The notes below the pieces were generated by a model, which was given only the letters and a program-made list of their open reading frames with translations, was not told the origin of the DNA and searched no databases. Both the position numbers and the translations under genes were made by a program. From positions 174,406,001-174,470,000 of the forward strand of contig NC_088792.1 of the NCBI RefSeq assembly GCF_011386835.1: a DNA stretch of 64,000 nucleotides. The letters are read 5' to 3'. Positions 1 to 64,000 of this stretch are shown one piece after another; position 1 is the first letter of the stretch, and each line of letters begins with the position of its first letter. This DNA comes from Chrysemys picta bellii (Eukaryota).

Positions 1-1371
1 TAGATCTAGAGTGGATGACTGAATCGAAATGATTAAAAAAATGAAATAAAACAGGTAATAGTTTTTAAAAAATTTGAACCAGAATGGAACCCAGAAATTG
101 CCATGGTATCCTGTCTCTGGATGTAGCTGGTATCTGCTTGTTTAATTGATTAATTTGTTTGCATTTATAATATATAACTGTAGGTGCCCATCCTATATCC
201 CGAGTGTTTATCCCATAGATTAAACCATACAAAAGAATACACAAGGACTCTCCATGAATTTAACCACTCAAACCCTCAGGCCATTCTCTGCTCAATAGCC
301 TCAGAATTAATGATTATTGCAGCAGACCCAGAAGGCTGTTGTTTCAGAGGATGGTACTCCCTCCCCATCACAGACACACACTCTTTCTCTCTTAATAATG
401 TTTTCTCACTTGGATCATGAAAGGCCCATTAGAAGCACTTTTCTTACTCATGTCTCAGTGTGTTCCTGTTCCAGGAATTTCAGACTGTTCAGTTCTCTAA
501 TTCAGTTTATTGGCCCTTGTACTTATAATATGGAACAGGGAGAAAGGAGCAATTGATCACTTTTCACTATATCGTCAATCAAATCATCTATAACTCTTCT
601 CCTTTTTGGGTTAAATAATGCTTAATTTTGCCAGTTTTTGACATATATTGAGTTGCTGCCCACACTTCTCATTTTTTTTGTTTGCTTTTCCATGGGCCAA
701 AAAATATTGAAGAGTTTAGTTTAGTCATGGGGGACATTTTTCCTGAGGTACTGAGTGTGAAAAGTTTATTTAAAAACATTTCACAATTTCCACAGTGAAG
801 GAAAGTTGGTGTACTTCATGTGTCCTTACCAGAGGAAAGGATATTCTGAAGTCTATGGACACTGCTGGTAATTAGAAACTTAATAAAAGATTTACATGAA
901 CTAAATGGATTTCCCTACACGCAGGATGTTATTTAAATCTGCAAGAATTAAGATACTTAATATTGATTGATGCATAAATAACCTATTAATATTTTTATGG
1001 TGGCATCCACTCAGTGCTAGGCACTTACCAAACAATCTAAAGGAACAGTCCCTATCCTGAGTATCTCACAAGCTAAGGTTAGACAGACAACTGATCAACT
1101 AAGAGGAGAGATTACTCACACAGCGTACTTTAATAAAATAACTAGCTTTCAGTGGATTTACAAAATGCGTTTAAATATGAGTTGCGAGTGCAGGGGCTGA
1201 TATTTTATTACCTTTGGGGACTGGGTGTGTAGGGCTTACGCATAAAGAAAAACAAACAAGACATGGATTTTAAAATGAGAAGTATCAATATCATAGCAAT
1301 AGCTCAGCCTGTGCAAAGCAATCTCTCTTGGTGTCTGTGCACCGCCCAAGACTTTGCTTCAGACTCTTCAA

Positions 1372-1670
1372 GGTATGTCTGCACTGTAGCTAGGAGCTAC
1401 AGTCCAAGTAGACAGACGTGCTAACTCCATGCCAGCTAGTATGCTAAAAATAGCAAGTGAACATTGTTGTATGCATGGAGGCACTGGTTAGCCACCCTAC
1501 CTCGAACCCCGGTAGTTGGGCAGGCTTGTACTTAGGCAGCTAGCCCATGCCACCACCTATACAGCATCATCCACTCTACTGTTTTTAATGTGTTAGTTCA
1601 AGCAGAACTAGAATGTGTCTGACTACCCGGACTGAGAGGCTTGCTTCCAGCTGCCGTGAAGACATATCCC
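1372..1670. mobile_element. Decayed PIF/Harbinger-type MITE
   Basis: Ends GGTATGTCTGCACTG ... CCGTGAAGACATATCCC resemble the GGGTATGTCTACACT TIR family; TSD not clean. Confidence 0.55.
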
Positions 1671-2150
1671 AAGTATCCCTAGTCATTCAGCTTCACCAGG
1701 GTAGAGTCCTTGGTCATGTTTTTTTCTTTTAAGCTGTTTCATTGGTTAGGTGCATTCGGGGACGGGGAAGAAATCTTTAAAAAGAAAGGCCTTGAATAAA
1801 AATGGCGCTGTGGGCTTTGATGTTAAATGTGCTGCCTTCTCTTTTTAGTTTACCAGCGAGGTTTCTTTCCAGTGGAGTGCTGCCAGGTGTTTTAGCCAGA
1901 GCATTGTATTTGCTAGGTCTTGGAGACTCAGGCTACCAAGGTACATTAAGGTGAACTGTTTGAGTTGTTGAATTATTTAATTCAACTGCCGTTTGTGCCT
2001 ATCTCAAGCTCAAGCATGCAGTAAAAACAAAAACTGTACCTTAATATAACATGTATATGCTAACTCTTAATGATGGACCTTCTTAAATACCTTCCCAATT
2101 ATGGGAATAACTTTATTTTGACTTCAGTGCGCTTTGGATCAAACCCGACA

Positions 2151-2177
2151 GAGAGAGAGAGACACACACACACACAC
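2151..2177. repeat. Compound (GA)n(CA)n microsatellite
   Basis: gagagagagagacacacacacacacac. Confidence 0.9.
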
Positions 2178-2712
2178 TCTCTTACTTTTTCCAGGGGGGC
2201 ATGGCAACATTTGGGGATCCTTCTAGAGAGATAGAAGATTTGGGGCATAGGTTCCTGATCTGCTGATCCACAAAACCCACTTCAATCTGCCATTGGAAGC
2301 TAAGTTGCTGCTAGAAATAGCCTCTTTTCCTTTTATACTTGTTCTGCATCTCCTCTGATGTTAATATCTCTTGCATGACTGTTTTTTGGGGGGGGAGAGG
2401 AGGAGGGGAAGAGTACTGGGCTACTAAGCAGTAGACTCAGCAGGTCAGATCCCAAGTTAGCATAAATTGGCAGAGCGCCATTGACTTTAGTGGAGCCCCG
2501 TCCATTTACATCAGCAGAGATTCTGATCCAGGAGGTTAAACAGACTTCATGATTCTCTGATTTATCCTGGATTTATCAGTCTTCTCCACAGAAGGGTATG
2601 TAAAATCCACTGTTTTTCCTTGTGTTGCTTGTCAGCACTTGTTACCATGCTCACATACCGCAGTAATGAATGCAGTATGAATACCTGGAAAGAAAGATTT
2701 TATTTCAACTAA

Positions 2713-3011
2713 GGGTACGTCTTCACTACCCGCCATATCGGTGGGTAGCAATCGATTTATCCGGGATCGATATATCGCGTCTCGTTAAGACGCGATATAT
2801 CGATCCCCGAACGCATTCACCGTCAACTCTGGAACTCTACCAGAGCGAGCGGCGGTAGCGCAGTCGACGGGGGAGCCGCGGCCATCGATCCCGCGCTGTC
2901 TGGACCCCAGGTAATTCGATCCAAGATACTTCGACTTCAGCTACGCTATTCGCATAGCTGAAGTTGTGTATCTTGGATTGATCCCCCCCCTCCCCCAGTG
3001 TAGACCAGCCC
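2713..3011. mobile_element. PIF/Harbinger-type MITE, CpG-rich, two internal hairpins
   Basis: TAA on both sides (2710-2712, 3012-3014). Imperfect TIRs GGGTACGTCTTCACT / AGTGTAGACCAGCCC. Perfect 20-bp stem 2763-2782 / 2788-2807. Confidence 0.8.
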
Positions 3012-5324
3012 TAAGTGAAATAGTTAACGTGTGGAGGCGTAAAGTGCTACGTAAGCCCCAAGTATTGTTTCTGTGGTATGGAGGATGGTGGGTTGCAATA
3101 TGAATTAAACTGTTATTGTTAGCCGTCATCTGGGATTATTTCTAAAAGAAAACAATAATCTTGTCAAACTTTCCTGCTATTTCATGTTATCCTCCACGAT
3201 CTCTTGGATGTCCTCTGTGGAGAAGGAATAGGAAGAAAGGAAGTAAGGGATGTTTTATTATATTATATCTTAAGAACAGGCAGAGGAGCTACTAAAATAA
3301 TGGCCATTACAAAACTCTATTGATCAGAATACCCGAGAAAGATATGTTACAGGCCAACCAAATAGCCTAATAAATTTAGACAAAATCTTTATTAAGAGAA
3401 GCTCAGTTTGTAAATATATATCAACGAGGGAAATAACCCCCCTTGATAAAACAATGTAATTTAAAAATAAATAAAAAACTCAAAAGCCAGGAAATTCAAA
3501 GTTAAGGTTACACTTTAAGGTGGAGAGTGTGGAAATACAAAGTTAAGATAAAGTTTGCCAAATGGTCATAACTCCGCTCTACTATCCATGGCACTCTGTA
3601 TAGTTCCATCCATCTAAAATAGATGCATGTCAACCTATCACAGCTCACTGATATGTTTAAAGTTGGATACTTTGGCAGATCTTCCAGGAACCCAGGAGTC
3701 TGGGGACATCTTAAATACTTGGGCATTTCATATGGAGCCACAGATATTTGAAAGCTCTTCCATCAAAAGAAGTTATCGTAAAAATGAAGCTCATATTTTT
3801 AAAGTTCTTATAATCAAAAATTATTTTGATTTGTAAGATCATTTTGATGCATTCCAATACTTAAAAACAAGTGTAGGAGAGATGTTTACATGGCTAGTAG
3901 CAAGTAATAGTTGAACTCCCATGATGTAGCTTGTTGCTCCTGTATAAAACTTTCCAAAAGAAAAGAAGGTAGTTTAGTTTAATAATTTAATGATTTTTTG
4001 AATGACTCTTCTTGTATGTTACAAAGATATCCAAGTGTTAGGCCAAATAGAACAGAAAAATGTAAAGAATATTATGTTCAAGAATACTCTAGATTTTGGG
4101 TAGGGAAGTCACTATAGAATTTTCCAAATTTCCCTCAACCCTCCTCCTCCCTTCATGCAAACACGTATTTCTATTAGCCCGGGCATTGTATCCTAAAGAT
4201 CATGTCAGACTAACATGATAGTTACAGAGATCTAATTACAGATTTGGGCCTGGGTCCTGTAAATACTTATGCCTTTGTGCTCAGTTTATTATTTTTTTCA
4301 TTAATTATTCATACCACAGATCTGAAGGACATCACCAATGCTTTAAGTGCTTGCTCACCTTCCTCATACCTCCACACACACACCCAATTCATTTGACCAA
4401 GGCTTTATTCAGAGCATCCCTATTTTGACAAAATCCAACATTGTAATGCTTTGAAGAAGTAATAAAGATCAACGCCACACCTTTTTACTTGGATATTTAA
4501 GCTAATTCCAATTTGCAACTATCATGTATTTTGATATTTGCTGTAGCCATAAATAAGAATTTGGGACCAGTTTTTGATCATAAGCAACATTATGATTAAG
4601 CAGCATTAATCCAGAGTAATTTCACTGGGATCAGTAAAGTTACGCTGGATTCAGACCCAAATAACTGAGCTCAGAATCTGACCCTAAATTAGATCTCTTC
4701 AAACTTCAACTCGCAGTGGCTCCTGGGAGAAAGGAAACAAGAAACTAGCTTTGAAACAACACATAAGGGCTGGACATCAAATCAAGAGTTAAACTCCAAA
4801 GAAAACAAGTCTGAAAGAGGTAAATGCCTCTGCATTCCATTTGTCCCTGCTTACCACTTGTTGCTAGGGTCCCATCTTCATAAATTATGTTCATTTTTCT
4901 GTTTCTGAGATGAGGCACTCCTTTTTTTCTCTCCGTAATTGAAAGGTCTAGATCTCCTCTTTCTTATAGTGTTGTCTATCAGTCTCCATATTCAACAGAT
5001 TTAGGATTCCTCAGCAACTGGAAGGAACATATATGAATGGTGTGTACTAGAGCTTCAGTTTCCTATATTATGGAGGAGTAATGTATATTGCAGCCAGTAG
5101 TTGAGTCAGTGCAAAATGGTTATGCTATAAAATTTATGAATTGGTAAGCAGAGTGTTTCAAATGTCCAGTCAGCTATGGGCCCTTATTCAAAGCTCTTTG
5201 AAGTTGGTGGGAGTCTGGCCATCAACTTCACTGGGTGTTAGATCAGGTCCTATGAGCTGATACGCAAAAAAAGCAAAACAAAAAATTGATCGAGAAGAAA
5301 TAAAGAGAAAAATTAGAATAAAAT

Positions 5325-5770
5325 TGTAACAGGGTGGTCTGCCCCTTTAGAGGCCGGGTTGGTGGAGAGGGAGGGCTGAGATTAGCCTGTCCCATTCTCA
5401 GGTGGAGCCCTTCGTCAGTTTAAGATCATATGTTTGAGACTGGTAGTTTGCAGAGTGTGTTATTTGAACCAACTAGGAAGGGGGTCAGGACTCTGAGTCA
5501 TGTGACTGCCTGCTGGGGAGTCTAAAACCATGCCAGCTCAGCCAGGAAAAGCCTGGAAAGGGGAGAGACAGGCTCTTCTGTGGTAGCACCTGAGTGAGGC
5601 AAGCAAGGGGACAAGTCCCTGCAGCCTCTTGGTCAGGAGAATCGCTTTGTTTTGTGTTACTCATTCATTGCATGAGGGCAATAAACCGCGCCCTCACGCA
5701 AGCTCCTGAAGTATGACTTGGGGGTAGCACCATTCTTTCCTGGGTTGGTGAGAGAGCCCATCAGCCTACA
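5325..5770 (+). mobile_element. Probable solo LTR
   Basis: Starts TGTAAC, has AATAAA near 5680, ends ...CCTACA; GC-richer than the flanks; TSD not found. Confidence 0.45.
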
Positions 5771-6284
5771 CATGTGTGAAAGGAGCAGAAAAGGAGATGG
5801 AGCAAAGAGAAAAGGAAGCCAACAGCACAGTGAGAAGATAAAGGCTCAAAATCTGTTGCCTAATGGTGATCCTGTTCAAGTCACCAGGGTTGTTTGCATG
5901 CATCTGAAGAGAATTTGGCCCATTGATAATAATATATATATAACTGCTATCTAGGGCTTGTTTTGAAATCAGTTATCAAACTGAAAATTTGAAATTGAGC
6001 TGGAAATGTATAATAATAATATGTTTGTGTTAGTATATGCAATATGTATGAGGCAAAGAGTATAAGGGTTTAAGGGCAACAGTACTAAAATCTTGCCTGA
6101 GGATTAAAATAGTTCTGAGATTTTATGATATTGCATGAAAGGGTTTATGACCCATTGACGCAACATACTATAACTATAATCCCAATAAGTATTGCAATCT
6201 TCAGGCAATGTTTTATCATTGCTGCCCTCTAACTCATAAATATTTGTAACGAACAGAGGGAGAGAAATTGACTGATGGAATAAA

Positions 6285-6530
6285 TTATTATTTATTTATT
6301 ATTTGTATTATGGTAGTGCCTAGAAGCCCCAGTTGAGAATGGGGCTCCAGTATGTTATGCTCAAATACAACGTTAGAGACAGTCTCTGGCCCAAAGACCT
6401 TTTGTTCTAAATTGACAAAACAGTTAAAGGGTGTGAGGGGAAAGAGAGATACAGAAAGGGTCAGTGACTCGTCCAAACTCAGAACTCCTGATTCCCAGTT
6501 CAGTGCAATGGACCATACTGAATGCATTAT
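6285..6530 (-). mobile_element. CORE-SINE (MIR-like) with L2-type 3' tail
   Basis: (TTAT)n tail then ttgtattatggtagtgcctagaagcccc...gagacagtctctggcccaaagac; related tails at about 46850-46985 and 53640-53703. Confidence 0.5.
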
Positions 6531-9500
6531 GGTAATGTGTGGCATAAAAGGGTTTATCACACTTTATAAGTGATGAAGCCTTGCTGATTTATTCCCCTTT
6601 CTCCAGAAACTGATCTACTTGTGAGGGAGCGGGGGCAAGACTGTGAGGGGAATACTTAACTTCTTTTCACCAGCTCTTTAGGGGTTATTTGCTAATACTG
6701 CAGATTCCTCTGAGCATGCTTTTGATGAATGATATTGAGCAAGCTTTGTATTTTTAATTTTTACATCATGTTATGTCCATCCTTGCCCTTTTTCTCTCTA
6801 CTCTGACACACGCTTAGTTGTGAAATGACAGACCTGCCGCTGTTTCTAGAATTACTTTCTAGACCTCTTACTATCTCTTTATCCTCTGTATATATCTCCA
6901 AAGCCTCTGCTTTTGTATCAGAAATTCTCCTAGTGCCTCTGCAATCTGGCATTGACCTTCATTTGAGGAGTGGGATTTAAAAAGCGGAAGTTTTAATGTC
7001 AGGATTTATAACAACAGTTAGGCTTTCTTTTAAAATGTGTCCGTAATTCAAAACACTTAAATGTACAGCTTTTGTGTGTCTTTATTACCACCCTCTCTTT
7101 TTCAGAGTCTGTCCCTTCCTTTGCTCCTTTGTCCTTGATATTTTATGAGGGTTGTGCCTGTTTTTTCTGTGTTGGAGATTTGAGAGAAATGATTTTCTGC
7201 AGCACTATAATGCTTGTCAGCGCTTTCCAATCCTGAGTTTTAATGAACAGTTTAGTTTCTTTCCTTTGCTCTTCTTTCTCTGCTGTTTTACTGCTGTGCT
7301 AGAGCTTTCCCAGTGTGAACAAGGGAGTGCATAAAAGAAAGAGACAGAGAGGTAGATTTTCTCTCTTTCCTTCCTGAATAATTCTCTCGGCCTGCATTTA
7401 TCCCTACCTCCTCTTTCTCCTTCCTTTCTTTTGAGCAGAGATCCTTGTTATTCTGGCCTTTGAGAAACCTAAAAGTCAATGCCATATCCCTAAGTCTCTT
7501 CATCATCTTTTGTGTAGCTGTATTATAATAACAATAATACTTAACATTTGCATACTCTCAACCCTCCCCTGCATAATCAGCTTTATAACAATAATAGGTC
7601 ATATTTGGAGACAGACTGAGCATCCTTGACATCACCTGAGTTTGGTGGAAGTTATTAGTGCTTCAGAACTCCTCAAGGTTTGGTTCCTTCCTCACTTCTT
7701 AGTGAATGTACTGCTTTACATATGCAACACATTGTGTAAACATTAAGAGTCAAACTCTGCCACCCACCATTATTTTCATCTTGTACTATCTTACTCTGCA
7801 AGTTACTCCCTTGGTTTTGATGGGATCACTACCAGAGGAAGGTGCCACTCCAAGTGAGAAAGGGTGGCAGAATCTGACCTTACTTAATTGTCACAACACC
7901 CTTGTGAGGAAGGTAAGCAAAAGTATCTTCATTTTGAATTAGGAAGACAGAGGTCAAGCCCAAGCCCAAGTAAGTGATAGTGGTGCTTTTAGAATTTGGG
8001 AGTCCCTGACTCCCAGTCCTATGCTCAACTTTCTAGATCATGTTGCCCTGCAGATAAGCCTGTGTGGAGTACATGCACCAATCTCTCCAAGCTAGAGGAG
8101 AATATACCTCTTACTGTAGAAGCTGCTAAAGTACTGGTACCATGAGCATTTCCCCCATATCTGTATTAAGTAGCCATTTGAATGCTAGCAGCAGCAAGTA
8201 AAGATTCTATGGAGACAGTGTGAGCAATGCCTGTGTTACAGAGGTCAAAGAGCTGCATCATTCCTCCTTAGTCATTACTGTGCAATGCACAGTCCTATAT
8301 GTGGACTACAGCGTTGAAAATGGTACCCTGGAGGGGGCAGGTTCCAGCATTGTGTGTGTAGAGTTTTCTGTCTTTGTCATCGCTCTTTCCTTTAGCTCAG
8401 TGTTGACCTAGTTTATTAGTGTTAATTTTATTAGTGCATCGGCTTCATTTTTGTGATTATTAAATGCTTTCGGGGCTTCATAATTTAATTATTTCAGTGC
8501 TTTTGTTGATATAATTGAAGCCCAAATGAGTGTAGCCGGAAACATACTTTAGTCTAACCTGATAAAGCTTGAATAGTTAAACCAATTTATTTTTTTTTGC
8601 AACCTTGTGCTTATGTAACTTGTTTAGTGGTTAAAGCCTTATTTTTTGGTTCTGGAAACAGTGACATCTCCCTCTGTTATGCCCCATTCCACTTTTAAAG
8701 TCTTTAAAAAGCGTTTGTTTTTTGGTTCTTGTAGAACATAAACAGAAGTCACCCTAACTATTTTGCTGGCTAGGATGGAAAACGTTTCACGTCCCTTTCT
8801 TCTGTGTAGCTGAGCCACCAAAAAACAAAACAAAAAGAAAGCAGCAGCAGCAGAGTGGCACAGCAGTATGATGCCCTTTGCAAGTTGGTGCCCAGAGAGA
8901 CCGCCCTGCTCGCCCACCCCTAGAACTAGTGCGAATATAAAGAATAATGTACCCATCCCGACTTCCAATCTAAGGTTGCAGTTCAATCAAGAGGTCCATT
9001 AATCGTGAGAATGAACTTTGAGATGTTTCTTCAGATCAACAGAATTTAAAGATGAAATAACACTTTTAATTTGTAAACTCGTCATTTTAATTACAAAAAG
9101 TTAAAAGTAGCCTTTGGAACTACAGTTGACTCTGAGTCTCTCTGCCTACATTCTGTGGTTTCAGAATCATGTTATCTTATATTTTAAGACCTCACACTCA
9201 ATAAAGGAGAGACCGACTAACAGAATGAAAAATAACAAAGTATTTTCCCCCAAATCTATCATTTATGAAAGGTTTCAGTGTTATTAGTAACAATCAGTTA
9301 AAAAAAAGAAATGCCATTTACTTTAGTTTCTGTACTTTTCAAAGGGTGCATTATTCAATATATTGTTAAAATATCTTGTCCCTCCAGTCTTTGCCTTCGT
9401 CCCCTTTTCTTCCCCTCACCTCTGGTTTCTTCCTCCTGTGTCATTTGTCCTTTCCCTTCTTCTTCTCTTCTGGTCCTTGCTTCACCCACTCCTTCACACC

Positions 9501-10434
9501 ACTCCTATTCTCTTCCTCTTATTTTTCCTCCTGGGTGTCCTGAAGGCCCTTCCTTTGGTGCCTCTTCTCTTATAGCTTTATTTTTTTTAGCTGTTGTGAA
9601 CTGGAGCTGGCCTTGCTATGACAGAGTGATATTTCTTATGGCTGCAGGAAGTTTCTTACGGCTGAAGGGATAGATAGGCAAAATTACTCTTGGTGGGCTG
9701 ATGCACTTTAATGCTGGCTGGGCTGGCTGCTCACAGAGAAATGATTCCTGCGTGTAACCTGAGGAAAAATAGCAACCCTTAAATAAGGCCAGATCTCCCT
9801 CTTTGGGCCTGGGATGTGAGTGGGATGTTCAACTGGACTGGGTAGGGAGGCAGGAGGAATAGTGGCACTATCCCCTCATCTGTGTGCTGGCAATCTGCAG
9901 AGAGGACCCAACCTCCATGGGAAGCCACTGCTGACCAGCTAAGAGTCTGAGGGGGAAGAAAGTGAGATTGGGGCGGGGGCGGGAACAGTACTTGAATTAT
10001 GAGAATAAGTAGGGGCGGCCCTGAATGTCAAGTGGCTTGCTTTAACGTAAACAGTAGTGAGCAGTAAAGGGGCCATAAGACAGAAGTGAGGTAGCCCCAA
10101 AGGGGACTTGCTCCCCCAGACCTCCATAATTCAAGCATTAGCCAGGAAGCAGCTGCACTGTAGGCTTCTGCTACACCAGTGCTCTTTCTTATGCCCCAGT
10201 TTCTGTGGAGGGTTCCCATGTGCTCTGCAGGACCTTGGATCAAACCTTCCTGGGCTTCACAATGTCTGGAGCTGCAAAGCCATGGTTTTTTCCTTAACGT
10301 ACCTCTAGTAGCAGAGTATAAATAGTTCTTGAGGTTAATAGTCAGCAATCATGCCTGGTCCTAGAACGGGAGACACAAGCATGAGGAAAGCTCCTTGTAT
10401 ACCTGCACAATGGCTTGCCACAGTCCAGCTCTAA

Positions 10435-10730
10435 GGGTACTTCTACACTTACCGGAGGGTCCAGCGGCAGGCAATCGATGTTCTGGGATCGATTTATCAC
10501 GTCTGGTTTAGACGCGATAAATCGATCCCGGATTGATCCCAGAAGTGCTCGCCGTCGACGCCGGTACTTCAGCTCGGCGAGAGGAGTACGCGGCATCGAC
10601 GGGGGAGCCTCCCTGCCGCGTCTGGACCCACGGTAAGTTCGGACTAAGGTACTTCGAATTCAGCTACGTTATTAACGTAGCTGAATTTGCGTACCTTAGT
10701 CCAAAGTGGGGGCTTAGTGGGGACCAGGCC
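10435..10730. mobile_element. PIF/Harbinger-type MITE related to 2713-3011
   Basis: TAA|GGGTACTTCTACACT ... AGTGGGGACCAGGCC|TAG; same two-hairpin layout (10485-10529, 10641-10702) and shared TCGACGGGGGAGCC / TCTGGACCC blocks. Confidence 0.8.
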
Positions 10731-11458
10731 TAGAAATGAAAACACTCATTTTCCTAAGCCTGTGACACGTCTATCTTTTATACTCTGTAAGTCTAATAAT
10801 GTGTCACTGGTTATATTAATTAACTTGTTCTTGTCAGCTAAAGTAATAACTTACTGTGTTCTTGTCATAGTTACAAAAGTGTATATTTTACATGTTAATG
10901 GGATAGTCATAGTGCCATTAATAATGGGGATTTAAGATCCCCCTAAGAGATCCTTAATGGTGGGTGGGTTACAGAGGTATGTTGGAGCTCTTACCTTGTT
11001 CGATAGTGTGATACCTAGATCTTCCCTTCAGCAGAAAATTGAAAATCTGAAATTTGATACAATTTACACCAGGTACAATATGAAACAGTGTTAAAATTTC
11101 AAGGGTGCTGTAGTACACTGGCAAGTTTACATTGCTATGTTTTGATCCAATGAAGCATACAAGTCAAAGTGCAAAGATATAATTTCTAGGCATCTGTGGT
11201 GTTGGGTTTTTTTTTTTTCTTCATGATCTGTGTTATCAAAATTCACAAACGTGATTCTATTTTAGTTTTATTTCCTCAATGTAACTCCGAACACTAGAGG
11301 AGTAATAATGTAATACTGTATACATGGCACTTTGAAACATCACCAATTATTTTCTGTAATTAAAACTGAATTGGAAATATCCACACCATTTCTATTTATC
11401 TTACTGATGTGCCTTTCAGTTCTGTGATAAATATCAGGAACAAGACAAATAAGGATCT

Positions 11459-11720
11459 GGGGGAGTATATGGCCCAGGGGATTAGTAATGGAATTCAGAG
11501 CCTTTCACTGCTAGGTGGCCACGTTGAATCTGGCTTGGGTTAGTAGTGATGAAAAGTCATTGTCTGATAGCTGTTCAGCATTGTCTGATAGCTGTTCAGT
11601 GACCTATGTGAAATGGATTTGTATTCTCAGGCCACTTTATATCACCAATCCCATCAGAACAATTGTCAGAGGTCTGTACGTTGGCAGTCTCAGCAGAGGC
11701 TCCAAAAACTGAGTGGGCCC
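11459..11720 (+). mobile_element. LF-SINE copy
   Basis: Blocks ggattagtaatgg..cagagcctttcac..ctaggt, ctgttcagtgacctatgtgaaatg and gttggcagtctcagcagagg match the LF-SINE consensus as I recall it. Confidence 0.7.
11558..11599. repeat. Exact 21-bp tandem duplication
   Basis: CATTGTCTGATAGCTGTTCAG x2. Confidence 0.95.
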
Positions 11721-11909
11721 TCAGCATGTCTCTGCAGCCCTCCGCTTCCCGCAGCTCCCATTGGCCTGGAACGGCGTACCGCAGCCACTGGTAGCTGCAG
11801 GGGGGCCGTGCCTGCGGACAATTAATGTCAGTAAAATGTCTTGCGGCCTGCAATCAGATTACCCTGATGGGTCACGTGCAGCCAGCAGGCCACAGGTTGC
11901 CCACCGCTG
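11721..11909. mobile_element. hAT MITE fragment (right end only)
   Basis: Ends GGTTGCCCACCGCTG, like the TIRs of 26007-26642 and 29257-29671; left TIR not seen. Confidence 0.5.
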
Positions 11910-12466
11910 CTATAGATAAAGGTCTATGTAGCACAAAAAAAATGTTTAAGTTCACTCACATCCAGATATGCATGTGATCATATTTAAAATTTTTGAGATA
12001 CAGCTATTAAACAGTTTGAATTAACCCAGAGTGGCTCACTCATGAGATAGCTGCCAAAACCTTAATGAAAAGAAAATATGTAATAACATGTCTAAGAACT
12101 TCATGGAAGAGTCAAATCATGATTTTTTTTTTCAATTGAAAGCAATATCTGGCATACAAAATTGTCAAGGATTCAATATGTAATATTCATGCTCAGCTAT
12201 GCTGAATAATTGACATGGCAAATAGTGTTTGTGATAAATGGAACAAGACAGCAGTCTATATAATGTTTTTTCAGAAGGATATTCTCTTGCGTGGAGGGTT
12301 GAGCAATTTTCTTTCATGCATAAGGTAGACCTCAAAAAAGGGAGTTCCCTATGTCTACTCCAAGATGAGTTCAGATTGGCAGCTAAGGGAGAGATGGCCA
12401 GAATTAAGTAAGGAAAGCTTATTCAGGAAAGAGATGTTGATTGACTTATACATGATGAGAATAATA

Positions 12467-12653
12467 GACCTCTACCCCAATATAACATGACCCGATATAA
12501 CACAAATTTGGATATAATGCGGTAAAGCAGTGCTCTGGGGGGGCGGGGCTGCGCACTCCGGCGGATCAAAGCAAGTTCGATATAACACGGTTTCACCTAT
12601 AACGCGGTAAGATTTTTTGGCTCCCGAGGACAGCGTTATATCAGGTAGAGGTG
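12467..12653. mobile_element. Tc1/mariner (Tigger-like) MITE
   Basis: TA TSD both sides; TIR (C)ACCTCTACCCCRATATAAC ... GTTATATCAGGTAGAGGTG; second copy at 27076-27253. Confidence 0.8.
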
Positions 12654-13009
12654 TACCTGTAAAAATTTAATTCTTTTAGTGGTTATAGACCTAGTAGAGA
12701 TGATGCCTGCATATGCTATTAATTTATCCTTTTATTTTCCAGTAGTTTTTGTTTCTGTATTTTAGACCTAGTGACTGATGCCATGTGATGTGTGGGTAAT
12801 AAATCATTTATAAGAGAAAATTGTTATAATAACTGCATGTTTTTACATATGATTGTTCTATCCTGGCCCCAATCATGGGATATGTGTCAGGGTTACAGGT
12901 TATATGCCTGTCATGTGGCAGGAGTTGAATCCTTCTGGCCCTAGTGATGACCGTTACAATTGTCATTTTGTATGTTCTCAGCATATTGTATATGTGTTAA
13001 CCCTTGATA

Positions 13010-13150
13010 ATAGTACTTAGCATTTGTATAGTGCTCTCATCCAGAGATTCCAAAGTCCTTTACAAAGAAGGTAATTATGATTTCCATTTTACAGATGAAG
13101 AAAGGTGAAATAATTCATTCAAGGTCATATGAGTCAGTGGCATATCTTGG
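13010..13150 (-). mobile_element. MIR-like CORE-SINE remnant
   Basis: ccattttacagatgaagaaa...caaggtcat core in reverse orientation. Confidence 0.45.
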
Positions 13151-14015
13151 AATGTTATCTAAACTGTCTCTGCCTCTGAAGCAGAGCTGACTCAGAGAGC
13201 AGAATTTTGCCCAATTGTGTGTTCTAAAGTAGCTTCTACCTGTATAAAGAGAGTCAAGGAACTTGTCATCGGAGTACAGCATAATTTTCAAAGGAAATCT
13301 GAACAGAAGAGGCCATGATTGCAGTTTGGAGGAGGGTTTTTTGACAAGTTAAAACATTTTGTTTAATAAATGAAATGTGAGTTCGCTTCAAGCTCTGGTG
13401 CTTAGACTGACTGAAACATTTATTGTGTACAGGAGGAAGGGCAAGGGAAATTGAACATTAAGCGTGACCCCTCTAATGTGGGATAAAAATATCAGAACAA
13501 TGAGTACAAGGAACAGTCTGTTCTTGTTTTCAACAATGGTAATAATATTGCATCATTGAAATATAATTTCATTTAGTCAGTTAAAAGGTTATTAAGCTGC
13601 TATCATGGTAAATAGGACATTAACATTGAAAATGAATGTCACTGATATCATTGAAATAAGTTCTTGCCGTTCCCTTAATATCTCTTAAAAGCTCAGCTGA
13701 ATGTTTTTGATCGGTCTAAGATTTGTAGTTTTAGGAATTATATTATATGTGCGTTCATAAAAAGTCTTTGAGAACATTGCTCATTTTAATGCTTACTTTG
13801 CCATAGTATAATGTATTTCCCAAGAATATTGAATTAATGAACATCTTGCTGCATTATGTACAGATCTGTCCATCCAATTAAGTATTTTATATTGCTGCAT
13901 TTGGAAACAAATTGCTTTTCCTCCCCTACCTCTCCCTACTCCCCACCAAAGTCAACTCTAATTTAGGGATAATATAGCTAATTCTTTTTTGAGTGGTGGT
14001 CCCTGTTGTATTCCA

Positions 14016-15705
14016 AGGAGCAATAGAATGTATTCCTCCACAATATCAAGGGACAGGTTTTTTACTCAACTTACTTCCTCATACCCAAGAAGAAGGGTGG
14101 GTGGGGAGACCAATTCTCAACCTCCACCACTTCAACCACTTTATTCACAAGCTAAAATTTTGCATGGTCACATTCGCAGCAATAATTCTGTCTTTAGAAA
14201 ATGGCATGCGGTTCATTGCTTTCGATAAGAAGGATGAATGCTGTCATGTCGATATTCATCCTGCCCACAGATGATTTCTCAGATCTGTGGTGGGCTCCGA
14301 CCATTTGCAATACAGAGTACTACCATTCAGGATAGCTACTGCCCCCTCAAACTTTACCAAGGTATTTTCTGAGGTAGCAGCTCATGTCAGACCTCATGGC
14401 CGCCTTGTCTTCCCATTTATCAATGACTGACTCCCCGCCACCAAATCTCTCCAGGAAGCCTTAATGTCAACCTTTATGATTCTCTGTCTCCTTTCCTCAT
14501 TGGGAGTCAGTGAGAACATTGAAAAATCTGTTCTTACCCCAATGCAGTCTTTGAACTTTGACGGGGCAACCTTGAACTCTCTCACTACAAGGGCCTATTT
14601 GCCCACAGATAGATTCCGGACCATGAACGATATCATAGCTCACATCACAAGCAGTCCTCAAGTAAAGGTCAAAACATCTCTGTCCCTGCTTGGCCACGTG
14701 AACTTGTGCAACTACATCACTCCATTCGCAAGACTCCACCTTTGTTACCTTCAAACATGGCTACAGTTGGTTTACTCCCAAAGCCACCATTTTGTGAACC
14801 TCATGCTGACAGTTTCTGCCAAGGTACTGTCTTCTCTCCTATTGTGGACAAATCCTCCTCACATATGTGTAGGGGTCTCCTTTCTCCCCTCTTCACTGGG
14901 CAAGACCATCATTACGGACCTGTCCCTACTAGTCTGGAGAACCCATATGGGCAACCACATGGCACAGGAAACGTGGACATCTTGAGAGGCTAGAATGAAC
15001 ATCAATATCCTGGAACTATGGGTGGTATAGAAGACATGTGAGTCCTTTCTTCCTTTTATCCTCTCTCACCATGTCCTTGTAATGTCAGACAATACTACGA
15101 TGGTCTTCTACATCAACAAACAGAGGGAAATAAGATCTGCCTCCCTGTGTGCAGAGGCAGTCAATCTCTGGAACTGGTGCATTAGCAAGCAGATCACCCT
15201 GTCTGCAGCCTACCTTCCGGGGATGCAGAATATGCTTGCAAACTCTATCAGCAGAGACTTTGTGATTGACCACAACTGGGAACTTTACAACCCGGTGTTT
15301 CATGTCATTTTCACCCAATGGGGGACCCCAACCAGGGATCTGTTTGCTTCCCAGGCCAATAGCAAGTGTGCCACATATTGCTCCAGGGGATCCCTAAGTT
15401 ACTGCTGCCAGGGCGACGCTCTCCTCCTTCCCTGGTCAGACCAGTCCAACTATGCCTTCCCTCTACTATTGCTTCAGCCATGAGTTCTATGCAAGATCCA
15501 ACTGGACAGGGTGACAGTCATCCTGATCTCCCCTTTATGGCCCAGACAGTTTTGGTTCCCCAACATTCTGCACTTGTTGTCTTGTCCCCCAATTACCCTC
15601 CCAATATTCCCCGAGCTCCTGACCCAGTGCAATGGCAGGATCAGACATCACAATCCACTACTGCTTCACCTCAGGGTGTGGTATTTGGATGGTCGTCAGC
15701 CCTAG
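14016..15705 (+). pseudogene. DIRS-A pol (RT, RNase H, MT-like domain), disrupted
   Basis: GAIECIPPQYQGTGF; LPFRIATAPSNFTKV; YxDD decayed to FIND*; SDNTTMVFYINKQ (RNase H); DLFAS..YAFP..VILISPLWPRQFWF; several frameshifts and stops. Confidence 0.85.
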
Positions 15706-16740
15706 AACAAGTGTGCTCCTCGGCCGTGCGAGACATCCCCTCTAATAGCAGAAAGGACTCCACCAGGAAATGTTACCAATCTAAATGGAAACGCATCTCA
15801 TCCTGGACACAGCAGAGAGGCGTTCTACTGAAAGCTATGGGTATCCCACTCATCCTAGACTATATCCTATATTTGAAGACATCGGGCCTATCCCTCTGTT
15901 CCTTGTGAGTCCAGTTGGCAGCTATCAGTGCATTCCATCCCCCTGCTGAAGTCTACTGTGTTTTCGCACACCTGCTAACAACTCTAATCTGGAAAGGCCT
16001 GATAATAACTCCCCCCCCCCCCCCCCCCCAAGATAACACCTCAATGGGACTTGAATCTTGTTCTTTCGGTTCTGACATGGCCCCTCTTTGAAACCTTAGC
16101 GACTTGCTCCATGTTCCTCCTCTCCAAGAAGCTAGCCTTTCTCGTAGCCATCTCATCAGAAGAAGGGTTGATGAATTGGTGCAATTATGGCAGACCCTCC
16201 ATACATTCTGTTACACAAAGATAACGTTTATTTACACCTGCACCCCAATTTTATCCCTAAAGTGGTTTCAGAATTTCATCTTCACCAATCCATTCACTTA
16301 CCTGTATTCTTCCTGAGACCACACGCGGGTCTACAGAGGAGTATAGCTCCACTCCCTAGATGTTCGACAAGATTTGGCCTTTTACCTGCAGGGAACCAAA
16401 CCATTCAGAAAGTCCCCAAGCTGTTTGTCGCTGTAGTGGAGAGAGTCAGAGGTCATGCCATCTCCAACCAGAGAATTTTGAAATGGATATCTGGTTGCAT
16501 TCTACTTTGCTATCAGTTCTCAAGCCTCCCGCCCTCCCACGGGGGTACGAAGACACTCCACAAGAGCCATGACTGTAGCATCTCTTCAGGACATACCCCT
16601 CCTAGACAGCTGTAAAGCGGCCACATGGAGCTCTGTCCACATGTTTGCAAGACATTACGCTCTGGTACAAGATTTGGCTGCTGATGCCTTATTTGGGATG
16701 GCAGTTCTCTGCTCAACCCTACTGTTCTCATCCTCATTCC
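15690..16740 (+). pseudogene. DIRS-A tyrosine recombinase, frameshifted
   Basis: RKDSTRKCYQSKWKR; RRRVDEL (catalytic R, about 16160); HSTR at 16554-16565; AATWSSVHMFARHY with Tyr at 16656-16658; C19 run at 16011-16029. Confidence 0.85.
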
Positions 16741-17456
16741 CCCCACCTATTAGGTACTGCTTGACAGTCATCCACAATGGAATAGTATAGAAACCATCAC
16801 TCGAAGAAAAAGAAGAGGAGGTTATTTACCTCTAACTGGAGGTCTTCAAGATGAATGATCCCGATCTGTATTCCACTACCTGCCCTTCTTCCCCTCTACT
16901 TTGGATCTTATTTGATTCACAGTGGAGAAGGAACAGAAGAGGCGGTCGGTCTGCCCCGCGGTTTATCACCTCGGAAGTACAAGGAGAGCCAGGGCTGATG
17001 CGTGGGCCAACAGATACTACTTTCAGATTCTCCAACTCCAGGCACATGGTGTGCATGCATAACCCACAGTGTATAGGGATCACACATCTCAAAGAACCTC
17101 CAGTTACAGGTAAGTAACCTTCTCTTCTTCTTCGAGTGATTGTTTATGTCTATTCCACAATAGGTGTGCTTGCTCGCCATGTGCACCGGTTCTGGAAGTT
17201 TTTCCCCTAGCAATACCCGTAGGGGAGCGCCCCAGCAACCCCTGGAGTGGCGCCTCCATGACGTGGTATAAGGGGCGCTGCATGCTCCCCCCCCACCCTC
17301 GGTCCCTTCTTGCTGCCAGTGAAGGGGCTTCGGAACTGTTCTGCTCCAGCTTGTCTGCAGCTTTCCTCCAGAACTCTTGTTCGTTCAGTGTAGTAGTACC
17401 TGTAGTTGAAGTAAGTTAGTGTAACTTAGTTTAGTTTAGAGCGCCTGGGCCAGGGC

Positions 17457-19380
17457 ATGACCCGTGACCCGGGTTTAAAGTAATGCGACACTTGTAGGCA
17501 ACCGGTGCCAGTGAGTGATCCGCACACGGACTGTTTACGCTGTCTGGGCGAAACCCATCTCAGCAATTGCTGCAAGATTTGCAGGTCTCTCAAGCCTCGG
17601 ACCAAGAGGGAAAGAGACATTCAGCTCTGGGCTATCCTGATGGAGTCGGTGTTGACCCTGACTCCGGTGCACCGCTCCGAGTCGGCACCGGGTACCGCGG
17701 TGTCGGTGCGTGGCGACCCCTCGGTGCCATCTACCAGTCGGCACCACTCCCCGTCCACGGGACACACCAAGAAGTCTAAGAAGAGGGGCTACCGTCTCCG
17801 AGGGGCTACCATAGCCGGTCACAACACGAATGTCAACGCTGTTCCCGTTTGTCAGTTCACTCCAGGACCCTGCCACGGCACAGCTCCCGCAGTTCCGGGC
17901 ATTGATCGCCGGCGCCTTGCCATCGCGGATCCACCGCCGGAGCTCATCGCGGAGCAGTTGCTACCGGTGGCACCGTTCCTCCATGTCGGGATCGCGGTCT
18001 CGTGGTCGGCACCGTTCCCGACACCGCTGCTCCTCCTGGTCCAGGGACAGCGACAGGTCATATGTCAGTCTGGCCTCCCTTCATAGTCGTCGATCGATGG
18101 GACAGGCCAGTCAGACTGAACAGCCTGCTCTGCCGGTGCCGCAGCAGGTGCAGTGGCACCGGGCTCCGTAGCTGGCACAGTGGTACCAATGGGCTCCATG
18201 ACCCCCGACGCAGCCCCCGGTGGGGGCTCGCACAGTGGCCGGAGCCTCGGACCGGCCTTCGGCCTCCCTGTCCCAGCCTCCAAGAAAAGAGTTGGTGAGA
18301 CGTGTATCTTCGGTTCTGTGCCTGGAGGGCGACCGAGTACCATGCAAAGTACCACACCTGCCTCCTCACCCTCCCCTGATGAGGCAATTACAGCCCCTCC
18401 TCCTTCCGTTCCGCAGGAGGACTCTAAAGCCCACCAGAAACTATTGAAAAGGGTGGCATCAAGCCTCAACCTTCAGGCTGAGGAGGTGGAGGAGCCCTCA
18501 GACTCCCTCTTCAACGTCCTGTCCACCTCGGTGCTGGGCAGGGTGGCTCTCCCACTTCACAAAGAGGTGGCAAAAAATTTAAACGCCTTGTGGCAAACCC
18601 CGGTTTCCTTGCCCCCCATCTCTAAGAGGGCTGAACAGAAGTACTTTATGCCTGCCAAGGGGCATGAATACTTGTACACTCACCCTGCCTCCAACTCCCT
18701 GGTGGTCCAGTTGGTCAACTACAGGGAGTGGCAGGGCCAACCAGCCCCTACTCTGAAAAAGAAAGACTTAAGGAGGCTGGACTCATTTGGGAGAAAGGTT
18801 TATTCGTCCTCAAGTTTCCAGTTAAGGGTGGTGAACCATCAGGCTCTCCTGGGTCGGTATGAGTTCAATTTGTGGGGCTCTCTTCCCAAATTCTAGGACT
18901 CCCTCCAGGAGCGTGACAGGAAGGAGTTCAAAGCTCTGGTGGAGGAGGGTACAGCAGCTGCCAGGGCAACCCTGCAGGCAGCGTCGGATGCGGCAGATAC
19001 GGCTGCACGGTCCATGGCTTCCGCAGTGTCCAAGAAAAGAGCATCGTGGTTCCTGTTGTCTGGACTGTCCAGTGAGGCACAGACCTCCCTGCAGGACCTC
19101 CTGTTTGAGGGCAATACTCTGTTTGCGGAACAGATGGACGTGAAGCTGCACGGCCTGAAAGATTCCCACACTGCGCTTAAGACACTTGGACTCTGTGTTC
19201 CGGCTCCAGCTAGACCTAAGTTTAAGCCTCAGCAGGCTCCCACCCAGGTCACCTGCTCTAAATATGAGCCCCCTTTAAAAAAAGTTACGGGACTATAAGA
19301 AATGCCCGCAGAGGCAGTCCTGGTCTGTTCCCGAGCCGGGGTCCTCCAATGGTAAACAGGCGGAGAAACGGCAGTTTTGA
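17457..19380 (+). pseudogene. DIRS-B Gag: N-terminal Cys/His finger plus LAP2alpha-like C-terminal domain
   Basis: ATG 17457; C-x2-C-x12-C-x2-C-x4-H...C-x2-C; RLDSFGRKVYSSSSFQLRVVNHQALLGRY...AARSMASAVSKKRASW..SG...DLLFEGNTLF; in-frame stops at 17481 and 18894 and frameshifts. Confidence 0.8.
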
Positions 19381-20621
19381 CAGGATGCTCGGGGCGACTT
19401 ACCCGTTCAGATCAGGGATCCATCTGCAATAAAGCTTCCCTTCTCCAACCAGTTGTGTGCTTTTCTCCCAGAGTGGTCGCGGCTGACCTCGGACTGATGA
19501 GTCCTCAGCACCATCTCCCAGGGCTACATCCTCCAGTTTACCTCTACCCTGCCCAACCACCCTCCGCCCTCGTCCCTCCTGGGGGACCCCTCTCACGAGG
19601 CCCTGCTCGAGCAGGAGGTGGGGCAGCTCCTTGACCTAGGAGCAGTGGAAGTGGTGCCAGCAGAGTTCAAACGCAAGGGGTACTATGCCTGCTATTTCCT
19701 TACCCCAAAGGCCAAAGGGGGGCTCAGGCCCATCCTGGACCTGTGAGGCCTGAACCAGTACACGGTAAATCTCAAGTTCCACATGGTCTCTCTGCCCTCC
19801 ATCATCTCCTCCCTGGATCCCAGGGACTGGTACGCCGCCCTCGACCTGCAGGACGTGTACTTTCACATTCATATATTCGAGTGGCACAGGCACTTCCTCT
19901 GTTTCACGGTTGGGCAGGAACACTACCAATTTACGGTCCTCCCGTTTGCCCTGTCCACTGCTCCCAGGGTATTCACAAAGTGCATGTTTGTGGTGGAGGC
20001 CTACCTCAGAGGTCGTGGGGTCCAGATTTTCCCCTATCTGGATGACTGGTCCAGGGCAGCTCCCAGTCGCAGGTGCGGGATCACATGATGCTCCTTCTGT
20101 CCACTTGCACCACCGTGGGCCTGTTGGTAAATGACACCAAGTCCATGTTAGTCCTGGTACAGCGCATGTTTATTGGAGCAGTCCTGGACGTGACATTGGC
20201 CAGGGCCTCCCTCCCACTGGACAGGTTCGAGACCCTGAAAGGATTCATCGACACAGTCACAACGTTTCCCGTGACGACAGCCAGAGCGTGTCTCCAGCTC
20301 CTGAGTCAGATGTCGGCGTGCACATATGTGGTTCGCCACATCAGACTCTGGATGAGGCCCCTCCAGCTCTGGTTGGCTTCGGTGTTGTCCCAGGCCAGAG
20401 ACAGGATGGACAAGGTACTCACTGTGCCCCAGCCGGTGATGCCTCCCTACAATGATGGTCCTCCCTGGGGAACATGATCCGCGGGTCCTGTTCAGGAGCA
20501 GGCCCCCATTGGTGGAGCTGGTGTCCAACGCTTCAGACATGGGGTGGGGAGCCCATGTGGGGGACGTTCAGACCCAAGGTCTGTGGGCTGCCCAGGACCT
20601 CGCCCTGCATATAAACGTCAA
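19378..20621 (+). pseudogene. DIRS-B reverse transcriptase and start of RNase H
   Basis: PKAKGGLRPILDL*, WYAALDLQDVYFH, LPFALSTAPRVFTK, IFPYLDDW, SNASDMGWGAH. Confidence 0.85.
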
Positions 20622-20912
20622 GGCTTGGACCAGGGCAGGACGGTACAGCTCCAGGGTCCTACGCTGGGAAGTTGGTGGTTATTTTGGCTGTAGCCTCTAT
20701 TTTTGGTTCACATGCAGTGGCTGGTCAGCGATCCTGCATGTAACTGCAGCTGGTTGTGTCCCTACCTGTGTATATCCTGGTGGAAGTGTAAGACCAGGAG
20801 TGTGTCTGCAGCTTGTCACAGCAGCACAGTGTGAGAGGGAGCCCAGCCAGGTGGGTGAGAGGGCTCAGTGGTACCCCAGTTCTAGGTGGCACCCTGAGGG
20901 GAACCCGTCACA
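20622..20912 (+). mobile_element. 3' part of an LTR fused to the broken end of DIRS-B
   Basis: Ends GGTGGCACCCTGAGGGGAACCCGTCACA, an LTR-type ...TCACA terminus; abrupt loss of DIRS homology at about 20621. Confidence 0.5.
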
Positions 20913-21314
20913 CATCCCACCTCTGCAGACACAAGCAATATACTGTACCTTGCTCCTAGAACTTCAGAGCCTGGGAACTGAATCGGTTGCAACAAACTGA
21001 AATCTCTCAAGCCCATCAGACTCTCCTTACACACTGAAGGTGCTACATTTGTTTAACTCCACATATAATTTCTTTAGCATTTATTTTATCATGACCCAAA
21101 ATGTCTCTGAATGAAGAAATAGAAAACTGGTGTAAAATGAGTTTATGGTGTACTAGGCTATACTGACTCCCTCTTCTTCAAGATCCACTAACAGTGAAAC
21201 CAGCGCTGTTCCACTCTGCAAGCAGGGGACCATTTGAGGGGGAATTGTTTCACAGGAGTTATGCACCCTAGGTAAGGCACTGAGCCCTGTCCAAGGAATC
21301 TGCCTCATGAAGGG

Positions 21315-22440
21315 TGTGACGTACTAGGATACAATCCAGACTAATGAGTAGCTGTGTCACCCCTACCCTATAACCTGCCTTTACAATGCCTTGCTGCTGT
21401 AGCCTCCAACCTGGACTGCTCACAAACAGCCTCCTCACACATGTAAGTCACTCCCAGCTATGTCAGTGTGGGTGCTGCAGCCAGCCAGCCAAACCTTGTC
21501 TCTTACCAGCCTTGGTTATGCTGCAGGGGGACCCCAATACACCCCCAGCTCTGGATATTCCCCCAGAAATATATAACCTGTCTTGCCCTGCCCTCTCCTG
21601 GACAGCACAAGTATATTAAGTCCATTATTACCAAGTGGAGTTTCCCAGACACTTCTGTTTGAATACACTGGATTAGATAAAATAGTAAAACAAGTTTACT
21701 AACTACGTAGAGAGAGATTTTAAGTGAGTACAGGTAATGAGGCATCAAAGTCAGAAATGGTCACAAGAAAATTAAAGGTAAAACTTTCTACTGGTCCTAA
21801 CGTAACAAACTACATTAGATTCAAAGCAAAGTTTTCTCACTACATGCTTTCAGCAGTCTTACTGACTAAACAATTTAGGTCAGGACCCATCCCTCACAAT
21901 CCAATAACTGCTTCCTTTGTGTCTTCAGGGCCAGTGAATGTGATGGGCAGGGAGAGAAGGGTGTGTGTGTGTGTGTGTGTGTGTCTTGTGCTGTCTGCCC
22001 CTCCTTTTTTTAGTCCTGTCCCCCCTTCAAGAAGCATTTCCAGCTGGGAGCAATGTCACAAGCAGTCTGTCTGGAAGGACTCTCCATGCTCATTCTTTGC
22101 TAAGATGTAGATTTTTGCTTCTGCCCCCTTTCCTGCCAAAGAGTGGCCACTTAGCAGGTAATGGTGCATCCGCCTTTTTACTCCTGGCAATGGTGTCAGC
22201 TTGTCCTTTGTCTCCGAGGAACTAGTTTGACCACTTCCCAGACTTATCTGGAAAACATGCTTTTAGTCAGGATCTCAGCTTGTGTTTATAATTTCACATA
22301 TAACGCTGCTACGTGCATTTTGCCATGATATTATTGATCAGCAAATTAAGAGTTTATAAATGATACCTCATAAGATATGCCTTATACAAAAATTATTCTA
22401 ATGTGTGTAAGGTGTGAATACAGGGGTGCATTCTATCACG
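21315..22440 (+). mobile_element. Probable solo LTR / LTR-like repeat (about 1.1 kb)
   Basis: TGTGAC ... TATCAC(G) ends; internal (TG)n at 21961-21983; TSD not clean. Confidence 0.5.
21961..21983. repeat. (GT)n microsatellite
   Basis: gtgtgtgtgtgtgtgtgtgtgtg. Confidence 0.95.
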
Positions 22441-22942
22441 GAGGATCCTCCAGTGGTGGGATTTGTGTGGAGCCGTGGGACTGTACTTCAGCCATTGGAT
22501 TGAAGGAGTGTCTTTGGGGTACTTCTGAAGTAACTCCACAGTTGTGACGTGTGTAGTGAATTTCTCTTCCCTGCTCCATCAGGCATCTGCCAAACATGCA
22601 GTCTGGCTGTAATGTTTTTAGAAAAACTAAACTCAAAATAGAGAATTCCTTGGCTCAGATAGTTTTTCATTTGACAAAATATGAAAAACTGAGTATGTGT
22701 TTAATATAAAATCTCATGTAGATCCCACCTTATTTTTTTTAACATATGCTATGCAATCCTGTATTTGCTCCCTTCTGAAACTCAGTGCCGATAACGTGGA
22801 AGGGAAGTAATTCTTGGTTTTTGTTCAACTTTTTGCTGTTTTTGAGGACTTGTGAATTAAAGCTAAAAGCTTTAGCCATATGGATACTTTATATTGCTGT
22901 GACTGTGGCAATGTACAGAAACTGCTGTCTGTAGTTAGTGAC

Positions 22943-23230
22943 AGCATTGCCAACCTAAGCAGTCAAAAAGCATTTGTCAGGTCCCCCAAAATTATGAAGT
23001 TGGCGTGAAAATTATGAGATGTTTAAAACCAGTAAATGTGGGTTTCTTTTTTTCTGCCTTTTGGTTATACTTGAGTCATATATTCCAGCTTTTCTCCAAA
23101 TCAAAAGGGCTAAAAAGTTATTTTTTAAATATATGAAAGATGAAATTCTCATGACCTTGGGAGCTGGAGTTTTTAAGAAAAACACCAAGTTTCACAAGAC
23201 TCACGATAAAATCATGAGATATGGCAACAT
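22943..23230. mobile_element. Decayed MITE-like repeat with TTGCCAAC / TGGCAAC ends
   Basis: agcattgccaac ... catgagatatggcaacat; a related remnant lies at about 43665-43760. Confidence 0.4.
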
Positions 23231-24593
23231 TGTAACGGGGCAGTCAGTTTCTTTCATTCCTGCGTATAGCTTTGAAACAGCTTAGTTCTGCCCCTGAAGA
23301 TTATGTTGAACCAGGGATCTATGGAGCAGCTGAGAAGCTGAGCCCAGACCCACAAATATAAAAAATATAAAGGGACAAAGCACGTTAGTACAGAAATGGG
23401 GTGTATGTGATCGTGTACTATGCCTGTGTGAGGCCAGGAGTTTAAAGGGATTAGGAATCCTTGTTCCAGGGTATGTGAAGATGGAAAGGTTATTAGGAAC
23501 CCTTGCCCGGAAACAATTAGGGTCCTTTATCCTACAAATTAAAAGGAAGAGGAAATTGACTTCTGGGGCTGGACAGCTTGATAGTTGTGCTGTAGGGAGA
23601 CAACTGTCCAAGGAGGACATACTTCTAAATCATTGGGAGTTTATTTAAAGACCGTTAGGGTTTACTCCCCGCCCCCTTTTTCCCTGAGGAAAGAAGGAAT
23701 CAGATACGGGTTGTTCAAATCTTATTTTAGAGATTCTATCTCTAGCACTTTCCTTCTTCCTCCAAAGGCTTGTATTTGTGTAAGTCCTAAGAAGAGGTTT
23801 GGAAATTTTGTTCTTTTTTTCTTGCACAAGGAATGAACAATTGACTGCTATTTTATTTAAACCTTCCTGTGATGGAGTGGGTTATATCTGTATCAGATTA
23901 TGACTTCTATTTTTGTACCCTGTCTTCCATTTTGTGTGCTGGCCATTTTATATTCTGTGTTGAAAAACCAGCCTGATCTTGACAGGTCAGTCTGTTATAC
24001 TGCATTCCAGATAGGTGCCCAGCCCAGGAAATATGCTTGATGCCTAGTTGAATGACTGTGACTGAGAAGCCATCACAGAGTAATCTAGGCAGGGCCTTCA
24101 GCTTTCATTGTCTCTCAACTGCTGACCCAACAGCATGGAACAATGAACTCTACACAGAAGCCTGACTGGGGGGAAGGGACTGGAGTTTATCAACCTGGGC
24201 ACATGGCAAAAGGGGACAGACACAGTGTTTAAGAAGGTGTGTTTCTCTCTGAAAGGGAACCAACCTCTGCCATGTGCAAGAAGAACTGGCTTGAGAGGGA
24301 GAGAGAGTCAGGAGGCAGGAGAGACCCAGTCTGAAACACTAACAAGACCTTGGACTCTCAGAAGGGGTTAGATTAGACTAGAAGTGGGGTGAAATCAGTG
24401 CATTCCAGGACTTTTGTTATTTTAAATAATATCTGTAACTCTCTAGTCCTTTTAAGAGTAACGTAACAGGGGTTAAGAAATTCCTTTGCTAAATCTGTCC
24501 CCCTTGCCTTCCTGTCATATTGTCCCTGAAAGCTTTAAACTAGAATTTCAGAGTGACCACAGCCTACATGAAACTCTGAGGGAGCATGTTATA
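23231..24593 (+). mobile_element. Probable solo LTR (about 1.36 kb)
   Basis: TGTAAC ... GTTATA ends flanked by AACAT / AACAA (near-TSD). Confidence 0.55.
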
Positions 24594-25155
24594 AACAACT
24601 AGATGGGACTCGGGAGGTCTGAGACACTGGTTCCAGGGTCTGGGGATGACAGGACAGTTGAGATCCATATCCCAAGGAAAGGCTAAGGCAAGGGGGATCA
24701 GCCTGGGAATGTGCCTTACTGACCCAGAGCTAGAAGCTTGGCTCTGCCCAGACACAGCTGGCTTAGGAACATGTGGGATCCAGCAGTTGAGTCCATTCAC
24801 AACAGACTGATGTCCATGCAGAGGGGACTGGGCCAAGTAATGACATTAGTTTCTGTGCAAAAGCCTCCTTTGAAACTTTGGGTTCAGTATGGCAGAGGGC
24901 AAAGTTTTGAAGGAGGCTTTCACAAGGAAACTAACCACTTCAGCCTAAAGCAGAGTGGCTCTTTTATTTAGACTGGGAAAGATGGGGAACGAGCATGAAT
25001 TATAAAGTCCATAAGAAGGATCAATTTGTGAACGTATGCTTCCCATCTTATGCTCATCTTAAGAAACCAGAGTTGGTGTCTTTGCTGTAGAGAGATGACC
25101 AGATGCAGAATGGGGTGCAAGCCCCAATCCAGGACCCAAAGATTCAGGAAATGTC

Positions 25156-25548
25156 ACTTGGCTGGGGCCACAGCTGTCAGCCCTATGCATGGCTGGGGCC
25201 CCTTCTGTCAGCCACATTTATGGCTGGGTCTCTCTCTGACAGCTCCGTGTAGGGCTGGCAGCCCAAGCCCCGCCATGCACGGGGCTGAAATTTTTGATTT
25301 CCTCCAAAAGGAAGCATTTTGGAGGGAACCACAAATTCTGCATTGCACAGCTGGCCCCAGGGACTGCCCAAGCAGCAGAGTCATGGAGGCTCCCCAGAGC
25401 AGTGGCACCTCAGGCCCCCCCAGCTAAGATGTAGTCAGGGGTATGTATAGTAAAGGTCATGAACAGGACACAGGCTGTGAATTTTTGTTTATTGCCTGTG
25501 ACCTGTCCATGACTTTTACTAAAAATACCCATGACTAAATTGTAGCCT
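25156..25548. mobile_element. MITE fragment with AAATTGTAGCCT|TAA right end
   Basis: Terminal block atgacttttactaaaaatacccatgactaaattgtagcct followed by TAA; left boundary uncertain. Confidence 0.4.
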
Positions 25549-26006
25549 TAACAATGATTATGATGACCAGTGGGCTTCTCCCAGTTGCCACAAAGAGGTT
25601 CCCAAGTCACAATAATTAAGCCATGTTTTGTGAAATTTGTATTAAAGATACTACATTGGTCCTTGTAAAAAATGTTATTCATTCACTTCCGCTTTCTTGG
25701 TTACTTTACAGTGGGTGCTCACTATAAACCCTGAAGAGCACTGTTATATTGATAGTGGTAGTAAGTGGTGAGTTTACAAAGAGGTGTTACTCTCTTAAGG
25801 TATGACACAGAGCAACTTAACAGTATGACTGTCCTTAAAATAAGTCTTTTTATGAGGGAGAGTGTATACAAAGCCACCTTTCCAATGATATCCTGAAAAC
25901 TGCTGAAGACCCATCTATTTAAGTAATAGGTCAACTACTGCAGGTTACATAACAAAAAATAAATGGATTTATCTAATTATATGCAAAACTATAGAAACCT
26001 CTAGGG

Positions 26007-26642
26007 CAGGGGTGGGCAAACTTTTTGGCCCGAGGGCCACATCTGGGTATGGAAATTGTATGGTGGGCCATGAATGCTTACAAAATTGGGGTTGGGGTGA
26101 AGGAGGGGGTGCGGGCTCTGGGGTTGGGCCAGAGTTCAGGGTGCGGGAGGGGGCACCGGACTGGAGCGGGGGTTGGGGTGCGGGAGAGGGATCAGGGCTA
26201 GGGCAGGGGGTTGGGGCATGGGAGGGCTCAGGGGTGCAGGCTTCGGGTGGCGCTTACCTCAAGCAGCTCCTGGAAGCGGCGGCATGTCCCCCCCTCTGGC
26301 TCCTATGCGGAGGTGTAGCCAGGCGGCTCTGCACGCTACCCGTCCGCAGGTGCTGCCCGTCCGCAGGCACTGCCTCTGCAGCTTCTATTAGCTGCAGTTC
26401 CCGGCCAATGGGAGCTGGGGGTGGTGGTGGCGCTAGCTACCGCTAAACGTAGGAGCCAGAGTGGGGACATGATGCTGCTTCCAGGAGCCTCAGCATGCAC
26501 GTGCGGAGTGGCCTCTTACCCCGCTCCCCGGCTGTAGCACGGGGAAAGCCCCAGACCCCACTCCCCAGCGGGAACTTGAAGGATGGATTAAACTGGCTGG
26601 AGGGCTTGATGTGGCCCCTGGGCTGTAGTTTGCCCACCCCTG
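26007..26642. mobile_element. hAT MITE
   Basis: TIR CAGGGGTGGGCAAACT / AGTTTGCCCACCCCTG; 8-bp TSD CTCTAGGG / CGCTAGGG. Confidence 0.85.
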
Positions 26643-27075
26643 CGCTAGGGAGACTCTTCCATTATAACATAACATCCTACATTTTCACTTTGTTAATTCT
26701 AAAGTTGTGACCAAGAAAATGTTCTTCCTATTCTTAGTATAATAGTCACGTCCTAAAATTAGTAGAGTACTTTTCCTTGCAAGGAATTTTAATATTATGC
26801 AATAGTAGCAAATATATCCAAAATATAGTAAATAAACTGTCAGGAAACATTTATCACAAAGTTTAAACAATATCTTCTGACTCCACATTGCCATGTTCAT
26901 CCACAGATTAGTCCGTCATTTTCCTCACACTCCTTTCCCCCGCTCTTGCCCCAAACAGATATCACTTATTTTTATGAGAACCCACAACATAACGGGTTAT
27001 AACAACATGTTTGTGCATTTTCTTCCAGAAAGGACTGTTTAACAATATTCAGTAGTCTTTGTCCTTAAGTTAATA

Positions 27076-27253
27076 TACCTCTACCCCAATATAACCCAAC
27101 CCGATATAACACGAATTCGGATATAACGCAGTAAAGCAGCGCTCCAGGGGGACGGGGCTGCGCACTCCGGCGGATCAAAGCAAGTTCGATATTTACTATA
27201 ACGCGGTAAGATTTTTTGGCTCCCGAGGACAGAGTTATATCGGGATAGACGTG
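27076..27253. mobile_element. Tc1/mariner MITE, second copy
   Basis: TA TSD; near-identical to 12467-12653 with a small internal deletion. Confidence 0.8.
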
Positions 27254-27579
27254 TAATACTAATATCTGGAATAGCTAAAACCCATCTAGACTGATATCTT
27301 GCTTTTGTCTGGCTGCTTGCAAAATTCTGCCTGATTTAATCTCAGTACCACCTATCTAGGGTCATCAGGGTTCCTAGGCAGCGGTATGCAATAGCTTTTC
27401 TTTATGTAGACTGGCTCTTCTTTAAGAGTTAATTCTAAGGTGACAGACGCGTCTTTTTTTCCCCGTATAAGTGATTAGACCCTCCTTCTCTCTTCCAGCT
27501 GGAATCCTAGGTATCCAAAGATTCCAGGAAAGGAGTTGGGCCTGTAGTATTTCTCTTTGAGTTTCAGAAGTCAATATTT

Positions 27580-27759
27580 AGAGTCATAGAATATCAGGGT
27601 TGGAAGGGACCTCAGGAGGTCAACTAGTCCAACCCTCTGCACAAAGCAGGACCAATCCCCAGACAGATTTTTACCCCAGTTCCCTAAATGGCCCCTTCAA
27701 GGATTGAACTCACAACCCTGGGTTTAGCAGGCCAATGCACAAACCACTGAGCTATCCCT
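27580..27759 (-). mobile_element. Tortoise polIII/SINE (tRNA-derived head, CR1 3' tail)
   Basis: Minus strand AGGGATAGCTCAGTGGTTTG..(A box)..GTGAGTTCAATCC (B box) ... CCCTTCCAACCCTGATATTCTATGACTCT (CR1-type tail). Confidence 0.85.
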
Positions 27760-27887
27760 TTGCTCCTTAGTGATTGATGCTTTCCTTTCCAGTCACTTTT
27801 CAATAACATTGATGTTGGAGTCCAGGTTGATGAGTTGCATAGACATATTTTCCTATTTGTCCTCAATGCTTGAGACAAAAGGTTGTA

Positions 27888-27983
27888 AGAGAGACGTGTG
27901 TGAGGTAATATCTTTTATTGGACCAACTTCTATTGGTGAGAGAGAGAAGCTTTTGAAATACATAGAGCTCTTCTTCGGGTCTG
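27888..27983 (-). mobile_element. Mini Penelope-like terminal fragment with degenerate hammerhead
   Basis: 7-bp TSD GGTTGTA (27881-27887, 27984-27990); minus strand agacCCGAAGAagagctctatgtatttcAAAAgctt. Confidence 0.6.
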
Positions 27984-29256
27984 GGTTGTAGTTTATCTGA
28001 TTTAGCATTTGTGATTTCCCACAGAGATAAGGCAGCATAGTCTTTTCCAGTGTCTTGACATTTTTGTAAGATTATCCTGAATTGTGATAAAAAAAGATGG
28101 CTCTGGGCAGACTGCCTGCATAGTGCTGGCCTGTGGAGCAGAGTAGTTCTGTTTTTCATTTTTGTTCTGTTTTGGCATTTTACATTTTTGTATATTTTAA
28201 GTCTCCGGTATAACAGTTCTTCACTGGATCTTAATGATTAAAGCAAATCACTCCATGTGGGTGGACCCCTGCACCTGCATGGAGCTCAGTTGGGCTCCAC
28301 CTCGGTGCAGGGGTCTGGCTGCCTAGTTCTCATTGCAGAATCAGGGGCTAGATTGGTAAAAATCAGCTGAATTGTGAAACATAAGGCACCCCGTCTTGGC
28401 ACTTCTGTGAGATGCAGTGGCTCATAACTGCATTTGCACCCCCTCCCACACAGTTTTAGAAAAAACATTTTACTAGACAATAAAAATAAAACATGCCATA
28501 TTGGAAGTAGAATGGTAACAGGTGAATATGGTATACTGTTGTTTCTGGATGTACTATCTTACACCATCTTTTTAAAAAACAGCTAAAACAGCAGAGTTAT
28601 CACTCAGCTGAGCTTTAACATGAAAGGTAAAAGACAACTATTTATGAAATAAAATTTGATTACTAATGATTATATTTATAGGTCTTGAGATGTGACTTAG
28701 TGACTCACAGCCTTTTGAAGGTTGTAACTGCTTTTTGGATGGTCACTGAGCATCAGATGGATTTAACTGCTACTCCTGAAATAATCAGACCCAGCTTTCT
28801 TTTGACGGGTACTATTTAACAAATAGAGCAATAGCATTATACCTTCCTTTCACTAATAAAAGCCACAGTAGTAAGGGAGAGTTTGCTGCTGGTTCTCACC
28901 GGTACCTTCAGAGATCATTATGAGTTTCTGGGATGGTTCACCTCTTTGTGCTTTATTGAATGCTTTTTCCTGTCTTACTTTTTATTAACCCTTTAAAACA
29001 ATGTTGCAAAATAGTTAAGAAAATTAAACCAACCTGGGCAAATATAGTAGCACCCCTAAACCATGATGATATTATATTATACTTGACACAGCCAGACTAT
29101 GCCAAACTGGGTATCCCCAGTATTCCTCCTATTCTGTAACACCCTTTCTCCTCTGCTAAATGCCTAACACTGCTTTCCTTTCTTGCCAACATATTTAGTC
29201 AAGTGCAGTTATTTTGTCATAGAGCGTATGGAACATGGAGTTCTGATGATCTAGAG

Positions 29257-29671
29257 CAGGGGTGGCCAACGTGTGGCTCCGGAGCCACATGCGGTGCTTC
29301 AGAGGTTAATATGCGGCTCCTTGCATAGGCACCGACTCCGGGGCTGGAGCTACACGTGCCAACTTGCCAATGCTCACTGTTCAACCCCTGCCTCTGCCAC
29401 AGGCCCTGCTCCCACTTCACCCCTTCCCCCAAGGCCCTGTCCCTTCCCGCCTCCTTCCCCGAGCCTGCCGGGCCCTCGCTGTTCTCCTCGTCCCCCAGAC
29501 CCTCCTGCATCCCGCGTGAGGCACAGGGAGGGAGGGGAGGTGCTGATGGGCAGGGTGGCTGGCAGGCAGGGCAGGGGAGCTGAGGGGGGGCTGCTGATAT
29601 AATACTCTGGCTCTTCGGCAATGTACATTGGCAAATTCTGGCTCCTTCTCAGGCACAGGTTGGCCACCCCG
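29257..29671. mobile_element. hAT MITE
   Basis: TIR CAGGGGTGGCCAAC / GTTGGCCACCCC-G; TSD ATCTAGAG / ATCTAAAG. Confidence 0.85.
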
Positions 29672-30034
29672 ATCTAAAGCCCCTTCTCCTGCTTTATTTC
29701 GGGGAAGGGAGAGTGAGGAGTGTTGGTTGGTTATTTGGCAGCCTGTTTTCTTTGAAGAGTTTCCGTGGGATTACTGTGCAGACAGTAATCAGTCATAATA
29801 TTTAATTAGTGTACCATGCTTGATGTACAGTTGTGCAAATCTACCATGCTTTCTTGCTTGGCCTGTGTTGATTTAAAGAGAGAAAAAATCAGTAAATTCA
29901 GATCTTCCATTTAACCTTGTAGATTTCTCACACTGGGATCCTCTGTGTGATTCTGTGAATCTTGAGCTCAGAAATTTGGAAACATCAACATATTACACTG
30001 ATTCAGGGCCGGGGGGGGACTTTTTAAGAGCAAT

Positions 30035-30160
30035 GCACTGGGAGGTCAGACTTCCATATGCAGTCCTGCTTCTCTCCCTCACTCATTCTGTGACCTTGGG
30101 CAAATCACTAAAGCTTTCTGTGCCTGAGTTTCCCCAGCTACAAAATAGGTATAATAAAGA
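30035..30160 (+). mobile_element. MIR-like CORE-SINE
   Basis: ctgtgaccttgggcaaatcact...ctgtgcctgagtttcccc core. Confidence 0.6.
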
Positions 30161-31315
30161 GCTATTTACTTCAGCTGAAATGATCATCCGAATGTATTGT
30201 AAATATTGACTAAGGCTTTCTAAAACATACACAAAGAAATGAATAAATGAACTGGCAATTTTACTGGATTTAGCATAATCACTGCACTATTAGATTAATA
30301 TGTCCTCTGTAAAACAATGTAACATTTAGTCAGATCCTTTTGTCGGTAGAGATGGCCCTGTGGTGGGCTGGATTCTTATCTGATGTAAATTGGCGCGGCT
30401 CCATTGATGTTGGTGGAGGTATACTGATATATACCAGCTGACAATCTTGCCCAGTGTTTTACAGCTTTCCTTTCTCCTTTTAGTTCTCCTGCATTCTGTT
30501 TTCTCTCCTGTAATAACAGTAGTTCATTCTTTGTCTCATGCACAAGCACCAGTCCAGTCCAGTAGTTCCAAGAAGATTACAAGATTGTTTCATGTCCAGA
30601 AAGGTTATATTAATCAGAACTTGTGCTTGTAGTTTTTTCCTTTAAAGAAAGTAAATATTACTTTTAATTTAAATTAAAATTACACATACATACTGGGGCA
30701 GAGTTCTTTCCTAGTAAAACCCTATCTATTTCCATTTGATTTTTGGGGACCAAAATGAACATTTGCTGGAACTTTTTTTAAAAAAAATCACTGCCATCCA
30801 GATTCCAGCATCAAAGCATCTGTTTCATTGTAGCATATCATGCAGGATGTCTTGTTCAAGTATGAAGCTTTAGGTCTGTCAGGCATGAACAAGCATCAAA
30901 GCAGATCTCATCGGTCTTGAGACTATTGACTGGATGGATTAAATAAACATTGTAGATAAAGTACTTGTAGTAAATTCCTACCTACTGTGTGAGATAATTG
31001 CACAGGTGCATCTTTATTTATCTAGTTTTGTTTTGATGACTGATATTTTAAGATGCTCATGCAAAACAGGAAACAAAGGTAAAAGCCATGCTTGATAACT
31101 GAGGAACCCTCTTGTCATAACTGCATGTATTACCACCGAGCCATTGGTATGCAACGTATCATAGGACCTAGAGAGGAAATTTAGAGGATGACGAAGACTT
31201 CGTTGGGTTAATAATACATGAATACCAAGTCAAATGTGTAACTGTATTGATTTGACTATATTTGCATCCTTAGAAATATGTAAACTGAAAAGCATGTTTA
31301 TGCAAAAGAAATTGA

Positions 31316-31530
31316 GAGGTACATAGCAAGTTCTGTACTGGATCAGACCAGTGGTCCGTTTGGTGCATTGTTCTGTCTGATAATAGCCAGTAACAGGTGC
31401 TTCAGTGTAAAGTATAAGAAACCCCATAATAAACAAGTATGGAATAATCTGCTCGCAAGGGAAGCTTCTTCCAATCTTAAAGCATGAGTAGAGTTTACAT
31501 CCCTTATACAGATTTCTTATCTAATGTAAT
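31316..31530 (-). mobile_element. Old CR1 3'-end fragment
   Basis: actggatcagaccagtggtcc...tctgataatagccagtaacaggtgcttcag. Confidence 0.5.
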
Positions 31531-31973
31531 TGTGGATGTTGTTATTCATATATGTCTAGTTGTAGAGGTATAGAGTTATGGATAGCTTTGCTTGTTTGAA
31601 ACACCCACAGTGTATTTTGACAAAAATTAACTTTAAGGAATTGAGTTCTTGATTCTTTTATTCTCACAGTTTGTTGCAGCAAATTACTTACAAATAACTT
31701 CATTAGATTAAGTAATTTGAGACTATATCATTACAGTTTTATGCAAAGAGTTTATTAATGCAACATACTGGCTTACAATTTTAATACAATAATTCTGGGA
31801 ATTAAAAAGGTTTTCATAGTTGGATCACATTACATATGTGACATGCTTTATGTAGCATTTCTCAACTCTGGTAATGCTGTTGTGCTGTTAGGGTATATGT
31901 GCAGTTAACCTTGTTCAGGGAATGTAAAAGTTACATCTTGTGTTAACATTAATAAGCCTAGACTTTTGCAAAA

Positions 31974-32120
31974 GTGTGGTCTAGCAGTTAAAACATCAGT
32001 CTGGGAGTCAGGAATTTTGGGATATATTCCTAACTCGGGGATTGATATGCTTTATGACTTTGGGCAAATTACTTGTGTGCCTCCATTTCACCACCTGCAA
32101 AATCAGGGTAATAATAATGT
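31974..32120 (+). mobile_element. MIR-like CORE-SINE
   Basis: gtgtggtctagcagtta...ctgggagtcagga...tgactttgggcaaattacttgtgtgcctc. Confidence 0.6.
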
Positions 32121-32205
32121 CTATATCACAACAATGAGACTAGAGTCATTAAATGTTGCTACCTCTGTACGTAACAAAGAAAAAAACTAGTAATAGCCTG
32201 ATTTG

Positions 32206-32590
32206 TAGGGCTGTCAAGAAATTAAAAAAATTAATCATGATTAATGGCATGATTAAAATATTGCGTGATTAATAGCACTGTTAATAATAGAATACCATTT
32301 CTTTAAATTGTTTTTGATATTTTCTACATTTTCAAATATGTTGATTTCAATTACAACACAGAATACTAAGTGTACAGTGCTCACTTTATATTTATTTTTG
32401 ATTACAAATATTTACACTACAAAAAACAAAAGAAATAGTATTTTTCAATTCACCTAATACAAGTACTGTAGTGCAATCTCTTTATTATGAAATTTGAATT
32501 TACAAATGTAGAATGATGTACCAAAAATAACTGCATTCAAAAATAAAACAATGTAAAACTTTAGAGCCTACAAGTCCACTCAGTCATACA
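32206..32590. mobile_element. hAT non-autonomous element, left part
   Basis: Begins TAGGGCTGTCAAG..ATTAA with repeated (C)GATTAA subterminal motifs; right end absent. Confidence 0.55.
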
Positions 32591-33769
32591 CAACTATGAG
32601 TTTCTGTAGTGATTGTTGTCAACCCTCAAACAAGAATGGAAAAGAAGATGTAATTAAGAACTGTCTGGATGTTTTTTTAAAGCCTTCTTTTAATTATATT
32701 TCAGATAATAAGAAAGATGCAGTTTGATGATGAGAGTAAATCTTAAAAGGAACAATAACTCCTTTCTCTAATGCTTAAAATAATTCCTAGTGGAAAACAG
32801 CATTTCATTAATTGTCATTACATCGGAATTACAGAGTCTGACTTTTTTTTGTCATTCATGTATTTAAGTGACAGTGGCATTATTTACTCTAAATTAAGTT
32901 CTGTGCACAACAGCATCAAATTAATTACCAACTATGTAAAAAGAAACAGAGAACTAGTAACTTATTTTAAGAAAGTAATCTTTTTGGTAAGGATGCTAAA
33001 ATGCATTATTTCAACTGAACAAGAGATGATTTTATTAATATATTCTTTCCTCACAAAGAACAAAAGATGAGTTGACTTTCCTGTTAATTTATTTAAATAT
33101 TTTAGCAGTGAATTGAAATAACCAATAAGGAGAGCACTGACCTTTCACTTACATAGTACATACATTGGGAATTTTTCCATTAAAAAACGCTTATTAAAAA
33201 GTAGATAAGGTTCCAAAGTAAAGTACTCAAAAGTCACTAAATATCAAATTTCAAGCTGCTTGTGCAACCTTAATTAGCCCCCTTGTGTGTATGTATTAGG
33301 ATGTACTCTTTGATTGCATACATGGTCACATACTATTTTTTCCACTGGATCCTTGCCTCATTCAATGCATAGGATAGACATTGCTCAGTGAATAAGGCAG
33401 CTTTTCATTAGTCCATTTGTCTAGGAACTTATTCAAAGCCCATGGAAGTCAATCAGATCTTTCTATTGACTTCACTAGGTTTTGGATCTGGTGCCCAGTG
33501 TATGGGCCCAGTTTTGCCTCAGTCAGTAGACACTGTCCAACTTCTTCTTTACTATTCAACCTGTCTCATTCACCATCCAATCTGTTCACTGAGTGAGGCG
33601 GGTGTTCTGGAGAAAAATAGTAAGGACCAGATTCTTATACCCTTACTCGGATCGAATGGTATCTTTCTCCCCAAAGAGACTGTGCTTATGGAATAAGGTA
33701 CAGTTCAGCATGAATTAAGATTTTGTCTTTTGTGTCAATACATAAGATTGTGTGATAGCACAATCTATT

Positions 33770-34960
33770 ATGAAATCTGCCCAACACTTCCCACTATAAG
33801 ATATTGCTTTCAATTGCTTATAACTTAACCAAACTTTAACTATTTGAGCTGAAATTTTCTGTGCTGCATGTTTGCCTCAGGCTGAATTTTTCTGGATATT
33901 TTCACCTGAAATGCTTGAGGTGTTTCCAATGATGATGATGGGGGGGGGGAATATATTGTTTTTCCCACGTTAAAAAAAATTCTGGCGACCTTTCCTTTGA
34001 AAACCCCTGATGCTTTGGAGCAGGGACTTGAAATTTGGCAGAGAGAGGGGAGAGGTGTGGCCTCAGTATCAGGGAGGTGCCTTTTACACACATCCCTGTG
34101 AAAATCCACACAAATTTGGTCAGCTTGTAAGCGTTTGAAAATTCACCGTTCACACATACTCATTTGTTGCAGAATTTGGAAGGTGTGTAATGAATGAGGC
34201 AGGGAATAGCAGGAACAGAAAGGACGGTCTCATGGTTAAAGCATTTGAATGCCGCCCTGGAGAATTGGATTCCATTCTTGTCTGCACTACAGAGTTCCTC
34301 TGTGATTCTGAGCATATCACTTAAATCAAACTTTTCACAGGTGGTCACTAATTGTGTGTTCCTCATTTTCTGGGTGCCTGACTTGAGACTCGGGAATCTG
34401 ATTTGCAGAAATTCAGCTGCAACTGAAGTCAGTGGAAGCTGCACTTTGAACATATGAAGTGATAGATAGTGCTCAGTACTCTGAAAAGTCAGGCCCTAGG
34501 CATCTCAAATTGGGAACCCCAAATTAGTGGATACTTTTGACCTTAATGTCTCTGTGCCTCAGTTCCCCATCTGTAAAATGGGGATGATAATATCTCCTCA
34601 TCGACAAGAGTGTTGTAGAAATAAATTAATATTTATGAATGACTCAGTGATGAAAGGAAAAGCTCTTGAGAAAATTAATAATTCTGTCTTCTGAGCAAGG
34701 TTTGAATAGGGTGCAGTAAATAAAGCCTGAGATGAAAACAAAATATTGAATAGTTGCTCATTAAGTGAGCACCATCCATCCTGTGCAGTGGATGAAGCAG
34801 GAGTCCTGTGGAAAAGATAGGATGGGATCATGTAGTTAAATACTATATCATACTGCATAGAGACAAGGAAGCTTAATTAATATTGCATAGGCAGCCTTAA
34901 TTCTGGCAGTTCTTAACTTTTGAGGGTTTCACTTTTCAACTTTAATAATGTTTGTTTGAT
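33770..34960. mobile_element. Composite old interspersed repeat with nested CORE-SINE pieces
   Basis: SINE head at about 34205-34330, CORE block ctctgtgcctcagttccccatctgtaaaatgggga at about 34549-34585, MITE-like inserts between them; boundaries approximate. Confidence 0.35.
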
Positions 34961-35452
34961 GTAGTTTTTTGTGTGTAATAGAATTCAAAGTTTTATTGCA
35001 ATACATATGAACAAGGTAGCAGACGCAAGATTGTTCAAGTAACGTTAAATCTGACATTTCCAGAATTTTAATTGCTTCACATTGCAACTTTTACATTCTT
35101 TTAGTGTCTTCTTTATGGAATTTTCTGGGGATTTTTTTATTTTGAAGAAAATAGATAAACTTTATCTTGCATTGCTATTTTCTAAACAACAGAACAAGCC
35201 ATCCTGCATGATATGTACACTAAATAGAATGAGGCAGGGGTCATATGGAACTGTCCTTTGGTACACACTTTTTCAGATTACTGTGTGATAAAGTAAATCC
35301 TCCAGGATGTGTAGAGATGCTACACTTTCTGTACACTCCTTAGGCAGTCTTTGGACTTCCTGTGATACTCTCCCTACTGGGGGCAGAAACAAAGCAACCC
35401 AGGACAGGGCAGTCGCAGGCTGCAACTACCCAGAGTGGTAGTTTGTATGTTA

Positions 35453-36493
35453 TAGGCTGACCAGGTGTCTGGTTTTCGACCAGAATACCTGGTCGAAAAG
35501 GGACCCTGGCAGATTCGGTCAGCACTGCCGACTGGGCTGTTAAAAGTCCGGTCAGCGGTACAGCGGCGCTAAGGCAGGCTAGTCCCTACCTGTCCTGGCT
35601 GGCACCGCGCTGTGCCCTGGAAGCAGCCAGCAGGTCCGGCTCTTAGGTGGGGGGCCATGGGGCTCTGTGTGCTGCCCCCGCCCCAAGCACCGGCTCCGCT
35701 GGTGGTGGTGGGGATGGGGCCTGCGGGTGAGAGCTATGTGTGGAGCCTCCTGGCCCCCCCGCCTAGGAGCCGGACCTGCTGGCTGCTTCCAGGGAGTGCG
35801 CAGTGTAGTGCCAGGACAGGCAGGCAGCCTGCCTTAGTTCCCCCCGCTGCACCACTGAATAGGAGCCGCCAAAGGTAAGCCCATGCTCCAACCCTGAGTC
35901 CCAACTTGCTGCCCCAGCCCTGAGCCCCCCCCAAACCCAGAGCCCCCTCCTGCACCCAAACCCCTCATCCCCGGCCCCAACCCAGAGCCCGTACCCCCAG
36001 CCCAGAGCCTCACCCCCATGCACTCCAACCCCCTCCCACACCCTGAACCCCTCATCCCTGGCCCCAGAGTCCACACCCCCAGCCCAGAGCCATACCCCCT
36101 CCCACATCCCAACCCCCGCATCAACCCGCAGCCCCCTCCCACACTCAAAATCCCTTGGCCCCACCCCTCAGCCTGGAGCCCCCTTCTGCACCCCGGAGCC
36201 TGCACCCCCTCCTGCACCCCAACTCCCTGATCCAGCCCGGAGCCCCCTCCTGCACCCTGAACCCCTCATTTCTGGCCCCACGCTGGAGCCCGCACCACCA
36301 GTTAGAGCCCTCACCCCCTTCCCCAGCCCAGTGAGTGAGGGTGGGGGAGAGTGAGCCACCGAGGGAGGGGGAATGTAGTGAGCTGGGGCGGGGCCTCAGG
36401 GCAGGGGCGGGGCCTCAGGGCAGGGGCAGGGCCTCAGGGCAGGGGTGCGGCTAGGGTGTTCGGTTTTGTGCGACTAGAAAGTTGGCAACCCTA
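35453..36493. mobile_element. hAT (Blackjack-like) MITE with C-rich internal repeats
   Basis: TAGGCTGACCAGG ... GTTGGCAACCCTA ends; repeated CCCCCTCCTGCACCC units. Confidence 0.65.
36391..36447. repeat. 19-bp tandem repeat x3, G-rich
   Basis: GGGCCTCAGGGCAGGGG(C/T)(G/A) three times. Confidence 0.9.
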
Positions 36494-36883
36494 GTTTGTC
36501 ACCTCATTGGTTTACAAAGTTCTGTTTATAGTCAAAAGTTTACCTTAACACCAGCCTCTGCTCATCTGTGCGGTATTACAGTTACATTCTCTACATACCT
36601 GCATGTTAAAATGTAATTCTTCTCCATTTTCTCATGCATGCAGTTGTAATTCCAATAGAATGTTGAGAGATTGCCTATTGACTGTCAACTCAATTTACAT
36701 AAGCCCACATGTACAATGCCAGTGGAGCATTGTCATATCATTAGTTCATTGTAAAATAATAACCAATGTGCATGTGTGATCTAATAGGGAACATAAATTC
36801 TGATGGAAGCGGTTGTAGAAACAGTAAGGTATTAGAAAAGGTTTGCCGGTATGGGTTATAGCAGTTCCCTGAATGAACTAAGC

Positions 36884-37122
36884 CAGCGGTTCTCAAATTG
36901 TGGGTCGGGATCCTAAAGTAGGGGTCGCCAGGGCTGCTGTTAAACTTACTGGGGTCCGGGGCTGAAGCAAAAGTCCAAGCCCCACTGCCCAGGACTGAAG
37001 CCCTCAAGCTTCGGCACCTCCCCAGGGCAGGGGGCTCAGGCTTCAGTCCCTCTTCCTGGGATCTTGTAGTAATTTTGGTTGTCAGAAGGGGATCGTGGTG
37101 CAATGAAGTTTGAGAAATCCTG
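36884..37122. mobile_element. hAT MITE
   Basis: CAGCGGTTCTCAAA / TTTGAGAAATCCTG; perfect TSD AACTAAGC. Confidence 0.85.
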
Positions 37123-38209
37123 AACTAAGCTATACGGGCAAAAGGTCTTTTCTGACAGCATACCTGTATTGAAATTAGGGCTTTTTCTGATATAGAAGTA
37201 TCATTTAAAAAAAAAACATCACATCCCTAACCAACATTACTCCACCAGCAAAAGTTTCTAGTGCACATCTGGCCTACGTGTTTTTAAATCCTTAACACTG
37301 CCCAAATGAAAACATTTTCACCAGACCACTGAAAAGCATATCTCCCATCTGGGGACTGTGTTTTGGACCATTATTACTGCCTAACAAGGTAGCATTTTGT
37401 TTTTAATTAACAGCCAAAAAAAATAAAGTATGTTGTATTGGTCACCTGTAATCTCTGGAAAAATATTGTGAATAAACTGGGACATGTTGCCATTGATATC
37501 TTTTTCTAGGAAAGCTGATCAAGATTCATAGATTCTAGGACTGGAAGGGACCTCGAGAGGTCATCGAGTCAAGTCCCCTGCCCTCATGGCAGGACCAAAT
37601 ACTGTCTAGACCATCCCTGATAGACATTTATCTAACCTACTCTTAAATATCTCCAGAGATGGAGATTCCACAACCTCCCTAGGCAATTTATTCCAGTGTT
37701 TAACCACCCTGACAGTTAGGAAGTTTTTCCTAATGTCCAACCTAAACCTCCCTTGCTGCAGTTTAAGCCCATTGCTTCTTGTTCTATCCTTAGAGGCTAA
37801 GGTGAACAAGTTTTCTCCCTCCTTATTCATGTTCTCTAGACCTTTAATCATTCTTGTTGCTCTTCTCTGGACCCTCTCCACTTTCTCCACATATTTCTTG
37901 AAATGCAGTGCTCAGAACTGGACACAATATTCCAGTTGAGGCCTAACCAGAGCAGAGTAGAGCGGAAGAATGACTTCTCGTGTCTTGCTCACAACATACC
38001 TGTTAATACAGCCCAGAATCATGTTTGCTTTTTTTGGAACAGCATCACACTGTTGACTCATATTTAGCTTGTGGTCCACTATAACCCCTAGATCTCTTTC
38101 TGCCGTACTCCTTCCTAGACAGTCTCTTCCCATTCTGTATGTGTGAAACTGATTTTTCCTTCCTAAGCGGAGCACTTTGCATTTGTCTTTGTTAAACTTC
38201 ATCCTGTTT

Positions 38210-39031
38210 TCACTCACTCATGCCCGTCACCCCAATCAGGGTATGGGCCGCCAATCACAGATCTCCAGAGTCCTCTATCCTGGGCCATTTGCTCTAGCTT
38301 GTTCCAGGTATAGCCCATTGAAGGTCGCGTCGCCAGGTATTTCTTGGACGGCCTCTTTTCCGCTTGCCTTGGGGGTTCCACCGCAATGCCTGTCTAGTGA
38401 TGTTGGTTGGCTGCTTGCGTAGTGTGTGTCCTATCCAGCCCCACCTTCTCCTTCTAATTTCTTCCTCTGCTGGAAGTTGACGGGTCCTCTCCAAGAGGTA
38501 GATGTTGCTGATGGTGTCTGGCCAGCGGATCTGAAGAATCCATCTAAGGCAACTATTTATGCTTGGACAACACGAAGCCTACTCCCTGTGTGTGGGGTGC
38601 GTCGCTCTCTTCATGTCCGGAATACAGCAACAGCTCTCCTGTCAACAATTGTCTCTGTCCAGCTTGCGTCCATCTTGTCTCGCTAATGCCTAGTAGGGTC
38701 AGGTTGTTGCTCCTCATCTCTGCTGCGACCTGAGCCGTCTTTCTTGACTCGTACATGGTCCTCACATTCCATGTACCGATGGTAATCCTCCTAGTTGCAA
38801 GAAGGGTAATCGGCTTAGTGGCTTCCTCACGACTTTCACCACCCAGCGTCATGTGTCTTCGAGTTGAAGGCCCTTCTTTTTCCAGGCAAAAGTCTCTGTT
38901 ATCTCTTTTGTTGGCATTTCTGTAGCAAATTAATTTTTTATGGGGTGGAGTTGCTAGCCCCACGCCCAACCCTCCTCCTTTATCCTGACTTGGGACAGGC
39001 AGATGGCCCCAAAGGACCTCTCTGGTGGAGT
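38210..39031 (-). mobile_element. Internally deleted RTE-clade LINE nested in the CR1
   Basis: 12-bp TSD TTCATCCTGTTT (38198-38209, 39032-39043); (TGAG)n tail; IGTWNVRTM..LGISETRW fused at 38560/38561 to [32 protein letters not shown]. Confidence 0.85.
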
Positions 39032-39809
39032 TTCATCCTGTTTACCTCAGACCATTTCTTCAATTTGTCCAGATCATTTTGAATTATGACCCTGTCCTCC
39101 AAAGCAGTTGCAATCCCTCCCATGGTATCATCCGCAAACTTAATAAGCGTACTTTCTATGCCGATATCTAAGTCCTTAATGAAGATATTGAACAGAGCCA
39201 GTCCCAAAACAGACCCCTGCGGAACCCCACTTGTTATGCCTTTCCAGCAGGATTGGGAACCATTAATAACAACTCTCTGAGTATGGTTATCCAGCCAGTT
39301 ATGCACCCACCTTATAGTAGCCCCATCTAAATTGTATTTGCCTAGTTTATCGATAAGAATATCATGCGAGACCGTATCAAATGCCTTACTAAAGTCTAGG
39401 TATACCACATCCACCGCTTCTCCCTTATTCACAAGACTCGTTATTCTATCAAAGAAAGCTATCAGATTGGTTTGACACGACTTGTTCTTTACAAATCCAT
39501 GCTGGCTATTCTCTATCACCTTACCACCTTCCAAGTGTTTGCAGATGATTTCCTTAATTACTTGCTCCATTATCTTCCCTGGCACAGAAGTTAAACTAAC
39601 TGGTCTGTAGTTTCCTGGGTTGTTTTTATTTCCTTTTTATAGATGGGCACTATATTTGCCCTTTTCCAGTCTTCTGGAATCTCTCCCGTCTCCCATGATT
39701 TTCCAAAGATAATAGCTAGAGGCTCAGATACCTCCTCTATTAGCTCCTTGAGTATTCTAGGATGCATTTCATCAGGCCCTGGTGACTTGCAGGCATCTAA
39801 CTTTTCTAA

Positions 39810-39888
39810 AAAAACCAGGAGTACTTGTGGCACCTAGGTGGTACTCCTGTTCTTTTTGCGGATACAGACTAACACGGCCGCTACTCTG
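39810..39888. mobile_element. 79-bp Penelope-terminus hairpin insert in CR1 ORF2
   Basis: 12-bp TSD TAACTTTTCTAA (39798-39809, 39889-39900); contains CAGACTAACACGG and GTACTTGTGGCACC motifs shared with 54186-54308. Confidence 0.8.
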
Positions 39889-41327
39889 TAACTTTTCTAA
39901 GTGATTTTTAACTTGTTCTTTTTTTATTTTATCTGCTAAACCTACCCCCTTCCCATTAGCATTCACTATGTTAGGCATTCCTTCAGACTTCTCAGTGAAC
40001 ACCGAAACAAAGAAGTCATTAAGCATCTCTGCCATTTCCAAGTTTCCTGTTACTGTTTCTCCCTCTTCACTGAGCAGTGGGCCTACCCTGTCTTTGGTCT
40101 TCCTCTTGTTTCTAATGTATTGATAAAAAGTCTTCTTGTTTCCCTTTATTCCTGTACCTAGTTTGAGCTCATTTTGTGCCTTTTGCCTTTCTAATCTTGC
40201 CCCTGCATTCCTGTGTTGTTTGCCTATATTCATCCTTTGTAATCTGTCCTAGTTTCCATTTTTTATATGACGGCTTTGTATTTTTTAGACCATGCAAGAT
40301 CTCGTGGTTAAACCAAGGTGGTCTTTTGCCACATTTTCTATCTTTCCTAACCAGCGGAATAGCTTGCTTTTGGGCCCTTAATAGTGTCCCTTTGAAAAAC
40401 TTCCAACTCTCCTCAGTTATTTTTCCCCTCAGTCTTGATTTCCATTGGACCTTACCTATCAGCTCTCTGAGCTTACCAGAATCCGCCTTCCTGAAATCCA
40501 TTGTCTCTATTTTGCTGTACTCCCTTCTACCCTTCCTTAGAATTGCAAACTCTATGATTTCATGATCACTTTCACCCAAGCTGCCTTCTACTTTCAAATT
40601 CTCAATGAGTTCCTCCCTATTTGTTAAAATCAAGCTTCCTCCCTAGTAGCTTTTTCAACCTTCTGAAATAAAAAGTTGTCTGCAATGCAGTCCAAGAATT
40701 TGTTGGATAGTCTGTGCACCGCTGTGTTATTTTCCCAACATATATTTAGATAGTTGAAGTCCCCCATCACCACCAAATCTTGGGCTTTGGATGATTTTGT
40801 TAGTTGTTTAAAAAAAGCCTCGTCCACCTCTTCCACTTGGTTAGGTGGCCTGTAGTAGAATCCTAGCATGACATTACCCTTGTTTTTTACCCCTTTTAGC
40901 CTAACCCAGAGACTCTCAACATTTCCGTCTCCTATGTCCATTTCCACCTCAGTCCAAGTGTGTACATTTTTAATATATAAGGCAACAGCTCCTCCCTTTT
41001 TCCCCTGTCTAGCCTTCCTGAGCAAGCTGTACCCATCCACACCAACATTCCAATCATGTGTATTATCCCACCAAGTTTCAGTGATGCCAACAATGTCATA
41101 GTTGTATTTATTTATTAACACTTCCAGTTCTTCCTGCTTATTACCCATACTTCTCGCATTTGTATATAGGCATCTAAGATACTGGTTTGATCTTGCCTAC
41201 CAGTTTTGCCCTGACCCTCCTTTCTCTCAGCCATGATAGCCCACACTCCCTTTTGTTTCCGACCCATCTCCCAGGTCTCCATGTTAACCACTTACCTGTG
41301 GGCTTTGCTCACCTGTCCCCGTCGAAC

Positions 41328-42395
41328 CTAGTTTAAAGCCCTCCTCACTAGGTTAGCCAGTCTGTGTCCAAATAGGGTCTTTCCCCTCCTCGAAAGGTGA
41401 ACGCCATCTCTGCCTAGCAGTCCTTCCTCAAATAGCATCCCGTGGTCAAGGAAGCCAAAGCCCTCCTGGCGACACCATCTTCGCAGCCAGGCATTCACCT
41501 CCATGATGCATCTGTCTCTGCCCGGGCCCCTACCTTTGACAGGAAGAATCGAAGAGAATACCACCTGCACTTCAAACTCCTTCACCTGTACTCCCAGAGC
41601 CCTGTAGCCACTCTTGATCCACTCAGTGTCACACCTCGCAGTATCATTTGTGCCCACATGGATGAGTAGCATGGGGTAGTAGTCAGAGGGCTGGATAATC
41701 CTCGACAATGCCTCCGTAACATTTCGGATACGGGCCCCCGGCAGGCAGCATACCTCCCGAGATGAAATGTCAGGGCGACAGATGGGCGCCTCCGTTCCCC
41801 TCAGCAGAGAGTCTCCGACCACCACTACCCTACGTTTCCTATTCGCAGTGGTGGCAGCAGACCTCCCAGCCTTAGGGGTACGAGGCTTCTCCTCCTTTAC
41901 TGTAGGGGGTGATTCCTTCTCTCCTGTATCAAGAAGAGCATAACGGTTACCTGTTACCACGGCGGGAGGGTTCGGAGCAGGGGTGGAGCACTGCCTGCTG
42001 CCAGAAGTAACCAGCCGCCAGTGTCCACCCTGAGCCATCTCCTCCTCCACCAGTGGTGTATCAGCAGTCCTGTGTACTGGGACAGCTACCTCAGCTTTGT
42101 CCACATGGACACTGTCCAGGAATTGCTCGTGGATTCGGATGCTCCTCAACCTAGCCACCTCCTCCTGTAGCTCTCCCACCTGCTGCCTGAGAGATTCCAC
42201 CAGCAGGCACCTTTCACATTGGATGGTCCCCCCAGCCTGGATATCAGTAAGTGGAAATTGCAAGTTACAGTCTCTGCAAAACCACACCAGGATCTGGGTA
42301 GAAGCATCCATGCTCAGGCGCTCTGTCTGGCTACAGGCGCAGGTGGAGGAGACAGAAGCAGTGCTGGCACAGGTGTTGCGGGTCTTCCTAACCAT
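41328..42395 (-). CDS. CR1 ORF1, intact 355 aa: Zn-finger/leucine-zipper plus SGNH esterase
   Basis: CRDC..CERC, LRQQVGELQEEVARL; VVVGDSLL, HVGTND and DGVH blocks; no stops. Confidence 0.88.
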   Translation of the reverse strand: MVRKTRNTCASTASVSSTCACSQTERLSMDASTQILVWFCRDCNLQFPLTDIQAGGTIQCERCLLVESLRQQVGELQEEVARLRSIRIHEQFLDSVHVDKAEVAVPVHRTADTPLVEEEMAQGGHWRLVTSGSRQCSTPAPNPPAVVTGNRYALLDTGEKESPPTVKEEKPRTPKAGRSAATTANRKRRVVVVGDSLLRGTEAPICRPDISSREVCCLPGARIRNVTEALSRIIQPSDYYPMLLIHVGTNDTARCDTEWIKSGYRALGVQVKEFEVQVVFSSILPVKGRGPGRDRCIMEVNAWLRRWCRQEGFGFLDHGMLFEEGLLGRDGVHLSRRGKTLFGHRLANLVRRALN

Positions 42396-43345
42396 CTTAA
42401 GCCTCCCTCTGTCAAACTCCCCTGTCTGCAGCCCACTGTCCGCTGAAAGGGTTGTTTAAGCAAGAAGTTTTGAATGTAGTTAGGTTTATAGGTTTTAAAG
42501 GGAATAAAGGGAAACGGACAGAACCCGCAAGGGACGCCCGCTCCCCTTCCAAACTCCCTTGCGAAACTCCCTGTTAGCAGCCCCAGATGGTTGGGATAAA
42601 GGGTGAAATTAAAGCATAGGTTGAGAAGAATAAATGTGAATTGGTTTTTGAAGATGTCAGGATTATGGTGAAAAATCCTGCCAGTGGTCCTAGAGGAGAA
42701 AGCAAATTCTTTAAGTTTTCTTTACTGTAGGAATGTTGCAAGGTGCAATTTTATTTGTAGATTACCCTCTGCAATTCTTAATTGCATATTTCACTGTTTC
42801 TATATCTGCTTCCATCATAATTTATGTTCCCCGTCTGTTACACTGAGTGAACATACAGTTTGCAGAATTTGCAGCCAAGGTGTTATTTCCATGAAACATA
42901 TGAAGGGCCCCAAACAAAACCTCTCATCATGGTTTTGTAAGTTTTCTTATACATTTCACAGTACTTTCCGGTGTTGCATTTGAGGAAGAAATATAATAGA
43001 GGCTCACAAGAAAAGATGCTAGTTTTTCATTTTGTGGTTCTCTTGGCATGACTATACTTCAAGATGTTACAAAATTTCCATTCTTGTTAGGAAGTCATAA
43101 TTTAGCCATCAGCCATGTGCTCCTGGCTGACACTGGGCATTAAAAAAATATCCCAAAGGTGAATACAAAAAAGAGAAGGAAAGGAAAACAAATCAAGCCA
43201 TTTCGAAGTTACAACTGAGCCTTGGAGGAGTCAGGTAGATTCAGGCCTCCCACCCCAAATATGTCATGCCACATGGTTCTATCTGCTGGTGGTGGTGCTG
43301 CTGTATTAATTTGCAGAACAGTCTGTGACTAAATATACTTCTGTT

Positions 43346-43504
43346 GTTGTATGCGGGGTAGTTGTAGACATGTCGGTCCCAGGATACTAGAGAGGCTTTT
43401 GAGCCACAAAGAGCTAACCTGAGGAAGAGCTCTGAAGCTTGTCTCTCTCGCCAGCAGAAGTTGGTCCCGTAAAAGATATTACCTCACTCACCTTATCTCT
43501 CTCT
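43346..43504. mobile_element. Mini Penelope-like insert, inverted terminal pieces, hammerhead remnant
   Basis: 13-bp TSD ATATACTTCTGTT (43333-43345, 43505-43517); CTGAGGAagagctct-gaagcttgtct at 43419-43444; same family as 27888-27983. Confidence 0.7.
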
Positions 43505-46013
43505 ATATACTTCTGTTAAGCAAGGACAAGGAGGTGGATGTGACTTCCACTCCATAGCGGAGGGGCTGTACCAAAAAAAGGCAAAAAGCGCTACAGACCA
43601 CTTTGTGGAGCATGAGGAGAGAAGGCAGAAAGGGACTGGGAAAGGAGTTAAGCAGTATTTTCACAGTATTGCCAAACCTGAGAAATCCAAAATCCTGACA
43701 GATGCCACCAAAAAGCACGCATTTGGCTTAAAAATCACAGGAATTTTAAAAACTAAATATGTTGTGTGGGGGGGGGGGGGTTGACTCTCACTGCTGATTT
43801 CTTTACTCTTAGTGGAATTCCCCTTGATGGCGGGGGTGTGAAGTGCTTGTTTTAGGATGAAAGTTCAACCTGAAATGGACACACAATGCCCCCTCTTCCT
43901 CATAATGGGAACGCCAATTTCTCACTCCTAATCCCTGGGTGACATCTTTTTCTTCTCTGCCTCCTTCGCCTCCTCCTCACACTTTCCAGCAATCACCCTC
44001 ACTCTTGCACCCCTACCCCTAGAAGATGAAGCCTATCCAGCTCCTTTTGCCCGTTTATCTACATGAAGTGTGAAATTCACCCTCTATAGGCGGTTTAGGC
44101 ACTCAGCATAGAGATGTTTTGGGGAACGGTTACGGTGGGATTTTAAAAAGGATTCAGTGACGACCTAACTCTGTTGCTATTGAAGTCAACGGGAGTATTG
44201 TCACCTTTGACTTCAGTGGAAATAGGGTTAGGTCAACTTTGAGCACCTTAAAAAATCCTCCCCTTTGAGCAAGGTCAATCACAGCGATGCTGAACTGTGC
44301 TTGTAAAAGAAGAGTTAGGCCAGTCAGTACGAACAGGGCCGTAACAAACTGAGCCAAGTCTATGTTCAGTGCTACGCTCTCAGCACGTTCAATTATTATT
44401 TTCCCTCTTTACACTTTTAATGTGCATATTGATAGTTTCTCTGTATTAATTTACACCACACTATACTACACTAAATACAGATTTGAGCCAAAGGTTGGTT
44501 TAATATGATATGGTGCACATATAAATTGTACAGATTCTTTGAAATGCAGATTATGGGAGTTCTCTTTTGTTATATTGTTTTATTTTGTTAATGATTTTGT
44601 GTTAATGTATTGTGTTTTGGAAAGAATGAGAAATTCTGCACTAACGGTCTATGAAGGAGAGCTGTGTATGTTACCATGTATTCATTTATTTATAAATGAA
44701 GACTAAAAAAGAGCACCTGTCTTTTGCTCTAGCTGTGCCTGACAAGGTACAGTGATAAATTAGAGAACTCCTACAATACCCTGTTTGCCAAGCTGTCCCA
44801 GCAGCAAAAATAATATTTTACATCCTCCTACCCTGCCAGACTGAAAATCTCACATCCCAGGTGATGTTTGAGATTCAGCCAGAGTTGGAGGAGGTGAAGA
44901 TGTCTTATGGGTCCCTACCTCTGGCATGGTCTGGTTAGGACACCTCTTGGGATCAGGACGAAGGCCCGATGGTGCCATGTTAGATCCTGAAGTTCCAGGA
45001 GACAGTGGCTAGGATTTGTTGTCAGACAGCTGCTTCTTCTGTAGCCTCCAGTTTTCTCCCAAAAATCTCTTTTATTTTTAAGGACCTCAAAAGGGGGAGT
45101 GACGGACAGAATAGTCTATCCGCTTATTATTTTTTCCACCAATTAGGCCAATTTCTGACACCAATTTTGGTTTATTGATGTCCAGTCTCACACTTCACTT
45201 GTTTACCAGGCATGAATTTAACACAGTCCTTAAGTTATATCAGTAGGTCTTTTTGTTTGATCTAATTCAGTCTTTCTGTCTTCCTTTTGCGCCTTTTATC
45301 AGCAACATTTATTGTTATATGTGATTGGAATATTTCATAAATTGTATAGGTCCAGTTATTATAACAACACTACCCCTTACTCAGGGCTGTGTACAAAGTA
45401 CACAGTCTTCCAATACTGTTTCTGTGTGTGTTTTGTAGATACAAATAATTGTTGAAATTTAAGCAGTTTGTCAACCATGGAAATCCAATTGTGAGCACTT
45501 TCCACTGGGTACCCTGAAGTAAAGTATGCACTAACAATATTTGAAAGAGCCCAGTAGAATGTGATGTACTCAGTAGAACTCTCTTTCAAAGCTTGTAGAG
45601 TCTAATCCCATATAATGCATATTTCATGGGAATATATTTTAAAAATAATTCGATCCTTGGATAGCACAAGGGACCTATTGACAGAAATGTTTATGGCCAA
45701 GAGTGTACAACTGTTGAAATTTTTTAGACAGAAGATCAATATGTGGGCACAGCTTCAAAAGCCGATAATACTTTCTCTGGTCCCTGAGGAGAGCCGTTAC
45801 AATTGTTTAGTGCAAGAACTGAAGGAGTATGTCTCTGATGAGAAAAAGAGAAAATCAGGGTTAGCTGCTGTGAGCAGAGATTTTTCAGAGCACAATGAAT
45901 AACTGGTTCTTTAGATGTGGTTGTACACTTTGTTCTACAAGAGAGAAATTAATTTTATTGGTGTATCAGTATACATTTGCTATCATGTCACAATCACTTT
46001 AAATAGTTATGAG

Positions 46014-46595
46014 TAGTGCTGGTCAGAACTTGGGATTTCCAATTTATCAGAAATTTTGACATTTCAAAATTTGGTTTTGTTCCAAATTTGACTGAAACCA
46101 AATTTTTCAAAATTTATCTCAAACTCAAAATTCTGAAAAAATTTTATTTCAGCAACACTGACCCAGGGTGTTTCTGAAACAAAATGTGCTCCGCAGGACT
46201 GGCAACTGCTGACTGAAATTGAAATTCTTGTCAGTTGCACTGGTGCTAAAAGAATGTCAGTTTCAGTCAGTGGCTGCTAGGGCTCCAGGATTTGTGAATC
46301 CAAGGTAGGTCTGCAAAAAGTCCAGGAGTTTCAGGCCATGAAAGCCTGTCCGAGGCCTCCAGGTTCCCAGCGCCACACCAGGGAGCCTGGAAGCCCTGAG
46401 AGCCTGGCCTCAGGAATCTAGTTCCTGAGAACCCTAGCTACACCCTGATCTTCCAGGATTGCCAGGGTCTCTGGTAGAGAGCCAGAAGCTGAACCACAGT
46501 TAGAACAGGTTCTCGGCTCTGTGGCACAGTTTGCATTTGACAAACCAGTATTTTCCGACAAAACTTCTTCAGTGGCAAATTTCCCACCAGCTCTA
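46014..46595. mobile_element. hAT MITE
   Basis: TAGTGCTGGT / ACCAGCTCTA TIRs; perfect TSD GTTATGAG. Confidence 0.8.
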
Positions 46596-46689
46596 GTTAT
46601 GAGCCTGGGCAATATCGTTTCAGACTGGGAATTTCTTTTATAATGCTGCCTTCAGAGCGGTATACAAGTAGTAGCAGGAAGATGTTAAT

Positions 46690-46985
46690 AATGTTTTGCA
46701 TATATGTCAGGCCTTTTGTCCAAGGATCACAAAGTCCTTTATAAATGTGGGCATTATTTTACAAAGGGGGAAAGTGATGCACAGGGAGATTATGACTTTC
46801 CAAAGACCAACAATGAGTGAGTAGCAGAGTTGTCTCTGGAACCTAGAATTTATTATTATTGTTTATTTTATTACAGTGGTGCCTCAGAGTTCCAATCATG
46901 GACCACAATTCCACTATGCTAGACGTTGTACAAATATAGAGCCACAAGACGATCCCTGCCCCAAACATCTGACAATCATCAGTAG
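46690..46985 (-). mobile_element. MIR-like SINE plus L2-type tail
   Basis: attttacaaagggggaaagtgatgcacagggaga core; (TTA)n tail and gatccctgccccaaac block. Confidence 0.45.
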
Positions 46986-49900
46986 CTTGCAACATCCAGT
47001 CCCCTGCTCTAACCCATATACCATGTTGCCTCCAAATATATTGATCAAAATTTGCACTCATTATATATAACCTGTTTTACAGATTTTTTTATGTTTTCAT
47101 TTTGAAAGAAAATCTCAATCACATGCTAAATGGTATTTGGTGATGTGTTGTGTATAAAGTGTTGCATTTCAATCTGTTAGCTACTTTGACAGCCCACACC
47201 TAATATAAGGATAAAATACAAGCAAGTAATTGAATCAAAATGTGATGTTCTTTTGGATTTAGCTATTGTGCGGTACTTGTTTCTCTTTGAGAAAATCTAG
47301 AAAAGACCACCCTAGTAAAACACAAAACAGCCCAGATTAATGATGGTGAAATTTTGCCAACAAACTTGCATCTGGGCAATAAACTTGTTTGGAGTGAATT
47401 TGTCCAGCTGTAGTTTATACCCCTGATAAATGAGGTTTATAATTGAATTTCTGAACACTGCAGTACCTCTCATTCTCTCCAGCCAAATGGCAATCTCTTT
47501 TATATTTATAATATTTTTTTCTTCAGTTTATATTATCACTCTCTCTAGGGGCACTTTAAAACATACAAAATCCCCAGAGCTACCTACGTTGACAAAATGT
47601 TAGCAATGCAAAAAGGAACTCAACATACACGTGCTGAAATAAAGCAACGTCCGACCCATTAGGCAAAATCTTGGGAAGTAGATAGGCAATATGCTTGGAA
47701 GGTCAGCAAATTTGGGTTTTATCAGATGGGTGGAATTTGCTTCCCCCATGTCATCCATTGTGGATGTCCAACCCCCAGACATACAATTCTAAAGACTTAA
47801 AATTTGAGCATCCCAGCTATTCATAACTTTAGCGTAAAATACAAGGAGAAAGGCAATTTCTAAGGTAGCTGGGACATAGACCATAAAGGGCTTTGGGTTC
47901 AAAACCAATATCTTGAATTGCTTGTGAGAACTGAGTGGAAACTTTATCCAGCTGATGGAGCTTGAGAAAGTTCTGTTTATGGCAGTGTTCATTTATATAA
48001 CTTAGAAAAGTTTTCTGAGATTTGGGTAGAATCGTGGTCCTTATTGAAGTCAGTGAGAGTTTTGCCACTAACTTCAATGAGGCAGGGTTTCATCCTAGGA
48101 CTTTAGAGAAGGTAGTTTGGGGGGAAAAGGGAGGAAGTGGAGTCAGTTTAGGAATGTGGAAGCTGGAAAAGGTGAGAGCTGTGGGAAGGGAGAAATCAAG
48201 ACATGGAAAAGGTAAAAAAGTGAAGGGGGATAAAAAGGAGAATTGATTGGGTGGGAGGGAGAATTTTCTCCTCTTCCCATTTCTGCCATCTCCCCCATCC
48301 CCCTTTTGCCATTACCTCTCCTCTTCTTTTCTGTTATCTATTTCTTCCTGCCCAAGAACTTCTATAGAAGCAGGACCCCTTTCCAACTTGGCTATTTAGC
48401 CTGGTGAAATATTGGCAAGTAAGGATGATATGTGTTAATTACTTATTAGAAGAGAGTTAATAGGAGTGATTGTTTCCCTTGGGAGTTATTCTTAAATAGG
48501 CTCTCCTTTTAGTGTGTACAAGGCTATTTTGATTATGGAAGAAAAATAAACATAAATATTAAAAACTCAGTCAAAGTCTTTAAAGTTCTTTTATTTAGTT
48601 TTCAAGTGAAGCAAACAGAACAGATCAGTCTGACACAGGAGACAAAGCTATGTTCTCAAAGCAGTTATTACTGTTAGAAAATTATTCCAAATCTGAGTTT
48701 AAAAAAAAAAACAGTTTTTTTTCGCCTCATATGGTAGGCATAATTGAATGTTTACTTCTTTTCTGGCATTCCTGAAGAGTGGCTTATGTAGCATGCAGAG
48801 TCTGAAAGACACATCCTTGTTTAAGGAGGTAATTTAAACTGGATTGCACTCAGGAGCCTGACGCATCAATTTAAAGGAGTTAGAAGATAATATGAATAGT
48901 TCTGATTTTCGTTTTAGATGAAGAGATCAGTTCAGCAGAACTTTGATAAGTTTTCAGCATCAGTTGATTAACATTCCATTCATCTGACCTCATTATAGAA
49001 TGCTTTTCTAATCCTGTTCCTAGACGCATCTATATTAGACTGGTGACTTTTGCTGTGTTGGCATTTCCATTATAGCACCCTTTGTCCCCAAACCATAATG
49101 GAGTTTTACCCATACCAGAAAACCATTTTTTTAAAACACTAGATTAAAAATGATTTCTTTCTAACATGGGTTAAACATACTTTATCTGATCACTGTGGCC
49201 TTCATTTAGAATATGGATCTTAGTCCATGCTGACTAGCCAAACATTGTTTAACTCTTGTTTTCAGAAACCATTATAAAACCAGTGCTTATTAACAATTCC
49301 TTAGCACATGTAAAATATGGACCCAAGTCTTTGTTTGAGGCATTTCTAACTCAGCTGTAGAAATACATATCAGCATGCATGCAAGATTTCAGCCTGGAGA
49401 GGAGAGCTCTTTCTTTAAATTAAAGAGAATTCTTCTCAAATTCCTCTTAACAGTTTTTATTCTCCTCAGTGCTGTGTCTCCATCTGATCTACCCCAGTTG
49501 GTGCAGTTCTTCACTGCCTGACACCTGTGTAGTCCGTTACACCCGTGTAAATAGAGTGCAAGATTCTATCATTCTGATTTGACAGCATTTTACATCCACT
49601 TTGCATTTGATAGCATTTTACACCCATTACTCAGAAGAAACACAATGGAGAATCAGGCCCTGAGCCTTTAGCTGAAATTGGAGCTTGAATGAGGATGACT
49701 GGCAGAGAGTCAATGCACATAAGACTGGGATAATGCTTATACATTCAGGGACGCAACCAGGAGAAATGGCACAGAAGTGTATCAGCTCTGTTGATTGAGG
49801 AAGTGTGTTTGTGATTTATCCCTCATGTTCACAATTTGGAGGTTTTATTAAATCTTCACCCCCTACTGGGTAACAGCTGTAGCCAAGACTCTTTTTCCTC

Positions 49901-50330
49901 ATCTGTGCTTGGCAAGAAGAATGCATCCTTTTCTTTCTAATTCCTACCTTGCATTTCTCACCTCAAGATTAGAGTACTGTAACATGGGGCTACATTTTAA
50001 GCAATGTTTCATGCAGAGAGCTCGTTACACTTGTGTTCTGTAGTATTCTCTGGCTGTAGATTAGTTTCTGAGGGGAATTTATGTCATAATAGTTGGGTCC
50101 TGGCTACGTGACAGTCCACATCTCTACCTGCAGTTTCAGTCAGTAAAGGTGCTCAAGCTAACAGTCAATAACAATCTTTAAACGGGAGGAGTGGGGGAGG
50201 AATCAGGTCTTTATCAACTCACTCCAGTCCTTAGTCTGCCAGATTTGGATTCATTGATTTACAGCACACACTGTACCCAAGCTGCTTTACACTCCTGATA
50301 CCGCTTCAACCTTAAGATCAGAGTTTAGTT

Positions 50331-50437
50331 CAGTGGTTCTCACCCTTTTTACCATTGTGGGTCGCACCCAATACTACCTGTATGGCCCTGAGGGGCCGAA
50401 GCTCTGTGCTGATTGGGACGCAAGATGAGAACCACTG
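50331..50437. mobile_element. 107-bp hAT MITE
   Basis: CAGTGGTTCTCA / TGAGAACCACTG; TSD GTTTAGTT / GTTGAGTT. Confidence 0.8.
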
Positions 50438-50645
50438 GTTGAGTTTCTCTCACCTCTCAGTAACTGCAGTAACTGCCCCGTCTCATAGTTCCAAGACTCA
50501 GTTTAATTGTCTTGAATAAAATAATTCCTTACTGGCAATTTTACAGAAGTAATAATAAGGAATAAGAAGTAGTAATAAGGAAACTGTATAATAAAAGGTA
50601 GTGTAGGTATAAAAATAAGCATGATTGAGATGCATATGAGAGAAT

Positions 50646-51716
50646 TATCAGAGGGGTAATCGTGTTAGTCTGGATCTGTAAAAAGCAACAGAGAGTCCTG
50701 TGGCACCTTTAAGACTAACAGATGTATTGGAGCATAAGCTCCATAACCATTCTCAAAACTACGATACCCGCACAAGGAAATAAGGAAACAAATCAACAGA
50801 GCCAGACTTGTACCCAGAAGCCTCCTGCTACAAGACAAGCCCAAGAAAGAAACCAACAGAACTCCCCTGGCCATCACCTACAGTCCTCAGCTTAAACCTC
50901 TCCAACGCATCATCAGTGATCTGCAACCCATCCTGGACAATGATCCCTCACTTTCACAGACCTTGGGAGGAAGGCCAGTCCTCGCCCACAGACAACCGGC
51001 CAACCTTAAGCATATTCTCACCAGCAATCACACACCGCACCATAACAACTCTAACTCAGGAACCAATCCATGCAACAAACCTCAATGCAAACTCTGTCCA
51101 CATATCTACAACAACAACACCATCACAGGACCTAACCAGATCAGCTACAACATCACCGGTTCATTCACCTGCACGTCCACCAATGTTATATATGCCATCA
51201 TGTGCCAGCAATGCCCCTCTGCTATGTACATTGGCCAAACTGGACAGTCACTACGTAAAAGGATAAATGGACACAAGTCAGATATCAGGAATGGCAATAT
51301 ACAAAAACCTGTAGGAGAACACTTCAACCTCCCTGGCCACACAATAGCAGATGTAAAAGTAGCCATCTTACAGCAAAAAAACTTCAGGACCAGACTCCAA
51401 AGAGAAACTGTTGAGCTTCAGTTCATTTGCAAATTTGACACCATCAGCTCAGGATTAAACAAAGACTGTGAATGGCTAGCCAACTACAGAAGCAGTTTCT
51501 CCTCCCTTGGTGTTCACACTTCAACTGCTAGCAGAGGACCTCACCCTCCCTGATTGAACTAACCTCGTTATCTCCAGACTGATTCTTGCCAGCGTATTTA
51601 TACCTGACCCTGGAAATTTCCATTACATGCATCCAATGAAGCGGGCATTCACCATGAAAGTTTATGCTCCAATACATCTGTTAGTCTTAAAGGTGCCACA
51701 GGACTCTCTGTTGCTT
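50646..51716 (+). mobile_element. 5'-truncated Penelope-like element with inverted pseudo-LTR at its 5' end
   Basis: 12-bp TSD ATATGAGAGAAT (50634-50645, 51717-51728); 58-bp inverted repeat 50683-50740 / 51659-51716. Confidence 0.9.
50747..51553 (+). pseudogene. Penelope RT C-terminus plus GIY-YIG endonuclease (268 open codons, 5' truncated)
   Basis: CNKPQCKLCPH, NVIYAIMCQQCPSAMYIGQTGQSLRKRINGH, RLQRETVE, SSGLNKD. Confidence 0.9.
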
Positions 51717-52734
51717 ATATGAGAGAATGTTAGGCTGATCCTAAAATTAAGTTACAAAGTAAAGTTTAAATCTTACCTGATAGAAAAGTCTTATCTCACC
51801 CATAGCTTTAAAGCTTTCTTTCCTCAGAAAAATGTATATCTCTGTCCATAGGTGTAAGAAAGGATTCAGTAGCTTTAACCCCTGGGCTTTGGCAGGTCAG
51901 GATATGTCTCTCAACTAGAGTATAGCACCTTCTAGTCCAGCCCAAAGAAGATTAAATTATTTGTAGTTGTTTGGTACAGAAATTAAGTGAGTAGAAAGTG
52001 TTAGAGTGGCTGAGCACTGTGATGGTAGTGGGCTAAAGTCTGGAGAATGGTGTTGTATTGGTCATATATTTTTCCTTAACTTATGATTTCTTTGGTGTTT
52101 CAGTGTCCACATGTTTGTGTTTGAAATACATTTGAGCAATCTTCGTTCTAAGTTAACAAAGATTTGTAATGGAGAATGTCTTGGTGGCATTTGAGTGGTT
52201 GGGGGGGGGGATTTTTCTTTTAATTTGTATAATGTATTTATCTATGAGGACTGAGGACCCAGGATGGGAGACTGACCACGGGGCCGGAAAAAAGGGCTTC
52301 TTTAAAACTGTGTATGGGGCAAGGAAGCTTTCAGTGATGCGTCTCTGCTGAGTGGTTAAATCTTTTCACATGAAGCATCAAGAGCCTGGCAGCCTGAAAA
52401 GCTTTGAGAGCCAGCTGGAGAAAGCTTGAACAGATGTTCAAGCTATCTCCATTGGCCTGTGACATTTTAAACAAAGAAGCTATGATTGCTTCACCAGCTC
52501 CCCGGTTCCCTTAAACCTGCTGCCTGACCAGATTCACTCGTGAGCCCTCAGCTTGTCTCCATCCCAGTCACTTCCAGCTCCCTCGTCACTTTCTCGTGCC
52601 CATTTGCCCCCAGCAGTTAATTTCTTGTCAGTATAGGTGCTTACTTTTTATTCAGGTACATTTTATATGTATCAATTCTGTAGTGATAACTGTTGTACTT
52701 GCAAGAAATATTTGTTTTTAAAAATGTATATGCT

Positions 52735-52892
52735 TTGACCCTGATTCAAGCACTTAAGCATGTACTTTAAGCACATTAGCAATCCCGTTCAGCAAGCATT
52801 TAAGAATATGCTCTAGTCCTTGTGACTGTACTAGGACTATTCATATGCTTAATGTTAAGCACATGCTTAAATGTTTTGCTGACTAGGGGCCT
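52735..52892. mobile_element. Palindromic MITE-like repeat
   Basis: Repeated AAGCACTTAAGCATG / TAAGCACATGCTTAA inverted blocks. Confidence 0.45.
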
Positions 52893-54185
52893 TATCATTT
52901 ACAAGTAGAAAACAAGACAGCAGGGAAGGGACACAGCAGGAGGGGTGTGTTCTGAGGGTGCATAGGGATTTGACAAGTTCTGTAGGGTAGCCGGCTGAGG
53001 AAAACATTGTTATGTATGCCTCGTAAAATTCATAAAGTCTTCAGGAAAGCAGTTTCCCACCTGTGGGCTTCCTAGTGTTCAGGAGATCCAAAAGACAAGT
53101 TCTTGGAGCAGGTCCCTGTGGATAGGTGAGCCATTGAAGTGCTGAGCTTGCAAAGTAGTTGCTTGGATGAAGAATGTTTTCTCAGTTGGCTACCATATGC
53201 GCATACTGCAGAAGTATGCAATGGACCCATTCCATGTAAAAAATAAATAACTGACATGAAATCACAATATTCACTGTAAAAATACAGTGTATGACTAATT
53301 AATTTGTCAAATAATATGTTAAACTTTGCTGAATAAACAGAAATGGTTGTTATTAAATTGTTCATAAATCAAAATATGCACATTAGTAACATTTAAAAAC
53401 AGTCTAGATCAAGACCTTCTGCTAAAATTTACACATCAAAAAACATACACAGTCATCAGTTCCATCAGATTAATTTGTCACCTTTGTTAGTTCTCTCTGC
53501 TCAAATGAGCAGTAGTGAAACAGTTAACACTGTTGGCATTTAAATTGGCATCTTTAGGTTTCAGAGTTAACTCCTCTATTGAGACAAGCAGTGGCAGTTC
53601 ATACCTCTCAGAGCTATATTCTCAGTCAGTCTATTCTGTTTTTATTATGTATTAAGTAGTGCTCTGAGGGTAAATCAGGGCCCCATTGTGCTAGGCACTG
53701 TACAATGGTGTAAAATCCTGGCCTTTTTGAAGTCAGTGGAAGTTTTGTTGTTGACTTCAGTATGGCTGGGATTCTATCTGTGGTCCCTGACCAAAAAAGT
53801 TTATCATCTAAGGAGGCAAATGACAAGAGAGCAAAGGGATACAGTTCAGGAAGACCACACTTTAACACTGATTTTCCTTTGGTTCATCTTTTCTTCACAT
53901 CCGTAAGGACTACAAACATAATTATTTGTACATTAATGGTTGGATTCTGGAGCATCCGTCTGCTGAGAGAGTAGATTATACAAATTTCTCAGTTTTTAAA
54001 TACTTATACCTTTTAAACTAATCAACAGTCTTACATCAAAATTCTCCAAAAATTAATTCTACACGAAAAGAATAAGTGCTTTACATTTGGGGAGGGCACA
54101 CTATCATGTTCAAAGCAGAAAAGCTTAAAGCCTTGTGCGAAGCACAAACCCCAGTGCAACTTTATGGAGTCACTATTGTGTCTTG

Positions 54186-54308
54186 TTTCAGAGTGATAGC
54201 CGTGTTAGTCTGTATCAGCAAAAAGAGTGAGGAGTACTTGTGGCACCTTAGAGACTACCACATTTATTTGGGCATAAGCTTTCGTGGGCTAAAACCCACT
54301 TAATCAGA
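54186..54308 (-). mobile_element. Mini Penelope pseudo-LTR insert with near-canonical hammerhead
   Basis: 7-bp TSD TGTCTTG (54179-54185, 54309-54315); minus strand CTGATTA-A-GTGGG-ttttag-CCCAC-GAAA-GCTT-ATGC. Confidence 0.75.
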
Positions 54309-54633
54309 TGTCTTGGTAATTAACACAGTCATCTGTAGTGGGTTCCAAATAACTTAGCAGCAGCCTTAGATTTCAGTTTCCTTTATTTTTTCAGTTTGAG
54401 TTAAAAAAAAAAAAGTCACTTGGTGACATTTGTGTCTTTGTGTCTGCCGTTTATATGATATAAAAATTGGTGTAACCAAACTTGCAAAATTCAACCTTTT
54501 TAGTGTGACATATATGCAAAGACTGCTTCTTATCTTGTCTGCTTTCAAAGAACCTGAATGTGTACTTCACTCTGTACCCGAGAACATCCTAAGAAGGATA
54601 GAGAAGGGTATTTATAGTTCTGACTCTATGGAT

Positions 54634-54827
54634 CAGGGGTAATCAGTTATTTTTTGCCAGGTCCAAATTTCTTGGTCAAGGTATTGTCAAGGTCCAGACT
54701 CCAGAGAAAATAATACAAAAACAATAATAATGTTTTAAGTAATAAGTAAATAAAAAGATGTTGCGGTCCGTTCAAAAGTGTCTGGCGGTCCAGATTTGGC
54801 CCACGGTCCGCCTATTGACTATCCCTG
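54634..54827. mobile_element. hAT MITE
   Basis: CAGGGGTAATCA / TGACTATCCCTG; perfect TSD CTATGGAT. Confidence 0.8.
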
Positions 54828-56192
54828 CTATGGATTATTCTTTATAAAATGGATTAACCTCCCACTGCAATGTCTGGAAAGTGCAGTGTGAGCCAGTTGA
54901 TAACACAGATAAAGCGCACAGGAATCCTGCTGAGGGACTCTGTATTCTAAGTAACATAAGGAGGTTCAGGTTAATTAAATAAATCAAAACAATGATTACG
55001 CTTCTTTTCTAATTCTTGTTATGTCTGCCTTCAAGAATCCAGGACTATGTGATGTTCCTCTTCTGCACTAATGGGGACAGTGCACCTCGGGCGGTAGCAA
55101 TTGCCCTAATTACAGGAAGGCTCTCATGGGCTCCCTGCTGGAGTTTTCTTCCATGGATGGCAACAGGGATAGAAATCAGGAAACAGAATTCTATAACCAG
55201 CTTCCTGTGTGAACTGGGGCACATTTCTTAGGCCAAGGTTTTCAAAAATGGAAGCTTAAATACACATTTAGGCAATTGCTTGATTGTTTAAAAGGGCTGA
55301 GCTTCAGTGGGAGCTGTTGGGAACTTAGCACTGTTGAAAATCAGGCAGATGTCTATATGTGGATTTTGGAGTCTAACTTTAGGCTCCGTTTTTTTAAAAA
55401 CTTACTCTAATATCTTTCTGCCTCAATTTACGCTACTGTAAATAATGAGGATAAGAATATTCGCCTTCTTGACAGGGGTCTTGTGTCATGAACATCTGCA
55501 AAGATCTGAGATATCCTCACATACATAGTGCTATATAAGTACAAAGAATTATTAATTATTATTTAACTGCTACAATAACAGAACCTTGCTTATCTGGGAG
55601 TAACAGCTTTCTCCAGGTGCAAAAGCCTCTGCTGATCTAAGAGCTGTCTGGGTAGAGGTGTTGTTATTAACACTGGCAGTGTCCTAAATCCCTTTGTTCT
55701 GTAAACAGTTGGTCTGAACTGATCTTACTCTCACCTTGAAAGTGACTGTTTTGATCCTCCCAAATGCTGGTGACAGTGCTAACTCTGCACTGGCCTCACC
55801 TATCAGCCCAACTAAAATGCTTTGGATCGTAAACCAATTTTTGTATGTATTATACAGCATAATTGAATAAAATATTAAGTGTTTAACCTATAAGCACAAT
55901 AGAGGAGTAATGTAAAGGAAGGCAGTATACACTTCTGCTAACTGTGTCTTCAAAGTCTAACTACAGCCAGAGAACCATGTGACAAGACTTTCTGGTCACA
56001 AGCCTTGCTTACTTTTGAACTCGGTCATGCTTCCTCGATCACATTTGCCACTGACTTTGATGGGATGAGGATCAGGCTTTAGCTCCATCATTGGACAATT
56101 ACTTTCATGCTTTTTCCTTTCATGCTTCTTTAGCATCTTCCTTGGGAAAGAGTTGGGCATTGTATTAGCAATTTTTCATGTGCCACTCTTAA

Positions 56193-56390
<198 letters not shown>

Positions 56391-59083
56391 TAGATAGATA
56401 TATAATTTTCTGTCTGTAGGAGGGATTGGTCATTACCAAAGGAGAAGGGATGTTATATCAATGATGGAACATTTTTATTGAACTCTGGATATTCAGAAAA
56501 TCATTTCTGTTCAGGACAGCACTGACGCACATGCTTACGTGTTTTTCCAGGATAGGAATGGATTCAAGAACGTGCTTAAGTGATTTCCTGAAGGAGGGTT
56601 GTAATTCTGTGTTGCTTTGAATGGAAGCTGCCTCTAAAAATACTGTAATAAATTCCCAGATCCTTGCTTGGTGTTACAGCCATGCTATGTACATTCAAGT
56701 CACTGGTAGTTGCTTGGCCAACCCTCCACAAAACAGTTTGGAAATGTGACCTGCTATCTTCAATGTGTATGGGGGTATAGCTTTTAATGATACTTAACAA
56801 GCACAAGTTTCCTTTGCCCCAATGTATCAGCAGCATTTTCCTCCAGCCTCTTCTGTGGGTGAGTTGCACGCTGGGGTTTCAGCAGCACTTTTGTAGTAAC
56901 TCTGCCATCAAAACCATCCTAACGTTTCTGTAGCTGGCAGACTGCCACAGCTGCAGTAATACAGCAGCTGAACATGAATTGATTGAAAGGCACTGCTACA
57001 TTCAGAATATACTTTACCATCAGCATGGGGAAGGTCAAGTCAACTGGCATCATGCTCCAGTGGAAGGGGTTACCGAAAAGCTAGACTAGCTACTGAAATT
57101 TTACTGGGTGTCTCTGTAGGAGAAATTAGATAATAATTGTTGCAGTACTATGTCAAGGTGGGAAAGGTGGACTTTAAACACTAGTGTCTTTACTATTCCT
57201 CTCACTTAATTTGGGAACCAACGTGGGGTTTTTTGTTGTTTGAAAGTAAATATAATATTAAAAGATAAATTACAATAAATCTGAATCATCTGTTGAAACA
57301 GCTCTCACATTTGTACAATCACCTAGCAATGAAGATGCATTGGCATATAAGATTGGGGAAAGGCCACCACAATTCTCCTGTGAAATACTGTAAAAAGAAC
57401 CTACACAAGAGCAAACCTAAATATTCCAGTGTGTTCACAAAGATCAAACTCCAGCTGGAGGTTTGAAATACCCAGACATCCATTCAAATACAGTACGCAT
57501 ACTTACAACTCCAACTTTCCAGGAAGGAGGAGCTAGTCAAAGCAAACCATGAAAATGACGGACAGAACTCAGTCAAAGCTGAAAAGCCTAGTGAAAAAAA
57601 CAACTTTTTTTTCTTCTCTCTAAATGTTATTGTGGATGTGAGGCTCCAGATGATGAAATTTATCTTATCTAATCTAATCTATTTCAGAATTTTACACTAT
57701 CACCCATCACTTGTATCTGAGCACCTTCCATGTCTAATCATTAGGAATAGGAAGGCCCTGTTGGACTTCATGAATCTTTGGTACCCCTCCCTTCACAGGG
57801 TCAAAACTCTGCTTGAGGTAGGGTTTTCCTTTGGAGAGGGCAGTTATTAGGAGTTTAGGAATAAAAGGAGTGTTTGAATTGAGTGTGTCACATATGGCTG
57901 AAAAGCTTCTCAAAGAGGAAGGCCTTGCAATGTTTCCTAAAGATAGTTAGACTTTGGATTTGCCTGATTTCTTCTGGTAGCTTGTCACATAGCATTCAGT
58001 TTAATTCAGATCAGCATCATGCTTATACAGAAGTTAGAATGATAAAATAATGTTTATTGAGAGTTTTGAATTTCATTACAAGTGTTTTACTTTCCTTGAC
58101 CAGATTTAACAGCAGCTCTTCTTGTACCATCATTAAATGAAGCTCTTCAAAACATAAAACATAACACTTCCGTGATGCTCAGACTATTCCTTCAAATTCC
58201 TCTATGCCAGTACCAAAAAAACAAAAAACAAAAAAAGAGGTTTCTCTCCTCTTGAGATAGATGAAAATGGTCCCTATAGTAACAGTCAAAAGTCGTTCTC
58301 CATGTGAAATCATAGAAATTAGGGATCTGAGAGGAATTTGACTGTATTAGGCAAAATTCTGTCCATTTTAAAATACTCCAGTGCCAGGCCGTCTTCCACA
58401 TCCACTGGCAGACTATTTCACAGTCCAACAGAGTTTAGTACAAACATTTTCCTGCTAGCTTGTGACTTTTTTTCTTTGCTCCATTTCATGCCATTGCTCC
58501 CTGTTTTACCACCATGCACCACCTTAAACAATTTTCTCCTCATCTTAGTGCTCTTCTATGATTGCTTCACCATTCTTCTAATACTTGTAGATTGTTATAG
58601 TTCTCTAAGTCAGCAGATAGCCAACCTAGAATAACAAAAAATGCATATTTAGTTCTGCCTCTATAAGTGAATCCTCAGACATTCAGTGATTTCTTCTGGG
58701 GCAAAACCATGGCAATTTGGCTATCTTAACTGTGTGAATTTCCATACTTTAAAATGTTTGCATTGTTAACTGAATTCCTTAGGCTTCTAATTTCAACTGG
58801 CTGGAGTGCATCATGAGGCCTCAATCTCTATAGGCCTTTGGAGGCTTGTGAGACCACAAGGAAACTAGCAGCCCTCCACCCCCACTCAAGCCTTTTTTCA
58901 GGGGCCTCCCTAACCCTCAGCTCCCACAAGCCCTAGAGAGGCTCAGCAGGAGGCCCCTAGCCTCCATGTATTGTTAGTTTTAAAAGGTTAGTTGGGCTTC
59001 CCGCACCTTTCCTACTGCAAGCCTTAGGAGGCTCACCAGGCACTGAACTTCCCTATGGGCCCAGGTGTGCCTGTTTAGTCTTA

Positions 59084-59650
59084 GGCCTGGTCTACACTAT
59101 GAGTTTAATTCGAATTTAGCAGCGTTAAATCAAATTAACCCTGCACCTGTCCACACAATGAGGCCATTTATTTCGAAATAAAGGGCTCTTAAAATCGATT
59201 TCTGTACTCCTCCCCGACGAGCGGAGTAGCGCCAAAAATGATATTGTCATTTCGAATTAGGGTTAGTGCGGCCGCAATTCGATGGTATTGGCCTCCGGGA
59301 GCTATCCCACAGTGCACCATTGTGACCGCTCTGGACAGCGATCTGAACTCGGATGCATTGGCCAGGTAGACAGGAAAAGCCCCGCGAACATTTGAATTTC
59401 ATTTCCTGTTTGCCCAGCACAGGAGAGCATAGGTGACCACAGAGAGCTTATCAGCACAGATAACCATGCAGGCCGATAACCGAAAAAGAGCACCAGCATG
59501 GACCGTATGGGAGGTACTGGATCTGATTGCTATATGGGGAGAGGATTCAGTGCTAGCAGAACTTCGTTCGAAAAGACGAAATGCCAAAACTTTTGAAAAA
59601 TATCCAAGGGCATGATGGAGAGAGGCCACAATAGGGACTCAGAGCAGTGC
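59084..59650 (+). mobile_element. 5' fragment of an autonomous-type PIF/Harbinger transposon
   Basis: TTA|GGCCTGGTCTACACTA left TIR, palindromic subterminal region, then a Myb/SANT ORF; homology lost after about 59650. Confidence 0.75.
59466..59650 (+). pseudogene. Myb/SANT-like (trihelix) DNA-binding protein of Harbinger, frameshifted and truncated
   Basis: MQADNRKRAPAWTVWEVLDLIAIWGEDSVLAELRSKRRNAKTFEK / GMMERGHNRDSEQC. Confidence 0.8.
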
Positions 59651-60362
59651 TGGACACCGAGAAATGTTATTGTAAAAATTACTAAAAATATTTGTCTTAG
59701 AGAAACAAGAAATGATAGGCCAGCTGTTACTAATTGTTTCTCTTGCTGCCAACTCCGAGGTTTGGCTCCCACCACTGCTTTAGTCAAAGGGGTTCTTTAA
59801 AGTTTCTTAGGGGACACCACACCATGATTAAGAGCAAGCAAAAACATCACAATTATTAGCCAGTGTTATTTTATTATTAAAGAAGGGAAAAGAGGATGTC
59901 AAACAACATGAGTGACTGAACACAAATGATAAGCTGGTTACTTCCATTACAATCTCTTCTGTATGTTTCTCTGTGGAGAGCTTTTAACAGAGATTATGCC
60001 CCACAGAGTGAACACCTCTGAGGAGTGCTTTCCCTTTGGTAAATTAAGATCAAAGTATATTGTTTCCCAAAATTATTGTGACTCCAGTTTTAGTGTCCGA
60101 TTAGATACTTAAAGGCTGTTGGGTCCTGTCTAGTTAATAATAATAAATAAGTTTATAAATGGGCAAAATAAGTAATTTTAACTAAATCCTATGAAATTGA
60201 AGGAAATATTTTAAGTCAGTTACTTAGAAGAAGCCATATAAGGAGCTGTCTTCGAGACAGGCCAGTTACAAATATTAAGAATCTTAAATCCAATTAAATC
60301 CCACTATTTCTCTGTTTACCAGCGTTTAGCCTGTCTCCTCTCCAGGAATATATGGTCTAATC

Positions 60363-60769
60363 CAATGGCTCTCCACCTTTCCAGACTACTGTACCCCTTT
60401 CAAGAGTCTGATTTGTCTTGTGTACCCCAAGTTTCACGTCTTTTAAAAACTACTTGCTTACAAAATCACACATAAAAATACAGAAGTGTTACAGCATACT
60501 ATGACTGAAACATTGCTTACTTTCTCATTTTTACCATATACTTATAAAATAAATCAATTGGAAATAAATACTGTATTTACATTTCAGTGTATTGTATATA
60601 GAGCAATATAAACAAGTCATTGTATGAAATTTTAGTTTGTACTGACTTTGCTAATGCTTTTTATGTTGCCTGTTGTAAAACTAGGCAAATATATAGATGA
60701 GTTGATGTACCCCTTGGAAGACCTCTGCGTACCCCCAGGGGTAGGTGTGCCCATGGTTGAGAACCATTG
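60363..60769. mobile_element. hAT MITE
   Basis: CAATGGCTCTC / GAGAACCATTG; TSD GTCTAATC / CTCTAATC. Confidence 0.8.
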
Positions 60770-62469
60770 CTCTAATCACTTGATGATTAACAAGAGACAC
60801 TGTTAGTCTTTTAAGTTATAATAGCAATTTCATATTCCAATAAAATCATTGCAAGAATTTTAAATCTAGTGTCTTGGCAAGTGTCTTAGTTAACTTCCTC
60901 TCACCAATCCATGTTGAAGTGTTGGGAAGCTATTCCTTGAGTTGGTTTCTTGAGTCTTTTCTGTTTTTCTTATCTGTCTGTATCAGCTTGCTTGTAGAGA
61001 TGAACAAGATGTGATGAGTTGTGGAGTTCTTGTTGAAGCAGGGTAGCAGAGGGTATGTGTACGGGGGGTGTTCACTTCTGAGGGTTTTTTTATACTCTTT
61101 CCTTCCTACTTCCATGAAAGTAAGAAAACACACCTGTTGTTTCAGTCTTATGTAGATTTAAAGTTAGTTGCTGTCCTCCTTTCACTGCTTCATGCCTTCA
61201 GAGTTGGCTTGAGTGACACCTTCATCTCCTGAACGTGCAGTCTGAATAACGAATAACAACATTTTTTTAACTTGCCTTTGTTCTTCTTCTGTCAGAAAAG
61301 CATCAAATGACTTTTAAAGTTAGTTTTAACTCTTTCTTTTTATTCAGTCAATTTTCAAAGATATTCCCTTAGTTCCATCAGAGTTTAATTGAAGTTGAAA
61401 TTCTGTTTCAAATAGGTCCAAACACTCCAGTTCTCTCTGTTAAGGTCAGCTCTCAAAGTAGACTTTTAAAATTAAATTCTTAAGGTTTTATCAGAGAAGG
61501 TATTGTCTTTTCTTTTTACCAGTTTTTGGAGAGGTTCTTCTTCACAAGTTTGATGAGGGATTGCTAAAGGATTATCAGGAAACTAGTTTCCCAATTAATA
61601 TACATATTTCTGTACTTAAATGGCTTCTTATATTAGTAACCAGTTATGACATCAAATGACCTTGCTATATTTGTCCATGAAGTATGTCACTATTTACATA
61701 GCAATGGTATTAGGAGCATTTATTGCATTTAATTAATATATTTGCAAGTATGCATTTCAGAAAGGTGTTTGCCATTTCAACATTTAAGAAATAAACAAAA
61801 GGTTTTAAACACTTCCAATGACACATGTTTATCCTAGAGGCTTTTTCTGAATACGTTTTTAGAGTAATTATAAAATTTATTTTAATTATGATATTTCTAG
61901 ACTTCTTTGTATGGGCTTACTTATATTTATCACTTTGATAACACACCCTACATTTTCTAGCCCATAATCAGGTGTCTTCCTAAAACATGATTTTTTTATA
62001 TGGTTTGTCTTCTTGAAATAAGTATTACCTTTGTATCAAGCCAATATCTTATAAACAGGAGACTTGTCCCATTCTTTGATAACTCTGATTTGTTTGTTTG
62101 CTTTTTTTGACTAAATAGGTTCTAGATTTATAATTTACTGTTCGCAGTCTGATTACAATTTGTAATTGCAGACTCATATCTACATTCTATACAAAGCACA
62201 ATAATTAACATGTATATAAATCTTTCAAAACATAGTATAAAAGAAAATAGCATAGAATGTTAAAGCAAAATAGAAGTTATAAAACTGCATCCCAAAGTTG
62301 GTGTAAACACACTTGGAGGTAATAAACATTTTATGGCTATAAAGACATGTTTATCTTCCCTGATATTTGCTTGCCCTTGGGAGATAAGGTAGATGATAAC
62401 GATACATATATCATAAACTTCAGTAAAGGCACAGGCAAGTTTAGTGACATAATATTTTAAAAAATATAA

Positions 62470-63090
62470 TTATTTTTATTTCTTAATAATTATTTATTAG
62501 GCTAGTTGGCAGCTTCCCTAGCCCTTGGGCCTTTGGTTCCCCCAGCCTTATGGTGCTCCTCCCTCCCCGCCTTAGGGCCCTCAGCCCCAAATGATCCAAA
62601 ATAGGCTCAGCGGGCTTCTCACTAACAAACCGGAATAGGCTTGTTGGCAGGGTAATAAAGTAAAATTTGGTTTTTGGCTGCACTTTGTGGGGTTGCTGCT
62701 GGATGTCTTTTCAGGGATCCCTAGCCTATGAGATAAGCACCCTTTTAATTTTTACAAAGCCAACTAAATAATTTAAGAAGGAGTTTGTTAAGGGACTAAA
62801 ACTCCTTTTAGGAATTCTGGTGACTTGGGATGGTCTCTGAGGAGTCTCGTGAGCAGTCAGGATGTGATGCTGAAAGCTCGCTATGAGGTTCTTCTTCGAG
62901 TAGCTGTGGTTGCTCTGCATCAGGATGTGCGCGTGCCCATTCACTCTTGATCGGATGTTTTCATCAGCAGTGTCTGTGCCCTTGACATCCTGGTGCTCCA
63001 GTACAAAGGTATAAGGAAGGGGGTCGACCCACCACCACACCAGTTCCTTCTCAACCACCTGCAGCTTGAGATGGATCATTGTGGTGCCTA
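62470..63090 (-). other. Unidentified GC-richer island with a 117-codon ORF and downstream AATAAA/A-rich tract (candidate retrocopy or TE/viral fragment)
   Basis: ORF 63079-62726 with G/C-ending codons over its first 85 or so codons; minus-strand AATAAA near 62495 followed by A-rich sequence; no family recognised. Confidence 0.35.
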
Positions 63091-63393
63091 TTAGCTACAC
63101 CCAGCTTGCTACCTTTCTTGCTTAATCCTTTCTTTTCAAATTTCTTTTATTTTCTGTTATTAAGAACACCTTCCCTTCTTCATTTGTGAATTCTGGGCCT
63201 TATTTTTGTCCCTTAGTCCTTGCTCTGCAGCCTTGAGTATGGGTTATGCCCAAGACTTGGACTCCAAACTCTGCCAGACCTGCCATAAGTCTTTTCCCCA
63301 CAGCAGTGGCCATTCAAGCTGCCTTTGCTGCCTGAGATAGATTCACTCTCCCTCCAAATGTATGATAGGCTCAGGATTTAAAAGCAGCTCTAA

Positions 63394-64000
63394 GAAATTG
63401 AGGGATAGATAATAAAACAGAAAATATCATGCCACTATATAAATCCATGGTATGCCCACTACTTGAATACTGCAGCAGTTCTGGTCGCCCCATCTCAAAA
63501 AGATATACTAGAATTGGAAAAGGTACAGAGAAGGGCAGTGAAAAGGATTAGGGGTATGGAATAGCTTCCAAACAAGGAGAGCTTAAAAAGACTGGGGCCA
63601 TTCAGCTTAGAAAGAGACAACTATGATGGATGGCTACACAATCATGAATGATATGGAGAAAATGAATAAGGAAGTGTTATTTACCCCTTCACATAACACA
63701 AGAACTAGGGGTTCTCATTGCCGTGAGATGTTGTGAAGGCCAAAAGTATAACTGGGTTAAAAAGAGAATTAGATAACTTCATGGAGCCTAGATCCATCAA
63801 TTCTATTAGCCAAGATGGTCAGGGATACAACTCTGCTCCCGGTGTCCCTAAACCTCCAACTGCCAGAAACTGGGACTGAACGACAGGGGATAGGTCACTT
63901 GAAATTGCCCTGTTCTGTTTATTCCCTCTGAAGCATCTGGCATCAGCCACTGTCAGAGACAGGAGACTGGGCTAGATGGACCATTGGTCTGACCCAGTAT
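63394..64000 (+). mobile_element. CR1 3' fragment (runs off the window)
   Basis: ccactatataaatccatggtatgcccactacttgaatactg...ggaaaaggtacagagaagggca...ctagatggaccattggtctgacccagtat. Confidence 0.85.

What the first reader, a model, noticed from the sequence alone, without database searches (positions are those of the whole stretch)
16779..17156. Two different DIRS families joined head-to-tail; the junction recreates the circle junction encoded by the ICR
Seen: the reverse complement of 16779-16862 (GGGATCATTCATCTTGAAGACCTCCAGTTAGAGGTAAATAACCTC-CTCTTCTTTTTCTTCGAGTGATGGTTTCTATACTATTCC) aligns end to end with 17076-17156 (GGGATCACACATCTCAAAGAACCTCCAGTTACAGGTAAGTAACCTT-CTCTTCTTCTTCGAGTGATTGTTTATGTCTATTCC). 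So the right terminus of element A runs directly into the left terminus of element B with no spacer. The two RTs are clearly different (LPFRIATAPSNFTKV vs LPFALSTAPRVFTKC). Known: DIRS1 elements make a circular DNA whose junction is templated by the ICR and integrate by tyrosine recombinase without a TSD; Dictyostelium DIRS-1 inserts into itself. Inference: the recombinase of one family used the terminus (shared TTC) of another family as its target, i.e. cross-family end-targeting that builds tandem arrays. A has the recombinase but no gag, and B has gag but no recombinase, so the pair is complementary.
Basis: partly seen in the sequence, partly recalled or inferred. Interest (0 to 1): 0.7.

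Follow-up and report, generated by a model that had tools for sequence, protein, structure and literature searches.

The report
Two DIRS retrotransposons joined end-to-start
Two dead jumping genes of the DIRS type, from clearly different families, sit tail-to-head with no DNA between them, so their join looks like the closed-circle joint these elements make before inserting. It is a neat footprint of the known habit of DIRS elements to land in each other, not a new kind of system.

Summary
The inverted repeat is real: 16778-16865 against 17073-17157, 82% over 89 columns, E 2e-16.

- **What the arms are.** Arm 1 is the internal complementary region (ICR) of element A (RT-RNase H-recombinase, 13990-17127, 5'-truncated). 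Arm 2 is a right-terminus end plus right extension (17073-17127) running straight into the left inverted terminal repeat (ITR) of element B (17128-20623: gag-RT, 3'-truncated). Six related turtle copies fix B's start at 17125-17128 and show the same ICR/terminus layout.
- **Different families.** The two RTs are 34-41% identical in protein.
- **Relative age.** A looks older: CpG o/e 0.27 against 0.53, and no paralogs at 90% or more, where B has many.
- **Best reading (about 0.5).** A B circle recombined at the TTC core at A's right end, because that end resembles half of B's own site.
- **Independent case.** In a snapping-turtle locus, a young DIRS sits exactly in another DIRS's ICR at TTC|TTCGAG.
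- **Open points.**
  - Whether the last 55 nt are A's own or B-type.
  - Whether a chimeric molecule formed before integration.
  - No short-read contig bridges the join.
- **Not supported.** The "complementary pair" and "builds tandem arrays" claims.

DIRS-into-DIRS insertion is already known, and this scan found it before on other DNA of this genome (s1-329943). Interest is modest.

The parts
13990..16740 (+). Element A coding remnant. RT runs from about 13990 (LPF motif at 14320). RNase H is at about 14900-15300. The tyrosine recombinase is at about 15700-16740, with HSTR at 16554-16565 and the RHY tyrosine at 16656-16658. A is 5'-truncated with no gag, and has many stops and frameshifts.
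   Evidence: Frame translations. tblastn of the L001 element onto 14107-16763 at 32-67% aa identity. A-like RT fragments P0029 and P0031 at 57-64%. A-family Logan contigs L007 and L008 at 68-72% nt identity.
16772..16876 (+). The left ICR at about 16772-16808 is the complement of a left-ITR start. About 16809-16842 is the complement of the right extension. About 16843-16876 is the complement of the divergent right-ITR end, and it closes with the TATTCCAC boundary motif.
   Evidence: It lies directly after the recombinase ORF, as the ICRs do in L001-L006. It is complementary to 17073-17157.
16877..17072 (+). Post-ICR spacer and inner right ITR of a non-B family, taken to be A's.
   Evidence: It is collinear with the right-terminal regions of other copies but only weakly similar: local scores 43-69, against a shuffled maximum of 35 and 204-324 for an element's own left/right ITR pair. 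It is single-copy in four other species.
17073..17127 (+). Divergent right-ITR end (17073-17096) plus right extension (17097-17127). Whether it is A's own or B-subfamily-type is not settled.
   Evidence: The distance from ICR end to terminus is 251 nt, against 249 nt in L002. It is 46/55 identical to the complement of A's ICR, and equally 46/55 to L003-E2. The 30-mer 17073-17102 is repeated exactly in other species: unitigs stop at 17102, and 36-61 contigs per run have loose ends before 17073.
17125..17133 (+). The join: three TTC repeats shared by the right end and the left start, before GAGTGATTG. This is the crossover core, and there is no foreign DNA.
   Evidence: Left-ITR starts of seven other copies align from 17125-17128 with unrelated host DNA upstream. 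Right ends of other copies stop in the homologous CTTT/CTTC.
17128..17315 (+). Left ITR of element B. Its first 30 nt or so form the right half of arm 2.
   Evidence: 72-77% nt identity to the left ITRs of L001-L006, and 78-83% to the right ITRs of L002, L003 and L006 in reverse complement.
17457..20623 (+). Element B coding remnant. It holds gag (LAP2alpha-like), RT (LPF motif at 19939, YLDD at 20035) and the start of RNase H. Homology to every relative stops at 20621-20623.
   Evidence: Gag relatives in six turtle genera at 63-80% aa identity, four of them carrying PF11560. RVT_1 at E 2e-8 on 19747-20085. Alignments to L001-L006.
20624..20912 (.). Unrelated high-copy repeat X that replaces B's 3' part. 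It is not part of the DIRS pair.
   Evidence: Word depth is 1,500-62,000 across the four runs (single-copy bins 4-67), and variable flanks start behind 20894/20912. Single-copy contigs span 20867-21399 in three species and 20997-21356 in the fourth. X has no similarity to any DIRS locus fetched.

Best explanation
Element A is an old DIRS1-like retrotransposon. Its 3' end is intact: recombinase, then ICR, then right ITR, then right extension. Element B belongs to a different and more recently active DIRS1-like family. As a closed circle, B recombined through a DIRS tyrosine recombinase with the short TTC/CTT core at the very end of A's right extension. That end resembles the right-hand half of B's own recombination site, the circle junction. 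The exchange put B's left ITR directly against A's right extension with no target duplication. The join therefore reads like a circle junction and pairs over about 88 nt with A's ICR, instead of the 55 nt or so that any single element shows. Later events removed A's 5' part and B's 3' part, which is now replaced by repeat X.

Shown: the anatomy, the family difference and the position of the join.

Inferred: the order of events, the enzyme and the half-site preference.
For: - **Anatomy.** It matches the published DIRS1-like layout of left ICR, 3-bp junction, right ICR, right ITR and right extension (PMC3266345). It also matches six fetched turtle copies.
- **B's start.** Seven other copies fix it at 17125-17128.
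- **Completeness of the right terminus.** The right-terminal region before it is complete and in register: 251 nt against 249 nt in L002. It is not B-like.
- **Family difference.** The RTs are 34-41% identical. About 160 of the 50%-identity cluster representatives score closer to A's RT piece than B does, at 56.8 bits.
- **A looks older than B.**
  - CpG o/e is 0.27 for A and 0.53 for B. The same measure ranks the nested L003-E2 (0.79) as younger than its host E1 (0.66).
  - A's ICR matches its terminus at 84%. The figures are 89-91% in other old copies and 100% in young L003-E2.
  - A is single-copy at 90% or more in four species, while B has many paralogs at that level.
- **Independent case of site-directed DIRS-into-DIRS insertion.** L003-E2 sits exactly in E1's ICR at TTC|TTCGAG, with conservative TTC bookkeeping. 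That is 1 of 8 unselected elements.
- **Literature.** DIRS1 elements insert into pre-existing copies (PMC5941688).
- **rE sequence.** The last 7 nt of the extension (17121-17127) agree 6/7 with A's ICR. They differ from the commonest paralog class, which breaks at 17120.
Against: - **The last 55 nt may not be A's.** The 30-mer 17073-17102 is exact in many other copies of four species, although A's ICR differs at 6 of 24 positions there. If A's end were as decayed as its ICR, this would be unlikely, roughly 1-8% by my estimate. The last 55 nt may therefore be B-type.
- **No asymmetry between the two halves.** Both halves of arm 2 match A's ICR equally: 84% for the right-end half and 82% for the left-ITR half. 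There is no sign that the right-end half is A's own.
- **No bridging contig.** No short-read contig bridges 17102-17497 in any species.
- **No reciprocal product.** B's 3' end is missing, so the expected B right end joined to A's old flank cannot be checked.
- **No general half-site preference.** Ordinary host flanks of 8 termini show no half-site similarity, p 0.06-0.87.
- **No A-family reference.** No A-family copy with termini could be obtained.
Confidence: 0.5

Rival explanations
1. The chimera formed before integration. During reverse transcription or circle closure, the end of an A-derived DNA strand and the start of a B-derived strand were aligned on, or filled in from, a B-type ICR. 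The switch happened at the conserved boundary motif. The resulting A-to-B molecule then entered the genome as one piece.
For: The change from single-copy to exactly repeated sequence falls at 17070-17073. That is the left edge of the stretch that an ICR templates (arm 2, 17073-17160) and the place of the GTGGAATA boundary motif (PMC3266345). Both halves of arm 2 are about equally distant from A's ICR. A plus B is about 6.6 kb, close to one unit length of about 6.3 kb in L001-E2 and L003-E2.
Against: It needs A to be active together with B. A has background-level CpG, the most decayed ICR/terminus pair, and no paralogs at 90% or more. A and B overlap by about 1 kb of RT, so the piece is not a simple one-unit permutation. 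The last 7 nt of the extension look A-like. The ICR of B's own subfamily was never recovered.
Confidence: 0.2
2. The join arose by recombination after separate insertions. Two DIRS elements inserted near each other, or B inserted inside or beside A's right ITR. Unequal crossover, microhomology-mediated deletion or gene conversion between their similar right ends then produced the in-register join.
For: DIRS copies cluster in the same orientation: three within the 20 kb of L001 and two in L003. The terminal 55 nt are 73-84% alike across families, and the boundary motif is shared.
Against: An intact circle-junction-like sequence with the correct TTC count still requires a pre-existing end-to-start join or an ICR donor. 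Homology between A's and B-type right ITRs is weak. No remnant of intervening DNA is present.
Confidence: 0.12
3. The join is an assembly artefact. ICRs contain the reverse complement of 'right end + left start'. An assembler could therefore walk from A's right end through ICR-like words into some left ITR.
For: 17000-17400 is extremely high-copy, and all short-read contigs break at 17081-17102. No bridging record was seen.
Against: The window has no N in 64 kb. Pieces of A, B and the right flank are all present at 1-4% divergence in four other species. Seven organisms in nine studies hold 42-86% of the sampled words of 16300-17700. The register and TTC count are as a real recombination product would give.
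Confidence: 0.05
4. The adjacency is chance. B inserted at a random TT-containing site that happened to be A's last base.
For: The locus was picked out by a reader scanning many windows.
Against: An exact zero-spacer hit on one of a few tens of thousands of termini in a genome of about 2 Gb is about 1e-5 per insertion by my rough estimate. An unselected sample of 8 elements already holds a second site-exact DIRS-in-DIRS case.
Confidence: 0.03

Closest known systems
Sauropsid DIRS1-like retrotransposons (for example AcDIRS1/AcDIRS2 of Anolis carolinensis; Piednoel et al. 2011, PMC3266345)
   Same: Units of about 6 kb. ITRs have a short divergent outer part and a conserved part of 140-190 nt, with a right extension of about 26-31 nt. 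Two adjacent ICRs of about 40 and 58-64 nt overlap at a 3-bp junction directly after the recombinase. The elements start and end in NTT-type trinucleotides and make no target duplication.
   Different: Here two copies of different families are fused at their termini and both are truncated and decayed. The methyltransferase domain was not examined.
Self-insertion ('homing') of DIRS-1 in Dictyostelium and of DIRS1 in zebrafish (cited in PMC5941688; the 1984 Dictyostelium report is from my own knowledge and was not read here)
   Same: A DIRS element lands in pre-existing DIRS sequence, which gives clusters.
   Different: The reports I could read do not describe a base-exact right-end-to-left-start join between different families, or insertion at the ICR pseudo-site.
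Tandem integration of phages and integrative elements at attL/attR half-sites by tyrosine integrases (general knowledge, analogy only)
   Same: A circular element recombines with a resident element's end because that end keeps half of the attachment site. The result is a head-to-tail array with a regenerated attP-like joint.
   Different: Those are DNA elements with defined arm and core sites. For DIRS the site requirements are not known, and no biochemistry exists for these turtle elements.
Earlier finding s1-329943 of this scan (young DIRS nested in an old DIRS gag, same genome)
   Same: DIRS-in-DIRS insertion with a short shared core containing TT.
   Different: That insertion is in coding sequence, not at a terminus or ICR. 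It does not recreate a circle junction.

Membership tests
DIRS1-like retrotransposons (element B) | Reverse transcriptase of the DIRS/Gypsy-like type | tested here: met
   PF00078 RVT_1 at E 2e-8 (34.6 bits, cut-off 29.6) on 19747-20085. YLDD at 20035.
DIRS1-like retrotransposons (element B) | Left ITR that is the inverse of the family's right ITR, and whose first 33 nt or so are complementary to the family's ICR | tested here: met
   17128-17313 is 78-83% identical to the reverse-complemented right ITRs of L002, L003 and L006. 17082-17166 is 78-82% identical to their reverse-complemented ICRs.
DIRS1-like retrotransposons (element B) | Tyrosine recombinase, ICR and right ITR in the same copy | tested here: not met
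   B's homology ends at 20623 and no B-type right ITR exists in the window. Fuller relatives L001-E2, L003-E1/E2 and L006 have all three. The window copy is therefore a truncated member.
DIRS1-like retrotransposons (element A) | RT, RNase H and tyrosine recombinase in this order | tested here: met
   tblastn collinearity with L001-E2 over 14107-16763. HSTR and RHY motifs are present. Pfam gave no hit on A's short decayed pieces, even at E up to 1 for the three pieces retested. A-like fragment P0029 carries PF00078.
DIRS1-like retrotransposons (element A) | ICR just after the recombinase, complementary to a right-ITR end plus right extension about 200 nt downstream | tested here: met
   16809-16865 against 17073-17127 is 46/55 identical. 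The spacing is 251 nt, as in L002 at 249 nt.
DIRS1-like retrotransposons (element A) | Left ITR complementary to the left ICR, in the same copy | tested here: not met
   A is cut at about 13990 inside the RT region. The only left-ITR start that pairs with A's left ICR is B's, at 27/33.
DIRS1-like retrotransposons (both) | Methyltransferase-like domain after RNase H | not tested
   Not examined.
DIRS1-like retrotransposons (both) | Integration without target-site duplication at a short core identical to the circle junction | tested here: inconclusive
   The outer ends of both window copies are lost. In relatives no duplication is seen. The nested L003-E2 shows conservative exchange within TTC repeats.
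Head-to-tail DIRS array made by terminus targeting | Right extension followed by a left-ITR start with zero spacer and the junction length encoded by an ICR | tested here: met
   17097-17136 is collinear with the reverse-complemented ICRs of five other copies. It is 3 nt shorter than A's own ICR predicts.
Head-to-tail DIRS array made by terminus targeting | Such joins recur more often than chance | tested here: inconclusive
   None of 8 other sampled elements has an end-to-start neighbour, and 1 of 8 sits at an ICR pseudo-site. A genome-wide census is not possible with these tools.

The most novel reading that the evidence does not exclude
The join was not made by integration at all. It may be a fossil of the ICR-guided circle-closing step acting in trans between two families. 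In this reading an A-derived strand was extended or ligated on a B-type ICR at the conserved boundary motif, giving a chimeric A-to-B molecule. That would be natural sequence evidence for the long-proposed but untested ICR-splint model, and for exchange of termini between DIRS families.
Probability: 0.18. Interest if true: 0.6.

Novelty: new member of a known kind. Interest (0 to 1): 0.35.

Why it matters
How DIRS elements integrate is known only from a sequence-based model, with no biochemistry behind it. A base-exact join between a right extension and a left ITR of another family bears on this. So does an independent insertion exactly at an ICR pseudo-site. Together they suggest that half of the circle junction can be enough to attract the recombination reaction. 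That would explain why DIRS copies cluster. It also gives concrete substrates for testing site recognition, and a search pattern (an ICR-length inverted repeat of about 88 nt instead of about 55 nt) for finding such joins genome-wide. For the host genome the locus is an ordinary intronic fossil.

Tried and rejected
- **Pfam on the window's ORF pieces.** All A and B pieces gave nothing at E up to 0.01. One B RT piece later hit RVT_1.
- **Search for A-family copies with termini.** Two word searches and the full HMMER search gave only short Logan contigs, L007 and L008, without termini. A's own right end could therefore not be checked independently.
- **Bridging the join with reads.** All Logan contigs break in the high-copy ITR.
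- **An 'A alone' or 'B alone' state.** None was seen in the four species laid, but the A/B join itself was not bridged in any of them.
- **Exact 30-mer scan of metagenome contigs.** Nothing was found.
- **Half-site similarity in ordinary host flanks.** Not significant.
- **A as the 3' half of a permuted B circle.** Rejected. The RT regions overlap by about 1 kb at 34-41% identity, and A's right ITR is not complementary to B's left ITR.
- **A shared hotspot at 20623.** L002 also loses homology there, but I rejected this. L002 simply continues into RNase H sequence that the window lacks.
- **Two key subscription papers.** Poulter and Butler 2015 and Goodwin and Poulter 2001 are not held.

Full report
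**Observation**

The reverse complement of 16778-16865 aligns with 17073-17157 at 82% over 89 columns. A BLAST of 13900-21100 against the whole window gives E 2.5e-16, and this is the only nucleotide similarity between the two elements. The arms are 207 nt apart, so the 'no spacer' claim has to be judged on the termini, not on the arms.

**The two elements**

- **Element A.** Frame translations and tblastn with a fuller relative (L001-E2) show that A runs from about 13990. It holds RT, RNase H, a tyrosine recombinase with HSTR and RHY motifs, and its ORF ends near 16740. It has many stops and frameshifts and no gag.
- **Element B.** B has a leader, a LAP2alpha-like gag from about 17457, RT (RVT_1 at E 2e-8, YLDD at 20035) and the first part of RNase H. 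Its similarity to every relative stops at 20621-20623.
- **Family difference.** The RTs are 40.8% identical over 98 aa and 33.6% over 119 aa. In a full HMMER search with A's RT piece, the best relatives are short A-like fragments at 57-64%, and everything else is at or below about 40%. B scores 56.8 bits, behind about 160 cluster representatives. They are different families.

**What the arms are**

Six loci with B-family copies were fetched from Terrapene, Chrysemys, Macrochelys, Mauremys (two species) and Gopherus. All show the layout described for DIRS1-like elements (PMC3266345):

- Directly after the recombinase comes an ICR. Its left part is the complement of the first 33 nt or so of the left ITR.
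- The right part of the ICR is the complement of a right extension of about 30 nt plus the divergent end of the right ITR.
- A spacer of about 54 nt follows, then the right ITR, then the extension.

In the young copy L003-E2 the ICR matches both termini perfectly, 55/55 and 33/33. In older copies the match is 85-97%.

By position and sequence, arm 1 is A's ICR. Arm 2 is collinear with the circle junctions predicted by the ICRs of five other copies. It is not itself an ICR, for two reasons. To its right it continues into B's left ITR, leader and gag. To its left it continues into a right-ITR region.

The left-ITR starts of seven other copies align from 17125-17128 and have unrelated host DNA upstream. 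The distance from the end of A's ICR to 17127 is 251 nt, against 249 nt in L002. So a complete right terminus runs into B's left ITR inside a run of three TTC, with nothing between.

An inverted repeat of about 55 nt between an ICR and the right end is intrinsic to any single DIRS element. The extra 33 nt are the signature of the end-to-start join.

**Whose right terminus is it?**

16866-17072 is only weakly similar to any B-family right-terminal region. Local scores are 43-69, against a shuffled maximum of 35 and 204-324 for an element's own left/right ITR pair. It is single-copy in four other species. It is therefore not B's, and it is contiguous with A.

The last 55 nt (17073-17127) are less clear.

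- They are 46/55 identical to the complement of A's ICR, but equally 46/55 to L003-E2.
- Logan unitigs of three species stop exactly at 17102, and 36-61 contigs per run diverge just before 17073. The 30-mer 17073-17102 therefore occurs exactly in many other copies. A's ICR differs from it at 6 of 24 positions.
- Either A's end happens to have stayed unmutated and close to an abundant family's sequence, or arm 2 as a whole is of B type and the family switch lies at about 17070. That position is where the conserved GTGGAATA boundary motif belongs.
- In favour of A, the last 7 nt of the extension agree 6/7 with A's ICR. They differ from the commonest paralog class, which breaks at 17120.

I could not recover an A-family copy with termini, or an ICR of B's own subfamily, to settle this.

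**Relative age**

- CpG o/e is 0.27 in A, which is window background level. It is 0.53 in B. The same measure ranks the nested L003-E2 (0.79) as younger than its host E1 (0.66).
- A's ICR/terminus identity of 84% is the lowest in the sample.
- At 90% likeness or more, A's interior is single-copy in four species. B's interior has word depths of 1,000-18,000 in three of them against a single-copy level near 50, and proportionally less in the shallow run X5.
- The two A-family contigs found are about 70% identical to A and equally CpG-poor. A natively CpG-poor family therefore cannot be excluded.

On balance, A was old when B arrived.

**Is the join real and shared?**

- Seven coded organisms from nine studies hold 42-86% of the sampled words of 16300-17700.
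- In four of them, contigs 1-2% diverged cover 15400-17102.
- Pieces 1-6% diverged cover parts of B.
- Contigs 1-1.5% diverged cover 20867-21399 in three species and 20997-21356 in the fourth.

No listed contig bridges 17102-17497, because that stretch is extremely high-copy. The arrangement is thus consistent with an old, shared locus, but the join itself was not bridged by independent data.

**Does DIRS target DIRS termini?**

In L003 (Macrochelys) a young element, E2, sits in the same orientation exactly inside the ICR of E1. It lies between the complement of E1's extension and the TTCGAG that mimics a left-ITR start. The TTC counts are 3 in the circle junction and 2 in the target, giving 3 on the left and 2 on the right. 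That fits a conservative reciprocal exchange.

This is one of eight elements sampled without regard to their neighbours. The other insertions have ordinary host flanks with no significant half-site similarity, p 0.06-0.87. L001 carries three DIRS copies of different families in the same orientation within 20 kb. The literature reports that DIRS1 elements insert into pre-existing copies (PMC5941688).

Most insertions therefore use arbitrary sites. A minority go to sequences that resemble half of the circle junction, far more often than chance placement would give. By my rough estimate chance is about 1e-5 per insertion for a cognate site.

**Mechanism**

- **Most likely (about 0.5).** A B circle recombined at the TTC/CTT core that ends A's right extension, helped by similarity of A's end to the right half of B's own site. 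A's 5' part and B's 3' part were lost later.
- **Main rival (about 0.2).** An A-to-B chimera formed on a B-type ICR before integration. This explains a switch at about 17070 and the near unit length of A plus B (about 6.6 kb). It requires an active A and is at odds with the age signals.
- **Less likely.** Post-insertional recombination between neighbouring elements (about 0.12), an assembly walk through ICR-like words (about 0.05) and chance (about 0.03).

**Claims not supported**

'The pair is complementary' has no basis. Both copies are dead, their missing parts are truncations, and B's 3' end is replaced by an unrelated high-copy repeat at 20624-20912. 'Builds tandem arrays' rests on this single join. 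I did not verify that the host gene is FARS2.

**Novelty**

The elements are ordinary sauropsid-type DIRS1-like retrotransposons, and DIRS-into-DIRS insertion is known. The modest additions are these:

- a base-exact, cross-family end-to-start join;
- the ICR pseudo-site insertion;
- conservation of the terminal and ICR sequences at 73-89% between families whose RTs are 34-41% identical.

All comparisons are between natural copies.

Noticed in passing
L003:14241-20650 (Macrochelys suwanniensis CM065749.1): A young DIRS1-like copy, E2, has CpG o/e 0.79 and an ICR identical to both its termini. It is inserted in the same orientation exactly inside the ICR of an older copy, E1, at TTC|TTCGAG. E1's remaining ICR, right ITR and extension follow after E2's end at 20613.
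   Followed up: yes
window 20624-20912: A very high-copy repeat: word depth 1,500-62,000 across four other species, with variable flanks behind 20894/20912. It ends in ...CCCGTCACA, abuts B's truncation point and has no similarity to any DIRS locus fetched. Its class (LTR or SINE) was not determined.
   Followed up: partly
L001:5500-20834 (Terrapene carolina triunguis PRFB02000237.1): Three DIRS1-like copies lie in the same orientation within 20 kb. E1 belongs to a third family with different termini. E2's right ITR is cut at about 14650 by another repeat.
   Followed up: partly
window 12462-12645 and 27071-27244: Two direct copies, 90-96% identical, of a repeat of about 180 nt lie 14.6 kb apart and bracket the DIRS pair at a distance. 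They are probably two copies of an interspersed repeat.
   Followed up: no
window 63224-63406: A weak similarity (34-38% over 45-61 aa) to the N-terminal cysteine-rich part of DIRS gag, near the window's end. It may be a third DIRS fragment.
   Followed up: no
window 16877-17160; read laying joints 16880>17073, 16897>17072/17073, 16917>17087: In the four species laid, most of these joints recur: a few contigs join sequence like A's post-ICR stretch directly to 17073 onward, skipping 169-192 nt. Paralogs with a much shorter right-terminal region may therefore exist. The matching sides are only 20-36 nt, so this is uncertain.
   Followed up: no
L002:12409-12900, L004:11417-11531, L005: Several B-family copies carry large internal deletions that remove RNase H and the recombinase but keep the ICR and/or right ITR. 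This is the shape expected of non-autonomous derivatives.
   Followed up: no
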